Shown: positions 1-64,000 of the stretch, one piece after another
Position numbering within the stretch: the stretch's first letter is position 1
How the letters are laid out: the number at the start of each line of letters is the position of its first letter
NCBI GenBank assembly: GCA_043826455.1
Contig: JBDRQD010000048.1
Span: forward strand, 160,001 to 224,000
Length of the DNA stretch: 64,000 nucleotides
Source: Candidatus Bathyarchaeota archaeon
GTDB lineage: Archaea; Thermoproteota; Bathyarchaeia; TCS64
Direction: 5' to 3'
Position numbers and translations under genes: made by a program
Notes under the pieces: generated by a model
The model's database searches: none
Told to the model about the DNA's origin: nothing
What the model saw: only the letters and a program-made list of their open reading frames with translations

Positions 1-2
1 GC

Positions 3-380
3 ATGAAAATGGTAGTAAAGGAAAAAGAGGAGCTCGTCTTCTTCGGGCCCGGCCTGAGCACACAGGAGATGGACGTGGAGTTCAAGAAACTCTACGACAG
101 CCTCATCACGTACAAGGTCAACATCTTCCACCTAGTGGACACCGTCTGCAAGGACTGCGAAGCTGGAGATCGCCTAGCCATGAACATCGCCGAGCGGGAC
201 AGCGCCCTGCTGCAGAGGCTGGTGGCAAAGGAGTGTGAGCAGAGACGGATGCTGAGGAAGGCCCAGAAGGAGAGCGTCCTGGATCAGCTGCGCGGAAAGG
301 CCCAGGCGGCCGCTTCCGTGGGCCAGGTCCTTGACGCGAGAGACGAGTCTCTTAAGAATCCGAGTGTGTATAGGAAGTAG
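3..380 (+). CDS. hypothetical protein (may be 5'-incomplete at window edge)
   Basis: 125-aa ORF with host-like GC3-rich codons, co-oriented with the next gene. Confidence 0.65.
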   Translation: MKMVVKEKEELVFFGPGLSTQEMDVEFKKLYDSLITYKVNIFHLVDTVCKDCEAGDRLAMNIAERDSALLQRLVAKECEQRRMLRKAQKESVLDQLRGKAQAAASVGQVLDARDESLKNPSVYRK

Positions 381-388
381 ATGAAGGG

Positions 389-712
389 ATGCAGGAAATC
401 ACCGTTAAACAGGTTCAGGACATAGTCCTTGAGACCCAGGCGGACAAGACCCTCCGGAACATGTTCATCCACAAGAGCCCGTGCGCCGGGAGCAGCGTGG
501 GTGCGGTGTTCTTCGCCATAAGCGGGACGCCGCCAAGGGGATACGCCATGTTCCTGCCGGAGGGAGGGAAGGACACGGGCACCCTACACGTCTTCGACCA
601 TCTGGGCCTGAAGAGGAAGATCCTGCACTGCAAGATCACCGACCTGGTGAACTACAGGGACAACGACGTCTGGGACGTACAGGCGGCCCAGGTAGCCGTC
701 GAGGCAAGGTAA
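389..712 (+). CDS. hypothetical protein
   Basis: 107-aa ORF 8 bp after the previous stop, host-like codon usage. Confidence 0.7.
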   Translation: MQEITVKQVQDIVLETQADKTLRNMFIHKSPCAGSSVGAVFFAISGTPPRGYAMFLPEGGKDTGTLHVFDHLGLKRKILHCKITDLVNYRDNDVWDVQAAQVAVEAR

Positions 713-758
713 GACCAGTGGTAGTCGACGCCACTATAAAACCCCCGGGGAATAACGG

Positions 759-2675
759 TTGAATCCTCAGACCCTCATCGCGGTGAACGTAGGGCTGCCC
801 GCTGTGGCGGCCCTAGCGTCGCTGATGCTGAACGATAAACGGATACGTACCGGCATCGTTTCCCTAACCTCAATAGTTTTGATTGTTTCATCCATCCTCC
901 TCTACATGGGGGGTGGAGTGATGTTCTCGCCGGCCCCCGTCATCGAGACGGCGGTCCTGGCGCTGGACTTCGCCTTGTTAGGCTACTTCCTCTTCGTGGG
1001 TTACAGGTCGCGGAGCCCCCTGGTGCTGGGCTTGGCCCTGCTCCAGCTTGTGCCCGTGGCCTACTTCGAGTTCATCTTGAAGGGCGCCCACGTGGAGCAC
1101 GTAATCGCCGTGGACGGCCTGTCCACGCTGCTTACGCTCATAATCAACATAGTTGGCAGCGTCGTCTGCATATACGCCCTGGGCTACATGGAGGAGCACG
1201 AGCGCCACCTGCACCTGGACCGGAGCAGGCAGGGCAGGTTCTTCTTCTACCTGGTGCTGCTGCTTGGCGCCATGAATGGCCTCGTCTACAGTAACAGCCT
1301 CTACTGGCTCTACTTCTTCTGGGAGGTGACCACCCTGTGCTGCTACGAGCTCATCAGGCACGACGGCACGGAGGAGGCGGAGAGGAACGCCGTCACGGCC
1401 CTATGGATGGGCCTCGTCGGAGGCGTCGGATTCGTGGCAGCCATGTTCGTGGGCTACGGCGCGGTGCACAGCATCTCCCTCACGGAGATGATGGCCGCCC
1501 CGAGCAGCCAGCTCCTGCTCATAGGCTTCGCCTTGATGGCGCTGGCCGCGTTCACAAAGTCGGCCCAGTTCCCGTTCCACGGCTGGCTCCTGGGGGCCAT
1601 GGTGGCCCCGACGCCGGTCTCGGCGCTGCTCCACAGTAGCACCATGGTGAACGCGGGCGTCTACATGCTGCTTCGGATAGCCCCCGCCATAAAGGGGACC
1701 TCGCTGTCCTACGTGATTGCTCTGGGCGGCGCGGTCACCTTCGTGGTGACCAGCTTCCTTGCCATAAGGCAGAGCGTCTCCAAGAGGGTGCTGGCCTACA
1801 GCACCATAGGTAACCTAGGCCTCATCATCTTGTGCATCGGCCTCAACACCGGGCTCAGCTACACCGCCGCGTTGACGCTGCTGTTCTTCCACAGCGTCGC
1901 CAAGGGCCTCCTCTTCATGGGGGCCGGCGTCGTGGAGAACAAGATAGGCAGCAGGAACATCGAGGACTGGGAGGGGCTGCTCGGCAGGATGCCGGTCACA
2001 AGCATGGTGATGATCATTGGCATGGTCAGCATGTTCCTGCCACCCTTCGGCATGCTCATAGGCAAGTGGGTGGCCGTGGACGCGGTGGCCTCGACGCCCC
2101 TCATCGTCGGGCTGCCACTGGTGGTGCTGGTGGTCCTGGGGAGCGCGGCCACCACCTTCTACTACGCCAAGTGGCTGGGCTTCCTAACGGTACTCCCCAA
2201 CAGCCTCGAGAAGAGGAAGGCGGAGAACCTTGAGACACCCTACAAGCTCTCGCTTTACACGCTGCTGGGCCTCAACATACTGGTGAGCATCGGCGCAGCC
2301 TTGGTGGTGGACGACATAGTCAACCCCATACTGGTGGCGGCCTACCCGCAGGCGGTGACCACGCCCGGCTACATGATAGACCTGGGCTTCACAGCCTTCC
2401 CGGTGTGGCCCCTCTGGGCCGCCGTCCTGGCCGTCGTGCTGATAGGCTCAACGGTGGCCAGGAGCAAGGGAGGCGTCCTCTCGCCGCCCTACCTGGGAGG
2501 GGAGAACGTGGCCGGCAAGCCCGTGACCTTCAGGACCACGGCCGACTCGGAGGTTGCCGTCGAGGTCTCGGGGGTCTACCTGGCCTCCCAGATTGACGAG
2601 GGCAGGGTCGACAGGCTGGCGGTGGGGGCGGGTATCCTTATAATGGCCCTTCTGTTTCTGGTGGTGATTGTCTGA
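759..2675 (+). CDS. echA: Ech hydrogenase subunit A (NuoL/MrpA-like antiporter membrane subunit)
   Basis: Polytopic; FFWE, KSAQFPFHGWL, AMVAPTPVSALLHSSTMV and LAYST motifs; first gene of an A-B-C-D-E-F cluster. Confidence 0.92.
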   Translation: MNPQTLIAVNVGLPAVAALASLMLNDKRIRTGIVSLTSIVLIVSSILLYMGGGVMFSPAPVIETAVLALDFALLGYFLFVGYRSRSPLVLGLALLQLVPVAYFEFILKGAHVEHVIAVDGLSTLLTLIINIVGSVVCIYALGYMEEHERHLHLDRSRQGRFFFYLVLLLGAMNGLVYSNSLYWLYFFWEVTTLCCYELIRHDGTEEAERNAVTALWMGLVGGVGFVAAMFVGYGAVHSISLTEMMAAPSSQLLLIGFALMALAAFTKSAQFPFHGWLLGAMVAPTPVSALLHSSTMVNAGVYMLLRIAPAIKGTSLSYVIALGGAVTFVVTSFLAIRQSVSKRVLAYSTIGNLGLIILCIGLNTGLSYTAALTLLFFHSVAKGLLFMGAGVVENKIGSRNIEDWEGLLGRMPVTSMVMIIGMVSMFLPPFGMLIGKWVAVDAVASTPLIVGLPLVVLVVLGSAATTFYYAKWLGFLTVLPNSLEKRKAENLETPYKLSLYTLLGLNILVSIGAALVVDDIVNPILVAAYPQAVTTPGYMIDLGFTAFPVWPLWAAVLAVVLIGSTVARSKGGVLSPPYLGGENVAGKPVTFRTTADSEVAVEVSGVYLASQIDEGRVDRLAVGAGILIMALLFLVVIV

Positions 2676-3538
2676 TGGATGCAGCCTCAACCCTCATCAG
2701 CCTCGCACTAGCCCTGGCCGCCCCCCTCATGGGGGGAGTCCTCTCAGGGATCGACAGGAAGCTGACGGCCCGCATGCAGGAGCGTGTGGGGCCGCCGCTC
2801 CTCCAGCCCTTCTACGACGTCATCAAGCTGTGGGCCAAGCAGCCCATGATCGCGAGCAGCCTGCAGCCGGTGCTGGCCTTCGGTTACCTGGGCTTCGCCC
2901 TGGTGGCGGCCGGCATGGTGACCTTCAGGCAGGACCTGCTGCTGGTGCTATTCGTCACCGCCCTGGCCGACATCTGCCTCACCGTTGCGGCCCTCAACGC
3001 CAAGAGCCCCTACAGCTACCTGGGCGCCCGCCGCGAGTTCCTCAGCATGCTGAGCTACGAGCCGGTGATGCTCCTGGCATACGTGGCCATATTCCTGGTG
3101 ACGGGCAGCTTCACGGTCCAGGGGGTCCTGGACTACGGCCGGCCCCTGCTGCTGGTACTGCCTGCGGCCCTGGTGGCGCTGCAGCTGGTGCTGGTGGTGG
3201 AGATGAAGAAGAGCCCCTTCGATGTGAGCGGAAGCGGCCACGCCCACCAGGAACTGGTTCGGGGCGTATACACGGAGCTGAGCGGCTACACCATGGCCCT
3301 GGTTGAGGTGGGCCACTGGGCCAAGGTGGCCACAACCCTCATGATCCTCAGCCTCTTCTGGGCACCCAACCCGGTGATAGGAGCGGCCATCAGCCTGGCC
3401 ATGTTCTTCGTAACCCTAGTGGTGGACAACGTCTACCCCCGGCTCACCTGGCAGCGGATGCTCAAGACCACCTGGGCCCTGGGCTTCACGCTGATAGTGC
3501 TCAACATAGCGGCCCTGGCCGCCGGAGGCGTCATCTAG
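2675..3538 (+). CDS. echB: Ech hydrogenase subunit B (NuoH-like)
   Basis: DRKLTARMQERVGPPLLQPFYDVIKL and KSPFD...HQELVRG motifs; TGATG overlap with echA. Confidence 0.93.
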   Translation: MDAASTLISLALALAAPLMGGVLSGIDRKLTARMQERVGPPLLQPFYDVIKLWAKQPMIASSLQPVLAFGYLGFALVAAGMVTFRQDLLLVLFVTALADICLTVAALNAKSPYSYLGARREFLSMLSYEPVMLLAYVAIFLVTGSFTVQGVLDYGRPLLLVLPAALVALQLVLVVEMKKSPFDVSGSGHAHQELVRGVYTELSGYTMALVEVGHWAKVATTLMILSLFWAPNPVIGAAISLAMFFVTLVVDNVYPRLTWQRMLKTTWALGFTLIVLNIAALAAGGVI

Positions 3539-3978
3539 TGTCGCTGATACAGAAGGCCCGGCTCAAGAGCCTCTGGCTGCTCCACTACGACTGCGGCAGC
3601 TGCAACGGCTGCGACATAGAGGTCCTGGCCGCACTGACACCCAAGTTCGACGCCGAGCGCTTCGGCATCATCAACATAGGCGACCCCAAGCAGGCCGACG
3701 TCCTCGTCGTCACGGGCCCAGCCAACAGGCGCAACCAGAGGGTCCTCAGAAACCTGTACGAGCAGATGCCTGAGCCCAAGCTGGTGATAGCCGTAGGCAC
3801 CTGCGCAGCCACGGGCGGAGTCTTCCACAACTGCCCCAACGTGCTGGGCGGCGTGGACAAGGTGATCCCGGTGGACGTCTACGTACCCGGGTGCGCCGTG
3901 CGCCCCGAGCAGATAATAGACGCCGTGGTGCTGGCCCTGGACAAGCTGGCCGGCAAGGCGCCCAAGGAGGAAGAGTGA
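3538..3978 (+). CDS. echC: Ech hydrogenase small subunit C (NuoB-like, 4Fe-4S)
   Basis: SCNGCDIE, GTCA and VPGC cysteine motifs. Confidence 0.95.
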   Translation: MSLIQKARLKSLWLLHYDCGSCNGCDIEVLAALTPKFDAERFGIINIGDPKQADVLVVTGPANRRNQRVLRNLYEQMPEPKLVIAVGTCAATGGVFHNCPNVLGGVDKVIPVDVYVPGCAVRPEQIIDAVVLALDKLAGKAPKEEE

Positions 3979-5774
3979 TGCAGACAGTGAAGGGCGCGGC
4001 CCGGGAGCACACGGTGCAGATGGGCGGCCTCCTAGAGAAGGTAGGGGAGCTGAAGCAGAGGAACGCAAGGTTCATCACCACCACCCTCAGGGACCTGGGC
4101 GGCTCCCTGGAGGTCATCCACCACTTCGAGGTGGGCGGCGTCGTGGAGAACATCCACATGACCGTCCCCAAGGGTGAGCCCATCCAGAGCGTAACCCCCG
4201 AGTACCCGGTGGCCTTCATAGCCGAGAACGAGGCCCGGGACCTGTTCAACGTTGAGTTCAAGGACCTGGCCCTGGACCTGGGCGGAAAGATGCTCAAGAT
4301 CGCCACAAGCCCCTCCACGCTGCTGAAGCCGGCGGAGGGCCCCCAGCCCCCCATCATGAGGAAGCTGGGCCCCTGCAGGGAGGAGTGCCCCGCCATGGTG
4401 AACATCCCCCGGTACATACGGGAGGTGGAGGCAGGCGAGTACGAGGCCGCATACGACACCATCATCGACAGGGCCCCCATACCGGCCATCCTGGGCCGCG
4501 TATGCTTCGCCCCCTGCCAGGATGGGTGCAGGCAGGTATTCGAGGCCAAGCCCATCCAGATCAGGCTCCTGAAGAGGGTCGCAGCTGACGGGTTCAAGGA
4601 GCAGAACGGTGGCCTGGTACGCAACGTCCAGCGGAAGACCGCGACGGGCAAACGTGTGGCCGTCATCGGCGGAGGCCCCGCCGGCGTCTCGGCCGCCTAC
4701 TACCTGGGCATGCTGGGCCACAGCGTCATCCTATACGAGAAGAGCGGCATCCTGGGCGGAGCCATGGCGTGGGGCATACCCAAGTACAGGCTCCCCAAGG
4801 ACATCATGGTGGAGGAGCTGGAAGCAAGGCTGGAGGAGGCCGGCGCAGAGGTCAGGCTCAACGCCGAGGTCACGGACCTGGACCGGCTCATGGAGGAGGG
4901 CTACGACGCCGCCTTCATAGGCATAGGCGCCGAGAAGTGCAATGACCTCAGGTGCAAGGGCGAGGACAGTGAGGGCGTCATAACCTTCACCGATCTTCTC
5001 ACAGCCGTCAACATCAGGAACGAGACCCCGGACCTGGGCAGACGCGTCGCCATCATAGGCGGCGGCAACAGCGCCATGGACTCAGCCAGGACCGCCAGGC
5101 GGCTGGGGGCCGAGGAGGTGACCGTCTACTACAGGCGCATGGAGGAGGAGATGCCCGCCAGCCTCCACGAGCTGAGCGGAGCCATAGAGGAGGACATCAA
5201 CTTTGACTTCCTCAGCAGCCAGATCATCATCCACCCAGGAAAGCCTCTCATCATCGAGTTCCAGCCCATGGTTCCCGGTGAGCCCGACGAGTCAGGCAGA
5301 CGCCGGCCGGTGCCCATGGAGGGCCTAAGCCACAAGGTGGAGGTGGACACAATAGTCTCGGCCATCGGCTCCTACTGCGTGGTGCCCCCCGGATTCAAGG
5401 TGGAGGTGAGCCGCCACGGCAACATCGTCATCGACGAGAACATGAAGACCAGCAGGGACGGCGTCTACGCCGGAGGCGACATCGCCTACGGCACAAGCAA
5501 CGTCATATCCTCCCTCAGGGACGGCAGGCGCGCCGCCTCATCCATCGACAAGTACCTAGGAGGCGAAGGCCTCGACGAGCCGGTCCCCGACATGAGCGAG
5601 TTCGTCTCCAGGCAGGCCGACCTGGACGAGATCAGGGCCCGCGACCAGGCCCCCATCCCCGAACTGGAGGCCGAGGAGCGCATCAAGAGCTTCGCGGAGA
5701 TAGAGCTACTCCTGGAGAAGTGCACAGCGAATTGCGAGGCGGGGAGATGCTGGAGGTGCGACTGGAATGAGTGA
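3978..5774 (+). CDS. echD: EchD (NuoC-like) fused to a GltD/DsrL-like FAD- and NAD(P)H-binding Fe-S oxidoreductase
   Basis: ATG at 3978 overlaps the echC TGA. First ~115 aa carry the EchD motif FIAENEARDLFNVEF; then PCREECP, GRVCFAPCQDGC, GGGPAG, GIPKYRLP, GGGNSAMD, YRR, GGD and C-terminal EAGRCWRC. Confidence 0.88.
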   Translation: MQTVKGAAREHTVQMGGLLEKVGELKQRNARFITTTLRDLGGSLEVIHHFEVGGVVENIHMTVPKGEPIQSVTPEYPVAFIAENEARDLFNVEFKDLALDLGGKMLKIATSPSTLLKPAEGPQPPIMRKLGPCREECPAMVNIPRYIREVEAGEYEAAYDTIIDRAPIPAILGRVCFAPCQDGCRQVFEAKPIQIRLLKRVAADGFKEQNGGLVRNVQRKTATGKRVAVIGGGPAGVSAAYYLGMLGHSVILYEKSGILGGAMAWGIPKYRLPKDIMVEELEARLEEAGAEVRLNAEVTDLDRLMEEGYDAAFIGIGAEKCNDLRCKGEDSEGVITFTDLLTAVNIRNETPDLGRRVAIIGGGNSAMDSARTARRLGAEEVTVYYRRMEEEMPASLHELSGAIEEDINFDFLSSQIIIHPGKPLIIEFQPMVPGEPDESGRRRPVPMEGLSHKVEVDTIVSAIGSYCVVPPGFKVEVSRHGNIVIDENMKTSRDGVYAGGDIAYGTSNVISSLRDGRRAASSIDKYLGGEGLDEPVPDMSEFVSRQADLDEIRARDQAPIPELEAEERIKSFAEIELLLEKCTANCEAGRCWRCDWNE

Positions 5775-6879
5775 CAAACAGAACCTGACCATCATACCCT
5801 TCGGGCCGCAGCACCCGGTGCTCCCCGAGCCCATACAGCTGCAGTTCTACGTGGACGAGGAGAGGATCGTGGACGTCATACCCAACATAGGGTACGTCCA
5901 CAGGGGCATAGAGCGCGCCATAGAGCTCAACGACTACAGGCGCAACCTGTACCTCTGCGAGCGCATCTGCGGCATCTGCAACATAATCCACGGCCAGACC
6001 TACGCGGGCCTCATAGAGAAGATGACCGACACACAGGTCCCCCTCAGGGCCAAGTACCTGCGCACCATATGGTCCGAGGTGGCCAGGCTCCAGAGCCACC
6101 TACTCTGGCTGGGCCTATTCGCCGAGGCCATAGGCTTCGAGAGCCTATTCATGAAGACGTGGCGCGACAGGGAGATCGTGCTGGAGCTGACGGAGGCAAC
6201 CAACGGCCACAGGATACACATGGGCACCACGGCCATCGGCGGCGTCATCAAGGACATGGACGAGAGGCTCAGGGACAGGTACCTCACGGACATGGGCCGT
6301 CTGGAGAAGGAGGTGAACGACTGGAGCCACGTCTTCTATAAGGACGCGGCCTTCAAGGAGAAGACCATGGGCAAGGGCATCCTGCCCAAGGCGGACGCCG
6401 TCCACCTAGGGGCAGTAGGCCCGGTGATACGCGGCAGCGGCATCCCCAACGACATCAGGACCACGGGATACGAGGCCTACGGCGAGCTAGAATTCAAGCC
6501 CATCACGCATGAAGGCTGCGACAGCTACGCCAGGACCCTGGTGCGGATGGACGAGGTCTACCAGAGCATCGGCCTCATCAGGCAGGCCATCAAGCAGCTC
6601 CCCGAGGGACCCATAATCGAGAAGAACGACAGGTTCCCCGACGGCGAAGCCATGATCCGCACCGAGCAGCCCAGGGGAGAGGTCTTCTACTACGGCAAAG
6701 GGAACGGCACCATCTATCTGGAGCGGTGCAGGATCAGGACCCCAACGATACCCAACATACCTCCGCTGCTGAGGATGCTGGTGGGCTATGAGGTGGCTGA
6801 CATACCGACGATAGTCCACAGCATCGACCCGTGCATGAGCTGCACCGAGCGCATCACCCAGGTGAAGGAGGCCTCCTAG
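5767..6879 (+). CDS. echE: Ech hydrogenase large [NiFe] subunit E (group 4)
   Basis: GPQHP, GYVHRGIE, L1 motif ERICGIC, L2 motif DPCMSC-TER. Confidence 0.95.
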   Translation: MSDKQNLTIIPFGPQHPVLPEPIQLQFYVDEERIVDVIPNIGYVHRGIERAIELNDYRRNLYLCERICGICNIIHGQTYAGLIEKMTDTQVPLRAKYLRTIWSEVARLQSHLLWLGLFAEAIGFESLFMKTWRDREIVLELTEATNGHRIHMGTTAIGGVIKDMDERLRDRYLTDMGRLEKEVNDWSHVFYKDAAFKEKTMGKGILPKADAVHLGAVGPVIRGSGIPNDIRTTGYEAYGELEFKPITHEGCDSYARTLVRMDEVYQSIGLIRQAIKQLPEGPIIEKNDRFPDGEAMIRTEQPRGEVFYYGKGNGTIYLERCRIRTPTIPNIPPLLRMLVGYEVADIPTIVHSIDPCMSCTERITQVKEAS

Positions 6880-7209
6880 ATGCCCAGGTTCCTACGAAAC
6901 GTACTCGAGAACCTCTTCGGTAAGCCGGCGACGGTCAGGTACCCCTTCGAGAAGCCGCCGCTGCCCGAGGGCACAAGGGGCGAGCTCAACTTCAACATGG
7001 TGCGGTGCGACCAGTGCCAGGACTGCGAGAGGATATGCCCCTCGGCCGCCATCACGGTGCACGTGGAGGAGAAGACCATCGACTGGGAGCCCTTCAAGTG
7101 CATCTACTGCCACGCCTGCGTCAGGGCCTGCATGCACAAGGCCATAGAGGCCAAGGACAACGTCTCCAGCCCCGGCTACAAGGTAGCCAAGAAGACGTTC
7201 AAGGCCTAG
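6880..7209 (+). CDS. echF: Ech hydrogenase subunit F (2x4Fe-4S, NuoI-like)
   Basis: PATVRYP, CDQCQDCERICP and CIYCHACVRAC. Confidence 0.93.
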   Translation: MPRFLRNVLENLFGKPATVRYPFEKPPLPEGTRGELNFNMVRCDQCQDCERICPSAAITVHVEEKTIDWEPFKCIYCHACVRACMHKAIEAKDNVSSPGYKVAKKTFKA

Positions 7210-8210
7210 CCCCCGTCTTCACCCAACCTTTTCAGTACCCTGCAGATGTCTAGGCCCAGCCAAAGCTCCCTCTCACGGGTCACAGGCGTGTCCTTCTCCA
7301 CGTCACCAGCCTTGTAGCTTGTGCTCCACAGTCCGTCGGGCCTCTGATGCTCCACTAGCCAGTCCACGGCCCTCCTGATATCCGGGTCGTCCCGGCTGAA
7401 CCCCATCCGTGAGAGACTGTCCAGGCTGGTCACCAGGTTGGGCCACCAGAAAAGGAACCTGACCCAGTAGCCAGGGTCCCTGTACGATGTGTACGCGTCG
7501 GGCTTGAAAAAACGGCTCTTGAGAAGCCTAGCGGCTTGGAGCGCCTCCTCCCTGCGCCGGTACTCGGGGTGGACAGCGAAGGCACGAAGTACCATATCTG
7601 TCCAGTTGTGGCTGAAGGGCTTGGAGCGGTCCGGCTCAAGGGTCTCCCAAGGCCCCGCGGTGGCCCTGAGCCCCGTCGTGCGATCCAGCCTGCGGGTGAT
7701 GAGGGGCACCGTCCAGCCGCCGTCTCCCTGCCTCATGGAGAGAAGCCACTGGAAGCCCCTGCGGATGCGGTGGTCGTCGCCGTAGCCGCAGAGTATTAGC
7801 ACCGCCATGGTCTCACCTGTGTAGTAGGTGGCGTACTGGTCTCCGATGAAACCCCGGAAATCGCCTTCTAGGGTCTGCCAACCGAACATGTACTCGGAGG
7901 CCCTGGCGACGGCCTCGTGGTCCCGGGTGAGCTGGTGCCTCCTGACCAATACCCTGAGAGCCTTGAACGTCTCCACCAGCGCTCTACGCCCCGGCGGGTA
8001 CCCCTCCTCCTTGCCCGAGGGCCTCCAAGAACCGTCGTCCCTCTGCTTCATGAGAATCTTCCTAACCTCCGGTAGACCCCATACCGCCTCTACGGGGCCC
8101 GGATTTTCGCCTAGGATGTCACGCCTAGCGAAGTACGTCACCGCAGCACTCCCTGACGTAGTTAAAGCCTTTAATGGGTCATGTCTCAGCTCATCAAACA
8201 AATCAGTCAA
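7206..8210 (-). CDS. prenyltransferase/squalene-oxidase repeat (alpha/alpha-barrel) protein
   Basis: Repeated QxxDGxW motifs: QRDDGSW, QGDGGW, QRPDGLW. Confidence 0.75.
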   Translation of the reverse strand: MTDLFDELRHDPLKALTTSGSAAVTYFARRDILGENPGPVEAVWGLPEVRKILMKQRDDGSWRPSGKEEGYPPGRRALVETFKALRVLVRRHQLTRDHEAVARASEYMFGWQTLEGDFRGFIGDQYATYYTGETMAVLILCGYGDDHRIRRGFQWLLSMRQGDGGWTVPLITRRLDRTTGLRATAGPWETLEPDRSKPFSHNWTDMVLRAFAVHPEYRRREEALQAARLLKSRFFKPDAYTSYRDPGYWVRFLFWWPNLVTSLDSLSRMGFSRDDPDIRRAVDWLVEHQRPDGLWSTSYKAGDVEKDTPVTRERELWLGLDICRVLKRLGEDGG

Positions 8211-8290
8211 GGCCTGTTAATCACCCACTGAACCCGAGTAGCGGCTCCGAGTTCAGCTAGGTTTAACTCCGATAAGAATCCGGCGCCCGG

Positions 8291-8632
8291 CTACTTGTAC
8301 TGCTCCTTGTAGGAGGTCTCCTCCAGCATGTCCAGCCGAGCCTCCAGACGGGCCAGGCTCATCTCTATCTTCATCAAACCGTCCCTGAGGCCGTCAGCGA
8401 TCTCCATGAGGGCCACGCTCATCTCCAGGGGCAGGTCCCCCTTCACCTGGTAGAACTCGTCTTGGCTCTTCTTGATGAGGATGACGTTGCTGATCCTGTG
8501 GATGCCCTCGATCTGGGCGTTGAAGCTCTGGAGCTGCTTCTTAGCCTCGTCCAGCAGGGCCCTGTAGTCGCTGAGCTTGAGGTCCTCCCAGGGTGTGTCA
8601 GTCAAGTCGCTCCACCTGAAGCTCCGTTTCAC
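8291..8632 (-). CDS. hypothetical coiled-coil protein
   Basis: 113-aa helical ORF with host-like codon usage and AT-rich upstream region. Confidence 0.65.
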   Translation of the reverse strand: MKRSFRWSDLTDTPWEDLKLSDYRALLDEAKKQLQSFNAQIEGIHRISNVILIKKSQDEFYQVKGDLPLEMSVALMEIADGLRDGLMKIEMSLARLEARLDMLEETSYKEQYK

Positions 8633-8750
8633 GTAATTTTAAAGGATTCCCCGGGCAAAGGAGGCCGTTTCAGCGTTTTCTCATATTTTTCCCGGGAAAA
8701 ACGTTAACACTGTACAGAGGACCCAAGTTAGTTTTTCGGTAAAATGAAAG

Positions 8751-8888
8751 TGCCCGAACGGTCTCGTCCCGGAGACGAAGGTTTCCACCGAGCCAAAGCC
8801 CAGCGCTTCCCTCTGAAGCCCGTCTCCGCTTCTCCGCGACCCACTGGTCTTCCGCTTCTTGGGCCCTTGGGTCGCTCCCATTCGGGCA
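8751..8888 (-). ncRNA. candidate structured non-coding RNA (~138 nt, multi-stem)
   Basis: Closing stem 8751-8761/8878-8888; inner perfect 8-bp stems 8770-8777/8821-8828 and 8836-8843/8868-8875; mismatches become G-U pairs on the minus strand; TATAA ~24-28 nt upstream and T-rich run downstream on minus. Confidence 0.5.
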
Positions 8889-9149
8889 AAACATTATTGT
8901 CCACTTGTCTGTTATAGGCTTGGTGTTGAGTGCCAGCCACAAGCCGGGGCCCGCTGGACACCTAAAACACACAGGTTTTGCGTCAAACATGTTAATAATA
9001 TCCCATCCATCTAGGACAACCAATTTTATAGCTGCCCCCGATCAAGTGCAGCACTCCCACCCCCTAGAATTGTATCGCTCATACATTATTCCCCGGTGAC
9101 TACCCGACACGGGCTAATCTTTTCAACCTGGGGGGAGACACTTAAACTG

Positions 9150-10007
9150 ATGGAGCGCCTCACCAAGGCCCGGCTCAGCAACCTGGACAAGGTCCTGTAC
9201 CCGGAGCTGGGCCTCACCAAGGCCCAGGTCATCGAGTACTACGTCAGGGTCGCGCCCAGGATGCTCCCCTTCCTCAGGGACCGGGCCCTGGTCAGGGCCA
9301 GGTACCCCGACGGGGTAGACGCCGAGGGCTTCTACGAGAAGGACGCCTCCTCCGGAACCCCTGAGTGGGTGAAGACTTATACCAAGTTCAGTGAGAGCTC
9401 GGCCAAGGACACGGAGTACGTGGTCTGCGGCGACCTGGACACCCTCATCTGGCTTGCCAACCTGGCAGCCCTGGAGCTCCACGTCCCCCTGTCAAGGGTG
9501 CCCCTCACGGACATCCCCGACCTGTGCCTCTTCGACCTGGACCCAGAGCCCCCTGCTGGGCTGAGGGAGGCCGTCCAGGCAGTGTTCCTCCTTAGGGAGG
9601 CCTTGGAGGACCTGGGCCTCAAGCCCTACGTGAAGACCTCGGGCAGGAAGGGGGTCCACGTCGTCGTGCCCTTGGAGCCCCTGTACACCTTTGAGGAGAC
9701 CCGGAGTTTTGTTCACAGAATCGGTGTGGGGCTGGCTGAGAACCACGAACTCGTAGTGTCGGAGAGGAGCCAGACCGGGGAGCCTGGGACGGTGCTTGTG
9801 GACTACCCCCAGAACAGTGAGCACGCCACCATGGTTGCCCCCTACAGCCTCAGGGCCATCAGGGAGGCCACCGTAAGCACGCCCCTGGAGTGGGGTGAGC
9901 TGGCTACGCTCAGGCCCTTCGACCACAACATCTTCAACGTGCCTGACAGGCGGAAGGACCCTTGGGGCGGGATGCTGGAGGAGCCCCAGCGGCTGCCTAC
10001 ACTATGA
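9150..10007 (+). CDS. ligD: LigD polymerase/primase (AEP) domain, stand-alone
   Basis: SNLDKVLYP, RYPDG, FDLDP, KTSGRKGVHV, VAPYSLRA and VSTPLEW motifs. Confidence 0.93.
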   Translation: MERLTKARLSNLDKVLYPELGLTKAQVIEYYVRVAPRMLPFLRDRALVRARYPDGVDAEGFYEKDASSGTPEWVKTYTKFSESSAKDTEYVVCGDLDTLIWLANLAALELHVPLSRVPLTDIPDLCLFDLDPEPPAGLREAVQAVFLLREALEDLGLKPYVKTSGRKGVHVVVPLEPLYTFEETRSFVHRIGVGLAENHELVVSERSQTGEPGTVLVDYPQNSEHATMVAPYSLRAIREATVSTPLEWGELATLRPFDHNIFNVPDRRKDPWGGMLEEPQRLPTL

Positions 10008-11301
10008 AAGGCCCCACTAGGGCCACCACGGCCAAGGCAAGCAGCCCTAGGATGACGCTCATGAACGTTATGGTCCTGTAGCCCTGGCCCACATCCATGT
10101 CCCCGAACCCGGTGACCACCCAGAAGAAGCTGTCGTTGACGTTGACGCACACCATGGCCCCGGCGCTCACCGCCAGCGTAGCCGTCACCGGGTCCACCCC
10201 CAGGCTGGGCAGCAGGGGCAGCACTATGGCTGGGGCCGTAACCATGGTCACCATGCTGGAGCCCTGACCCGTCTTGATGAGGGCCGCGATGATGAACACC
10301 ACCAGGAGCCCGGGCAGCCCCAGGCCGCTGGACATGCCCCCCAGGACGCCGCCGATGCCCACCTCCTGGAGTATGAGGCCCAGGACGCCTCCCGCCCCCA
10401 CGATGACCAGGATGCCGGCCGACCTGGCCACCCCCTGGCTGATCCAGCCGTTCACAGTCGCGGGTTCGCGGCCAGTGGTGAGCAGCAATGACATGAGGAC
10501 ACCTATGGGTAACGCTATTACCGGGTTCCCCACCAGCTCTAAGATACTCGGATTCGGGAGCATAGACCTGGCTACAATGAGGGCTATGGGCACCAGTATG
10601 ACCCCGAAGGACACCCAGGGGCTGGGGAGGCTCCCGTACTTCTCCGCCAGCCTGTCGTACTCCTCCGTGCTTCGCGCGGACCCCTCGTTGAGGGAGCCGC
10701 CCAGCCTGTAGGCCAGCCATAAGCCGACCACGAACACGGGGAGGCTCGCGGCCACGCCCAGAAGAATGACCTTGGAGACTTCAGCCCCGAACATGGTGGC
10801 CGGGAACAGGGGTGCAGCCGGGAAAACTAGCTTGAAGCTGCTGAAGGTGCCAGCGGCCAGGGCCAGGGTGAACAGCTGCAGCCCGTAGCCGCTCCCCGTG
10901 GACAGGGCCTTGGCCAGGGGGGACAGCATTATGAAGGCGGTATCGCAGCACATCACCGGCAACGCCAGGATATAGCCGGCGAGGCCCGTGGCCACGGGGC
11001 TCCTGCCCCTGCCCACCCAGCCCAGGACCGTCCTGGAGACCACGTAGGTGGCCCCCGTCTCCTCCATCACCTTACCCATTACCGTGGCCGAGACTATGAT
11101 GATGGCAATGAAGCCCAGGACCTTGCTGAAACCCTGGACAACCAGCTCGCTCAGCCTAGCGGCCGGGATACCGTAGGCCACCCCCATAGCCACCGCCACG
11201 AAGAACATGGACAGGAAAGGGTGAGCCCTCACCTTGGTGGTCAGCACCACTATGCTTAGGATGCCGGCCAGGAACACTAGAAGAATCGCTGCTCCATCCA
11301 A
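9997..11301 (-). CDS. GntP/DsdX-family permease
   Basis: HPFLSM, KTGQGSSMV and NVNDSFFWVV motifs; AGGTGA RBS upstream of the TTG start. Confidence 0.88.
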   Translation of the reverse strand: MDGAAILLVFLAGILSIVVLTTKVRAHPFLSMFFVAVAMGVAYGIPAARLSELVVQGFSKVLGFIAIIIVSATVMGKVMEETGATYVVSRTVLGWVGRGRSPVATGLAGYILALPVMCCDTAFIMLSPLAKALSTGSGYGLQLFTLALAAGTFSSFKLVFPAAPLFPATMFGAEVSKVILLGVAASLPVFVVGLWLAYRLGGSLNEGSARSTEEYDRLAEKYGSLPSPWVSFGVILVPIALIVARSMLPNPSILELVGNPVIALPIGVLMSLLLTTGREPATVNGWISQGVARSAGILVIVGAGGVLGLILQEVGIGGVLGGMSSGLGLPGLLVVFIIAALIKTGQGSSMVTMVTAPAIVLPLLPSLGVDPVTATLAVSAGAMVCVNVNDSFFWVVTGFGDMDVGQGYRTITFMSVILGLLALAVVALVGPFIV

Positions 11302-11330
11302 ATGTTTTCACCTTAAAAAAATGGGTGGCC

Positions 11331-11477
11331 TCAGCAGCACCTGCCGGGGACCACGATCTTCTTGGTCTCCCCACAGCAGGTCGCCTCGGCCTCTGTCACT
11401 GCCTCGCAGCAGGTTTCCTCCGCTTCCCCTGCACAGCAGGGGGCTTCCGTCTTTTTCTCTGACACGGCTTCCACCAT
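11331..11477 (-). CDS. 48-aa acidic Cys-Cys-rich peptide (metallothionein-like), not in ORF track
   Basis: Hand translation MVEAVSEKKTEAPCCAGEAEETCCEAVTEAEATCCGETKKIVVPGRCC*; sits between the divergent promoter and the permease. Confidence 0.7.
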   Translation of the reverse strand: MVEAVSEKKTEAPCCAGEAEETCCEAVTEAEATCCGETKKIVVPGRCC

Positions 11478-11562
11478 GATCACATTGGAATATTAAGATA
11501 GATAAACAATATTGTTAATAAAACAAGGCGAAAACAGTAAAATATATAAGATTCTTAGGTGA
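11478..11562. promoter_or_regulatory. AT-rich divergent promoter region between the Cys-rich peptide and the Lrp gene
   Basis: Strongly AT-rich with TATA-like runs (AATATATAA, TTAATAAAA). Confidence 0.55.
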
Positions 11563-12015
11563 ATGGTTCTCTTGATGGGTTTGGACGACACCGACAGAAC
11601 GATCCTCAGGATGCTGAAGGTGGACGCCAGGGTATCCCTGGCCCAGATCAGCCGGGAGGTGGGACTCAGCAGCCCCAGCATCAAGGACCGGATAGACAAG
11701 CTGGAGGCCGAGGGAGTAATCCTGGGCTACAGGCCGGTGCTGGAGTACGGGAAACTGGGCCTGGGCCTCACGGGCTTCGTGGGGGTCATGCTGGACCCCC
11801 AGCGGTGCTGCGACGAGGACATAGTCAGGGACCTGGAGACGGTGGAGGGCGTCGTGGAGGGCTGGTTCACGGACGGTGATGAGGACATGCTCCTCATGGT
11901 GAGGGCTGCCGACCCTCCGTCCCTCATGGAGACCGTGAACAGGATCAGGAGCATCCAGGGCGTCTACAGGACCCGGACCGTCATCACCCTGGCCAACCCC
12001 ATAAAGAGGGTTTAA
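11563..12015 (+). CDS. Lrp/AsnC-family transcriptional regulator
   Basis: LDDTDRTIL...DAR.SLAQIS.EVGLS HTH, then RAM domain ending TRTVI. Confidence 0.93.
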   Translation: MVLLMGLDDTDRTILRMLKVDARVSLAQISREVGLSSPSIKDRIDKLEAEGVILGYRPVLEYGKLGLGLTGFVGVMLDPQRCCDEDIVRDLETVEGVVEGWFTDGDEDMLLMVRAADPPSLMETVNRIRSIQGVYRTRTVITLANPIKRV

Positions 12016-12127
12016 GACAAACCTTCAAAGCGTCTGACCCGGATCATCTTCCATGAGGCTCAGGCTGCCGCTCTGGCTGGCGCTGCTGGCCGATCTCTGG
12101 GTCCGTGTCCGGGCTAGCGACACCCAT

Positions 12128-12835
12128 TTATCGGATGACCCTGTAGAGGTTTGATCTGCCTCTCTTTCCCGCTGCCTCCAGGAGCTCCATCTTCCTCATA
12201 CTATAAACCATCTTCTGGCTGAGGCCGCTGCTCAACCTGGACTCCTGTGCCAGATCCCGGGCCGTGAAGCCGCTGTACAGATGCCAGGGCAGCAGCCTCA
12301 GGTAGTCGGCTGGGCAGGTGAACAGGTGCCGCTCCTGGACAGAGAGCAGCCTCCTGTCAGCGATGCTCCACCTGCGCCTCCGCCAGCTCCCCTTCCCATC
12401 GTCGATCCACAGCTCCTCGGCGTCCACCATAGCCACCTCCAACTCGAAGCCGGGCACACTGGCCAGCTCCGGCGTGTACACCATCTCGTCGAAGACCTCC
12501 TCGACGCGGCCCCGCTTCGGGGACCTCCTCCTGCTGACCTGCTCGCCGCCCGAGCCGAGCCTTATGATCCACTTGTTCAGGGGCACCGGGTGGACCAGGC
12601 GGACCCTGTGGCCCCTCAGCAGGTCCAGGAGCTTCTGCCTGATGGAGCCAAAGTTCCCCGTCTGCACCTCCACCAGAACGCCGTCCTTGACCACATCCAC
12701 TATGTAGCCCTCCACCGTGGCCTCCACCTGGTCGCCCTCCCCGGCGTAATGGTCCTTGAGCTGGTTGTGGAGGCTCTGCTCGGTCACACCCATGGCTACG
12801 CCCATACAGCTATAAATTGTGGGGCCGAGGCTCAC
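12128..12835 (-). CDS. putative PD-(D/E)XK-like nuclease with C-terminal HTH (start probably ~12793-12808)
   Basis: E.SLH..LK, E.....YIVD.....EVQT pattern; C-terminal wHTH-like segment. Confidence 0.6.
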   Translation of the reverse strand: MSLGPTIYSCMGVAMGVTEQSLHNQLKDHYAGEGDQVEATVEGYIVDVVKDGVLVEVQTGNFGSIRQKLLDLLRGHRVRLVHPVPLNKWIIRLGSGGEQVSRRRSPKRGRVEEVFDEMVYTPELASVPGFELEVAMVDAEELWIDDGKGSWRRRRWSIADRRLLSVQERHLFTCPADYLRLLPWHLYSGFTARDLAQESRLSSGLSQKMVYSMRKMELLEAAGKRGRSNLYRVIR

Positions 12836-12837
12836 CC

Positions 12838-13287
12838 ATGGCCGCCAACCCTGTTCTGGCCTTCGGGGTAGCCGCGGGGCTACTCTGGGGGCTGGTATCG
12901 TATTACCGGGGCAGGGACGTTAAGCGATCATTGTTATCCGCCGTAGTCGTGGGCCTGGCCCTGGGCACGCCCCTCCACTTCCTCCTGCTCCCCGGCTACG
13001 CGGGCTGGGCAGCCAACCAGCAGATACACAGGCGCCTCAACCGCAACTGGACAGCCTTCCTCTTGTCCTTGGTGGGCGTCCCCGTGTTCTTCGGGCTGCT
13101 CCAGGCCACGGGGAAGCTGATGGCGGAGTCCTACTCCTCCGGCACCGTGGGCGGCGGCGAGACCATAGTCATCGCCCTGGGCTGGGGGCTTATACTGGCC
13201 CTTCTCATATTGGCCGGGTGCGCCGTCTACGCCGTCACCAGCTTCGCCGCCTCCTTCAGGCGGCGAGGGGTAGGGGCAAACCATTAA
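12838..13287 (+). CDS. hypothetical membrane protein (~4 TM)
   Basis: Four hydrophobic segments; directly upstream of ku. Confidence 0.55.
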   Translation: MAANPVLAFGVAAGLLWGLVSYYRGRDVKRSLLSAVVVGLALGTPLHFLLLPGYAGWAANQQIHRRLNRNWTAFLLSLVGVPVFFGLLQATGKLMAESYSSGTVGGGETIVIALGWGLILALLILAGCAVYAVTSFAASFRRRGVGANH

Positions 13288-13310
13288 GGCGCGGGTTTCC
13301 AAGATGATCC

Positions 13311-14117
13311 TTGGAGATGGGTTTGAGCGACCTTCAGGCTGAGCCCTCCAGCAGAAGCATCTGGAGCGGCAGGATCAGCATCGGCCTCGTCAACGTCCCC
13401 GTGAAGCTGTACACCATGATCAAGGACCAGAGCTTCAGCTTCAGGTTCGTCCGCAGAGGCGACGCGTGCCCCCTCAAGTACGAGCGGGTCTGCACCCTGG
13501 ACAACGAGGTGGTGCCCTGGGGCGACGTGGGCCGCGCCGTGGAGGTGCGCAAGGGCGAGTACGTTGTCTTCACCGACGAGGAGTTGAAGGCTCTCCGCCC
13601 CGAGTCCAACCGGAAGATAGCCATAGACAGGTTCGTGCCCCTCGGCCAGGTGGACCGCGTCTTCTACGACACCAGCTACATACTGGCCCCCGACAAGGCC
13701 GAGGACAGCTACGGGCTGCTCCTGAAGGCGTTCAAGGAGAGAGGGGCCGCGGGGGTCGGCAGGTTCACCCTCCGCACCAAGGAGTACCCGGTCATCGTCT
13801 ACCCCTACAGGGGCGCCCTGGTCCTCACCACCCTCAGGTATAGCGACGAGGTTGTGGACCCACAGGCCGTGGAGGCGGTCAGGGCAGCCAAGGAGCCTAC
13901 CAAGGAGGAGCTGGCCCTGGCCCTAAGGATCATCGATAACCTGAGCGGAGAGTTCGACATCAAGGAGTACAGGGACACCTTCCGCGAGGAGGTGGAGAAG
14001 CTGGTGGAGAAGAAGATGCGGGGCGAGACCATCACCGTTGAGGAGCCCAAGGCCGAGGAGGTCCGCGGCCTCATGCAGGCCCTCCAGGAGACCCTGGCCC
14101 AGATGCAGCAGAGATGA
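13311..14117 (+). CDS. ku: Ku DNA end-binding protein (NHEJ)
   Basis: IWSGRISIGLVNVPVKLY, LTTLRY.DEV, YRDTF and LMQALQ motifs. Confidence 0.96.
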   Translation: MEMGLSDLQAEPSSRSIWSGRISIGLVNVPVKLYTMIKDQSFSFRFVRRGDACPLKYERVCTLDNEVVPWGDVGRAVEVRKGEYVVFTDEELKALRPESNRKIAIDRFVPLGQVDRVFYDTSYILAPDKAEDSYGLLLKAFKERGAAGVGRFTLRTKEYPVIVYPYRGALVLTTLRYSDEVVDPQAVEAVRAAKEPTKEELALALRIIDNLSGEFDIKEYRDTFREEVEKLVEKKMRGETITVEEPKAEEVRGLMQALQETLAQMQQR

Positions 14118-15499
14118 ACACCTACAGCCCCATGTTGGCCCGCCCAGCGGAGCGCCCCTTCGACGACCCCTCCTGGGTCTTCGAGGTCAAGTGGGACGGG
14201 ATAAGGGCCATCGCCTACGTGGGGGAAGCCCTCAGCGTCCGCAGCCGCAACGACCAAGAGCTCCGGGGCAGCTTCCCCGAGCTCGAGGAGCTTAAAAGCC
14301 TCACCGATGACGCGGTGCTTGACGGCGAGATAGTGGTCATGAGGGCCGGCAGCCCCGACTTCAGAGCCGCGGCCAGGAGAAACAAGCTCACCAACCCATC
14401 AGACGTTGAGGAGGCACGGGTCACTAGCCCCGCCACCTACATAGTGTTCGACATCTTGGAGAAAAGCAGTGTCAGCCTCATAGATAGGCCCCTGCAGAAG
14501 CGGCTGGAAATCCTCAAGGCCTCTGTGAGGCAGGGCCGCTACGTGGCCCTCAGCGTACCCGTCCGGGAGCACGGCGTGAACTACTACGAGGCCGCCGTGA
14601 GGCGCGGCCTGGAGGGGGTGGTGGCCAAGCGGCTCAGCAGCACCTACCAGCCGGGGGCCAGGAGCAGCGACTGGCTCAAGGTCAAACGGGTCAAGAGCTG
14701 CGACTGCGTGATCTTCGGGTACACCCCGGGGGAGGGGGCCAGGGCCGACACTCTCGGCGCCCTCCTGCTGGGCCTCTACGACGAGGGCAGGCCCGTGTAC
14801 GTGGGCCGCGTGGGCACAGGTTTCACGGACCAGGACCTCAGGGGCATCAGGAACACGTTGGATGGGCTCCGCACAGACACACGCTGGTTCACGGACCCCG
14901 ACATACCGGAAGGCTCAACGTGGGTCAGGCCCAAACTTGTAGCCCAGGTGGGTTACCTGGAGGCCACCAGGGACCTGCGGCTGCGTGCCCCCAGGTTCAT
15001 GGGGTTCAGAGACGACAAGCCCCCCGAGCTGTGCAGCCTCTCCCAGATAAAGCCCATGAGGCTGGATGAGTACTACGCCAAGAGGGACTTCGCCGCGACC
15101 CCCGAGCCCGCGGGCGGTCACACCCCGGGGGCGGGAAACAGCTTCGTGGTCCAGGAGCACCACTCCCGGCGCACCCACTGGGACCTCCGGCTGGAGAGGG
15201 ACGGTGTGCTGGTGAGCTGGGCTGTCCCCAAGGGGGTGCCCATGGAGCCCGGGGACCGGAGGCTAGCCGTCCAGACTGAGGACCATCCCCTGGAGTACGG
15301 TGGCTTCGAGGGTGTCATCCCCACGGGCCAGTACGGGGCAGGCTCTGTTGAGATATGGGACAGGGGCTTCTACGTCCCTGTCAGGTGGCTGGAGGACAAG
15401 GTGGAGGTGGTCCTCGCCGGCCAGCGCCTCAGGGGCCGATACGAGTTGGTCCAGACCAGCCGGGAGAAGCGCGAGTGGCTCCTATTCAAGAAGGCCTAG
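14114..15499 (+). CDS. ligD: LigD ATP-dependent DNA ligase fused to a C-terminal 3'-phosphoesterase domain
   Basis: EVKWDG.R, LDGE, FDIL, EGVVAK, WLKVK; then EYYAKRDF..TPEP, FVVQEHH..R.HWDLRLE, SWAVPKG, EDHPLEY; ATGA overlap with ku. Confidence 0.95.
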   Translation: MNTYSPMLARPAERPFDDPSWVFEVKWDGIRAIAYVGEALSVRSRNDQELRGSFPELEELKSLTDDAVLDGEIVVMRAGSPDFRAAARRNKLTNPSDVEEARVTSPATYIVFDILEKSSVSLIDRPLQKRLEILKASVRQGRYVALSVPVREHGVNYYEAAVRRGLEGVVAKRLSSTYQPGARSSDWLKVKRVKSCDCVIFGYTPGEGARADTLGALLLGLYDEGRPVYVGRVGTGFTDQDLRGIRNTLDGLRTDTRWFTDPDIPEGSTWVRPKLVAQVGYLEATRDLRLRAPRFMGFRDDKPPELCSLSQIKPMRLDEYYAKRDFAATPEPAGGHTPGAGNSFVVQEHHSRRTHWDLRLERDGVLVSWAVPKGVPMEPGDRRLAVQTEDHPLEYGGFEGVIPTGQYGAGSVEIWDRGFYVPVRWLEDKVEVVLAGQRLRGRYELVQTSREKREWLLFKKA

Positions 15500-16482
15500 C
15501 CGTCCGAGGCGGCGGCCGCGGCCAGCGCAAGCACCGGCCCCACGATGACACCCGCCCAGACGAACAAGCCGATGAGGCCGTAGGCCGCCATCACGGCCCT
15601 CTGGGCCACGGTCCTGCTTCTCCGCTCCTTCAGGGTCTTCTGGAGAACCATGACGCCGAGCCCCGCCTGCGAAGCCACGAATATGGCCGTCAGGAAGGAG
15701 CCGCTGCTGAACCCCGAGGCTGCCAGCGCCAGAAGCATCTGGGCCACCATGTTCACCCCCGTGGCGACGTAGGCCGAGGCGGCTGCCAGCCCCAGCCACA
15801 TATGGACGCCGATGATGGTTTCCCGTTTGCTCACCAGCCAGACGCAGGCCGCGGCCGCTGCAACCAGGGGCCCGAACACTACAATGGGGCTCTGCCCCTC
15901 CCAGAGACGAATCCTGAACAGCTCCAAGGGCGTGGTCACCCACTCCTCTAGGGTGAACTCCTCCCTGTACCCAATGGCCAGCCCGTACCTGCCACCGCCG
16001 TCAGGCTCGTAGACCGCGAAGTAGTAGTCCCCGCCTGCCACGGATTCGACTCTGATCTCGGCCAGGAAGTGGTAACTGGTCGGCGTGAAGGGCTCGTACT
16101 CCGGCGTCGTGCGCTTGCTAATCAGCGCGGTCACAGCGTACGCTTTGGGCACCTCTATGTACACCGGGAAAGAGCCCCTTATCTGGATGTCTGGGCCCAT
16201 AACTACCAGCTGAGGAGTGAAGCCTGGGCCTTCGGATAGGGGAGTGAAGAGCCTCACCACCAGTTGCTCCCGGGGCTCCAGGTGCGCCCTGTAGTAGTGG
16301 GGCTCGGCGGCCTCGTGGAGCTCCTGATAGAGGGTCCAGCTCTTGGTTGGGTCGTGTATCTCTAGGGCTGTCTCCAGGCTGCCGTGCTCCCCCTCGGCGT
16401 CTAGGGGCGTGTGGCCGGCCACCGCCTGAAACATGAACATTGAAGCGATAATGACGATCGTAACGAGCCTGATGGTTTTCAT
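15496..16482 (-). CDS. hypothetical membrane protein: signal peptide, extracellular beta-rich domain, C-terminal TM bundle
   Basis: MKTIRLVTIVIIASMF signal-like start, YEPFTPTSY segment, 4-5 C-terminal hydrophobic helices. Confidence 0.7.
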   Translation of the reverse strand: MKTIRLVTIVIIASMFMFQAVAGHTPLDAEGEHGSLETALEIHDPTKSWTLYQELHEAAEPHYYRAHLEPREQLVVRLFTPLSEGPGFTPQLVVMGPDIQIRGSFPVYIEVPKAYAVTALISKRTTPEYEPFTPTSYHFLAEIRVESVAGGDYYFAVYEPDGGGRYGLAIGYREEFTLEEWVTTPLELFRIRLWEGQSPIVVFGPLVAAAAACVWLVSKRETIIGVHMWLGLAAASAYVATGVNMVAQMLLALAASGFSSGSFLTAIFVASQAGLGVMVLQKTLKERRSRTVAQRAVMAAYGLIGLFVWAGVIVGPVLALAAAAASDG

Positions 16483-16537
16483 TGGATGGGTAGATGATCG
16501 GCACACCTTAAACCCTGCGCGCCCATGAACCCATTGG

Positions 16538-17284
16538 ATGACTGGGACGCTCTACGCGGGCTCCATGGGGTGGAGCTACAGTTTCTGGGGCATCTACGGC
16601 GGCCTCAAGCCGGGCGAGTACCTGGCCGAGTACTCCCGCCGCTTCAACAGCGTAGAGATCAACAACAGCTTCTACAGGATACCTGCGCCCGCTACCGTCG
16701 CTGAATGAGCCGCCCAGGCGCCCCCCGGGTTCAGGTTCGCGGCCAAGTTCCCTCAGAGTATAAGCCACGCCCCCGGCCTCAGCTTCGAGGAGGGCAAGCT
16801 CTTCGCCTTCCTAAGAAGCATGTCCCAGCTGGGCCCAAAGAAGGGGCCCCTCCTGGTCCAGCTGCCGCCGACTCTCAGGGCGGACCACGTCGACGGCCTC
16901 AGACGCCTCCTCAAGGCTCTGCCCGGCGGCAACCGTTACGCCGTGGAGTTCAGGCACAGGGATTGGTTCACGTCTGAGACCTACGATATGATTAGGGAGA
17001 GGGGTGTGGCCCTCGTTCAGCAGGCGCATCCGTGGCTCCCGGAGGTCCACGAGGTGACCGCCGGCTTCGTTTATGTCCGGTTCGAGGGGGACAGGAAGAA
17101 GGTGGGCGGCGAGGAGGGGGCCGTGGAGGTGGACCGCGAATCGGACACTGAGAGATGGGCTCGAGCCATTTCCGCTTACCTTGATGAGGGGCTGGACGTG
17201 TACGCCTACTTCAGCAAGTTCTACTCGGGGTACCCGCCCCATGATATAGCTCAGCTGGTGGAGCTGGTCAGCCGAGGCTCTTGA
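16538..17284 (+). pseudogene. DUF72-family protein interrupted by an in-frame TGA at 16706-16708
   Basis: Frame from 16538 gives GWSY..W, Y...FNSVEINNSFYRIP, a stop at the usual Trp, then PPGFRFAAK...LLVQLPP, AVEFRH..W, YVRF.G. Confidence 0.85.
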
Positions 17285-17804
17285 GGAGCACGGATACATC
17301 GTCAGCCTCGAAGAGCCCCACGTGAGCCCGGATGATCCTACCATCCTCGTCGATGACGAAGTCCCCTGGGCTCTGGGTCTCCTTGCCCTCGTAGGCGCCA
17401 TGAACCTTCCCCACCTTCCTCGCCTCCCTGGCCCTGCCTATAATCTTGGCCAAGGTGACGGGCCCCATGGCGCCCACTCCGTACAGGTCGTACACCCTGT
17501 ACTTGCCGTCCTCCTTGGGGACAGGCACCACGGGGAAGCCCACGTCCATGTCCTTTATGTACTCCTCAGCTGACTCGGGGCTCGACTGAACCAGGTATAT
17601 GGTCTTCAAGTCGTGGCCGATTTCCCTCCTCAGCATAAGCAGCCGGTCGAAGTCGTGCTGGCAGACGGGGCACCCAAAGTACCTCCCGAAGACCAGGAAG
17701 ACCCTGCTGCCTCTGTAATCCTTCAGCGATACCCTGCCCATGTTCACGGACTCCAGGGTGAAGTCGGGGGCGGCGTCGCCAGGCCTCAGCTTAGCCATGG
17801 ACAA
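17268..17804 (-). CDS. AhpC/TSA (peroxiredoxin-like) redoxin
   Basis: PGDAAPDFTL, CPVC and PGDFVIDEDG motifs. Confidence 0.85.
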   Translation of the reverse strand: MSMAKLRPGDAAPDFTLESVNMGRVSLKDYRGSRVFLVFGRYFGCPVCQHDFDRLLMLRREIGHDLKTIYLVQSSPESAEEYIKDMDVGFPVVPVPKEDGKYRVYDLYGVGAMGPVTLAKIIGRAREARKVGKVHGAYEGKETQSPGDFVIDEDGRIIRAHVGLFEADDVSVLLKSLG

Positions 17805-17879
17805 TCATGGGCGGCATCCTACTTAGCGGTTCCCCCGGGGAAGTATTATCCCCTGTAAGCCAACATTAACCTGATCGAG

Positions 17880-19112
17880 TTGAAGAGGCTGGGAGTCGGG
17901 TTCATAGGCGCGGGATTCATAGCCCGCTTCATGGCGTCCAGCTGGACGGGGGTCCGGGACGCCGACATATCCGCAGTCTACAACCACAGGGAGAGGGGAG
18001 CCCGGGAGCTGGCGGCCCACGTGGAGGGCCTGGGGATGCCCCGGCCTAGAGTCTATACAGACCTGCACGAGATGCTATCAGACAGGGCCGTGGACGCCGT
18101 CTGGGTTATGACCCCCAACTATACGAGGGTCGAGACCGTCCGGGCCGTCGCCGAGGAGGCCAGGCAGGGCAGCAACGACCTGGTGGGGGTGGCCTGCGAG
18201 AAGCCTCTGGCCCGCACACTGGACGAGGCCGAGGAGCTGGTGAGGCTCCTGGACGGAACAGGGCTCCTCCACGGCTACTTGGAGAACCAGGTCTTCGCCC
18301 CCTCCGTCGTCAAGGGCAGGGATATCGTTTGGAGGCGCGGAGCCCGGGCGGCTGGCAGGCCCTACCTGGCCCGAGCGGCGGAGGAGCACGGCGGCCCCCA
18401 CAACAGCTGGTTCTGGGACCCCAGGCTCAGCGGAGGTGGCGTCCTCCTGGACATGAGCTGCCACAGCCTTGAGGCGTGCAGGTACCTGCTCACGGACCCC
18501 GACCTACCCAAGGATAGCCTCAGGCCCGTCAGGGTCCAGGCCTCGATAGCGTCCCTCAAGTGGACCCGTGAGCCCTACATGTCACAGCTCAGGGAGACCT
18601 ACGGCGTAGACTACCGGGAGGCGCCGGCCGAGGACTACGCGTCGGTGAACGTCGTCTACGAGGACCAGGAGGGGCTGATTGTCCTCAGCGAGGCCAAGAC
18701 CAGCTGGAACTACGTGGGCCCCGGCCTCAGGCTCAGCCTGGAGGCCCTGGGGCCGGAGTACAGCCTGGCTATGAACAGCTTGAACCAGGAGCTGAGCGTC
18801 TTCTTCAGCCGCAACGTCCAGGTGCCGGCGTCGGAGGAGTTCGTGGAGAAGCAGACCGCGGAGCAGGGCCTCATCCCGGTGGTGCCCGACGAGGCGGTAG
18901 CCTACGGTTACCAGCACGAGAACAGGCACATGGTCCGTTGCTTCCTGGAGGGCAGGATGCCTGAGGAGAACTGGGGCGACGGGCTCCTGGTCACGGGCCT
19001 CATGATGGCTGCCTACAAGTCGGCCGAGGAGGGGAGAACCATAGAGTACGATCCCGGCTGCCTGAGGGGGTTCACCCCGGCTGTGGCCAAGGGGACCTGG
19101 GCCCCGGGCTAA
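17880..19112 (+). CDS. Gfo/Idh/MocA-family oxidoreductase
   Basis: GFIGAGFIA, CEKPL and SGGGVLLDMSCH motifs. Confidence 0.92.
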   Translation: MKRLGVGFIGAGFIARFMASSWTGVRDADISAVYNHRERGARELAAHVEGLGMPRPRVYTDLHEMLSDRAVDAVWVMTPNYTRVETVRAVAEEARQGSNDLVGVACEKPLARTLDEAEELVRLLDGTGLLHGYLENQVFAPSVVKGRDIVWRRGARAAGRPYLARAAEEHGGPHNSWFWDPRLSGGGVLLDMSCHSLEACRYLLTDPDLPKDSLRPVRVQASIASLKWTREPYMSQLRETYGVDYREAPAEDYASVNVVYEDQEGLIVLSEAKTSWNYVGPGLRLSLEALGPEYSLAMNSLNQELSVFFSRNVQVPASEEFVEKQTAEQGLIPVVPDEAVAYGYQHENRHMVRCFLEGRMPEENWGDGLLVTGLMMAAYKSAEEGRTIEYDPGCLRGFTPAVAKGTWAPG

Positions 19113-20368
19113 GCCTGGGCGAATTGGGGTGCCTTCTCGTGGTCCTCGGGCTCCTTGATGAACAGCATTATCATTGTGGTAGTCAGCAGCCCCAGGACCC
19201 CGTTGATGAAGAAGGGTATCCCGTACCCGGGCACCGCCAGCCCCAGCACGTTGAAGGATACGGCCCTGTAGGTGTCGTATAACCAGGTGCTAATGATGGG
19301 CCCGATGACGCTGCCAGCCGTGAACCCGGTGCCGAACAGGCCGAACATCCTGCCCCTAACCTCAGGAGGCACCAGGTCGGCCCGGAGCGCCCTGAAGGCG
19401 GGCATGCTGGTGTTGAACCCCAGGCTGCGCAGGCTGACGACTACCCCGGCCTGGGTGATGTCGCCTGTGAAGGGGAGCAATATGCCCGCCAGGTTGGAGG
19501 TGTAGTTGCCGAGGCCTATGAGGGGCTTCCTGCCCCGCCTGTCGCTGGTCCTTCCGGCCAGGTAGCTGGCGAGGAGCCCTATGAAGCCGCTGACGCTGAT
19601 GATGGCCCCGATGCCCACGGGGTCCAAGCCGAAGCGGTCGGTGTAGAAGAGCACCATGATGGGGATGATGAATCCTACGCCGATGCCGCTGACGAAGCTG
19701 TTAACCATTATGATCTTCAGGGGGTTTGTCCACACGATCTTGGCCTCAGCCCTGCCACCTCCAGCCCTCACCGGGCCGCTCCTCCTATCAGGCTCCACTA
19801 TCTTGAGGTAGACCACCGCCAGGGCGACCAGGGCCAGCGCCGAGTCCACGAAGTAGGGTATCCTGTAGCTGGTTAGCACCGTGAAGCCCCTGCTCACCGA
19901 AAACCACTGTATGCCTCCGCCGAGGATGGGCCCAAGGTTCTGGCCGATCATGTTCATGGACATTATGAAGCCGGTGGCCTCACCCCTCTGCTTCGGCTCC
20001 ACCAGGTCTATGAGCAGCGTCTCGGAGGCCAGCATGGCGCCGCTGGATACAGCCCCGTTTAGCACCCTTATCAGGAGCAGCCACTCCCAGCTGGGCACCA
20101 GCCCCGTGAGGGTGCCCAGGACCACGTCTGCGGCCAGCCCGTACATCATTATCCGTTTACGCCCGTAGGTGTCCACGATGGCCCCCATCTTGGGGGCCAG
20201 CACAGCGAAGGCCACCATGAAGCTGCTGGTGAACAAGCCTACACTGGCCACGGTAGCCCCCAGCCCCAGCGCATAGTTGGGGAAGAAGGAGATGGGTAGA
20301 GCGAAGGCCAGGGACTCTATGAGCTGGACAGCCCCCAGGATCAGTATAGCGTCGCTAAGGCTCCTCAA
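19109..20368 (-). CDS. MFS transporter
   Basis: ~12 TM; motif A twice (GAIVDTYGRKR, GRTSDRRGRKP). Confidence 0.9.
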   Translation of the reverse strand: MRSLSDAILILGAVQLIESLAFALPISFFPNYALGLGATVASVGLFTSSFMVAFAVLAPKMGAIVDTYGRKRIMMYGLAADVVLGTLTGLVPSWEWLLLIRVLNGAVSSGAMLASETLLIDLVEPKQRGEATGFIMSMNMIGQNLGPILGGGIQWFSVSRGFTVLTSYRIPYFVDSALALVALAVVYLKIVEPDRRSGPVRAGGGRAEAKIVWTNPLKIIMVNSFVSGIGVGFIIPIMVLFYTDRFGLDPVGIGAIISVSGFIGLLASYLAGRTSDRRGRKPLIGLGNYTSNLAGILLPFTGDITQAGVVVSLRSLGFNTSMPAFRALRADLVPPEVRGRMFGLFGTGFTAGSVIGPIISTWLYDTYRAVSFNVLGLAVPGYGIPFFINGVLGLLTTTMIMLFIKEPEDHEKAPQFAQA

Positions 20369-20418
20369 CTCAACCCCTCAAGAGACTAGACATCAGATAG
20401 GCTAAGCCATATAAACTC

Positions 20419-20946
20419 TTAGTAGGCCTCCTGGAGGGCATCGGCGTAGACCCTGTAATCGTACTCGCTGAATAGGACGAAAACAACCTCACCACCCCAA
20501 CCATCCTCTAGGAAGTCCATGACCGCTCTGATGGCCACCCTGGACGCCTGCTCCACGGGGTACCCGTAGGCCCCCGTGCTGATGGAAGGGAAGCCGATAG
20601 ACCCTAAACCCATCTCCTCCGCAAGCCTCAGGCAACTCAGGTACGCCTTCCTGAGAAGCTCCGCCTCGCCGTGGCCTCCGCCCCTCCACACCGGTCCCAT
20701 TGTGTGGATCACGTGCCTGGCCCTCATGTTTCCGCCCGTCGTGGCCACAGCCTCACCTGTGGGCAACCCCTCCGGGTACATTGTTCTCCTGATCACCATG
20801 CTCTGCTCAAGGATCACGGGGCCCCCGGCCCTATGGATGGCCCCGTCCACCCCGCCTCCACCCATGAGGGTGGGGTTGGCGGCGTTCACCACGGCGTCCA
20901 CTTCTAGGGCGGTGATGTCTCCTTTTACCATCCTGATCCGGGTCAT
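20419..20946 (-). CDS. macrodomain O-acetyl-ADP-ribose deacetylase (YmdB-like)
   Basis: GDIT, DAVVNAAN, GGGVDGAIH and FPSISTGAYGYP motifs. Confidence 0.93.
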   Translation of the reverse strand: MTRIRMVKGDITALEVDAVVNAANPTLMGGGGVDGAIHRAGGPVILEQSMVIRRTMYPEGLPTGEAVATTGGNMRARHVIHTMGPVWRGGGHGEAELLRKAYLSCLRLAEEMGLGSIGFPSISTGAYGYPVEQASRVAIRAVMDFLEDGWGGEVVFVLFSEYDYRVYADALQEAY

Positions 20947-21009
20947 GACGTCTCCCCTGGTGTGATCTCGGTGAATGTTTATATCATGGTTTCCCGTGTC
21001 GGGATGGGT

Positions 21010-21351
21010 ATGATCGGCTTACACATGATGGTGGACGGGCTCGTGGATGAGCCCATGACCAGGGACAAAGTGGAGCAGATACTCAGGGAGCTCCCCGGTC
21101 TCATAGGAATGAGCATACTGGACGGGCCCCACGTTGTGGAGGGGGTGCCTGAGAACCCGGGGTGGACCGGCTTCGTCATCATCGACAAGAGCCACATATC
21201 GGTCCACACCTTCACCGAGACCAGCACGGTCTCCATAGACGTGTACAGCTGCAAGCTCTTCAACGCCAAGATGGCCGTATCCTACCTCCGGGACCACATA
21301 CGCTTCAGCGAGGTAACGACCCGGACCCTGACCCGGGAGATAGTACATTAA
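21010..21351 (+). CDS. speD: pyruvoyl-dependent S-adenosylmethionine decarboxylase-family proenzyme
   Basis: GLH, GWTGFVII-DKSHISVHTF and IDVYSC motifs; cleavage site atypical (K-S). Confidence 0.8.
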   Translation: MIGLHMMVDGLVDEPMTRDKVEQILRELPGLIGMSILDGPHVVEGVPENPGWTGFVIIDKSHISVHTFTETSTVSIDVYSCKLFNAKMAVSYLRDHIRFSEVTTRTLTREIVH

Positions 21352-21598
21352 GGCGTTAAGCTGGGCCGCGAGCCTAAAATCAGCCATTTATCAGAGTTTT
21401 AACCCCTTTCCATCACGTAATTGACCGGTAAACCGATTAAAGCATGCAAACAGATGGAAACCGTGTGTAAGCCAAAAGATACGTGGTTTACCGGAGAGCT
21501 GACCCTGAATACAAGCCATCCGCCTTTTCGGGGCCGGAATATAGAATAGCGTGGAGCATAGCTTTTATTCCGTGCGCCTCTAAAATGGTCGAGGAGCC

Positions 21599-22840
21599 AT
21601 GGCTGCGGGTTTCGGCCAGTTTGATGCGGTGTACAACATCCTCATCCTGGTCGTCATCATATCTCTCATAGCCCGCCAGATCAACTTCCCCTCCACCATA
21701 GCCTTCATCTTCGCCGGGCTCCTCGCCGCCTACGCTCCAAGGTTTCCTATACCTGAGATATCCCCTGAGATATTCCTCAGCGTACTGCTACCCCCCATCC
21801 TTTTCAGCGAGACCCTGAACACGGACATAGAGGGCCTCCTGGACGACGGTGACACCATTCTGGGGTACGCCGTGGCGGGCACGGCCCTCACGGTGGTGGC
21901 GGTGGCCGTGTTCATCCGCCTCCTGGTGGGATTCACCTGGACCGAGGCCTTCCTCTTGGGCATCATCATCGCCCCCACCGACCCCGTCTCGGTGATAGCC
22001 ACCTTTAAGCAGCTGGGCGTCGTCAAGCGCTTCCAGCTCATAGTGTCCGGGGAGAGCCTCTTCAACGACGGCGTGGCCATCGTCCTGTACAGCATCCTGC
22101 TTATCATTATAGAGGGCGGGAGCATAACGGGCCCCGAGGTGGCCCAGATAAGCATAGTGAAGGTCTTCGGCGGCGTCCTCCTGGGCTACATAGCCGGCTA
22201 CATTGTCCACCTCATCTTCTGCTGGACCGACGACCTCTTCGTCAAGATACTGCTCAGCTTCATAGTGGCCTTCGGCGTCTTCAGGCTGGCCGAGGAGTTC
22301 CACGCCAGCGGCGTCATCGGCGTCGTGGTGGCGGGCCTCCTCCTCAACTACCGGTGCAAATCTAGCGGCGGCCTAACTCACCAGGAGGAGGAGAGCCTCA
22401 AGGTGATGTGGGAGTTCGTGGGCTTCATAGCCAGCAGCTTCGCCTTCATATTCATCGGCGTCTCCCTAGATCCAATGCTCCTCCAGGGATTCATGATGTC
22501 TGTCCTGGCCCTGGGGGTGTTCACCGTCGCCTTCAGGTACGTGATGGTGGACCTGGTGGCCAGGTTCCTGGAGGCCTACCGCAGGAAGAGGATTCCACGC
22601 AACTGGAAGGTGGGGATGACGTGGAGCGGACTCAGGGGCGCCGTGTCGGTGGTGCTGGTACTAGGCGTCACGGGCCTCAGCCTACCCAACGAGACGGGGC
22701 TGCTGGCCCTGACCTACGGTATCGTGCTGGGCACCAACCTCATACAGGGTCTGTCCATGCCCTGGGTGGTAAACCGGCTAAGGCTGTTCAGCACCAGGCC
22801 CGCACCCGAGGCCCAGGAGGCCCCGGAGACCAATGTCTAA
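21599..22840 (+). CDS. Na+/H+ antiporter, CPA1 family
   Basis: LLPPILF, PTDPVSV, GESLFNDG and GLRGAVS motifs. Confidence 0.93.
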   Translation: MAAGFGQFDAVYNILILVVIISLIARQINFPSTIAFIFAGLLAAYAPRFPIPEISPEIFLSVLLPPILFSETLNTDIEGLLDDGDTILGYAVAGTALTVVAVAVFIRLLVGFTWTEAFLLGIIIAPTDPVSVIATFKQLGVVKRFQLIVSGESLFNDGVAIVLYSILLIIIEGGSITGPEVAQISIVKVFGGVLLGYIAGYIVHLIFCWTDDLFVKILLSFIVAFGVFRLAEEFHASGVIGVVVAGLLLNYRCKSSGGLTHQEEESLKVMWEFVGFIASSFAFIFIGVSLDPMLLQGFMMSVLALGVFTVAFRYVMVDLVARFLEAYRRKRIPRNWKVGMTWSGLRGAVSVVLVLGVTGLSLPNETGLLALTYGIVLGTNLIQGLSMPWVVNRLRLFSTRPAPEAQEAPETNV

Positions 22841-22891
22841 GATTTAATCAAAGTTTATAATCGGTGGTTCCCCACGCCCATATTGATTGTC

Positions 22892-23386
22892 ATGTCAGTA
22901 GCCGAAAGACTCAGGATGCTATCCGACTTGGAGGAGAAGTACGCCGTCGAGCTGGAGAAGGAGTACCGGGGCTATGGTAACGAGGTGGTCCGGCAGCTCA
23001 TCGCCAGCGTCATGGTGGACAGCAGGAAGCACGCGGGCCTCTACAAGACCGCAGCATCCATCATGGAGGGTAAAAGCCTGAGCATAATGGACCTAGAGTT
23101 CGAGGAGCTGGAGAAGCGGCTCAGGCTCCACATCGAGATGGAGCAGGAGATGATCGACGCCGCCAAGAACCTCATGGACGAGGTCAAGGACGAGCGGGTC
23201 AAGAAGATACTCACCTGGATATACGAGGATGAGCTCTTCCACCACCCCATGATGAAGGTGCTCCTGGAGGTGGTCCTCAAACGGGAGATGATCAGCGAGC
23301 AGGACGTCTGGGACATGCTCTTCAGGGACCTGCCAACCCACGGCCACGCCCCCGACCCCAACGTGGGTAGGCTCTACGGAGGCTAA
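22892..23386 (+). CDS. ferritin-like four-helix-bundle protein
   Basis: DSRKH, HIEME and EDELFHH D/ExxH motifs. Confidence 0.75.
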   Translation: MSVAERLRMLSDLEEKYAVELEKEYRGYGNEVVRQLIASVMVDSRKHAGLYKTAASIMEGKSLSIMDLEFEELEKRLRLHIEMEQEMIDAAKNLMDEVKDERVKKILTWIYEDELFHHPMMKVLLEVVLKREMISEQDVWDMLFRDLPTHGHAPDPNVGRLYGG

Positions 23387-23621
23387 CCCTCCGCGTAGCT
23401 CCGTTATAAACTCCCAGACATTACCCTTCGGGGTTGCACCGTCTCTAAGCTGCCCCCGCGAAACTCCCTTAACATTTACGTTTTCATTAAAGATTTTTAC
23501 CGAAAAAATCTCTACTGCGGCTTTTTTGCCGACAAAAAACCGACAAAATCTTAGGTAAAAAATATACTTTTAGCGGAAAAAATAAAGGTTTTTAAAGTAA
23601 AATGAGATGGATTTTATTAGA

Positions 23622-23786
23622 ATGCCTGAGCGAAAGTACAAGTACCACACAGTCAACCTGCCCGAGAGCCTAGCCCAGAAGATAGAGGAAGTTATAGAGA
23701 GCGGGAACCACGGATACACCAGCATCCCGGACTTCGTCAAATCGGCCGTCCGCCGATACCTGAGGGACCTCGGATACCTAGTGTGA
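23622..23786 (+). CDS. ribbon-helix-helix (CopG-like) regulator, 54 aa, not in ORF track
   Basis: Hand translation MPERKYKYHTVNLPESLAQKIEEVIESGNHGYTSIPDFVKSAVRRYLRDLGYLV*. Confidence 0.85.
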   Translation: MPERKYKYHTVNLPESLAQKIEEVIESGNHGYTSIPDFVKSAVRRYLRDLGYLV

Positions 23787-23904
23787 CGATCCGCTGAAAA
23801 TGGAACCCGACTGGGCCTCTGGAGATATAGGTTGCACCATCCCTTTTACCGTCAGCTGATCACAAACTTTATTGAAATTCACTGATAAACTATCATCATC
23901 CAAT

Positions 23905-24183
23905 ATGAGCGGCAAACCCCCCTTCGACGAGGTGTGGAAAAGGATCAGCGTCCGGGCTGGTGACATCTTCTTCACCAAGACGGGGCTCCGCTTCACCTAC
24001 AAGGTGGAGGATGACAAGGTCCTCATCAGCCGGGCCAAGTACACGGTATCTAAGAATGACCTCAGGAGAGCCTACGAGATGTCTCCCTTGGGCGGCCCCA
24101 GTCAGCTGTCCTCCGCCGTGAGGGGCCCCACCTACGTGTGGGCGATCCTCCACGACGCCCGGGTCACCCTTAGGCAGTGGTAG
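23905..24183 (+). CDS. hypothetical protein
   Basis: 92-aa ORF from ATG 23905 with host-like codon usage. Confidence 0.65.
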   Translation: MSGKPPFDEVWKRISVRAGDIFFTKTGLRFTYKVEDDKVLISRAKYTVSKNDLRRAYEMSPLGGPSQLSSAVRGPTYVWAILHDARVTLRQW

Positions 24184-24219
24184 CGTACCAAAACATTGTT
24201 ATATCGCTAGCGAAAAAAG

Positions 24220-24582
24220 GTGATTATGGCAACATGCAGAGGATGCGGGGACGAGCTGGCCAAGGACGCCAACTTCTGCCCCAGATGCGGGCTTAGAACC
24301 GATAAAGGGGAGAAGGACGGCGTTAAGACCCCTGTGGCCCCCAGGCCGGAGTGGGAGAAAGACGTGGAGACGGCCCTGAACAACGCCACCAGGCTCATGG
24401 ATGACGCCTTCCAGGCGGCCAAGAAAGGGTTGCAGGCGGCCGCCGACGAGATAGGTGTGGAGCTGGAGAAGGCTCGTGGAAGAACAAGGGTCCTGGACCC
24501 GGTTTACTGCCCCAAGTGTGGTAAGAAGAACCCGGGGGACGCCCAGTACTGCACGGTGTGCGGAAAAGAGATACTCAGATGA
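24220..24582 (+). CDS. double zinc-ribbon protein
   Basis: CRGCG...FCPRCG and YCPKCG...YCTVCG flanking a helical linker. Confidence 0.85.
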   Translation: MIMATCRGCGDELAKDANFCPRCGLRTDKGEKDGVKTPVAPRPEWEKDVETALNNATRLMDDAFQAAKKGLQAAADEIGVELEKARGRTRVLDPVYCPKCGKKNPGDAQYCTVCGKEILR

Positions 24583-25262
24583 GGGTCCCGCGCGCCTGGA
24601 AGCCCTGCTCGAGATGTTCTGCGTCGCGGCGGGTAGGGACCAGTCAGGGGGCTACGGTCCTCACCTGTTTCGGCTCGGCGTATATGCCTGCGGTGCTTGG
24701 CGGAGATGGCCTTTGTTCATGTTCAGCCTTGCCGGGTGGGTGATCCCGAATGACTGAAAAAACCGCCATAAGGGGGTACCCCCTACGTTTTTTACACATC
24801 AACCATCGTTGCCCTGTGCTTGATGTGATGAATGTGCCGTGTTTTTGTATGGAATGAACAGCGTTTTTGCATAGATTCATGCGGCGTCGGACCGGTTCTG
24901 TGGCTCCTTTTGGCGTGGGGCGCCCGTTTCCGGTCTATCTTGCACTACCCCCCTCCCCCCTCACGGGGTGTCCGGCGGTGGCGTGGTGGGTGTATCGTTA
25001 GCTGGGTGGCTTATCCTGTGCCAGCCGGGATAAGGCGGAAAAAAACTTCTTTTATTACGTGTTTCCTTTGATGAGATGCTTCAACGGCTTGTTGATGGTC
25101 TGAGGCCTCTGTGTGCTCATTATTGGTGGGGTACGTCATGGGTAGTCTCCGTTTCTTATTGTAATTTTTATCTTTTTGCGATACGCGGGGACGTCAGGGA
25201 TAAGCTTACTGGTGCACATTTAAAACGGGGCTCTCAAGCTTCCCCATGTTGTTAAATGGGGG

Positions 25263-26216
25263 CTAGAGTCGACGGATAACCTCGTCCCTGAAGAGGGTAA
25301 GCTTCTCCTTGGCCGCCTCCACGTCCCCCGTGGGCCTAACGTAGAGGATCATGAGGCCGATGCCCAGGTCCCCGGCCTGCCTCATCTTGTCCACCAGCGC
25401 CTCCGGGGTCCCCATGAACATGTCCCGTTTAACCTCCTCAGGGGACCTCCTCATCCTCTCAGCGGTCCTCTCCACCGCTGCGTCGTACTCCTCCTCCGTG
25501 TCGTAGACCCAGACGGTGTGATCGAAGGCCGAGAAGCTGAAGTCTCCCAGGCTCTTACCGTACCGCTCCAGCTCAGGGACCAGGAGCCCCTTGGCGGCCC
25601 TCACCGAGCCGAGGCCTCCCCCCACGGTGAGCACGTTCAGGCCGTCGGCGTACTTCGCTGCTATCCTCACCAGCCTGGGCTTGCTTCCGCCCACGACTAT
25701 GGGCATGGGCTGCTGCACCGGAAGAGGGTAGTTGTAGGCATCCACCAGCTTCCAGTACCTGCTCTCGTAGCTGAACTCCGCGCTGGAGAACATGCCGCGG
25801 AGAATCCTCACCGTCTCCTTGAGCAGGTCGGCCCGGACAGGCCCTGGAGGTACACCGCCGCCGTCCCCTGTCAGGTCGTAGCCCTCGTACTCCTGCTTCA
25901 TATAGCCGGCCCCGATGATGGCGTCGTACCTGCCCCCGGAGAGGTGGTCTAGGGTGGTGATGGTCTTGGCCAGGTAAGCCGGGTTCCTCAGGCCGTTGAA
26001 GACTGTGATGTGGCCCAGGCGCATCCGCCTCGTCTGCACCCCGATAGCGGCCAGGGTGGTCATGGCCTCCAGGAAAGGCATCTTGGCCTCCGACATGAGG
26101 CCCATCACGTGGTCGTTGAGGTAGATGCCGTGGAGGCCCAGCTCCTCAGCGTGGAGGGCCAGGTCCAGCATCCCCTTGTAGGTGACCCCAGGCCTGATGA
26201 AGTAACCGAACCTCAT
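25263..26216 (-). CDS. LLM-class flavin/F420-dependent oxidoreductase
   Basis: NDH, RNPAYLAK...TLDHLSGGR and PIVVGG motifs. Confidence 0.92.
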   Translation of the reverse strand: MRFGYFIRPGVTYKGMLDLALHAEELGLHGIYLNDHVMGLMSEAKMPFLEAMTTLAAIGVQTRRMRLGHITVFNGLRNPAYLAKTITTLDHLSGGRYDAIIGAGYMKQEYEGYDLTGDGGGVPPGPVRADLLKETVRILRGMFSSAEFSYESRYWKLVDAYNYPLPVQQPMPIVVGGSKPRLVRIAAKYADGLNVLTVGGGLGSVRAAKGLLVPELERYGKSLGDFSFSAFDHTVWVYDTEEEYDAAVERTAERMRRSPEEVKRDMFMGTPEALVDKMRQAGDLGIGLMILYVRPTGDVEAAKEKLTLFRDEVIRRL

Positions 26217-26292
26217 AGACGGTGAAACCGGCTCCCCGTATTAGAGGCTTCCGCGGCGAAGAATCTAAACCGGGTGAAACATCTGATAAAGT

Positions 26293-27285
26293 ATGAGGGT
26301 GCTGTGCAGCGGTAGCTATCTGGCGGACATACTGGTTCCTGGGCTTCCCCGGATCGGGCCCCCGGGGAGCCTCACCTACGCCCCCAGGGGCATCCACCTG
26401 TCACCGGGGGGCCACTCCGCCAACGTGGCCCTGGACTTGGCCCAGCTGGGCCAGGGGGACGTCCACTCCACGGGGTGCCTAGGGGACGACGCCATGGGGG
26501 AGTACCTGACTAGGGAGCTTGTCAGGGGCGGCGTCCACGCCTACCCCCAGGTGGCTGAGGCTGTCCCCACGGCTAAGAACGTGGCTCTTATTGTGGAGGG
26601 GGAGGACCGCAGGTTCATAGCGGAGCTCACCGCCAACACCCTCTTGGAGCCCCGCCACGTCATGGGGCTGGTGGAGCGGCTTAGGCCAGCCGTGCTGTAC
26701 CAAGGAACCGTAGGAGGCCTCCGTTACATAGATGCAAGGCTGAGTACTGTGCTGGGGCACGCCAGGAGCCGCGGAGCGGCCACCCTGGTGGACGCCATAC
26801 CCCCCACAGGGGGATGGGGCCACATGGAGGAGGCTTATCCATACATGGATTTGCTCCACCTCAACCTTCAGGAGGCCAGGCAGCTCACAGGGCAGGAACA
26901 CTTGGGCAGGGTCCTCGATCGGCTGGCCGAGAACCATGTACCCCTAGCTGTTGTCTCCGATGGGGAGAGGGGCCTATACGCGGTCACAGACCGCAGCCGG
27001 CTCAGGATGCCCGCCTTCAAAGTGAAGACAGTAGACCAGACGGGGGCCGGGGACGCCCTCTGCGCAGGAATAATTGACTCACTGGACCGCCACGGCCTGA
27101 ACCCGTTGAAGCTGGGTGAGGCCCCCCTGGATGCTTTGACGCGGGTCCTCATGGAGGCCCAGGCGGCCGGGGCAGCCTGCGTGACGGGGATAGGGGCCGC
27201 CACCAACGTCAACAGGGAGCTCACGGAAGCCTTAATCAGGGAGCAGGGAGAAGCTGTCCTAGCCGCAGTGGACTCTGTAGAGTGA
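26293..27285 (+). CDS. PfkB/ribokinase-family carbohydrate kinase
   Basis: PGGHSANVA, G.LGDD and VDQTGAGD motifs. Confidence 0.92.
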   Translation: MRVLCSGSYLADILVPGLPRIGPPGSLTYAPRGIHLSPGGHSANVALDLAQLGQGDVHSTGCLGDDAMGEYLTRELVRGGVHAYPQVAEAVPTAKNVALIVEGEDRRFIAELTANTLLEPRHVMGLVERLRPAVLYQGTVGGLRYIDARLSTVLGHARSRGAATLVDAIPPTGGWGHMEEAYPYMDLLHLNLQEARQLTGQEHLGRVLDRLAENHVPLAVVSDGERGLYAVTDRSRLRMPAFKVKTVDQTGAGDALCAGIIDSLDRHGLNPLKLGEAPLDALTRVLMEAQAAGAACVTGIGAATNVNRELTEALIREQGEAVLAAVDSVE

Positions 27286-27983
27286 TCATCATGGCCGCGC
27301 CGAGGACACCCAGGGTCAGAACGGGCGTGGAGTCGCTGGACACCCTCCTGGGGGGCGGCTTCACCCCGGCAGCCGTCAACGTGGTCTACGGGGAGGCCGC
27401 CACCGGCAAGACCACCCTGTGCCTCACCGCGGCCCTAGGCCACCTCGCCGAGCACAGGGCCTCCAACGCCTACCTCATAGACTCTGACAACAAGCTGAAC
27501 ATAGGCCGCCTCACACAGATGGCCCAGCCGCGGGGCCTGGGCCTCCTCAAACGCCTCCACCTCCACATCCCTAAAAGCTTCCGGGAGCAGGAGGAGACCC
27601 TGGAGAGCCTGCCGCCCCTGGACTCCCTGGACCTGGTGATCCTGGACAGCGTCACGGGCCTCTACAGGGGCGAGACCGGCGACGAGGAGCAGACCTACAG
27701 GATAAACAAAGAGCTTAACCGTCACCTAGGTTACATAACGGAGATGGCCAGGACGAGGGGGGCGACATTCATGCTGACGGGCCAGGTGAGGAGCATCCTG
27801 GACACCCAGCAGGTGGAGCCCGTGGCCCCCAGGCTCCTCAGCTACTGGAGCAGCCTGGTGCTGAAGCTGGAGAAGGCCCCCCGGCCAGGGGTGAGGCAGG
27901 CCACCCTGGAGAAGCCGGCGGAGCGCCACGGGGTGATCTACCTAACGTTAGACGAGTCCGGGATCACGGAGAGCCGCTCATGA
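27282..27983 (+). CDS. radB: RadB-like RecA-family ATPase
   Basis: TG..SLD.LLGGG, Walker A GEAATGKT, Walker B LVILDS, GQVR; no RadA N-terminal domain. Confidence 0.8.
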   Translation: MIIMAAPRTPRVRTGVESLDTLLGGGFTPAAVNVVYGEAATGKTTLCLTAALGHLAEHRASNAYLIDSDNKLNIGRLTQMAQPRGLGLLKRLHLHIPKSFREQEETLESLPPLDSLDLVILDSVTGLYRGETGDEEQTYRINKELNRHLGYITEMARTRGATFMLTGQVRSILDTQQVEPVAPRLLSYWSSLVLKLEKAPRPGVRQATLEKPAERHGVIYLTLDESGITESRS

Positions 27984-28456
27984 ACCTCACCACCTTCCTG
28001 CTCGCCGTATACACATATCTGCCGGCCTACGTGGCCAACGCCAGCCCCGTGGTCCTGGGCGGCGGGGCACCCCTGGACGGTGGCCGCCTCTGGAGGGACG
28101 GCAAGCCCCTGCTGGGCGACCACAAGACGGTGAGAGGCGCCGCCATGGGCTTCCTGGTGGGCCTCGTAGTCGGGGTGGCTCAGGGCAACCCGGTGGGCGG
28201 AGCCCTCCAGGCCCTGGGGGCCATAGTGGGCGACCTGTTTGGCAGCTTCTTCAAGAGGCGGGTGAGCATCAAGCCGGGGGACAGTCTGCTGTTCTCGGAT
28301 CAGCTGGACTTCATAGTGCTGGCTGTGGCACTCAGCTACCCGGTCCAGCGGACCCCGTGGGACCAGGTGGCCGCGATCCTGTTAATCACCCTGCCCCTCC
28401 ACTACCTTGTGAACGTGGTGGCCTGGGCCCTTAAGCTGAAGAAGAACCCCTGGTAG
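27980..28456 (+). CDS. carS: CDP-archaeol synthase
   Basis: PAYVANASP, LGDHKT.RG, GDL.GSFFKRR, DQLDF and LKKNPW motifs. Confidence 0.95.
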   Translation: MNLTTFLLAVYTYLPAYVANASPVVLGGGAPLDGGRLWRDGKPLLGDHKTVRGAAMGFLVGLVVGVAQGNPVGGALQALGAIVGDLFGSFFKRRVSIKPGDSLLFSDQLDFIVLAVALSYPVQRTPWDQVAAILLITLPLHYLVNVVAWALKLKKNPW

Positions 28457-29365
28457 CTATGGGACGGGGTTCCTGGGCCGTTCGCCGGCCGTTATGGTTC
28501 TCCCGCAGTAGTTCAGTACGAACTGGTCCCTGAAGCGGCTCATGAGGGCGGCAGCGGCCTTGAACCCTGTGCAGTGGCAGGGTGAGAGCAGCTGGAGGTT
28601 GAAGCCCTCCAGGGCGTCGGCGGTACGGCTGATGTAGTCGTCCGGCCTGGACACCAGGTGGGTTCCGCCTACGAGGGCGCTGATGTCATTGAAGCCCCCG
28701 AGCATCTGAACATGCTTCAAGGTGTTTACGGGGCCGCTGTGGGCGCAGCCTGTGATGACCCAGGGGCCTTGGCCCTCCACCTCGGCCCAGAGGGCCATGT
28801 CGCATAGGATCAGGTCGTCGACCTCGGCGCCGTCCACCTCCACCAGCCTCTTGGCGCCTTCTGATGGCGCTGGGATGTCCTCGAAGCCCCCGGACCTGGG
28901 CACCTGCCCCGTGGTCCAGAGCCCCGGCACCACCTCGACGGGTCTCTCGGATAGCCTAACCTCGCCCCCGGCGGCCTCGATATTGTCCACTCCTTGGCCA
29001 TCGGGGACGCCGATCTTGGTTCTCTTCCCCGCCTTGTTCACGTTGACCCTGGGGAGGAAGCAGTGGGGGTGGGCGTAGACGGGGCAGCCCCCCGAGGCCT
29101 CCATGACCTCGACGGTGGCCACAGTATGGTCGCTGTGGCCGTGGCTGAGGACCACGGCGTCCAGGTCGCTGAGGTCAACCTTCAGCTCCTTGATGTTGTG
29201 GAGGAGGGGGTCCCTGTCATTACCGGTGTCCAATAGAACCTTCCGTGGGTATCCTTTACTGTCCTCCAGCTCCAAGAGGAAGCTGAGGCCCCACTGGCCG
29301 TGTAGGCCAGCCCAGTACACCATGTTGTCGGCAAAGGTTGTCAGTTTGAGCGTTTTTATGGTCAT
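28457..29365 (-). CDS. MBL-fold metallo-hydrolase
   Basis: LLDTG, SHGHSDH, TGCAHSG, GGTH and PCHCTG motifs. Confidence 0.9.
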   Translation of the reverse strand: MTIKTLKLTTFADNMVYWAGLHGQWGLSFLLELEDSKGYPRKVLLDTGNDRDPLLHNIKELKVDLSDLDAVVLSHGHSDHTVATVEVMEASGGCPVYAHPHCFLPRVNVNKAGKRTKIGVPDGQGVDNIEAAGGEVRLSERPVEVVPGLWTTGQVPRSGGFEDIPAPSEGAKRLVEVDGAEVDDLILCDMALWAEVEGQGPWVITGCAHSGPVNTLKHVQMLGGFNDISALVGGTHLVSRPDDYISRTADALEGFNLQLLSPCHCTGFKAAAALMSRFRDQFVLNYCGRTITAGERPRNPVP

Positions 29366-29597
29366 GAGTTTAATGGGGGCGGGGAGCCTGATAACATTTC
29401 TATCAGCGTCTCGGTAATCTGGATGAGGATAGGGGAAGTGTCAAGGTTTCACTTACGTGTTTCATGGGAGAAGACATGATCGCCTTAAAATCTACTGATC
29501 GTTTTATTCATGAGACATGTGTCGGGCTGGGAGATGAAGCTACATAATAAGGTACGGTAACAAGAGGTTTCCAAGGGCCTCGGCTCTACTCTACCAG

Positions 29598-30416
29598 TTG
29601 AACGCCGCTCTGAGTTCCCCCTTGAGAGCCTTGAGGAGCCTCACGCCGGACCCGGCTCTTGCCGGCGGAGAGGTCGCGGGCGTCATGTGCGTCTGGGACG
29701 AGCAGCATAATGTGGGGCTCGCGCTGGAGTCCTCCAAGGACTTTGTGGACAGGTATATCGTCGTTGACAAGAACGGTGACACCATCCCCGTGGTGAGGGA
29801 GTACGCGGACAAGTTCGACCTCGACGTGGAGTACCACGTGAAGCCCTCGCTGGGGCTAGCCGAGTCCAGGATGTTCGCCATTGACAGGTCAGGGGCTGAA
29901 TGGGTCCTGGTTCAGGACGGGGATGAGGTATACAGCACCAGCGGTGTGAACGATGTGAGGAACCTGAGGGGGCTCATGGTGTACCCCAACATCATCGTTA
30001 GAAGCAGGAAGAACGTGCTGGTGGTTGACTATCTGCACACCCAGGAGGTCAACAACGGCTACCACAACTTCTTCTTCCACAACAACGGGTGCCTGAAGGC
30101 ATCGAAGGAGAGGGATGTCCCCTACGGCGGGGGGAGGGTCATCAACCTTGAGCCCGTGTACATCTTCAACTTGACGGGGGTTAAGCCGCCGAAGGAGCTA
30201 TTCTACAGGCAGAAGTACTGGAGAGACTACAACCTGGGTGAAGGGTACAGGCAGTTCACCTCCATCGAGGAGTTCGTCAGGGTCGGGATGGGGCTGAGCA
30301 TCACAGATGATATGATAGAGGAGTGGTGCGCGGAGTACCGGGCCAAGGCGATCCCTTACGACGATGAGGTTCAGGGGCCGCTCCCCGACGTCATACTGAG
30401 GCGTCTAAACCGATAG
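29598..30416 (+). CDS. putative GT-A fold (family 2-like) glycosyltransferase
   Basis: CVWDE, IVVD and WVLVQDGDE (DxD) motifs; start uncertain. Confidence 0.65.
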   Translation: MNAALSSPLRALRSLTPDPALAGGEVAGVMCVWDEQHNVGLALESSKDFVDRYIVVDKNGDTIPVVREYADKFDLDVEYHVKPSLGLAESRMFAIDRSGAEWVLVQDGDEVYSTSGVNDVRNLRGLMVYPNIIVRSRKNVLVVDYLHTQEVNNGYHNFFFHNNGCLKASKERDVPYGGGRVINLEPVYIFNLTGVKPPKELFYRQKYWRDYNLGEGYRQFTSIEEFVRVGMGLSITDDMIEEWCAEYRAKAIPYDDEVQGPLPDVILRRLNR

Positions 30417-30594
30417 TAACCGCATAACACTGAAGGAGCAGGGTGATCTTCTTCATCGTTTAGCGTCGTACACTCTTCATGTGCTTTGACGCCTGTTCTA
30501 AAACGTAGAATTATACGCTCCCTCAAACTTATATGGCGCATAGCCGATCTGAATGTGAACGCTCCGAGGGTGACTGGTGTGAGGGAGGCCAGGT

Positions 30595-31167
30595 GTGTTG
30601 AGTAGTGCTAGGCGCAAGATGCTGGCAGCCCAGGAGGACATAGCCAACCTCATCGCCGACCTTGCCAAGCGGAAGGACATGACGGTCTACCAGACGGTGA
30701 ATGACATCCTGGAGCAGGCGCTACGCGTGGAGGGGATGGGCCTTACCCTCAGGCAGGTGGTGGACGAGCGGTGGATGCTGGAGCGGGCCCGGGAGATGGG
30801 GTTCACCTTCACCGTGGAGCAGCTCCTCTACAGGGTCGTGGACGAAGCCTACGAGGAGGATAAGGAGAAGTACGCCGGTATCTGGCGGGAGATAGGCCAC
30901 TGGTACGGCAAGTACTTCCAGGCCAAGCACGAGAACCCCCTGGAGGCCTTCAGGGAGGCCATGGAGCTGTTCTGCTTGGGCAACGCGGATTATAGTCTGG
31001 AGCAGAACAGCCGCGACCTCACGATCAGCTTCATAGGAGAGAAGCTCACACCCGGCTACACTGAGCTGTTCAGTTTGATGGTCGAGGAAACTCTATTAGT
31101 ATTGGGGTACAAGCTGAAGGATAAGGAGCTGCGGAAAGGCATGGTGAAGCTCCACTTGACGAGGTGA
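30595..31167 (+). CDS. hypothetical protein, paralog of the next gene
   Basis: N-terminal RHH-like segment; W...G.WYG.Y motif shared with 31172..31762. Confidence 0.75.
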   Translation: MLSSARRKMLAAQEDIANLIADLAKRKDMTVYQTVNDILEQALRVEGMGLTLRQVVDERWMLERAREMGFTFTVEQLLYRVVDEAYEEDKEKYAGIWREIGHWYGKYFQAKHENPLEAFREAMELFCLGNADYSLEQNSRDLTISFIGEKLTPGYTELFSLMVEETLLVLGYKLKDKELRKGMVKLHLTR

Positions 31168-31171
31168 CCCC

Positions 31172-31762
31172 ATGGTCGAGGAGCTGCTGGACGACACCAA
31201 GTTCATCGTGGTACCCAGACAGTTGGCGGACCAGCTGAGGGTGCTGACGGCTCGCCTCGGGTACAGTGTGACTGATTTCGCTGTGGAGGCGCTTACCCAG
31301 GCCATGAGGGTTCAGGAGCTGGGCTCAGACCTCAAGGACGCCGTGGACATGTACCGCCTCACCGACGTCCAGAGGGGGGCCGGGAACATTCAGGTGACCC
31401 GGACCGTGTTCAAGGAGGTGCTTAAGAGGCTCTACGAGAGTGACGGTGATGAGCTACACAGGCTCTGGCTTGACCACGGTAAATGGTATGGGGCATATCT
31501 GAAGGCTAAGCTGGGTAGGGATCAGGTTCTAGGATTCGTCGAGAAGGATCTGCTTGTCGCCTGGAACCTGGACGAGGCCAAGGTGGTGCAGGAGGACCTT
31601 ATAGTCTCGGTTCGCTGCGTCTCCTTCGGGATGTCGGAGGAGTTCACAGAGCTTATGGTGAGCTACATCCGAGGGGTCATGGAGGAGCTGGGCTTCGCCG
31701 AGAACGAGCGCGATGTTCTCCGGGGCCTGGTGTCCCTGAAATTTCTGGGGAAACTGAAATAA
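31172..31762 (+). CDS. hypothetical protein, paralog of the previous gene
   Basis: FIVVPRQLADQL RHH-like start, W..HGKWYGAY, FTELM...LG shared pattern; GGTGA RBS. Confidence 0.75.
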   Translation: MVEELLDDTKFIVVPRQLADQLRVLTARLGYSVTDFAVEALTQAMRVQELGSDLKDAVDMYRLTDVQRGAGNIQVTRTVFKEVLKRLYESDGDELHRLWLDHGKWYGAYLKAKLGRDQVLGFVEKDLLVAWNLDEAKVVQEDLIVSVRCVSFGMSEEFTELMVSYIRGVMEELGFAENERDVLRGLVSLKFLGKLK

Positions 31763-31790
31763 TTGATTAAAACAATTAAATTCATAACAG

Positions 31791-31808
31791 AAAAAACCAT
31801 GGTTTTTT
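31791..31808. repeat. perfect 18-bp palindrome AAAAAACCATGGTTTTTT (terminator or operator)
   Basis: Read directly; 28 bp after the stop at 31762. Confidence 0.6.
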
Positions 31809-31997
31809 AAATATTTTAGTACTTGGCGTGTTTTTGAACTGTGCTTTTCTCTCTATTTAACTTATGTACGGCATTTTTTAGGTATATATAATTGTGGTTA
31901 GTTTTGTTAACATACACTAATTTTCCTTATTTTTGTCTCATCATTGTATACATAATCGTGTTGCCTGTAGACATACATATAAGTACTATACTCTGGT

Positions 31998-32441
31998 TTG
32001 TGTGTCTTGATCGTTGAGCAAGGTAGCCTACAGGTGTATCCCTTCTACCAGCAGGTCGCCGGTGGAAACCCGATGACGCTTCTAGAGGACGCGCCCTTAG
32101 GCACCTACACTTGGAAGTGGTACGACGACGAAGATGACGTTGTGAGCTCAGGCACCTTCATGGTCGCAGCCGCGACCGAGTCGGTGCTTGGCGCACAGAT
32201 CGAGGACCTAAACGCAGCCGTCACTAACCTGCAGACCGACATAACCACGGTCAGCAGCGAGATGGCAGGCGTCAGGACCCAGATCACCAACGCCATCAAC
32301 GCAGCCAATGCTGCCACAGAGGCCAAGAACGCCGCCAACGGCCTGACGACACTGGTCTACGGCGCCATCGGCGCATCACTAGTAGCAGCACTCGCAGCAA
32401 TCGTAAGCCTAATGCAGATAAGCAGAAGAATCGCGGGCTAA
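31998..32441 (+). pseudogene. C-terminal remnant of a membrane-anchored cell-surface protein
   Basis: Beta-rich fragment, Ala/Thr/Asn coiled coil and C-terminal TM anchor LVYGAIGASLVAALAAIVSL-MQISRR; no signal peptide or convincing start. Confidence 0.55.
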
Positions 32442-32529
32442 ACCCGCAACCTCCATTTTCTTTAATTTTTTAATATTAATAACAGATAATACATAAATTT
32501 CATATATACTTGTAGTAGACATTTCCCAG

Positions 32530-33393
32530 ATGCTGGGGCTCGGCATAGAAAGAAAAGCGTTAACCGCGCTGGACAAGCATGTGTTCCTGAAAAAAGACTT
32601 CAAACCCGAAGAGGCAGTCACAATATTCGGGTCGCACCGCTCAGGAACCACGTGGCTAATGGAGACCCTGTCCCGGGTACCCGGCTACATATCAGTCATG
32701 GAGCCCTTCCAGCCAAAATGGTTCCCAGGTTCAGCAAGATACCAGCCGCGACCCAACCCCAAACAACCAAAAATAACGGAGTACATTAAAAAAACCCTGG
32801 AGGGTAAAGCGAAATGCACCGCATCCAAATATAAACTCAATTTTAAGACTCTTAGAAGAAGATACACCGGAGACAAACTGTTAATCAAATTTGTGCGAGC
32901 AAACACGCTAATAGAACTTGTATTGAAGGAATTCAAGGTACGGACCCCCGTATACATTATCAGAAACCCCTACGCCGTGATAAGCTCACAGTTGAGAACG
33001 GGAATACACCCAGAATTAACATTACTTTACAAGAAACAGAGTACAGACATTGAGACGACATTAACGAAAGTGTGGTATGTCGACCAAAAAGCCCCATTAA
33101 ACATGAACGACAGTAGGCTATATAAAATAAAATACGAGGACATGGTGACTGACCCCATCAAAACGATGACACCCTTACTCAAGAGATTGAGGAAAGAAGA
33201 ACACATACACGACATTCTAGAGACGATACAAAGACCGAGCAGAACAACGGCGAGGCCCAAAGTGAAAGACATAGATGATAAAATACTGAATAGATGGAAG
33301 AACGAATTGAATAAAACACAGATAAAAAATATCACCGACACGTTGGAGCATTTCAACTTCGATTATAACGAAATCCAATTCCAATATCAATAA
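32530..33393 (+). CDS. PAPS-dependent sulfotransferase (AT-rich gene)
   Basis: GSHRSGTTW (5'-PSB), IRNPYAVISS (3'-PB) and IKYEDM motifs. Confidence 0.88.
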   Translation: MLGLGIERKALTALDKHVFLKKDFKPEEAVTIFGSHRSGTTWLMETLSRVPGYISVMEPFQPKWFPGSARYQPRPNPKQPKITEYIKKTLEGKAKCTASKYKLNFKTLRRRYTGDKLLIKFVRANTLIELVLKEFKVRTPVYIIRNPYAVISSQLRTGIHPELTLLYKKQSTDIETTLTKVWYVDQKAPLNMNDSRLYKIKYEDMVTDPIKTMTPLLKRLRKEEHIHDILETIQRPSRTTARPKVKDIDDKILNRWKNELNKTQIKNITDTLEHFNFDYNEIQFQYQ

Positions 33394-33492
33394 AATAAGT
33401 AATTTAGTCTCTCAATTCTCGCCTAAAGTCAATACCTACTCTCAATGCATCCTTTGCCTCAATAAATTTGCAGGTCTGAGAAAACTCCTCTT

Positions 33493-34416
33493 TTATTCTA
33501 AATCGAGGCTGGTGATGTCTAGGTTCAACTCCATGCCCAGAAGAAGATCAATGGCCTCGTAGAGCGTGTGCCTCAGACCCTCAAAGCTTTGGGGCTCAGG
33601 CAAACTCACACCCGTCTCCCCTAAAACCACTTCACGCAACTCCCCCACAACCTGGGAGAAAGCGTCGTCGCCCCCCCAGGGCCCCTCACCCAGCACCTCA
33701 ACTATGCGGCCGTCCCAGGCACGGTAAAGGGCTTCAACCACCAGGTAGCTGACCCGCCTGTTGAACCACCGGGGGCTGTGCCTGGAGGCCGCGCTCACCC
33801 CGCGGTAGAGGGTGTCGAGGGCGTCAGCCACCTCAGCCTTCAGCTCCTCCGGGTGCCTCCTGGACAAGAGGTTCCTCAAACCCTCAAAGCCCAGCCTGGC
33901 CACCGGCGCACTGTTAAGGGACTCCCTCTCAGCCTCTATCCTCTCCACCTGTTCCAAGGTCTCCCTCACCCTGACCCAGTCCACCCTGCCGTGGAGCCCC
34001 TCCAGCAACACGAAGAGGCTCTCAGCCAGCTCCATGTCCAGCTGCAGGTGGTTCAGCTGCGCCTCACGGGTCTCCCTGAACTCCTTCAACACATCGTCGA
34101 GGGCTTCACGCCGCCTCCGGATATCAGCATCCACCAGCACCCGGAGCTCCTCCACCTTCTCCGCCCCCCTGGAAAAGACTGACAGCTCCATCTCCTTCCC
34201 CTCCTGAAGGTAACCTACAGTAAGCTTCGCGGAGCTGGTGTATGGCTTCACACCCGTCTCCACGCGGACCCCCAGCGTCTGGCTCAGCCTGAAACCCGTC
34301 TCCTTCACCAGGCTCTTACCCATGAAACCCTTCTCGTAGCTGAGGGTCACCTCCCCGTCCTCGACCTTGAGGACACACGTCTTGCCGTCCGCCGTCTTCC
34401 CAAGGAGCTCAGGCAT
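33493..34416 (-). CDS. hypothetical protein (beta-rich N-domain, helical C-domain), in tubulin-like cluster
   Basis: 307-aa ORF overlapping the 3' end of 34409..36745 by 8 bp. Confidence 0.75.
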   Translation of the reverse strand: MPELLGKTADGKTCVLKVEDGEVTLSYEKGFMGKSLVKETGFRLSQTLGVRVETGVKPYTSSAKLTVGYLQEGKEMELSVFSRGAEKVEELRVLVDADIRRRREALDDVLKEFRETREAQLNHLQLDMELAESLFVLLEGLHGRVDWVRVRETLEQVERIEAERESLNSAPVARLGFEGLRNLLSRRHPEELKAEVADALDTLYRGVSAASRHSPRWFNRRVSYLVVEALYRAWDGRIVEVLGEGPWGGDDAFSQVVGELREVVLGETGVSLPEPQSFEGLRHTLYEAIDLLLGMELNLDITSLDLE

Positions 34417-36745
34417 CCGGGTTCCTCCTCAGGCTGTCCGTGGTCTCCTCCAGGGTCAGAGGCGAGTAGGTGGTCCTCAGGTACATCTTCAGGTACTCCC
34501 GGCCATACTTCTCGGCCACCCCCAGCTCGTCCATCTTCACCTCCTCCTTCTCGTCCAGTATCCGGGTGATCTTCCTGGCGAACACGGGGTAGTTCAGCAG
34601 CATCTCCCTGCGCTCATTGTAGTACTCAATGGTGTCCACGGCCTCATCGATGTAGCTGAGCACCCGGTACAGGTGGGTGATGATCTCGTCGATCCTGTAC
34701 CGCTCGTAGTTGTTGATGACCTCCAGGCTCTGGTTCATCCGCTCAGTCAGCGTCATGTTCCTGTTCCACTCATAGTCCTCCCGCGGAAGAAGCAGGTTGA
34801 TGTTGAACTCCAGGTCCTGGAGGTGGTAGTAGAGGAGCCCTATGATGCGGCCCACCACGTTCACCGTACTCAGGATGGTGTCCCTTATGAGGATGACCTT
34901 CAGCACCTTCAGGTTCTGGTCCTCCTCCGCGAAGTTCCTCTTGGCCACCTTCCCGGACAGCGCCTGTATAAGCTCGTACTTCTCCCCCAGCAGCGGCATC
35001 AGGCTGCTCTTACGCTTACTCAGCTGGAGGATGGTCTCCACGCTATCGTTTATAGGCCGAGTTGCGCTCATGATCTCCGCCGAGTACTGCTTCTCCCAGT
35101 TCTTCAGGCTTACCAGTATGGCGTCGATGATGACCCAGGGCTCGTCCTCCTCGATCTTCTCCCTGCTGATCTGCAGCGTGGCACTGTCCTTGGGCAGGCT
35201 AGGCTCGAAGAGGCTGCTGATGATCTCGTATATCTTGTCGCTGGTGTCTATCAGCCTCTCCACCAGCACCCGCCCCGAGGCCACAATGTTGTTGACGTGC
35301 TCCACCTTCACCGCCAGAGGGGCGTCGATGTAGAACTCTGGCACCTCGGGGGCCTCCACGTCCAGGCCCAGCTCATCTATCTCCCCCACCGCCTCCAGGT
35401 ACTCGAACTTGATCTTAATGTAATAGTCCCTGAGGGCCACGTCCAGGTGAGTCTCGTAGCTCTTCACCGCCGGCGCCAGCTCGTTGTACACGCGCCTCAT
35501 CCTTGTGTCAACGTCAGCCAGCTCTAGGGCCGTCCCGGTGACGTCCCTGTTAATCTCCCTGATCTCGTCCAGGCTGATGAGCATCTTGGTCTTCAGGTCT
35601 ATGAAGGTCTCAGGCACCGGGTTCCCCAGCCCGTCGACGATGTCCAAGTACTCGTTTATCTTCTCCATGAGGCTGCCCGTCTGCTCCTTGAGCACCCCTA
35701 TCCTCTGGCCCCTCACCTCCCTCATGTCCAGGACGAACTTGCTGAAGGAGACGGGGGCCGAGAACAGTACGGTGAAGGCCGTGGAGCCTATGAGGATGGT
35801 CCTGTCCACGGTGGCCTGGAAGCTGAGGGGAGTCTGTAGAAACTCGATGGCCCCGAAGAAGACCACGTTGGTGATGGCCGCAGCCACGATGGGTAGGAAG
35901 TAGACCAGGATGTCCACGTACTTGCCGGGTATGTTAGGCTCCTTCACAGGGTCTGGTAGTCTCATGTTGATGATGGCTATCACCGATATGAGGCCCGACA
36001 TGATGACAAGGAACAGTACCATCCCGGGGAGGCTGTTCATGTAGGTGGCGAAGGCCAGCCTCTCGCCGTTCAGCACCACGTCCGGGGGTCTTATCCCGGT
36101 GATGGTGTTCAGCACCCGGAGGATGGTCTCTAGGCTGATGGTGGTCAGTGAGCCCTGGATGTCAGTGTAAATAGCATCCAGGGGCGCATAGAGGGGTGGC
36201 AGCACTCCCTCCGTGAAGGTCTTCAGGTACTGCATGATCTGCAGAGGCAGAGACATAAACACGTAGTAGACGAAGGTGTAGGCTATGCCCCGCTCCTTGT
36301 AGATGGTGGCGAACACCAGGATCAATGGTATGGCCAGGTAGAAGGTGGACCTGAAGAAGAGCAGGGAGACGGCGATGATCCCCATGTCCATGGCTATGAT
36401 CTGGAGGTTGTTGTGCATCATCAGGGGACATATTATGAAGGGGGCTATGAGGATGGCCATCAGCACCGTGTTGGTGAGGGGGTCATCTATGAGCTGGAAG
36501 AAGCCTATGCGGGACAGGTGGTAGAAGAGGCCCATGCTGATGAGCAGGCTCCCCAAAATGGGGGCGTAGGGGTTCTCCCTGTACACGGCGTAGGCTATCA
36601 GGAAAGCTATGACTATTGGCAGGGGCTGGGGCAGCAGGGGGATGAATGTGAAGCCCACGGCCAGGCTGACCATGGTGACGGCGAAGGTTACCAGCTTACC
36701 CGTCCGCTCACTGAAGTCCCTGTCCACGAAGAGTCCGAAACTCAT
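34409..36745 (-). CDS. polytopic membrane protein with a ~430-aa helical/coiled-coil C-terminal region
   Basis: ~9-10 hydrophobic segments in the first ~340 aa, then a charged helical region. Confidence 0.85.
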   Translation of the reverse strand: MSFGLFVDRDFSERTGKLVTFAVTMVSLAVGFTFIPLLPQPLPIVIAFLIAYAVYRENPYAPILGSLLISMGLFYHLSRIGFFQLIDDPLTNTVLMAILIAPFIICPLMMHNNLQIIAMDMGIIAVSLLFFRSTFYLAIPLILVFATIYKERGIAYTFVYYVFMSLPLQIMQYLKTFTEGVLPPLYAPLDAIYTDIQGSLTTISLETILRVLNTITGIRPPDVVLNGERLAFATYMNSLPGMVLFLVIMSGLISVIAIINMRLPDPVKEPNIPGKYVDILVYFLPIVAAAITNVVFFGAIEFLQTPLSFQATVDRTILIGSTAFTVLFSAPVSFSKFVLDMREVRGQRIGVLKEQTGSLMEKINEYLDIVDGLGNPVPETFIDLKTKMLISLDEIREINRDVTGTALELADVDTRMRRVYNELAPAVKSYETHLDVALRDYYIKIKFEYLEAVGEIDELGLDVEAPEVPEFYIDAPLAVKVEHVNNIVASGRVLVERLIDTSDKIYEIISSLFEPSLPKDSATLQISREKIEEDEPWVIIDAILVSLKNWEKQYSAEIMSATRPINDSVETILQLSKRKSSLMPLLGEKYELIQALSGKVAKRNFAEEDQNLKVLKVILIRDTILSTVNVVGRIIGLLYYHLQDLEFNINLLLPREDYEWNRNMTLTERMNQSLEVINNYERYRIDEIITHLYRVLSYIDEAVDTIEYYNERREMLLNYPVFARKITRILDEKEEVKMDELGVAEKYGREYLKMYLRTTYSPLTLEETTDSLRRNPDA

Positions 36746-36796
36746 ATCCCCAACCTCTGCACGTTGATATTATATAACCATAGGTGCGGTGTCCCG

Positions 36797-37918
36797 TTGA
36801 GCTTAAGCGAAGCAGACTTAAAACTTCTTGTAGGGCTTAGGAAGCACATAGAAGCCGTCACCCCTGTGCTGCCTGACAGGGCCGTGATCACCGTTGGACA
36901 GTACACCCTGGACGCCCTCCTCGACACCCCCCGCTTCCAGGAGGATGAGCGCCTTGATCTATTCAGGGTCCACCATAAGAAGGATTTGGAGCACAAGACC
37001 CTGTACATTGATCCAGAGTACCAAGTACAGGTCGACACTCTATACGAGCCCCACTACTGGTATGACCTCAGGGAGAACGTGGACGAGGACGAGTTCAAGG
37101 GGACGCTGGCTGACAGGATCTTCGACTACCACAAAGAGATACTCACACTGGTCAACCTCTCGGAGGGCTCGTCCTCAGGCATCTACCCCATGCTCCACGG
37201 GTTCCTCGCAGACAGGGAGAAGAACACCCTGGGCGCCGTCATCTTCCCCTCCATGAGCCACAGCGGCGACGCCCTATTCAACGCCTTCGCCAGCGTCGGC
37301 ATGGTGGCCCTGGACGACTCCACGCCCCTCTTGCTCATAGACCAGGGGAGCCTGGAGGCCTACAGGGGGGTCCACAGGATGGGAGAGGTCCTGAAGGGCA
37401 TCGACGTGGTGGACTACCTGGTGGAGCTGCTGCTGGACAAGGAGGGGTTCATCCGCGACATCTATAAGCTGTCCCGTAACTTCGGCATCAGGTTCTTCGC
37501 GCCCCTCCTGGCCACCGGGTGCAGCCTCACCATATACGAGAGCTTCAGGAACATCCTGAACATAGTCTTGGAGCAGCCCCTCATGGCCATCGACATGTCC
37601 ACAGCCTCCATGATATATGTGCTGGTGAAGGCGCCCACCTACTACAAGGACGAGTTCACCAAGGGCAAGATAGAGTACGAGGTCAGCCAGTGGCTCAAGG
37701 AGAGCCTCGGCGTGGACATCCCCCAGGTCTGCGAGCCCGTCTTCGTGGAGGAGTTCGGGGACCGGGTGGACGTGGTCATCCTGGTGGGGGGCTGGGACAC
37801 ATCTAAGATGTTCAGGGACATATACAGGCGCATCGAGAGGTTCAGCAACATGAACCTGGAGCAGGGCCTCTACGACAGGGAGCTATGGGAAAAGATAATG
37901 AAGAGGCTGATGGGCTAG
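36797..37918 (+). CDS. degenerate FtsZ/tubulin-superfamily protein
   Basis: Probable TTG start at 36797; NLSEGSSSG at the GGGTGSG position, GAVIFP, FNAF, LIDQ, EQPL..IDMSTA..IYVLVKAP and DRVDVVILVGG in FtsZ/CetZ order. Confidence 0.7.
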   Translation: MSLSEADLKLLVGLRKHIEAVTPVLPDRAVITVGQYTLDALLDTPRFQEDERLDLFRVHHKKDLEHKTLYIDPEYQVQVDTLYEPHYWYDLRENVDEDEFKGTLADRIFDYHKEILTLVNLSEGSSSGIYPMLHGFLADREKNTLGAVIFPSMSHSGDALFNAFASVGMVALDDSTPLLLIDQGSLEAYRGVHRMGEVLKGIDVVDYLVELLLDKEGFIRDIYKLSRNFGIRFFAPLLATGCSLTIYESFRNILNIVLEQPLMAIDMSTASMIYVLVKAPTYYKDEFTKGKIEYEVSQWLKESLGVDIPQVCEPVFVEEFGDRVDVVILVGGWDTSKMFRDIYRRIERFSNMNLEQGLYDRELWEKIMKRLMG

Positions 37919-40584
37919 CGCCCCTGCTCCTTCTTCAGCTCCGCCAGGATCTCCTCGATGCTCCCCTTATGCTCCACCAGGAAGCTGCGGCTGAGGCTGC
38001 TCTCGAACTCTGAGGCCTTCCTGTTGAGGCGCTCCATCTCGTCGTAGGGGGCCAGGTCCTCTATGGTTCCGCGGCCGGCGATGACCACGACCCTTATGAC
38101 CCAGGGGTCCCTGCACTCCACGACACGCACCGTGATGGTCTTGGATACGTCGCCTGTGACGTATGCGGCGAGGGCCGTGTAGAGCTCCTGGGTGAGGTCC
38201 TCGTCCCAGAGGCCCTGAGGCGTCTGGACGGTGACCCACAGGTAGTCGCTGCGGTATGTGCTCTTCATCCCCATGATGTTGGGGGTCCTGTAGATCCTGA
38301 CGATGCTCCTCATGTAGTCCTTGAAGTGGTCCACGTCCAGGATCTCCTCCAGGATGCCCTCCCTGTTGAGCTGGTCCTCCTGTTCGGCCAGGATCTTGTA
38401 GATGATCTTGCCCTGCTCGTCGCCTGTGAGCTCCGTGGTGCGCTCGTAGAACCTGTTGCTCTTTATGATGCCCTGGAGCTTCTCCTGGTAGTCCTCCATG
38501 AGGTCCAGGACCGTGTTGAGCTTCTTCCTGTACTCGCTGGTGACCTCCAGCTTCTTGGCCAGGTCCGTATAGAAGTCTATGAGGGTGTCCGTGGACCCTA
38601 TCTGGGCGTTGAGGTGGATCTCCTCCTCCCTGTTGCCGCTGAGCTCCCTCTCCAGATCCTTGAGCTTGTCCCTGGCGTACTTCTTCTTCCCGAAGAGGCT
38701 GAAGCCCTTGCTCTCCTTGTCGTACTTTTCGCGGTCGTACTCCTTCCGCTTCCTCCGCTCCTCGAGGCGGATGAGCTCGTTCTCCAGGTTCTCGCGCCTG
38801 CCCCTGAACTTGACGATGAGGGCTTGGAGGTAGGTGAGGTGCTCGTCGATCATCTTCACCTCGTCGCTGCTGGGCTTGATCATGAGCTGCAGCAGGTGGT
38901 AAATGGTGGTGAGCTCGGCTTTCATGTCCTTGAAGCTGATGTCCAGCTTCTCCTCCTCGGGCAGTATCTCGTACCGCCGCATGATGGCGTCTACGAAGTG
39001 CCTGTTCTCGTTGTAGAGCCTGAGGATGACCAGGGCCTTCTCCGTGATCTCCGTGAGGTTCATGAAGTCGTCCACCAGCTTCTTCTGCCGTATAGTGAGC
39101 TGCTGGCTGCTGGGCACTAGCTGCTGCAGGCGCTCGAAGATGGCCGCCTTCCTCACCTGGAACTCGGGGTGGGTCTTGGAGACGAACCTCATGAGGCCCT
39201 CCAGGCTGTCGATGGGCTGGGCCTCCTCACGGTGGAGGACGAGCTTGTTGATGCTGTCCTCTATGGTGCCCTCGCTGCTCACCAGCTTGATGGTGCTCAT
39301 GAACTGGTGGGCCTCATCTATCCACTTGTTGATCTGGTCCTCTATGCCTCGGACGTAGAGACTGTAATCCTCATCGAACCTGGGGCTGCCGTGGATGAGC
39401 TGCTCCACCTTCTCGTCGTACTCCTCGGCGTTGTAGGCGTTGGTCTTGATGAGGTAGTCCTTGTAGATCTCGCTGACCTCCTCCCGCTTCAGCTCCAGGA
39501 CGCTCTGGAGCTTGTCCAGGATGACCAGCTTATCCTTCCTGATCTCGGCCAGCTGCTGCATCTTCTCCAGGTTGCTCTTGAAGGCCGCCACGTAGGCGTC
39601 CACCGGGTAGTTGACCTTCACCATGCTGAGGGTGTGTATGATGTTCCCGCTGAGGCCCACCTCTGTGCCTATGCCGCTCATGAGGTCGGCCATGTCGAAG
39701 TCCATGAGGACGTAGATCATCTCAACGATCATCTTGTCGATCTCGTCCCTGGCCGTGATGATGTTCCCCGTCTTGCTGTACGCTGGCATGAGAGGCAGGA
39801 ACATGACGCTGTTGAAGGGGTTCCTGTAGACCTCGCCGAGGCCGTCCACAATGATCTCGTTCTGAACCCTGTCCAGCAGGAGGGACATCTCCTTGATGCC
39901 GTTGAAGGCGCTGTAGCCCTTGGCCGGGGGGTCGTCCCCGGGGCACGGCAGTATGCAGAGGCCTATGATGGGTACGCCGCTTCCCACGGCCTGTCGCAGG
40001 TGGCGGGCGAAGTCCATGGTCATGCCGCTTCCTGTTCCTCCGCCCAGGCCGAACACTATCATGATGATGGGGCTGTTGATGCTGCTGAGGGCGTTGTCCT
40101 TGAACATGTTTGTGAAGCTCTTGATGATGCCCAGCTGGTAGTAGTTCAGGTTGTAGATGGCCTTGGCCAGGCTCCTCCTCCTACCTGCGCCGCCCGCGAG
40201 GGGAGGTATAGCCACGGTGCTGGGTAGCCACGGGTAGTACTCCCTGATCTTGACGCCCTCGTTCTGGAGGTGCTCCTTGAACTTGGTCTGGACGAAGTCG
40301 AACATGGCCTCGGCGGAGGGAAACTTGACGCTCTTGGCTATTATGCTCAGACGGTCTTGGGGTATGCCCCTTCTCTTCATCTGCTCAAGGACCCTGTTGT
40401 AGGAGTCGTCCAGGCTCTTGATGTCAGGGTCCGCGATGTCCATGGCCAGCATGCTGAGCCTGGTGGCGCCGCTGCTGAGAAGATCCATGGTCTTCTCGTT
40501 CTTGAGGAAGTTCTCCACCACGTTGGTGCCTGCGCCGCCTAAGCCTACGAGGTGTATTACGCTGCTGTATCCGAGTTCCGACAT
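37915..40584 (-). CDS. FtsZ/tubulin-like GTPase (FtsZl1-like) with long coiled-coil insertion, 889 aa
   Basis: VGLGGAG, GAGRRR, FGLGGGTGSG, CILP and T7-like DFDMAD; ~430 aa of charged heptad-rich sequence before a beta-rich C-domain. Confidence 0.9.
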   Translation of the reverse strand: MSELGYSSVIHLVGLGGAGTNVVENFLKNEKTMDLLSSGATRLSMLAMDIADPDIKSLDDSYNRVLEQMKRRGIPQDRLSIIAKSVKFPSAEAMFDFVQTKFKEHLQNEGVKIREYYPWLPSTVAIPPLAGGAGRRRSLAKAIYNLNYYQLGIIKSFTNMFKDNALSSINSPIIMIVFGLGGGTGSGMTMDFARHLRQAVGSGVPIIGLCILPCPGDDPPAKGYSAFNGIKEMSLLLDRVQNEIIVDGLGEVYRNPFNSVMFLPLMPAYSKTGNIITARDEIDKMIVEMIYVLMDFDMADLMSGIGTEVGLSGNIIHTLSMVKVNYPVDAYVAAFKSNLEKMQQLAEIRKDKLVILDKLQSVLELKREEVSEIYKDYLIKTNAYNAEEYDEKVEQLIHGSPRFDEDYSLYVRGIEDQINKWIDEAHQFMSTIKLVSSEGTIEDSINKLVLHREEAQPIDSLEGLMRFVSKTHPEFQVRKAAIFERLQQLVPSSQQLTIRQKKLVDDFMNLTEITEKALVILRLYNENRHFVDAIMRRYEILPEEEKLDISFKDMKAELTTIYHLLQLMIKPSSDEVKMIDEHLTYLQALIVKFRGRRENLENELIRLEERRKRKEYDREKYDKESKGFSLFGKKKYARDKLKDLERELSGNREEEIHLNAQIGSTDTLIDFYTDLAKKLEVTSEYRKKLNTVLDLMEDYQEKLQGIIKSNRFYERTTELTGDEQGKIIYKILAEQEDQLNREGILEEILDVDHFKDYMRSIVRIYRTPNIMGMKSTYRSDYLWVTVQTPQGLWDEDLTQELYTALAAYVTGDVSKTITVRVVECRDPWVIRVVVIAGRGTIEDLAPYDEMERLNRKASEFESSLSRSFLVEHKGSIEEILAELKKEQGR

Positions 40585-41579
40585 TACGCTCTCTCCGCCT
40601 CTTTAAGTCTGTCATTAATCTCCTGCAGCCTCTGGGCCAGGCTGCGGTCCACCCGGGACGCCCTACTCTGGAGGGCCTCCATCTCCCGGATCTGGTCCTC
40701 CACTAACATCGTTACGAAGCCCAGTCTGCTCCGCGACCTCATGAACAGGGCCGCGGAGAGGATGAATAGTGCGGCCAGGGCGCCCACTGCTGGGAGGAAG
40801 TACTGCTCCTGCCAGCTTGGCCCTGTCTCCACGGGGGGCGCCTCCACCTGCAGATTGTTCATGAGGTTTATGGCGTTATCCACGAGCCCTAGCTCCGCCT
40901 CACTTATGGCTATGTTCAGGAACTTCTCGTAGAGCTGGACGTAGGCCGGGTCCACGCTGGTCTGCCTGTACTGGGCCAGCTCGGCCTCCTTCTGGCTCCT
41001 GAGCCGCCTGTAGTCGTCGATCCTGTTGTCGATGACGTTGATGGTTATCTTGTCGTAGAGGGTCTGGGCCGGGCCTATGAGGGTGATGGATGTGAGGTCC
41101 ACGGGTTTGTGGAACACCACGCCCGCCCCAGTCGAGGTCACGGTCCGATCTATCTCCCCTACTATGGAGAGCCTGTATACTCCCTGGGTGTGGTTGAACT
41201 TGATGACTCTCTCCGTGGGGTTGAACTCGCTCGTCAGGGGCAGCTCCACTGACTCTATCTCCCAGAAAACCGTCATGGACTTTTTCAGGATGGACTCCGA
41301 TAATCTGAGCTCCAGCACGGCGTTGTCGACGGTCTGCCTCACGTTGATCCTGAAGCTCAGCCGGTACTCGTTTCCGGCTAGCACGGGCGCGTTCTGGGTC
41401 AGCTGGCCGCTCTCGGAGTTCCACTCGAGAATCCGCTGGTTTGTGGAGTAATGCTCCAGCTGGTACTCTTCTATCCACGGTAGGTCGGCTCCCCACACCG
41501 GGGGAAGCTGCGCTAAAAACAATATGCCTACTATGATGAAGGATATTTTCCTCAACGTGCTAGCCCCTGCAGTAACCAT
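40584..41579 (-). CDS. single-pass membrane protein: signal peptide, extracellular beta domain, TM, short cytoplasmic coiled coil
   Basis: RKISFIIVGILFLA...VWG signal; FLPAVGALAALFILSAALF TM; TAATG overlap with the tubulin-like gene. Confidence 0.85.
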   Translation of the reverse strand: MVTAGASTLRKISFIIVGILFLAQLPPVWGADLPWIEEYQLEHYSTNQRILEWNSESGQLTQNAPVLAGNEYRLSFRINVRQTVDNAVLELRLSESILKKSMTVFWEIESVELPLTSEFNPTERVIKFNHTQGVYRLSIVGEIDRTVTSTGAGVVFHKPVDLTSITLIGPAQTLYDKITINVIDNRIDDYRRLRSQKEAELAQYRQTSVDPAYVQLYEKFLNIAISEAELGLVDNAINLMNNLQVEAPPVETGPSWQEQYFLPAVGALAALFILSAALFMRSRSRLGFVTMLVEDQIREMEALQSRASRVDRSLAQRLQEINDRLKEAERA

Positions 41580-41736
41580 GGTAAGTGCTATCCATTTAAA
41601 TTGTGCTGTATGCGGCTTTACCTACTAACGATCTATATCAGGCGTAGGTCCTGTCCCACTCGCATAAAACGGGGCCCAAGGTATTCCTGGAGGGGCTTTC
41701 TGCCATGATCTTTTATGTCGCCGCACCGGGAATCGT

Positions 41737-42711
41737 TTGATGAGTGCGCCCCTGATCACCAGCGGCGTGATCAACGCCAGCCTCCTCGTGATACTGTGTA
41801 TAGGGTTCAACTTCACATACATGATGGAGAAGTTTCCCAACTTCGCTCACGCCAGCTACGCCAGCATAGGCACCATGATAGCCTTCTACTTGGTCAGGTT
41901 CCAGGGGTTCAACCCCTACGCCACGTGGCCTGCGGCGGCCCTGGGGGGCGGCGTCTTAGGTGTGCTGCTGTACCTGGGCGTGGTGAAGCCTATAAAGGTG
42001 CACGGCTCGAGGGAGATCACCCTAACATTCACATTCTACATCATCAGCCAGATCATAGGCTCGGCCCTGGCCATGTTCAGTTACTGGCTCCTCATCGTCA
42101 CGCGCATCCAGTCGAGGGGGTTCCTGCTCTCCAGCTTCGATTTCAGGGTTGAGGGCGTGCCCGGCATAGGGTTTACCGCCCCCGTGACGGTTGTACTTCT
42201 GGTGGGTGCCCTGAACGTATTCCTGTACAGGTCCAAGTACGGTATCGCCATGAGGGCCACCGCTGAGGACGAGTGGCTGGCCTCCAGTCTTGGGGTGAAC
42301 GTGGACCTCATCCACGTCGCATCCTGGTTCATCTCTGGGGCGCTGTCGGCGCTTGCGGGGGCCATTCTTCCCATGTGGAGGGCCACCAGTGTTAATTTCA
42401 GCGACGAGCTTCTCGTCCAGGTCATGGCGGGCAGCGTCTTGGGGGGAATCACCAGCATTTCAGGAGCCATACTGGGTGGCTTCCTGGTGGCCACGAGCCA
42501 GAAGCTTCTGGTGACGTATCTCGTGAGGGCCCTCGGGGTATGGGTTATGGCCTATGAGGCTCTGATCCCCATGGTGATGCTCTTTCTGGTGTTGGCTGTC
42601 GAGCCCAACGGGTTGACGGCCCTCAAAGTGGAGAAGGCATCGTTTCGCGGTGTTAGTGAGTCTATCAGGAGGCTGAGGAGGACTCTGTGGAACCTTCTCA
42701 CATCTGAGTGA
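41737..42711 (+). CDS. livH: branched-chain amino-acid ABC transporter permease (LivH-like), orphan
   Basis: NFAH, GIAMRATAED..LAS.LGVN and VLGG..SI.GA..GG motifs. Confidence 0.88.
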   Translation: MMSAPLITSGVINASLLVILCIGFNFTYMMEKFPNFAHASYASIGTMIAFYLVRFQGFNPYATWPAAALGGGVLGVLLYLGVVKPIKVHGSREITLTFTFYIISQIIGSALAMFSYWLLIVTRIQSRGFLLSSFDFRVEGVPGIGFTAPVTVVLLVGALNVFLYRSKYGIAMRATAEDEWLASSLGVNVDLIHVASWFISGALSALAGAILPMWRATSVNFSDELLVQVMAGSVLGGITSISGAILGGFLVATSQKLLVTYLVRALGVWVMAYEALIPMVMLFLVLAVEPNGLTALKVEKASFRGVSESIRRLRRTLWNLLTSE

Positions 42712-42770
42712 GCGTCGCCACATTTCCGCTATTTGGTGCCCATCCACCCATACAATCGTTTAACACAATA

Positions 42771-42797
42771 CAGGCAAAATTAGGCAACGTTAGGCAA
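42771..42797 (+). repeat. three YAGGCAA direct repeats at 10-bp period
   Basis: CAGGCAA at 42771, TAGGCAA at 42781 and 42791, in an AT-rich intergenic region. Confidence 0.55.
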
Positions 42798-42967
42798 GTT
42801 ATTGATTGATCTATATATTAACTAGTATATTATCCGCGTTTGAGACACTATATAAACAATTAACAGATTAAAATCAAAAAAGCCTTAGATGATACCTAAA
42901 ATTTAACCCATTAACATAAGATAAATCATTACTTCCCACCGAAGCTCAAATAAAACAGGTGAAACAA

Positions 42968-43048
42968 ATGGCAAAGAAGCCGACACCCGCTCCGAAGCCC
43001 GCGGAGAAGAAGCCTGAGAAGCCCGCCGAGAAACCGAAGAAAAAGTGA
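42968..43048 (+). CDS. 26-aa Lys/Pro/Ala/Glu-rich small basic peptide, not in ORF track
   Basis: MAKKPTPAPKPAEKKPEKPAEKPKKK*; AGGTGA RBS just upstream; hairpin and T-run downstream. Confidence 0.6.
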   Translation: MAKKPTPAPKPAEKKPEKPAEKPKKK

Positions 43049-43054
43049 ACGATG

Positions 43055-43093
43055 TAACCTGCCTTCTCAGTCAGGTTAGATCACCCCCTTTTT
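43055..43093 (+). terminator. hairpin plus T-tract after the small peptide
   Basis: TAACCTG (43055-43061) / CAGGTTA (43072-43078) followed by CCCCCTTTTT. Confidence 0.45.
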
Positions 43094-43169
43094 AATCAAC
43101 CAAGCCTCACCGGAGGCTTTCACCTTGATCACTTCCCTTAAATGAGCCCGGGGAGATTGCTATCGAGCC

Positions 43170-45119
43170 ATGTCCCCCACCATCCATTGCCCCAACTGCG
43201 GCAGGGCCCACACGGTGGAGGAGTACGAGGAGGACCGGTTCTGCAGAGGCTGTGAGACCCTCCTGACCCTGTCAGGTGACGCGTCCCCGGGTTCCTGGAC
43301 GCGCCTGTTTCCCTACGAGCCCTACCCCCAGCAGGTGGAGTTCATGGAGGATGTGGTGTCCATCGTCGGCCGCGGCAAGGTGCTCGTAGCTGAGGCCTGC
43401 AACGGGTTCGGAAAGACCGTTAGCGCCCTAAGCTGCCTCCTGCCTCTCGGCCGGAGGATCATCTACGCTACCCGCACCCATGAGCAGGTGCGTCAGGTCC
43501 TGCTGGAGATGGAGAAGATCAACGAGAAGGCCGGGAAGGGATACACGGCTGTCAACCTGGCCAGCAGGGACCACCTGTGCGTCAACCCCGAGTGCAGGGA
43601 CCTCCCAGCCAATGAGAGCCAGGAGCTCTGCGGCGTACTGAGGAAGAGCGACGACTGCCCCTACATCAGTGAACTGGACAAGCCGCCCACGGGGCTGCCC
43701 AAGATACTCACCAGGGAGGTCCTCATAGAGGAGGGCCGGAAAAGGAAGATGTGCCCCTACTACCTGGCCAGGCGCATGATGAAGGAATGCCACCTAGTGG
43801 TGGCCCCCTACCCCTACGTGTTCAACCCCATGATCAGGCTCACCACGGGCCTGGACCTGGGGGGCAGGGTGCTGGTGCTGGACGAGGGCCACAACGTTGA
43901 CCAGGTGGGCCAGGAGATACTCAGCGACACCCTCTCGGAGAGGGGCCTCAGCGCCGCCGCCGAGGAGATGAGGCTCATAGGGAAGTCGCCACGGTTCATC
44001 GACAGGCTGGGGGAGTACCTGCTTAAATCAGACTCCGAGAGGCCCCGGCTGGTCTCAGCCGAGGCCCTGGAGAGGGACCTGGAGCTGACTCTGGGCATGA
44101 GCATAAGCACCTTCATGGACGGCCACGCCCCCCTGGTGGAAGCAATAAGGGCGAGGAAGGCCAAGGACGGGAACCCGCCCGTCTGCTTCCTCAACGGGCT
44201 CCTCGGCTTCTTCGAGCTCCTTCAGGGCAGCGTGAAGGAGAAGTACGTGGGGGTCTACACGCGGAGCTACTACGGGGCCCCCGTAATCGAGTACAGGTGC
44301 CTGGACCCCAGCCTGGCCGTGGCCCCCGTGGTGGCCGAGGCCCGCGGCGTGCTGGTGATGAGCGGTACCCTCAGCCCCCTGGACACCTTCGCCGAGATCA
44401 TAGGGCTGGGGGACGCCGAGAAGCGCTCCTACCCCAGCATCCAGCGCTCCGACAGGATCAGGATGGTGGTGGACGCCTCCGTCACCACCCAGTACAGGGA
44501 ACGGAGCGACGAGATGATCACCCGGATGGGGGAGACCATAGGCAGGGAGCTGGAGACGGTGAAGCAGGGGGCCCTCATCTTCTTCACCCAGAGGGGCTTC
44601 ATGAACAGGTGCCTGGATGTCTGGGCCGGGGATCGTATACTGAAGGCTCATGGGGGCCGCCTCCTCCTGGCCGGGAAGCAGCTGTTCCGGGAGGGCCGGG
44701 ACGCGACCCAGAATAGGGACGTGGTGGTTAGGTACAAGAGGATGGCCGTGGGGGTCGGCGGAGCCGTCCTCTGCTGCGTCTTCAGAGGCAGAAACAGCGA
44801 GGGCAGCAACTTCCCCGGGGACCAGGCCCGGGGTATATTCCTGGTGGGGGTGCCCTATGCCAACTACGGCGACCCCCTGGTGAAGGCCCAGATAAGGTAC
44901 TACAACGGGCTGAGGCCCGGCCTGGGCAACCGGTGGTACACCATGGACGCCTACAGGGCCGCCAACCAGAGCCTGGGCAGAGGCATAAGGGGCAGGGACG
45001 ACTGGTGCCACTACTGGCTACTGGACCGGAGGTACGCCGAGAACCTGGGCCTCATAACCAGGTGGGCCCAGGGGGACGGAGCGGAGGTCAGGAGAGGCCC
45101 CGCACAACAGACGTTTTAA
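43170..45119 (+). CDS. xpd: XPD/Rad3/DinG Fe-S DNA helicase with N-terminal zinc ribbon
   Basis: CPNC...CRGC, Q motif PYPQQ, NGFGKT, RTH.Q, Fe-S cysteines ending CPYY, DEGHN, SGTL.P, EG.NF, QSLGR.IR, LDRRY. Confidence 0.93.
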   Translation: MSPTIHCPNCGRAHTVEEYEEDRFCRGCETLLTLSGDASPGSWTRLFPYEPYPQQVEFMEDVVSIVGRGKVLVAEACNGFGKTVSALSCLLPLGRRIIYATRTHEQVRQVLLEMEKINEKAGKGYTAVNLASRDHLCVNPECRDLPANESQELCGVLRKSDDCPYISELDKPPTGLPKILTREVLIEEGRKRKMCPYYLARRMMKECHLVVAPYPYVFNPMIRLTTGLDLGGRVLVLDEGHNVDQVGQEILSDTLSERGLSAAAEEMRLIGKSPRFIDRLGEYLLKSDSERPRLVSAEALERDLELTLGMSISTFMDGHAPLVEAIRARKAKDGNPPVCFLNGLLGFFELLQGSVKEKYVGVYTRSYYGAPVIEYRCLDPSLAVAPVVAEARGVLVMSGTLSPLDTFAEIIGLGDAEKRSYPSIQRSDRIRMVVDASVTTQYRERSDEMITRMGETIGRELETVKQGALIFFTQRGFMNRCLDVWAGDRILKAHGGRLLLAGKQLFREGRDATQNRDVVVRYKRMAVGVGGAVLCCVFRGRNSEGSNFPGDQARGIFLVGVPYANYGDPLVKAQIRYYNGLRPGLGNRWYTMDAYRAANQSLGRGIRGRDDWCHYWLLDRRYAENLGLITRWAQGDGAEVRRGPAQQTF

Positions 45120-45153
45120 GCCCACGGGGACCAAAAGAGTTTAGTGACCTTCC

Positions 45154-46134
45154 GTGCCCACTGGCTACTTTCTGGGGGTGGACGGCGGAGGAACCGCCAC
45201 CAGGGCAGTGATAGTGTCGCCTGGGGGCAGGGTCCTGGCCGCCGGGAGAGCCGGGCCCTCTAACCCCATCACCGTGGGCGCCGACAGGGCCCTGGCCAGC
45301 ATACTGGAGGCCGTGAACATGGCCTCAGCCAAGTGCGGAGTAGACCGGTTCAAGGCTAGCAGGCTAGGTGTTGCCGGAACAGACCGATCCAGGCTGAGGC
45401 AGAAGCTGCTAGCTGGGCTGCCCGACTCCTATGGAGACACAGCCGTGACCAGTGACGCCGCCGCGGCGCTGGCCGGGGCCACGGGCTGCAGGCCCGGCGT
45501 GGTGGTGATAGCGGGTACGGGCTCTATCGCCTACGGGGAGAACCACCGGGGCATGGCGGCCCGGGCAGGCGGCTGGGGGTGGAGGCTGGGGGACGAGGGA
45601 AGCGGCTACACCATAGGCAGGAACGCCATACTGGCCGCCTTGAGGGCGCACGACGGCCGAACCCCGGATACAGTTCTCCGGGAAATGATCCTTGGCTACC
45701 TGGGCCTGAGCGCTGTGGAGGAGATCATAGACTGGATGTACGCCCCGGGGAGGGAGCCCCGGGACGTGGCCTACCTGGTGCCCCTGGTCAGAGACGCCGA
45801 GGCGGCGGGAGACGAGGCTGCCAAGCTGGTGATGGCCGAGGCGGGCGCGGAGCTGGGCCACGTGGCCAACGCCGTCATAAGGAGGCTGGGCCTCACCGGG
45901 GGGTTCCCTGTGGGCCTCAATGGTGGCGTGTTCAAACAGCCCAGCGTCTACATCATGGCCTTCGAGGAGGTGGTGCGGAGGGAGGCGCCGGACTGCGCCC
46001 TCATCAAGCCGCGGATGCCCCCCGTCCTGGGTGCAGCCCTCCTCGCCCTGAAATCCACGGGCGTGAGCATAGACGACGGCCTGCTCCGGGCCGTGGAGGA
46101 GAGCTACGGTTCGCTAGGTGACGACCATGATTAA
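45154..46134 (+). CDS. BadF/BadG-family N-acetylglucosamine/N-acetylmuramate kinase (MurK-like)
   Basis: GVDGGGT, IAGTGS and RAGGWG..LGDEGSGY motifs; precedes murQ. Confidence 0.88.
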   Translation: MPTGYFLGVDGGGTATRAVIVSPGGRVLAAGRAGPSNPITVGADRALASILEAVNMASAKCGVDRFKASRLGVAGTDRSRLRQKLLAGLPDSYGDTAVTSDAAAALAGATGCRPGVVVIAGTGSIAYGENHRGMAARAGGWGWRLGDEGSGYTIGRNAILAALRAHDGRTPDTVLREMILGYLGLSAVEEIIDWMYAPGREPRDVAYLVPLVRDAEAAGDEAAKLVMAEAGAELGHVANAVIRRLGLTGGFPVGLNGGVFKQPSVYIMAFEEVVRREAPDCALIKPRMPPVLGAALLALKSTGVSIDDGLLRAVEESYGSLGDDHD

Positions 46135-47017
46135 GGTGACCGAGAGCCTGAACCCCGCCTCCAGGGGCATAGACTCCAAGGAGGTCGGGGAAATACTGAG
46201 GATCATCAGCGCGGAGGACTCCGTGGTGGCGGAGTCCGTGGCCGCTCAGCTGCCCAACATAGGCAGGGCCGTGGAGCGGATCGTTGAAACCGTCCGCGGC
46301 GGAGGCACAGTGTTCCTAGTGGGCGCCGGGACCAGCGGTCGCCTCTGCGTGCTGGAGGCCGCGGAGGTGCCGCCCACCTTCGGGGTGCCCCCCACTCTGT
46401 TCCAGGGGGTGCTGGCGGGGGGAATCCCGGCCCTGGTGGGGTCGGTGGAGGCAGCTGAGGACAGCCCTGAGGCCGCTCGAGCCGATCTAGTGTCCCGAGG
46501 CTTGAAGCCATGTGACCTGGTTGTGGGGGTCACTGCATCAGGGGCCACCCCCTACACGCTGGAGGCTGTGAGGTTCGCAGGTGAGGTGGGGGCAGCAACG
46601 GTGAGCGTATCATGCAACCCAGGCTCTCCCCTTTCCGGCTATGTGGACGTGGCCATCGAGGTGGTGGTAGGCCCCGAGGCCGTGGCCGGCTCCACCCGGA
46701 TGAAGGCGGGGACAGCCCAGAAGATGGTGCTCAACATGCTCACCACGGCGTCCATGGTAAGGCTGGGCCGCGTCCACGACGGCTACATGGTGGGGGTTCA
46801 GGCCACCAACGCGAAACTGGTGGACCGGAGCAGGAAAACCCTTTCCGCCGTGACAGGACTTTCCCCGGAGGAAGCGGGGCCGGTGCTGGAGGCAGCCGGC
46901 GGAGACCTGCGGGGGGCCGTCGTGATGACCCTTGCGGGGGTCGGGGCAGGCGAGGCTAAAAAGGCCCTGGAGGGCTGGATTTCAGTGAGAGAGGCGTTAC
47001 GGAGACTAGAAGAATGA
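46127..47017 (+). CDS. murQ: N-acetylmuramic acid 6-phosphate etherase
   Basis: TE..NP, GAGTSGRL...EVPPTFG, EAAED and GPE...GSTRMKAGTAQKMVLNM motifs. Confidence 0.96.
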   Translation: MIKVTESLNPASRGIDSKEVGEILRIISAEDSVVAESVAAQLPNIGRAVERIVETVRGGGTVFLVGAGTSGRLCVLEAAEVPPTFGVPPTLFQGVLAGGIPALVGSVEAAEDSPEAARADLVSRGLKPCDLVVGVTASGATPYTLEAVRFAGEVGAATVSVSCNPGSPLSGYVDVAIEVVVGPEAVAGSTRMKAGTAQKMVLNMLTTASMVRLGRVHDGYMVGVQATNAKLVDRSRKTLSAVTGLSPEEAGPVLEAAGGDLRGAVVMTLAGVGAGEAKKALEGWISVREALRRLEE

Positions 47018-48012
47018 TTCCTGAGAGGGGCGTATCCTACTATGGCGTGGCCTACCCGGACCGCGCCGCGGGTGACTACGCCGAGATGGTGGACCACGGC
47101 TGCAACGCCGTGCTTCTCGCGGTATCCGAGTTCGACTGGTGGTTCTGGCGGAAGAACGTCATCAGGCTCATAGACGTGGCCAAGGACCACGGGCTTAAAA
47201 CCTATGTGGACCTGTGGGGCTGGGGCAAGACCCTGGCCGGGGAGCCCCCCAGCCTCTTCCTCATGAGGAGCCTGGAGGGCAGGCAGAGGGCCGCGTCCGG
47301 CAAGACTTACCACGCCACGTGCCTGAACCACGGCGCCTTCAGGGAGCACTTGAGGCGCAGCGTAGAGGAGCTGGTCACCGAGACGTGCCTGGACGGCCTC
47401 TTCTGGGACGAGCCCCACTACGCCAACTGGCATGACAGTGACTGGGCCTGCACATGCAGCATATGCGGCGCATTGTACAGGGACAGGTACGGGGAGGACA
47501 TGCCCCTGGAGCTGACGCCTAGGGTAATAGAGTTCAGGGAGGACAGGGCCGTGGGGTTCCTCAGGGAGCTGAGCGTCTACGTCAAGGAGGCGGACCCCAC
47601 CGTGGACGTGGTCTGCTGCCTACTGCCCACCAAGAGCCCCCTAATAGGCATCACTGACTGGGAGAAGGTGGCAGCCATACCGGAGCTGGACACCCTGGCC
47701 ACGGACCCCTACTACTTCCACACCGGTATGAGCCGGGAGGAGGGCCTAGCCTTCTTCAGGGAGACCAGCATGGACTGCATGAGCCTCGCCCAGAGGCACG
47801 GAAAGCTGAGCCAGCTCTGGCTCATGGCCTTCAGAGTGCCCGTGGGGAGGGAGGGTGAGCTATCCGAGGCCGCCGACATAGCTGCCGAGCTGGGCGCCGA
47901 CTCCCTCTTCGCGTGGCCCTACAGGGGAGGCGAGGGCAGCGTACTGGCCTCAGGGGACCCGTGGAGGGTCTGGGACGCCATAGGGGCCGCCTACAGGAGG
48001 CACGCGGCCTGA
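47014..48012 (+). CDS. uncharacterised TIM-barrel glycoside-hydrolase-like protein
   Basis: Alternating beta/alpha pattern, DGLFWDEPH, CTCSIC, TDPY; ATGA overlap with murQ. Confidence 0.65.
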   Translation: MIPERGVSYYGVAYPDRAAGDYAEMVDHGCNAVLLAVSEFDWWFWRKNVIRLIDVAKDHGLKTYVDLWGWGKTLAGEPPSLFLMRSLEGRQRAASGKTYHATCLNHGAFREHLRRSVEELVTETCLDGLFWDEPHYANWHDSDWACTCSICGALYRDRYGEDMPLELTPRVIEFREDRAVGFLRELSVYVKEADPTVDVVCCLLPTKSPLIGITDWEKVAAIPELDTLATDPYYFHTGMSREEGLAFFRETSMDCMSLAQRHGKLSQLWLMAFRVPVGREGELSEAADIAAELGADSLFAWPYRGGEGSVLASGDPWRVWDAIGAAYRRHAA

Positions 48013-48014
48013 CC

Positions 48015-49166
48015 GTGAAGGCAGGCGTAGATGTTCTTCTTGGTGATCCCCGAGGCTTCCTCGGGGGCGACGCCGTTGGCCTGGTCACCAACCCCACGGG
48101 GGTGACCCGCCGTCTCGAGTCCACTCTGGACGCCCTTCACAGTAATCCTGATGTCAACTTGAAGGCAGTGTTTGGACCTGAGCACGGAGCTAGAGGCGAT
48201 ATTCAGGACGCCTTGCTGGTGGAGGGCCACGTGGACGAGGCCACGGGGCTGCCCGTGCACAGCCTCTACGGTGAGCACATGGCGCCGACCATTGAGATGC
48301 TGGACGGCCTTGACGCCCTGGTCTTCGATATCCAGGACTGCGGCGCCAGATTCTACACCTACGTCTCGACGCTGACCTACTGCATGGAGGCGGCCGCCCG
48401 GGACGGCCTGGGCGTGGTGGTCCTTGACAGGCCGGACCCCATCAACGGGCTCAGCGTCGGGGGCGGCGTCCTGAGGCCCGGGTTCGAGTCCTTCATCGGC
48501 CTGCACCCCGTTCCGTTTAGGCACGGCCTCACGATGGGGGAGCTGGCTTCATTCATCAACACGGGAATCGGCTGCCGGCTTGAGGTCGTGGAGCTGGAAG
48601 GGTGGAGCAGGGCCATGTGGTACGACGAGACCGGCCTGCCCTGGGTGCAGCCCAGCCCCAACATGCCCACCTTGGAGACGGCCATCGTTTTCCCAGGCAC
48701 ATGCCTCTTCGAGGGGGTGAACGCCATCGAGGGCAGGGGCACCACGCGTCCCTTCGAGTACTTGGGCGCCCCCTGGGTGGACGGGCGGCGGTGGACGGAC
48801 GCCATGAACGCCCTCAGGTTACCCGGCGCCGGGTTCAGGGCTTGCCACTTCACTCCCGCCTTCTGGAGGCACAGCGGCGAGAGGTGCGATGGCCTCCAGG
48901 TCCACGTCACCGACAGGAACGCGTACATACCCGTGGAGACCGGCGTCCACCTACTCTCCACCCTCATAGGGCTCCAGGGGGACAGGTTCAGGTTCAACGA
49001 GCCCACCTACGACAAGAGGAGGCACTTCGACCTCCTGGCCGGCACCGACAGGCTCAGGCTGAGTCTTATGGACGGCGAGCCGGTGCAGGAGATCGTGGGG
49101 GCCTGGGAGCCGGAGGTGGAGCGATTCGTGAAGAGTAGGGAGAGGCACCTGCTGTACGGTGAGTGA
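48015..49166 (+). CDS. namZ: exo-beta-N-acetylmuramidase (DUF1343/GH171)
   Basis: LVTNPTG, FGPEHG, SLYG, FDIQDCGARFYTY, PSPNMP and EGRGTTRPFE motifs; no signal peptide. Confidence 0.94.
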   Translation: MKAGVDVLLGDPRGFLGGDAVGLVTNPTGVTRRLESTLDALHSNPDVNLKAVFGPEHGARGDIQDALLVEGHVDEATGLPVHSLYGEHMAPTIEMLDGLDALVFDIQDCGARFYTYVSTLTYCMEAAARDGLGVVVLDRPDPINGLSVGGGVLRPGFESFIGLHPVPFRHGLTMGELASFINTGIGCRLEVVELEGWSRAMWYDETGLPWVQPSPNMPTLETAIVFPGTCLFEGVNAIEGRGTTRPFEYLGAPWVDGRRWTDAMNALRLPGAGFRACHFTPAFWRHSGERCDGLQVHVTDRNAYIPVETGVHLLSTLIGLQGDRFRFNEPTYDKRRHFDLLAGTDRLRLSLMDGEPVQEIVGAWEPEVERFVKSRERHLLYGE

Positions 49167-49169
49167 GCT

Positions 49170-50327
49170 ATGGCTGGTTACACTATCAGGGGGACCATGG
49201 TTACGCCCTTCGAGCTGATCTCGGGGGGCCAGGTGGAGGTCACGGACGGCACCATAAGCTACGCGGGACCCAGGCGGGCGGCCGCGGGCCACGTCATCGA
49301 CCACGCCGACGACCTGGTGTGCCCCGGATTCATAGACCTCCACGTCCACGGGGGAGCCGGCGTCGACACCATGGACCCCGACCCGGAGGCCCTCAGCAGG
49401 CTCTCAACGTACCTGGCCACTGGGGGCGTCACAGGGTTCTTGGCCACCACCCACACGGCCCCCAAGGAGGAGCTGATAACGGCCCTCTGCAGAGTCGAGG
49501 CGGCCCAGAGGATGGGCACGCCCGGGGCTGTCATCCTTGGGGCCCACGTGGAGGGGCCCTTCATCAGCGAGGAGAAGAAGGGGGCCCAGGACGGCGGCCA
49601 GGTGAGACAGGCCACAGAGATGGAGCTGGACGCCCTCTACACGGCGTCAGGGGGCACATTGAAGATCATGACTCTTTCCCCAGAGACAGGGGACGCTCTG
49701 AGGGCTGTGGAGTGGCTGGTGGAGAGGGGCGTCGTCGCAGCGGCGGGCCACACGGACGCGTCCTACGAGGAGGCGCTGCGAGCCTTCGACCGCGGTATCA
49801 CGCATTTAAGCCACTTCTATAATGGCATGAGAGGGCTTCATCATAGAGAACCCGGGGTAGTGGGAGCTGGTTTGACCGATGGCAGGGTCAACCTGGAGCT
49901 TGTGGCCGACGGAGTCCACGTCCACCCCGCCGCCCTTAGGCTGGCCGTGTTAGCCAAGGGCCCCGCCAAGATAGCCCTGGTGAGCGACTCAGTGAAGCCC
50001 GGGGGACTCCCGGACGGCGAGTACAGCTTCGGTGGCAGAGCGGTTCACGTGAAAGGCAGAAACATCACGCTGCGGGGCGGCGTCATCGCCGGCAGCGGGA
50101 TAAGGCTCAACGACGCTATCGCCACCATGGTGGAGGAGGCAGGCGTCGCCCTCACGGAGGCCGTGCAGATGGCTTCCAACACCCCCGCTAGGATACTCAA
50201 GCTGACGCCCCGCAAAGGCAGGCTGGAAGAAGGCGCAGACGCCGACATCACGGTAATAGACTGGAGGTACAGGGTCCTGAGGACCATCGTCGGCGGAGAG
50301 ACAGTGTACGAGGCTGAGCAACAATGA
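49170..50327 (+). CDS. nagA: N-acetylglucosamine-6-phosphate deacetylase
   Basis: PGFIDLHVHG, HVEGPF, GHTDA, HFYNGM, DGVHVHP and VSD motifs. Confidence 0.96.
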   Translation: MAGYTIRGTMVTPFELISGGQVEVTDGTISYAGPRRAAAGHVIDHADDLVCPGFIDLHVHGGAGVDTMDPDPEALSRLSTYLATGGVTGFLATTHTAPKEELITALCRVEAAQRMGTPGAVILGAHVEGPFISEEKKGAQDGGQVRQATEMELDALYTASGGTLKIMTLSPETGDALRAVEWLVERGVVAAAGHTDASYEEALRAFDRGITHLSHFYNGMRGLHHREPGVVGAGLTDGRVNLELVADGVHVHPAALRLAVLAKGPAKIALVSDSVKPGGLPDGEYSFGGRAVHVKGRNITLRGGVIAGSGIRLNDAIATMVEEAGVALTEAVQMASNTPARILKLTPRKGRLEEGADADITVIDWRYRVLRTIVGGETVYEAEQQ

Positions 50328-51511
50328 AGGATAGGCATGATGTCCAGCTGCAACGAGCCAAAGCCTCAAGAAGAATCCTCGGCCTCATGTCAGGCACCTC
50401 AGCTGACGGCGTCACAACTGCCCTAACTGAGATAACGGGCACCGGGGCCACCGCCAAGATCAGGCTCCTCGCCCACGGCACATACCCGTACCCCGAGGAG
50501 GTGAGCCGCCGCCTCTTCAACCTCTTCACCCCAGGCGCGTCCACCATCCGGGACGTGTGCGAGATGAACTTCGTCGTCGGCGAGTGCTTCGCGGACGCCG
50601 CCCTCAGGCTCCTGGATGACCACGGGCTGAGCCCAGAAGAAGTGGACCTGGTGGGCTCTCACGGCCAGACCGTGTGGCACCAGCCCCAGGCGAAGCCCGT
50701 CGCAGGCATCGACGCTGATTCGACCCTCCAGATAGGTGAGCCCGCCGTCATATCCATGCGCACCGGGCTGCCCGTGGTGGCCGACTTCAGGAAGGCGGAC
50801 ATGGCGGCCGGGGGCCAGGGCGCGCCTCTGACGCCGTACCTTGACTACGTCCTCCACAGGCACCCCTCAAAGAGCATCATACTCCAGAACATCGGGGGCA
50901 TAGCGAACCTCACCTACATCCCGGCCTCCACCTCCCCAGGCGACGTGGTGGCCTTCGACACCGGGCCCGGGAACATGATCATAGACGCCGTGGCCCGCCG
51001 CTACACGGGCGCAAGCCACGACGTGGACGGCGGCCTGGCCAGAACCGGCACTGTCCACCGGGAGCTCCTTGCCGATCTGATGAGTCACCCCTACTACGGC
51101 AGGACTCCGCCCAAAACCACAGGCCGCGAGATGTTCGGCGAACAGTACGCCGCCGAGGTCATAAGGCGGGGAGAGTCTATGGGGCTGCCCCCAGGAGATA
51201 TTGCCGCGACCGTCACGGCCTTAACCGTGGAGACCATCGCTGACGCCTACATGAGGCACCTGCCCAGTGCAGTGGACGAGGTCTACGTCTCAGGAGGCGG
51301 CTCGAAGAATCCGGCCCTAATGGATGAGCTGAGGAGCAGGCTCAGCACCCCCGTCCGCAACTACTCTGAGCTTGGGTTCCCAGGCGAGGCCAAGGAGTCG
51401 GTACTGGTGGCTCTCCTGGCCAACGAGTACATCATGGGCACTCCATGCAACATGCCCTCTGCTACGGGTGCACGGCAGCGGGTCGTGTTGGGCTCCGCCA
51501 CATGGGTTTAA
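50324..51511 (+). CDS. anmK: anhydro-N-acetylmuramic acid kinase
   Basis: GLMSGTSADG, GSHGQTVWH, DFR..DMAAGGQGAPL, NIGGIAN and FDTGPGN motifs. Confidence 0.96.
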   Translation: MKDRHDVQLQRAKASRRILGLMSGTSADGVTTALTEITGTGATAKIRLLAHGTYPYPEEVSRRLFNLFTPGASTIRDVCEMNFVVGECFADAALRLLDDHGLSPEEVDLVGSHGQTVWHQPQAKPVAGIDADSTLQIGEPAVISMRTGLPVVADFRKADMAAGGQGAPLTPYLDYVLHRHPSKSIILQNIGGIANLTYIPASTSPGDVVAFDTGPGNMIIDAVARRYTGASHDVDGGLARTGTVHRELLADLMSHPYYGRTPPKTTGREMFGEQYAAEVIRRGESMGLPPGDIAATVTALTVETIADAYMRHLPSAVDEVYVSGGGSKNPALMDELRSRLSTPVRNYSELGFPGEAKESVLVALLANEYIMGTPCNMPSATGARQRVVLGSATWV

Positions 51512-51576
51512 CCCAACAATTTACTTGGGTAAAGACATATATGGGTAAATGTGGTTTTGGTAAACTAGTGACCTGG

Positions 51577-51813
51577 TTGGCCGAGACCACTTACCACGAG
51601 AACAAGATATACGTCCCCGCAGAGGTACGAGAGAAGCTGGGCCTCAGACCCGGTGAGAAGCTCAACATCGTCATGCTGGATAAGCGGAGCTTCAAGGTGG
51701 AGCTTCAGAGAAGACTCCCCGAAGAGGAACTGGACGACGAACTCATAAGCCCCTCCAAGGTAGGAGTGCCGGCTAAGCTCACCCGTAGGGAAATATACGA
51801 TGATATATGTTGA
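51577..51813 (+). CDS. AbrB/MazE/SpoVT-family antitoxin
   Basis: KIYVPAEVREKLGLRPGEKL motif; overlaps the PIN gene; start TTG 51577 or ATG 51541. Confidence 0.85.
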   Translation: MAETTYHENKIYVPAEVREKLGLRPGEKLNIVMLDKRSFKVELQRRLPEEELDDELISPSKVGVPAKLTRREIYDDIC

Positions 51814-52303
51814 CCGCGCGCCCCTCCACGAGAGCCCCCACGCGGCCAAGCGGTTACTCCTGGACACCATGATCCTGTGCTACGCCCACGACAGCCTGAG
51901 CCCCCACAACTGCAGAGCCAGCCTCATAGTCAGGGCCGCCATCCACGGCCACATCAGAACCCAGCTGAGCTACCAGAACCTGTCAGAGTTCTACGCCGTC
52001 GTCACAGGCAGACGGGTGGTCAATCCCCTGACGCAGGACCACGCCGCCCGGCTCTGCAGGCTCTACATGGGCTGCGCAGAGATCGGGCTCATATCGCCCA
52101 CCAGGGAAACGTACGCCGAAGCCTTCGCGTCCCTAGGCGAAAGACGGGTCGCCGGAGGCGACGTGTTCGACCACATACTCGCCTACACTGCCAAGGACAG
52201 GGCCGACACCATCTGGACCGACAACACCAGGCACTTCCAGGGCTATCCCTTCCTCAACGCTGAGAACCCCCTCGACTGGGATTGGGAGGAGACTCCGAAG
52301 TAA
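51800..52303 (+). CDS. vapC: PIN-domain (VapC-like) toxin
   Basis: LLDT, LSEFY, FD..LA and IWTDN..HF motifs. Confidence 0.85.
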   Translation: MIYVDRAPLHESPHAAKRLLLDTMILCYAHDSLSPHNCRASLIVRAAIHGHIRTQLSYQNLSEFYAVVTGRRVVNPLTQDHAARLCRLYMGCAEIGLISPTRETYAEAFASLGERRVAGGDVFDHILAYTAKDRADTIWTDNTRHFQGYPFLNAENPLDWDWEETPK

Positions 52304-52439
52304 CAATAGCCCATAGCACCTTAAAACTAGTTAAAAGCAATCCAAAAATAAATCGCGAAAGGTACGGTCACGGTACCGGACCCTCGTCAGCGCTCGTACA
52401 CGTTAAATTGCCTCAGCAGCCATAAAATACGGAAGCAGA

Positions 52440-53630
52440 ATGAGTAAAACAGCCCTATCGAAGGCTCTCAAGAGGATCGACGAGAACCGGATCATCGAGC
52501 TCGCCAAGGAGCTCATAGGAGTCCCCAGCGTCACGGGCCAGGAGAAGGCCGTCATGCACCGCGCCAAGGGCCTCCTGGAGGACGCCGGGGTCCCCGTCAC
52601 CTTCCACGGCGGCGAGGACAGGCCCATCATCGAGGCCGTCCTCAACCCCGGCGCCGAGAGGCAGCTGATATTCAACGGCCACCTGGACGTGGTGCCCATA
52701 GCCAGGCCCGACGCATGGACCAGGAAGCCCTGGGACCCCGTCCTGGAGGACGGCAGGCTCTACGGCAGGGGCGCCAGCGACATGAAGAGCAGCTGCGCAG
52801 TGATGATACACCTTATGGAGCTCCTCAGAGACGCTGACCTGCCCCTCAGCGTCGGTGTCCACCTGGTGCCCGACGAGGAGAAGGGCGCACAGTACGGCTC
52901 CAAGGTGCTAGTGGACAAGATAGTGGCGGGGGAGATGAGGCGCCCAGACTATGTGGTCATCGGTGAGCAGAGCAACCTGAAGGTGAGGGTCGCTGAGCGC
53001 GGCATGTTCGGGTTCCAGGTCAAGTTTCTCGGGCGGGCGGCTCACACGGCGGCCTGCAGGACCAACGGGGTGAACGCCATAGCCAAGGCCTCCAAGGGGG
53101 TCCTGGCCCTGGAGCACCACATAGACAAGTTCCACCCCTGGATAGGCCACCCCATGCAGAGCGTCAACATCATCCAGGGTGGGACAGTCACCAACCAGGT
53201 GCCCGCCGAGTGCACCATCACCGTGGACCGGCGCCTCGTCATCGGGGAGACCGCCGACGACGTAGTGGAATCGGTCAAGGCCGACCTGGACAAGGCTGGA
53301 GAGGGGGACCTCGACTGGAGCTGGGAGATGGTAGCCCCCAAGGACGATAAAGGAGAATGGGTTTACACCCCCGCCAACTTCACTCCACCGGACACGCCCC
53401 TGGGAGAAGCCTTCATGAAGGCGGTGCCCGCCGCCCTGGGCACGGAGCCGGAGCTCTACGTGGAGTGGGCCGGCAGCACCGACGGCCGCCTCTACAGGCA
53501 GGCCGGCATCCACACCATAGGCTTCGGGCCCGTAGGGTTCGGAGCCCACGGCCCCGACGAGTTCGTCATCGTGGACAGCCTCATGAAGCAGGCCAGGGTC
53601 TACGTGGCCCTGGTCCATGGGCTCGGCTAG
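52440..53630 (+). CDS. M20 (ArgE/DapE-family) metallopeptidase/deacylase
   Basis: NGHLDVVP, YGRGASDMK, DEE, GE and AHGPDE motifs. Confidence 0.93.
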   Translation: MSKTALSKALKRIDENRIIELAKELIGVPSVTGQEKAVMHRAKGLLEDAGVPVTFHGGEDRPIIEAVLNPGAERQLIFNGHLDVVPIARPDAWTRKPWDPVLEDGRLYGRGASDMKSSCAVMIHLMELLRDADLPLSVGVHLVPDEEKGAQYGSKVLVDKIVAGEMRRPDYVVIGEQSNLKVRVAERGMFGFQVKFLGRAAHTAACRTNGVNAIAKASKGVLALEHHIDKFHPWIGHPMQSVNIIQGGTVTNQVPAECTITVDRRLVIGETADDVVESVKADLDKAGEGDLDWSWEMVAPKDDKGEWVYTPANFTPPDTPLGEAFMKAVPAALGTEPELYVEWAGSTDGRLYRQAGIHTIGFGPVGFGAHGPDEFVIVDSLMKQARVYVALVHGLG

Positions 53631-55246
53631 CCGCCGTTCTTTATCCGGACGATCTCGTCCACTAGGTTCATTGCTAGCTGGTAGTTGTCCCCGACCCTTA
53701 TCCACGGGTCCATGAGCCAGGTGATGTCCCCGAAGGCCACCACCGTTGTGTTTCCCTTATCCAGCAGCGCCACCGGCCCGTATACGTCCATCAGCTCAGA
53801 GACGCTGTTGTAGGTGCCCCAGCTGGCGTAGGCTGTGTCACTGTCCGTGGCGCTTAGGTGGGTCGAGGTGAAAAACACGAGCTGGGTAAGCTCCTCTGTG
53901 AGCCAGTTGGCCTCGAACTGGGTGACCTTGATGTTCCTGTAGAAGCCGTGGTAGTCCAGCATGTTGTACAGGTAGCCTTTGCCAAAGTGGAGTCCCCAGT
54001 GGTTCGCCAAGCTGTTTATCGGTCCCTGCATCTGGCTGGTGCTGAGGAACTCGGTGCTGGCGTCACTGAACAGCACCAGCATGTTTCCCCTCTGGACGAA
54101 CCTCTGGATGGCCTCGTACTGCTCGTAGCTGTAAGCCTGGGTGGGGGCAACCACTATGAGGCAGGAGGCGTGATCCAGGGCCTTCTCGACGGTCTCCCAC
54201 GTGTAGCCGTATCCCAGGAAGACGCCGCGCTTGGCCAGCTCAGCGGCCAGGGCGTCCATGACGTAGGGGCTCACCCTGTTGCCGTGGCTCACGTCCACCA
54301 CCACCTGGCCTACCTGCACCTCTGTCACGTTGCTCTCCTCTATGGTGATGGACGCCTCGTCTCCGTTCTGCATGTATATCTGGTTAGGCATGTACAGGTA
54401 GTAGAGGGCCGGGGGCGGGTTAGCCTCGTTGAGCTGGCTGACGGTGGGGTACCCCGAGGTCAGGGCGCCGCCGCCCTGGTTCACCCTCTCCACTAGGTCC
54501 ACCACCTTGTAGCTGTCCAGCTCCGCCTGCCCGGCAGCGTAGTCTAGGGCGGCCTGCCGGCCCCCTATCTGGTCCGCGACGCCCAAGTTGACGGCCTCCG
54601 TCCCCAGCCACACCGAGCCTCTCTTCATCTCCATGAGGCTCAGGGTGAGCCTGGAGCCTCTGCCCAGCTGCACCGCCGAGGCGAAGCTGTCCAATGCCTT
54701 GGTAATGTTGAAGGGGAAGAGGGCGGGGCTGAACCCGGTGACCTTCTGGGGCCCCGTCTCGAAGGTGAACTCGCTGGGCACCATGAATCCTGGGCCCACG
54801 CCGATGACCCCCACGTTGCCCACCATGGCCGTGGGCAGGGTGAATATCTGGTCCGCGGCCACGGCTATGTAGTAGCCGCCCGAGAGGGCCGTGGAGGCCG
54901 AGGCCACCAGGGGCTTGGACTTCTTCAGCTCCAGGAGGTCAAAGTACACCTGCTCCACAAGGTATGCGGAGCCGCCGGGGGAGTCGATCTCCAGCACAAC
55001 CGCCTTGATGTCGTCGTCGTTCACCGCCTCCCGTATGGCGTCCAGCAGCAGCCCTGCCTGGCCTGCCTCCTCGATGACGCCCTCGACGGCTATCACCCCC
55101 ACGGTGCCCCTCCTGACACCGGTCCCAGGTATGCCGTCGTTAGGCTCCCAGAAGTAGATGAATGCCATGCCTACGATCATTATGATGGAGAACGCGGCCA
55201 GCGCCATCGTCCCACGGTTACCCTTAATCTTCTCCAAATACCCCAA
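53627..55246 (-). CDS. sppA: S49 (SppA-like) peptidase with N-terminal TM and a C-terminal DUF4350/GATase-like domain
   Basis: IDSPGGS, SGGYYIA and GNVGV motifs; then VVVDVSHG...FVQRG..LV...FGD domain. Confidence 0.8.
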   Translation of the reverse strand: MGYLEKIKGNRGTMALAAFSIIMIVGMAFIYFWEPNDGIPGTGVRRGTVGVIAVEGVIEEAGQAGLLLDAIREAVNDDDIKAVVLEIDSPGGSAYLVEQVYFDLLELKKSKPLVASASTALSGGYYIAVAADQIFTLPTAMVGNVGVIGVGPGFMVPSEFTFETGPQKVTGFSPALFPFNITKALDSFASAVQLGRGSRLTLSLMEMKRGSVWLGTEAVNLGVADQIGGRQAALDYAAGQAELDSYKVVDLVERVNQGGGALTSGYPTVSQLNEANPPPALYYLYMPNQIYMQNGDEASITIEESNVTEVQVGQVVVDVSHGNRVSPYVMDALAAELAKRGVFLGYGYTWETVEKALDHASCLIVVAPTQAYSYEQYEAIQRFVQRGNMLVLFSDASTEFLSTSQMQGPINSLANHWGLHFGKGYLYNMLDYHGFYRNIKVTQFEANWLTEELTQLVFFTSTHLSATDSDTAYASWGTYNSVSELMDVYGPVALLDKGNTTVVAFGDITWLMDPWIRVGDNYQLAMNLVDEIVRIKNGG

Positions 55247-55348
55247 CCTCAGTTACCCCATAGGATTCCCGGACACGTTTAAAGATGTTCACACCCAGGC
55301 AAGACTTTAACAGCCCCGGACCCATATGTCCCGTGTTCTGGTGTCGAA

Positions 55349-56236
55349 ATGACTCAAACCGTTTTACCCGGCGTCCCCGAGGCCTTCAGCCTCTTCGGCA
55401 GGCCCCTATGTACTGCCCCGCTGCTTCCGGAGGCCCTGGAGCAGCAGAGGCCGCTCTACGAGAAGGCCCTTGAGGACTGGAGGGAATGCCCAGAGGACCC
55501 CGACAGGATCATATGGCTGGGCAGACGAACCGCTTACCTGGGAAGGTACAGGGAGGCCCTAGCCATATTCAGCATGGGTCTGGAGAAGCACCCCGGCTAC
55601 GCCAAGCTGTACAGGCACAGGGGCCACAGGTTCATAACGTTGAGGCTCTTCGGCAACGCCGTCGACGACTTCGAGAAGGCCGCGGAGCTCATGGTCTCGG
55701 CGCCGGACGAGGTGGAGCCCGACGGCCTCCCCAACCCCAGGGGCACGCCCACCAGCACCCTGTACTTCAACGTCTGGTACCACCTCGGCCTCTCCTATTA
55801 CCTGGTAGGCGACCTGCGGAGGGCCCTCAAGGCCTACAGGATGTGCATGAAGGTCTCGGAGATGGACGAGAAGTACGTGGCCACGGCCCACTGGACCTAC
55901 ATGACCCTACGACGGCTGGGCAGAGAGAAGGAGGCGGAGAGGCTCCTGGGCCGCGTGGAGCCCGGCATGGACGTGGTGGAGAACACCCACTACCACGGCT
56001 GCCTCCTCATGTACAAGGGGCTGCGGAGCCCCGAGGAGCTCATGAAGGAGGCTAGGGATCAGGGCGCCCTGGGCTTGGTGACCACGGGGTACGGGGTCGC
56101 CAACTGGTACAGCTACAACGGCGACAAGGAGAAGGCCGTGGGCATCCTGCGGGAGATACTGGCCCTGGAGGGGTGGGCGGGCTTCGGATACATCGCGGCT
56201 GAGGCTGACCTGAAGCGCATGGGCTTGAAGCCCTGA
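55349..56236 (+). CDS. tetratricopeptide-repeat protein
   Basis: TPR patterns such as LYRHRGHRF...A..DF.KA and WYHLGLSYY..GD...AL.AY. Confidence 0.85.
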   Translation: MTQTVLPGVPEAFSLFGRPLCTAPLLPEALEQQRPLYEKALEDWRECPEDPDRIIWLGRRTAYLGRYREALAIFSMGLEKHPGYAKLYRHRGHRFITLRLFGNAVDDFEKAAELMVSAPDEVEPDGLPNPRGTPTSTLYFNVWYHLGLSYYLVGDLRRALKAYRMCMKVSEMDEKYVATAHWTYMTLRRLGREKEAERLLGRVEPGMDVVENTHYHGCLLMYKGLRSPEELMKEARDQGALGLVTTGYGVANWYSYNGDKEKAVGILREILALEGWAGFGYIAAEADLKRMGLKP

Positions 56237-56377
56237 TCAATTATTTTCCACCTGGGCCCTCCGAGGCGTCGGCCATCACATCAGTGATGGCCTTGAAACA
56301 GGTGGCCAACCATGTCCCTAATCTAGGCCTCGGCTTCAGAGATGTTGATTATATGGATTTAGGTATAGGCACGGGCT

Positions 56378-57544
56378 CTACCTTCTGTTGAACACTGTGA
56401 GGCCTATGAAGGCTGCCGCAGCCAGGGCCCCGCTGTACAGGCTGGAGACCCATAGGCCCTGGGTCTGCCACAGGGCGCCCACAACGGAGTTGGCCACCAG
56501 GAAAGCTGTCCCCACCACCAGGTAGTAGAGGCCGTAGGCGGTGCCCCTGAGCCCGGCCTCCACGTAGCCCGGGACCAGGGCCCGCTGAACCGTCTCCACC
56601 ACACCGACGTAGGCACCGAAGACCGCCGCCGCCACGTAGGCCGAGACTACAAGCCTGGGGCTTAGAGCCAGCAGCGCGACTGAAGCCAGGAACACTAGGT
56701 AGCCGTAAGATAGAACCTTCTCCTTGCCCACCCTGTCCGCCAGCCTACCAGCCGGGATGGCCACTAGGGTGTGGGCGACGTTCACCACCGCGTACACCAC
56801 CGGGATGAGGGCGTCCCCCACCCCCATCTCCTTGGCGTTAAGCAGAATGAAGCTGAAGTTGAAGGCCCCTAGGCTGAACATGGCGACTATGCCTAGCAGC
56901 ACCAGGAACCTGCCCCTGGCCACCTCCCTCAGCCCCTGAAGGAACCTGAACTCCCTGAGCTCATCGCCCACGATCTCCTTGACGCCGAAGAGGATTATTA
57001 CCAGGGCTATTGTGCCCGGAACCAGTGAGAGCCAGAAGACCTCCCGGACGGTCCAGCCCAGGAACACCATCACGGCGGTCGCCACCAGCGGCCCCACTAT
57101 GGCTCCCGTCTGGTCCAGGGTCCTGTGGAGGCCGAAGGCCTCCCCTCTCCTGCCCGCCGGCACCGAGTCGCTTATCAGGGCGTCCCGGGGCGCTGTCCTT
57201 ATGCCCTTACCCACCCTGTCCGCGACCCTGATGATGAGGGCGTCCGTCACCGTGGAGGCGGCGGCGAAGAAGGGCTTCACCACGTTGGACAGGGCATAGC
57301 CCAAGATGATGAAGGGCTTCCTGCGCCTGAACTTGTCGCTGAAGACACCTGAGACGGCCCTGAGCATGTAGCTGAGGGCCTCCGCCACCCCCTCGATGAA
57401 TCCTAGGGTGGCCACGCTTCCTCCGGGCAGCCCCAGAATGAAGACAGGTAGGATGCTGAACACCATCTCGCTGGACACGTCGGTGAAGAAGCTGACGAAG
57501 CCCAGCATGTACACGTTCCTGATGTCCTCGTTTCCTTCTCCCAT
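56378..57544 (-). CDS. MFS transporter
   Basis: SFFTDVSSEM, GVFSDKFRRRKP, DRVGKGIRTAPRDAL and GRLADRVG motifs. Confidence 0.92.
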   Translation of the reverse strand: MGEGNEDIRNVYMLGFVSFFTDVSSEMVFSILPVFILGLPGGSVATLGFIEGVAEALSYMLRAVSGVFSDKFRRRKPFIILGYALSNVVKPFFAAASTVTDALIIRVADRVGKGIRTAPRDALISDSVPAGRRGEAFGLHRTLDQTGAIVGPLVATAVMVFLGWTVREVFWLSLVPGTIALVIILFGVKEIVGDELREFRFLQGLREVARGRFLVLLGIVAMFSLGAFNFSFILLNAKEMGVGDALIPVVYAVVNVAHTLVAIPAGRLADRVGKEKVLSYGYLVFLASVALLALSPRLVVSAYVAAAVFGAYVGVVETVQRALVPGYVEAGLRGTAYGLYYLVVGTAFLVANSVVGALWQTQGLWVSSLYSGALAAAAFIGLTVFNRR

Positions 57545-57658
57545 AGCCTCATGTTGGGTGGCAGCCGAGATAATAGTGTATCTTGTTCAAGTCGTGGCCG
57601 TCCCAGATTCGTCAACGTAAAATCTGTGAAGCCCCACCACAGGTATCAGGTGACCACG

Positions 57659-57850
57659 TTGAGCGGTGATGGGGAGAAAGAGTACATCCGCATGGTGGCG
57701 GAGACGGCTAGAACCATGTGGGGCGAGGAGACGGTGAAACAGTTCATGGACCACATCGAGAGGACGGCCAAGGCGGTCTACGAGGTGGGCAGCTACCCTC
57801 TGGAGGCCTCAGCCGAGCCGGTGACCAAGATGAGGCCGGAGGCAGCGTGA
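57659..57850 (+). CDS. small helical amidase partner (GatC/AtzG-like), 63 aa
   Basis: GGTGA RBS plus TTG start; PL...EP C-terminus; TGATG overlap with the amidase. Confidence 0.6.
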   Translation: MSGDGEKEYIRMVAETARTMWGEETVKQFMDHIERTAKAVYEVGSYPLEASAEPVTKMRPEAA

Positions 57851-59166
57851 TGGAGGCCTACACGCTGTCCCTTGCCGAAGCCGCCCGGCTCATGAGGAAC
57901 GGAATGCTGACCCCCACACGCCTCGCCGAGTCCCTCCTAGATAGGATCGATGAGCTTGAGCCCGTGGTGGAGGCCTGGGTCACCGTGGACAGGGAGAAGG
58001 TCATGGAGGAGGCCGAGGAGGCCACCAAGGAGATCACCGACGGAGTTTTCAGGAGCCCCCTCCACGGCATCCCCGTGGGTGTGAAGGACATCTACTACAC
58101 GGAGGGCACCCTCACCACCATGGGGTCACCGCTGTTCGCGGGGTTCGTCCCGGACCGCGACGCCGACATAGTGAAGGCCCTCAAGAGGGCGGGGGCCATC
58201 ATTCTGGGCAAGACGGAGACCACCGAGTTCGCTTTACACGACCCCGCCCCGACGAGGAACCCCTGGAACACGGGGCACACCCCCGGGGGAAGCAGCAGCG
58301 GCTCAGCGGCCGCCGTCTCCTGCGGCATGGCGCCCCTGGCCTTCGGGAGCCAGACGGGGGGCAGCGTTGTACGCCCCGCCAGCTACTGCGGCACCGTGGG
58401 GTACAAGTGCACCTATGACCTCCTCAGCAGGGGAGGCGTCTACCCCCTCAGCTGGAGCCTGGACCACATAGGCTTCATGACCCGGACCGTGGAGGACGCC
58501 TTGATCACCCTGAGGACCCTACGCCCCGACCTCTCCGACGGGCCCCAGACGGGCAAGCCGCCGAGGCTGGGCCTCCTGAGCGGCTACTTCAAGGAGAACG
58601 CGTCCGAGGAGGTTTGGCCTGGCTTCGAGAGAGCCGTGGGCAAGCTCTGGGGCGAGGGAGCCCAGGTTGTGGACGTGAAGCTGCCTGAGAGCTTCAGGAT
58701 GGTGCCCAGCGTCCACAGGGTCATCATGGCGGTGGAGACGGCGGCGGCCCACGAGGACATGTTCAGGGAGAGGGCCGACGAGTACCGGGAGTACCTGAGG
58801 GGCTTCATATCCAGCGGCCTCCTGGTCCCAGCCACCGCCTACCTGCGGGCCCAACGGATCAGGGGTCAGATCATCAGCGACGTGGTCAAGCTGCTGGAGG
58901 GCTACGACTGCCTCATATGTCCCTCCACCGTGGACACGGCCCCTCGGGGGCTACAGTGGACCGGAAGTCCGGCCTTCAACTCCCCCTGGAGCCTCACGGG
59001 GCTGCCCACGGTCACGGTGCCCTCAGGCCTGAGCGGAGAGGGGCTGCCTCTGGGCCTCCAGCTTGTAGGCCGGCCCTACGATGACATCGGCCTCTTCAGG
59101 GTGGCGGCCTGGTGCGAGAAGACCCTGGAGTTCCCCACGGGCCCAAAGGACCCTCACACACCTTAA
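57850..59166 (+). CDS. amidase-signature family enzyme (GatA/AtzE-like)
   Basis: HGIPVGVKD, GKT...EFA, PGGSSSGSAA and GSQTGGS.VRPA motifs. Confidence 0.93.
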   Translation: MEAYTLSLAEAARLMRNGMLTPTRLAESLLDRIDELEPVVEAWVTVDREKVMEEAEEATKEITDGVFRSPLHGIPVGVKDIYYTEGTLTTMGSPLFAGFVPDRDADIVKALKRAGAIILGKTETTEFALHDPAPTRNPWNTGHTPGGSSSGSAAAVSCGMAPLAFGSQTGGSVVRPASYCGTVGYKCTYDLLSRGGVYPLSWSLDHIGFMTRTVEDALITLRTLRPDLSDGPQTGKPPRLGLLSGYFKENASEEVWPGFERAVGKLWGEGAQVVDVKLPESFRMVPSVHRVIMAVETAAAHEDMFRERADEYREYLRGFISSGLLVPATAYLRAQRIRGQIISDVVKLLEGYDCLICPSTVDTAPRGLQWTGSPAFNSPWSLTGLPTVTVPSGLSGEGLPLGLQLVGRPYDDIGLFRVAAWCEKTLEFPTGPKDPHTP

Positions 59167-59197
59167 TCATATATTTATAGCCACGTTTCTTCATGGT

Positions 59198-59563
59198 ATG
59201 AGCGGCAAGCTTCTCTTCGTGTTCCAGACCGGTCCCGAGAACATGTACAATGTGCTCTGGGGCCTCCGCATGGCCAAGAATACTTGGATTCATCCATACG
59301 GGGATGAGCGCCTTGAATCCGTCAAGGTCCTGCTGTTTGGGAGAGGCGTCAGCCTCCTTAACCCCAAGCTACCTGAGACCCCGGAGTACGAGGAGAGCAT
59401 CCTCGAAATCGTGGACGCGGGCGTTGAGGTATCTGCCTGCATATCCATTGCTGAGCCTCAGGGGCTGGTGGGTGAAGCTGAAAACCTTGGAGTAAGGCTG
59501 GTGCATGCGTCTCAGTACTTGATCGATAGGGTGAACGAGGGATACACAATCATGAATTTTTAG
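59198..59563 (+). CDS. DsrE-like protein
   Basis: VKVLLFGRGV, GVEVSAC and GYTIMNF motifs. Confidence 0.75.
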   Translation: MSGKLLFVFQTGPENMYNVLWGLRMAKNTWIHPYGDERLESVKVLLFGRGVSLLNPKLPETPEYEESILEIVDAGVEVSACISIAEPQGLVGEAENLGVRLVHASQYLIDRVNEGYTIMNF

Positions 59564-60005
59564 CGTCCCGCCAGTAAGACTTCTCCCAAGGCTCCGGGGG
59601 CCCCTCCACTACGCGGAACATGGGGTGAGGCTCCAATGTCTCAGCCTTCTGGTTCTCCTCTAACTTGGCCGGGTCACGCCTCGCAAGCCTCTCGTTGAGT
59701 ATCCTGTACTCGTACTCCAACTGACCCCACGTCAAGCGCACATGCTCCACGGCGTCCACAGGCTCAAGAATCTTGGAGAAGTCGTACCTGTAGCCCCTCC
59801 TGCGGCTCTCCCTGTGAACCTCAACCAGGTAGAAGCCCACAGCCTTCAGGGGCTCCACGTGGCCCTTGAACCTGTCCAGTTGGGGGTGGTTCCTCCACCC
59901 CCTGGTTCCACCCAGGAGCACCCTCTGAGCCAAGAGAGTCTCCCTCCAGAGGGCGCCCAACCCCTTCCAGTCCAGGTACCTGGGATGGATGGACCAGATG
60001 CGCAT
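59550..60005 (-). CDS. pyrimidine-dimer DNA glycosylase / T4 endonuclease V-like protein
   Basis: MRIWSIHPRYLD.KGL.ALWRE.LLAQ, NHPQL.RF and RRGY.YD motifs. Confidence 0.88.
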   Translation of the reverse strand: MRIWSIHPRYLDWKGLGALWRETLLAQRVLLGGTRGWRNHPQLDRFKGHVEPLKAVGFYLVEVHRESRRRGYRYDFSKILEPVDAVEHVRLTWGQLEYEYRILNERLARRDPAKLEENQKAETLEPHPMFRVVEGPPEPWEKSYWRDAKNS

Positions 60006-60014
60006 GGCCGGCGC

Positions 60015-60791
60015 CTACAGAGGGGTCTTGATCTCCTCGCCGTTCATCAGCGCGGAGACCTCTATGAGGTCCCGGAGCCCGCTGGACGCCAGCTTCCTGC
60101 CTATGACCTGCTCGATCTGGAATATGCCCGCCGGGTTCTCCATGTGGACCCTGATGCCCACGGGCTTCAAGTCGCCTCTCACCAGCTCCACCCTCTTTAT
60201 GGCGAGGGCGGAGACGCTGTGGATGTCGTTCTTTCCCCCCTTGAAGGGCTCCCTGGAGCGACCCTCAGCCATGTCCGTGCCGTCCGCCACGGTGACTATG
60301 CCCGCCTCGACGCTGAGGCACGGCACCTTGTCGTCGCTGGCGTATATGGTGTGCAGCGTCTCCGATTTCACCCTGTACATGAGCCCCGGATCCTCGCTGT
60401 ATAGGGAGGGGAGCAGCCTGTCCAGTATAGGCGCAGCCAGGTACACGCTGATAGCCTCATGCCCCACCCTGTGCACAGCGTTGCCCACGTCGTGAAGGTA
60501 TGCTCCGCAGAGCACGGCCGCCCTAGCGTCCTCGTAACTGAGGCCGCTCTGGGCCACGCTGGATGGCTCCACGGCCCTGGTTATCAGGTCAAATATCTCC
60601 AGGGCGCTCCCCGCTGTTATCCTGGCGTGGGTGGGGCCGTGGTCGTTGTAGCTGAGCCTCTGGACGGCCATCACATTGGCCATCCTCAGGAGGCTCTGGA
60701 CCTCGACGTCGTTCTCCAAGAGGCTGTAAACCCTTGAGATTTTTGGGTCGGAGAGGTGTCTGTGGATGAGCCGGTTGTTGACTGCGACCAA
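60015..60791 (-). CDS. HD-domain phosphohydrolase
   Basis: YNDHG..H, LHDVGN.VHR..H, ADGTD...GRSR and IHSVSA motifs. Confidence 0.9.
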   Translation of the reverse strand: MVAVNNRLIHRHLSDPKISRVYSLLENDVEVQSLLRMANVMAVQRLSYNDHGPTHARITAGSALEIFDLITRAVEPSSVAQSGLSYEDARAAVLCGAYLHDVGNAVHRVGHEAISVYLAAPILDRLLPSLYSEDPGLMYRVKSETLHTIYASDDKVPCLSVEAGIVTVADGTDMAEGRSREPFKGGKNDIHSVSALAIKRVELVRGDLKPVGIRVHMENPAGIFQIEQVIGRKLASSGLRDLIEVSALMNGEEIKTPL

Positions 60792-60827
60792 TGTTATCCT
60801 GTCTATCTTGGGGGCCGCGTCATATAA

Positions 60828-61514
60828 TCAGTTGCGTTTGGGCAGCGTGAAGGTGAAGGTGGTGCCCTCACCCAGCTCAGATACGTAACCTATGGTTCCC
60901 CCGTGGGCCTCCACGATCCTCTTTGCAGCCGGGAGGCCCAGCCCTTTACCGTTCTTCAACCTAGACATGAAGGGGACGTAGATCAACTCCCTCATGTCCT
61001 CACTGATGCCGCAGCCGGTGTCACTGATAGCCACCTCTACAATGTCACCCGCGTCCCTAATCCGGACGCCGAGCTCTCCGCCGTCTGGCATGGCGTCCAG
61101 GGCGTTCTGCATAAGCTTCTTGAAGACGAGGGCCACCTTGGTGGGGTCCATGAGGAAGCTGGGCAGTTCCTCTATCTGGGCCACCGTCTTCACGTTCTCC
61201 GGCACCTGCAGCTCAGCGGCAGCCAACTCGTAGGGCTTCACTAGGTTGGCCTCCACAAGCTTGAGCTGGTGACCCTTATAGTAGTCCCTGAAGTTGTCCA
61301 GGATGTCGGTGGTCTGCCTCAGGCTCAGCTTTATCATCTCGTAGAACAGCGGGTTCCCGGGGCTCCTCTCCAACAGGAAGAGGGCGTTCTGGATGGTCTG
61401 GAGGGGGCTCCTCAGGTCGTGGGCCAGCCCCGACGATATCTGACCCATCTCCTCTATGAGCCTCCGCTCAAACTCACCGCTATCTAAGCTATCCTTCTTG
61501 CCCTCGCACGCCAA
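60828..61514 (-). CDS. histidine kinase (HisKA plus HATPase only)
   Basis: AHDLRSPL, NALDAM, DTGCG, GKGLGL and GTTF boxes. Confidence 0.9.
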   Translation of the reverse strand: MACEGKKDSLDSGEFERRLIEEMGQISSGLAHDLRSPLQTIQNALFLLERSPGNPLFYEMIKLSLRQTTDILDNFRDYYKGHQLKLVEANLVKPYELAAAELQVPENVKTVAQIEELPSFLMDPTKVALVFKKLMQNALDAMPDGGELGVRIRDAGDIVEVAISDTGCGISEDMRELIYVPFMSRLKNGKGLGLPAAKRIVEAHGGTIGYVSELGEGTTFTFTLPKRN

Positions 61515-61582
61515 GCCTAAGGCCTCAGACAGAGTAAAACCACTGAAAGGTATTTCATTTTATGGAGTGTGGATAGCGACCA

Positions 61583-62326
61583 CTACTCCCTTCTGTAGCA
61601 TGTGGTGTGGGGGAGCCTGATCTCGGGCACTATCACCTCGGGCAGGTTCAGGTCTTTGTGGCTGGCTATGGTGGCCATGAGGTCGGCCACCGTCTCAGGC
61701 CTGAGCAGCGCCTCCTTGACGGCGTTGGGGGTGGCCTCCCACCTCATGGGGGTGTCCATGGGGGCTGGGCACACCACGTGGACGCCTACGCCGTCCTTCT
61801 GGTGCTCGCTGGCCAGGGCCTTGCTGAAGCCGACGACAGCCATCTTGCTGGCCTTGTATAGGCTTATGATGCCTCCGCCCGGGTACCAGAGGCCGGCCTG
61901 GCTGGCCACGTTGAAGATGTGGCCTCCGCCCTGCTTAATCATGTGGGGGAGCACCGCCCTGCATGTCAGGTAGATGCTCTTCATGTTTGTGTCGAAGAGG
62001 TGGTTATAGTCCTCCTCGGTGGTCTCAAGGGTGGGCTTGATGAGCCAGTCCCCCTGAGTGTTCACAAGAGTGTCGATCCTGCCGAACCTGTCCACCACAG
62101 TTTTCACCAGCCCTTCAACCTGGTCCGCCTCCGTTGCGTCGGTTGGGATAGCTAGGCCTCTCCTTCCGAGCTTCCTCACCTCGGCAGCCACCTCATCTAT
62201 CTCAGGTTTAGTGCGCGCGGCGACCGCCACATCTGCTCCCTCCTCGGCGAACTTGATGGCGGTGGCTCTCCCCAGACCGCGTCCACCACCCACAATCAAA
62301 GCTACGTGGTCCTCTAGCCTACCCAT
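61583..62326 (-). CDS. short-chain dehydrogenase/reductase
   Basis: Own ATG at 62326 (MGRLEDHVALIVGGGRGLG); NVAS and YKASK catalytic motifs. Confidence 0.9.
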   Translation of the reverse strand: MGRLEDHVALIVGGGRGLGRATAIKFAEEGADVAVAARTKPEIDEVAAEVRKLGRRGLAIPTDATEADQVEGLVKTVVDRFGRIDTLVNTQGDWLIKPTLETTEEDYNHLFDTNMKSIYLTCRAVLPHMIKQGGGHIFNVASQAGLWYPGGGIISLYKASKMAVVGFSKALASEHQKDGVGVHVVCPAPMDTPMRWEATPNAVKEALLRPETVADLMATIASHKDLNLPEVIVPEIRLPHTTCYRRE

Positions 62327-62968
62327 GATCCCCAAGGGGCGGCTATGTGATTTAAGATCGATGCGCGGGTCAACGAGGCTGCCTCCGCCCCCGCTGGTGC
62401 ATATCTTGATGAAGTCCACGCTCATCCTTAGCTGCTCCCTGACCGCCTTCAGGCACTCGTCCACGCCGTCCGCGATCCTCCCGTCCATGCCCCACCCGAA
62501 AGGACGGCCCTCCTTCACCCACTCCAGAGGCAGGCTGTGGGTGTCCCCGTGGCCGCCGGTCACGGACATGTAGCGGCCCGCCGCCAGTATCCTTGGCCCG
62601 TCAACTATGCCGGCGCGGACCGCATTCCTGACATGGAGCCCCACGAGGCCGCCGGTGTCCATCACCGAGGTTATCCCGGCGTCCAGGAGTTGCCTGGTCT
62701 GGACGACGGCGGCCCTTATGAGCCTGGTCTCGAAGGCCTCTCTCTGGAGGCCGGGTGTCGCCGTGTCGCTGCCTGTGAAGTGGACGTGGCAGTCTACAAG
62801 TCCCGGCATGAGGGTGCACCCTGACGCGTCGTGCACAGCCGCGCCGCTTGGAATTTTGACCTTTCCTCTGCTCCCCGCCTCCTTTATGACCCCGTTCTGG
62901 ATAAGCACAACGGGGTTCTCTATAATCCTCTCAGCGTCAATAAGTCTGCTGCCCAGAATAGCTTCCAT
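62327..62968 (-). pseudogene. 3'-truncated metal-dependent amidohydrolase reading in frame into the SDR
   Basis: PGLVDCHVH, AGITSV.D, GPRI, TGGHGD, DFIKICTSGG; amidohydrolase-like sequence ends after ~200 aa and the later His/His/Asp ligands are missing. Confidence 0.8.
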
Positions 62969-63082
62969 GGTATGGACTCGTGGTAAGCCGATTTAAAACG
63001 TTGGCACGAGGTATTTGGCCTGGGCACGCCCCCCTAACAATAATCTTTTACGATTAAATGGCTAGTAAATGTCGGGGGTTCT

Positions 63083-64000
63083 ATGAGGCTGAGGCGGGGC
63101 GCCACCGCGCTCCTTCTGTTCATTATCCTTTTAAATCCGTTACCCGTGTACGCGGGGCACTTCTTCGAGTCCAACCAGGTTGAGGACGACTCCGGGGACA
63201 CCTATAACTTCGAGAGGTGCTTCAACGAGGGTATCCTTGAGCCCCAGCCTATGGAGCTGGACATCCAAAGAGTGGAAGCCGTCGCCGTGGAAACGTTGGA
63301 CGGCTCAGGGGCCGATGAGATATATGTGGAGATCACCCTCAACATGCCGCCTCTGCCCCACATGTCCTACACCATCGAGTTCGGCCTGGACGTGGACAGG
63401 GACCCCACCACCGGAGCGTCCCAGCCCGCCGCCTTCTACAGCGGCCTCGGGGTCGACTACGACGTGGGCGTCGAGGTGCTCACGGGCGTCATCGCCTCCA
63501 CGTGGGTGGACAGGTACGAGGCCGGCTCCTGGGTTAGACTCGGCGAGACAGCTTACAAAATAGTGAATAACAAGGTCCGGATCGGTCTGCCCCTGGGCCT
63601 CATCCCCCACCCAATGGACGCCTCCGGTATAGTCTTCCTCATCAGGGACGGGGGCCTCGACATTACGCCCGGCGTGATAGCCCGGTTCCACTACACGCCC
63701 GAGGCCCGGATCACGGAGGCGCCCCCGCTGGGCGAGGGGTCAGAGTATCCTCTCGACGCCTCGGAGTCAGCGACGAGGTACGGAGGCTTCAGCCTCTACG
63801 AGTGGGACCTGGACGGCGACGGCGTCTACGACGAGTCCAGCGGCGACCCCACGTACACTGCCCTCTTCCCGAGGGACGGCGAGTACACGGTCACCGTGAG
63901 AGTGACCGACGCAGAGGGCTTCACAGGCACCCACACCCAGACGGTTACCGTCCTGAATCTGCCCCCCACCAGCCTCGAGGCCGGGTACACAGGCGAGGCC
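63083..64000 (+). CDS. secreted PKD-domain protein (runs off the window end), not in ORF track
   Basis: MRLRRGATALLLFIILLNPLPVYA signal peptide; LDASES...YEWDLDGDG...GEYTVTVRVTD PKD motif; frame open to 64000. Confidence 0.85.
   Translation, partial: MRLRRGATALLLFIILLNPLPVYAGHFFESNQVEDDSGDTYNFERCFNEGILEPQPMELDIQRVEAVAVETLDGSGADEIYVEITLNMPPLPHMSYTIEFGLDVDRDPTTGASQPAAFYSGLGVDYDVGVEVLTGVIASTWVDRYEAGSWVRLGETAYKIVNNKVRIGLPLGLIPHPMDASGIVFLIRDGGLDITPGVIARFHYTPEARITEAPPLGEGSEYPLDASESATRYGGFSLYEWDLDGDGVYDESSGDPTYTALFPRDGEYTVTVRVTDAEGFTGTHTQTVTVLNLPPTSLEAGYTGEA

What the first reader, a model, noticed from the sequence alone, without database searches (positions are those of the whole stretch)
45154..51511. 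Peptidoglycan amino-sugar salvage operon in an archaeon
Seen: six tightly coupled genes (overlaps or gaps of 3 bp or less): MurK-like kinase, murQ, unknown GH, namZ, nagA and anmK, all with intact-looking motifs and host-like GC, on the same contig as radB, carS and xpd. Established: MurNAc and 1,6-anhydro-MurNAc derive from bacterial peptidoglycan; NamZ releases MurNAc, AnmK and MurK give MurNAc-6-P, MurQ gives GlcNAc-6-P plus D-lactate, NagA gives GlcN-6-P; archaea lack peptidoglycan and pseudomurein has no MurNAc. Inference: this archaeon can use bacterial cell-wall debris or turnover products as a carbon, nitrogen or amino-sugar source, via a long-ameliorated transfer. No transporter is in the operon.
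Basis: partly seen in the sequence, partly recalled or inferred. Interest (0 to 1): 0.82.

Follow-up and report, generated by a model that had tools for sequence, protein, structure and literature searches.

The report
Bathyarchaeon bacterial-wall sugar salvage operon
A sediment-type archaeon that makes no bacterial cell wall carries an old, inherited set of six genes that most likely recycles the sugars of bacterial wall fragments inside its cell, and one of the six is an unclassified sugar-cutting enzyme that may stand in for a standard enzyme the genome lacks.

Summary
The six genes are real, intact and coupled: BadF-type kinase, MurQ, an unclassified glycosidase (GHx), NamZ, NagA, AnmK. 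It is not a chimera. The host is a Bathyarchaeia member; AnmK was found in 33 of 70 genomes of its family, mostly at the same xpd–M20 site, and 5 of 5 anmK-negative relatives checked have an empty site. NamZ plus MurQ also co-occur in 35 of 400 other phylum genomes. No enzyme has a signal peptide, and no amidase or M23 hydrolase was found, so this is intracellular scavenging. No GlcN-6-P deaminase was found (0 of 71), while GlmM and GlmU are present: amino-sugar salvage fits better than growth on the sugar. New here: GHx is a GH42-like barrel with a D-E pair and no β7 nucleophile, and it alternates with a NagZ-type GH3 (11 GHx only, 17 NagZ only, 1 both, 5 neither); about 50% it replaces NagZ. 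Nothing is shown biochemically. My ten literature searches found no archaeal report, but this scan has noted similar clusters in other archaea.

The parts
45154..46134 (+). BadF-family sugar kinase, MurK-like (MurNAc/GlcNAc kinase, inferred)
   Evidence: PF01869 152 bits; best solved relative 8zo3 MurNAc/GlcNAc kinase 146 bits, Sulfolobus hexokinase 2e2n 124 bits; only BadF match in the genome
46127..47017 (+). MurQ, MurNAc-6-P etherase (alternative GTG start 46118)
   Evidence: NF003915 345/168, NF009222 339/255, TIGR00274 298.8 just under 302; E83 and E114 invariant in 73 of 73 rows
47014..48012 (+). GHx: unclassified GH42-like TIM-barrel glycosidase; candidate exo-beta-N-acetylglucosaminidase replacing NagZ
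   Evidence: AlphaFold2 pLDDT 95.5; top folds GH42, Z 26.8, rmsd 2.8, 304 aligned; D132 59/60, E133 60/60, no acid at the beta7 nucleophile column in 60/60; alternates with NagZ-type GH3
48009..49166 (+). NamZ (GH171) exo-beta-N-acetylmuramidase, no signal peptide, probable CTG start
   Evidence: PF07075 278 bits, PF20732 172 bits; PEHG and EGRGT motifs kept; start codon comparison
49170..50327 (+). NagA, GlcNAc-6-P deacetylase
   Evidence: TIGR00221 319/226; H58, H60, E128, H194, H215, D273 conserved
50324..51511 (+). AnmK, anhydro-MurNAc kinase
   Evidence: NF007148 472/387 and three further AnmK models above cut-off; D212 invariant in 113 of 113 rows, E358 in all ungapped rows
43170..45119 (+). 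Rad3/XPD-type helicase: conserved left flank, not part of the pathway
   Evidence: Directly before the kinase in 13 of 33 anmK-positive relatives; adjacent to M20 where the operon is missing
52440..53630 (+). M20 (ArgE/DapE-like) peptidase: conserved right flank, also present without the operon
   Evidence: After anmK in 20 of 33 anmK-positive relatives; 40-104 bp from xpd in 5 of 5 empty sites
51445..52303 (+). AbrB/MazE-like plus PIN-like pair, a late insertion between anmK and M20
   Evidence: Weak Pfam hits; no tblastn hit in the relatives' loci; one contig of run X2 joins 51451 to 52324

Best explanation
An inherited, cytoplasmic salvage pathway for the sugars of bacterial peptidoglycan in a family of Bathyarchaeia. 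Soluble, peptide-free fragments released by bacteria (MurNAc, anhMurNAc, MurNAc-GlcNAc, GlcNAc-(anh)MurNAc) enter by an unidentified transporter (inferred). NamZ removes terminal MurNAc; an exo-GlcNAcase removes terminal GlcNAc (NagZ-type GH3 in most relatives; here probably GHx, about 50%). The BadF kinase phosphorylates MurNAc and GlcNAc, AnmK turns anhMurNAc into MurNAc-6-P, MurQ gives GlcNAc-6-P plus D-lactate, NagA gives GlcN-6-P plus acetate. GlcN-6-P most likely goes through GlmM and GlmU to UDP-GlcNAc; D-lactate may be oxidised by an ETF-linked FAD dehydrogenase. Shown: genes, families, residues, synteny, distribution. Inferred: every substrate, the transport, the fate of the products.
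For: Families and residues. AnmK in 33 of 70 family genomes, 21 of 31 in the genus; same gene order and flanks in 4 genera with both flanks; empty xpd-M20 site in 5 of 5 checked. One contig of run X1 (possibly the source) spans 42500-51786 without a difference, and a contig of X5 (another study) bridges xpd and the kinase. NamZ and MurQ co-occur in the phylum: both 35, NamZ only 6, MurQ only 2, neither 357 of 400. Other archaeal loci add GH3 NagZ, GH20, PIG-L deacetylase or AmiE-like neighbours. GlmM x2 and GlmU x2 above cut-off; etfA next to a GlcD-like FAD oxidoreductase.
Against: No activity or expression data. No transporter identified: the nearby MFS does not track anmK and the only PF01547 hit is a phosphate-type binding protein. 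No NagZ-type GH3 in this genome. The AnmK scores higher against fungal levoglucosan kinase (267-289 bits) than against solved proteobacterial AnmK (194-228 bits). MurQ has a family-wide D80E change (24 of 24) and misses the TIGR00274 cut-off by 3 bits. The FAD oxidoreductase is under the GlcD cut-off (390 of 568) and its substrate is not shown.
Confidence: 0.82

Rival explanations
1. Same entry steps, but full catabolism: GlcN-6-P is deaminated to fructose-6-P by an unrecognised enzyme (the FrlB-like SIS protein or GlmS), so wall sugar serves as carbon, nitrogen and energy source.
For: An FrlB-like SIS protein exists on contig C46; archaeal PGI/PMI is present; the genome keeps an intact-looking GlmS, so salvage is not essential for supply.
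Against: No NagB in 71 of 71 genomes; no GlmD above cut-off, the 3 weak hits being 594-607-aa GlmS-sized frames; the SIS protein sits beside a fructoselysine-kinase-like gene and scores best as FrlB (154 bits against 52 for NagB-II).
Confidence: 0.3
2. GHx is not a NagZ replacement but an accessory glycosidase for something else (for example an alpha-linked wall-polymer substituent, with D132 as nucleophile as in GH29/GH151-type enzymes).
For: Outside this family GHx homologues were not next to murQ, namZ or anmK in 12 of 12 phylum loci or 4 of 4 metagenome loci; three f49 genomes hold both GHx and a canonical NagZ-motif GH3; the D132 region aligns weakly with alpha-L-fucosidase 6tvk (E 0.13); the independent-pair test is not significant (p 0.125).
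Against: In the family GHx lies inside the operon between murQ and namZ in every locus read, and is nearly exclusive with NagZ (1 both, 11 and 17 single); a bacterial homologue sits directly before anmK (L094); 10 of 17 GHx-positive phylum genomes are MurQ-positive against 37 of 400 overall.
Confidence: 0.45
3. The enzymes have drifted to other substrates (levoglucosan or other anhydrosugars, chitin-type or archaeal glycans), and peptidoglycan is not the target.
For: AnmK is closest by score to levoglucosan kinase among solved structures; MurQ D80E.
Against: MurQ and NamZ are MurNAc-specific in the characterised cases (PMC8054146) and are kept together with AnmK; AnmK motifs match bacterial AnmK rows at HGQT-x-x-H and TLQIG, where the fungal kinase differs.
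Confidence: 0.1
4. Assembly or binning artefact: a bacterial insert in an archaeal contig.
For: The genome is a MAG with 7.2% contamination.
Against: Same order and flanks in many independent genomes, empty sites in others; host-like codon use; family sequences form one clade in AnmK (29 rows, SH-aLRT 94); contig continuity.
Confidence: 0.01

Closest known systems
Bacillus subtilis murQ-murR-murP-amiE-nagZ-namZ operon (PMC8054146; passages and the distribution section read)
   Same: MurQ and NamZ in one operon; exo-muramidase working in turn with an exo-GlcNAcase; GlcNAc-6-P as product.
   Different: Here NamZ has no signal peptide; no PTS (MurP), no MurR, no AmiE or NagZ in the operon; two free kinases instead; the host makes no peptidoglycan.
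Tannerella forsythia namZ1-murT-murK-murQ salvage (bioRxiv 10.1101/2021.12.02.470905 and PMC10465942; passages)
   Same: PTS-independent uptake logic with a BadF-type MurNAc kinase, NamZ and MurQ; scavenging from neighbouring bacteria.
   Different: T. forsythia needs MurNAc for its own wall and secretes its NamZs; no MurT or AmpG was identified here.
E. coli AmpG-NagZ-AnmK-MurQ-NagA recycling (recalled; AnmK step in PMC10570956, passages)
   Same: anhMurNAc to MurNAc-6-P to GlcNAc-6-P to GlcN-6-P, then GlmM and GlmU.
   Different: Recycles its own wall; has NagB; has no NamZ.
Amino-sugar genes (NamZ, anmK, murQ, nagB-PIGL) transferred to anaerobic ciliates (PMC13198582; passages)
   Same: A wall-less organism with bacterial MurNAc enzymes, proposed to use bacterial wall residues.
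   Different: Eukaryote, scattered genes, includes a deaminase.
Archaeal peptidoglycan hydrolases (PMC12352652; passages)
   Same: Archaea acting on peptidoglycan; the paper leaves open whether walls are scavenged as food.
   Different: Secreted lytic enzymes; the main text has no occurrence of NamZ, MurNAc, Bathyarchae- or Thermoproteota. This operon is the intracellular end.
GH42 beta-galactosidases (6lvw, 1kwk, 5xb7) for GHx
   Same: TIM barrel, acid/base Glu after beta4, Cys cluster C103/C146/C148/C151.
   Different: D-E instead of N-E or Q-E, no acid at the beta7 nucleophile column, no C-terminal domains (332 aa).

Membership tests
MurQ etherase | NCBIfam model above cut-off | tested here: met
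   NF003915 345/168 and NF009222 339/255; TIGR00274 298.8/302 narrowly missed
MurQ etherase | Two catalytic glutamates (E83, E114 of E. coli; roles recalled) | tested here: met
   E83 and E114 invariant in 73 of 73 rows; D80E in 24 of 24 family rows
NamZ / GH171 | N- and C-terminal domains, proposed Glu92 and Arg279 equivalents | tested here: met
   (E57 in PEHG, R242 in EGRGT, numbered from 48012); equivalence inferred from motif position, the B. subtilis sequence was not aligned
NamZ / GH171 | Signal peptide as in B. subtilis and T. forsythia enzymes | tested here: not met
   No hydrophobic N-terminal stretch (max KD12 1.23 against 2.73 for the S49 control); bears on location, not on family
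AnmK | Model above cut-off; catalytic Asp and Mg-linked Glu (Asp182, Glu326 of Pseudomonas) | tested here: met
   D212 and E358; residue roles from PMC10570956, mapping inferred
AnmK | Preference for anhMurNAc over levoglucosan | not testable with these tools
   Score is higher to levoglucosan kinase structures; the paper on that structure was not held
MurK (MurNAc/GlcNAc kinase) | Small residues around the lactyl site (PMC10465942) | tested here: inconclusive
   Ser100 (S/G/T in 18 of 18) where the Sulfolobus enzyme has the clashing His; Asp77 matches the Sulfolobus Asp but also the Asp of 8zo3; mapping inferred from sequence
NagA | Model above cut-off; metal and catalytic residues | tested here: met
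GH42 / clan GH-A (for GHx) | Nucleophile Glu at the end of beta7 | tested here: not met
   Column 272 is A25, G18, N11, S4, L1 of 60; aligns with the Glu of a GH42-like protein (hhalign probability only 40)
GH20-like substrate-assisted hexosaminidase (for GHx) | Adjacent Asp-Glu after beta4 (feature recalled) | tested here: met
   D132 59/60, E133 60/60 after strand 128-132; no PF00728 hit in 60 members, so it works like, but is not, GH20
B. subtilis-type MurNAc recycling operon | PTS transporter MurP, regulator MurR, AmiE and NagZ in the operon | tested here: not met
   None among the ORFs of 43-54 kb; no GH3 in the genome
Organism with its own MurNAc wall | MurA and MurB | tested here: inconclusive
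   Recalled motifs found nothing in 8737 ORFs, but also nothing in the control loci

The most novel reading that the evidence does not exclude
A family of Bathyarchaeia has harvested bacterial wall sugars since its common ancestor, as part of a trait that may be very old in the phylum (one archaeal clade is not rejected for NamZ, p-AU 0.195, or AnmK, p-AU 0.43), and GHx is the first member of a new glycosidase family: a GH42-derived, nucleophile-less, substrate-assisted exo-beta-N-acetylglucosaminidase that is interchangeable with NagZ.
Probability: 0.35. Interest if true: 0.82.

Novelty: new variant of a known kind. Interest (0 to 1): 0.62.

Why it matters
A 2021 survey states that murein recycling enzymes are not found in archaea (PMC10117817, passage), and a 2025 paper asks whether archaea use peptidoglycan as food (PMC12352652). 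This operon makes that question testable with five soluble enzymes and standard substrates, in a class described as among the most abundant in anoxic sediments (PMC10321748 abstract), whose metabolic surveys do not contain the words peptidoglycan or muram-. GHx offers a candidate new glycosidase family with a one-day assay.

Tried and rejected
Chimera: rejected by synteny, empty sites, codon use and contigs. The M20 peptidase as a pathway member: rejected, it stays beside xpd where the operon is missing. The MFS at 56378-57544 as the importer: not supported; close orthologues occur in anmK-negative genomes (for example G258, G282, G215, G189, G009) and were not found in many anmK-positive ones. 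Sugar ABC binding protein: one weak PF01547 hit, phosphate-type by its neighbours. Extending the GHx/NagZ exclusivity to the phylum: mixed; 13 of 16 GH3 loci read in six GHx-positive f45 genomes lack the NagZ motif, but three GHx-positive f49 genomes have it, and G626 had neither. AU test on all 71 NamZ rows did not finish; it was run on 44 of 71 rows with a simpler model, and on 54 of 116 AnmK rows. First MurQ tree was distorted by one distant SIS row and was rebuilt without it. Rfam: 0 matches in the window. Promoter and terminator scan: bacterial models, nothing of use. No RNA holder listed; the few short contigs of RNA run X22 are 90-95% alike or less and show nothing about expression. ESM Atlas: nearest 30 clusters have no common Pfam family. 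The MurQ search of 50% representatives gave unnamed hits and was not used further. The NamZ homologue search returned only close relatives. MurA/MurB motif search had no working control. The order of the host (TCS64 / Wuzhiqiibiales) is my guess from recall and was not tested.
Full report
Observation. Five match families above cut-off: BadF kinase, MurQ, NamZ, NagA, AnmK; the third gene (GHx) matches nothing in Pfam or NCBIfam. Conserved residues are kept across relatives: MurQ E83 and E114, NamZ PEHG and EGRGT, NagA metal and catalytic residues, AnmK D212 and E358. The namZ start is most likely CTG at 48009: the aligned codon is TTG in 18, ATG in 2, CTG in 2 of 28 loci. Codon use is host-like (7th-76th percentile of 758 ORFs).

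Host and integrity. The window is part of a 273-kb contig of a 2.95-Mb MAG, 97.7% complete, 7.2% contaminated. The closest named AnmK loci (62-67% identity, same gene order) include three titled Bathyarchaeia or Bathyarchaeota, and named close NamZ and GHx homologues carry the same label. The order was not determined. One contig of run X1, possibly the source, covers 42500-51786 without a difference; a contig from another study bridges xpd and the kinase at about 92% identity.

Distribution. AnmK was found in 33 of 70 genomes of the family (21 of 31 in the genus) and, in a draw of 400 from the class, above cut-off in only 7 others (4 of 7, 2 of 59, 1 of 6 in three families; 0 of 104 in the largest). 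I fetched the anmK locus of all 33. xpd lies directly before the kinase in 13, M20 after anmK in 20; many of the rest end at contig edges, a few are rearranged, and the two genomes of genus g14 have another layout with GH20 and a PIG-L deacetylase. In 5 of 5 anmK-negative genus members checked (picked for completeness, out of 10), xpd and M20 are 40-104 bp apart. So the operon is old in the family and has been lost more than once, or gained at one fixed site. Across the phylum (400 other genomes) NamZ was found in 41 and MurQ in 37, both in 35, in 14 families for NamZ. Their loci add NagZ-motif GH3, AmiE-like hydrolases and AnmK; two named examples are titled Culexmicrobium and Culexarchaeum. 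Kin are not independent, and absences in MAGs are 'not found'.

Origin. Family AnmKs form one clade (29 rows, SH-aLRT 94), other archaeal AnmKs fall elsewhere on a poorly resolved backbone. NamZ and MurQ trees also split the archaea; the 37 archaeal kinases form one side against 10 bacterial rows (support 91). A single archaeal clade is not rejected for NamZ (p-AU 0.195, 44 of 71 rows) or AnmK (0.426, 54 of 116 rows), which does not show one. Bacterial sampling came only from the 80 best AnmK loci, so no donor can be named.

GHx. The model is confident (pLDDT 95.5) and is a TIM barrel closest to GH42 catalytic domains (Z 26.8, rmsd 2.8, 304 aligned; many glycosidase families tie within 1-2 Z). 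It has W-D-E-P-H after beta4 (D132 59 of 60, E133 60 of 60) and no acid at the column where GH42 has its beta7 nucleophile. An adjacent Asp-Glu without a nucleophile is what substrate-assisted N-acetylhexosaminidases use (recalled). The pathway needs such a step, and this genome has no GH3. Among the 34 anmK-positive family genomes, 11 have GHx only, 17 have only a NagZ-type GH3 (NF003740 216 bits, cut-off 207, for one member; variant motif keeping D-x-H), 1 has both and 5 neither, of which 2 have GH20 and 3 are 69-85% complete. Fisher p is 1.8e-4, but on the operon tree 6 independent pairs give about 4 for, 0 against, 2 uninformative, sign test p 0.125. Among the 37 anmK-negative genomes the NagZ-type gene was found in 1 and GHx in 3, all 64-78% complete, two with kinase-murQ-GHx at a contig end. 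A bacterial homologue lies directly before anmK (L094). Against: outside the family GHx homologues were not beside murQ, namZ or anmK in 12 of 12 and 4 of 4 loci, and three f49 genomes hold both GHx and NagZ. I put the replacement at about 50%.

How it works. No enzyme has a signal peptide or membrane helix by hydropathy. No Amidase_2, Amidase_3 or M23 was found; two S66 peptidases and six beta-lactamase-family proteins at 24-28% to an AmiE-like query exist. NamZs do not act on peptide-bearing walls (bioRxiv 10.1101/2021.12.02.470905, passage). So the cell most likely takes up soluble fragments that bacteria shed or leave at lysis. The importer is unknown. Downstream, NagB was found in 0 of 71 genomes and GlmD above cut-off in 0 of 71, whereas this genome has two GlmM and two GlmU matches above cut-off. 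GlcN-6-P therefore fits UDP-GlcNAc synthesis better than glycolysis; D-lactate and acetate could still yield carbon or energy, and an etfA-linked GlcD-like enzyme is a candidate. All of these fates are inference.

Literature. Ten searches gave no paper describing MurQ, AnmK or NamZ in archaea. I read term passages of PMC8054146 (plus its distribution section), PMC12352652, PMC10570956, PMC10465942, 10.1101/2021.12.02.470905, PMC13198582, PMC10117817, PMC13601601, PMC13228077, PMC10321748, PMC12694404, 10.64898/2026.05.21.726758, PMC9723716 and PMC10547907. The three Bathyarchaeia surveys and the Culexarchaeia and Caldarchaeales papers have no occurrence of 'peptidoglycan' in the main text. PMC10117817 says recycling enzymes are not found in archaea. 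I opened no supplements; annotation tables there may list these genes, one database name already calls a Bathyarchaeia protein NamZ-domain-containing, and subscription papers are not searched. This scan has noted similar clusters in other archaea (unchecked notes); none was found for GHx by sequence.

Verdict. Real, inherited and probably functional; known chemistry in an unexpected host; a new variant of a known kind. Interest 0.62, held down by the absence of any assay and by the scan's earlier notes, held up by the family-level fixity, the clean empty sites and a testable candidate new glycosidase.

Noticed in passing
window 9096-15499: Complete bacterial-type NHEJ set: LigD polymerase domain (9096-10007), Ku (13311-14117) and LigD ligase plus phosphoesterase (14114-15499), each above its NCBIfam cut-off. 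Full NHEJ sets are uncommon in archaea (recalled).
   Followed up: no
window 37915-40584 (-): 889-aa protein with a tubulin/FtsZ-like GTPase domain and a long coiled-coil insert, 74-83% identical in relatives; neighbours at 33493-36745 have no Pfam or NCBIfam hit.
   Followed up: no
window 48009-48011: Probable CTG start codon overlapping the upstream stop; most relatives use TTG.
   Followed up: yes
window 51445-52303: AbrB/PIN-like pair inserted between anmK and M20; one contig of run X2 lacks it.
   Followed up: partly
L200:5231-6778 and orthologues: Family-specific NagZ-like GH3 with a changed motif (KHFPGKA..P.DPH) that keeps the Asp-His pair; found almost only in anmK-positive genomes.
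   Followed up: partly
L116:4621-5773: anmK of G008 is split into two frames near residue 253.
   Followed up: no
L225, L226: In family f49 the kinase and murQ follow directly on gapA-pgk-like glycolytic genes (read from N-termini), suggesting a catabolic link there.
   Followed up: no
L229:5764-7604 (G000 C46): FrlB-like deglycase and FrlD-like kinase pair: possible fructoselysine use.
   Followed up: partly
L232 (G000 C2:38000-50000): Cluster of beta-lactamase-fold hydrolases and peptidases; possible D-peptide handling.
   Followed up: no
window 7206-8210 (-): Prenyltransferase/squalene-cyclase-like repeat protein, weak hits only.
   Followed up: no
window 29598-33393: Lower-GC stretch (0.50-0.57) with a GT2 and a sulfotransferase.
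   Followed up: no
L131, L133: Family f26 version: anmK facing an AmiE-like gene and murQ, with nagA and an alanine-racemase-like YhfX gene nearby.
   Followed up: partly
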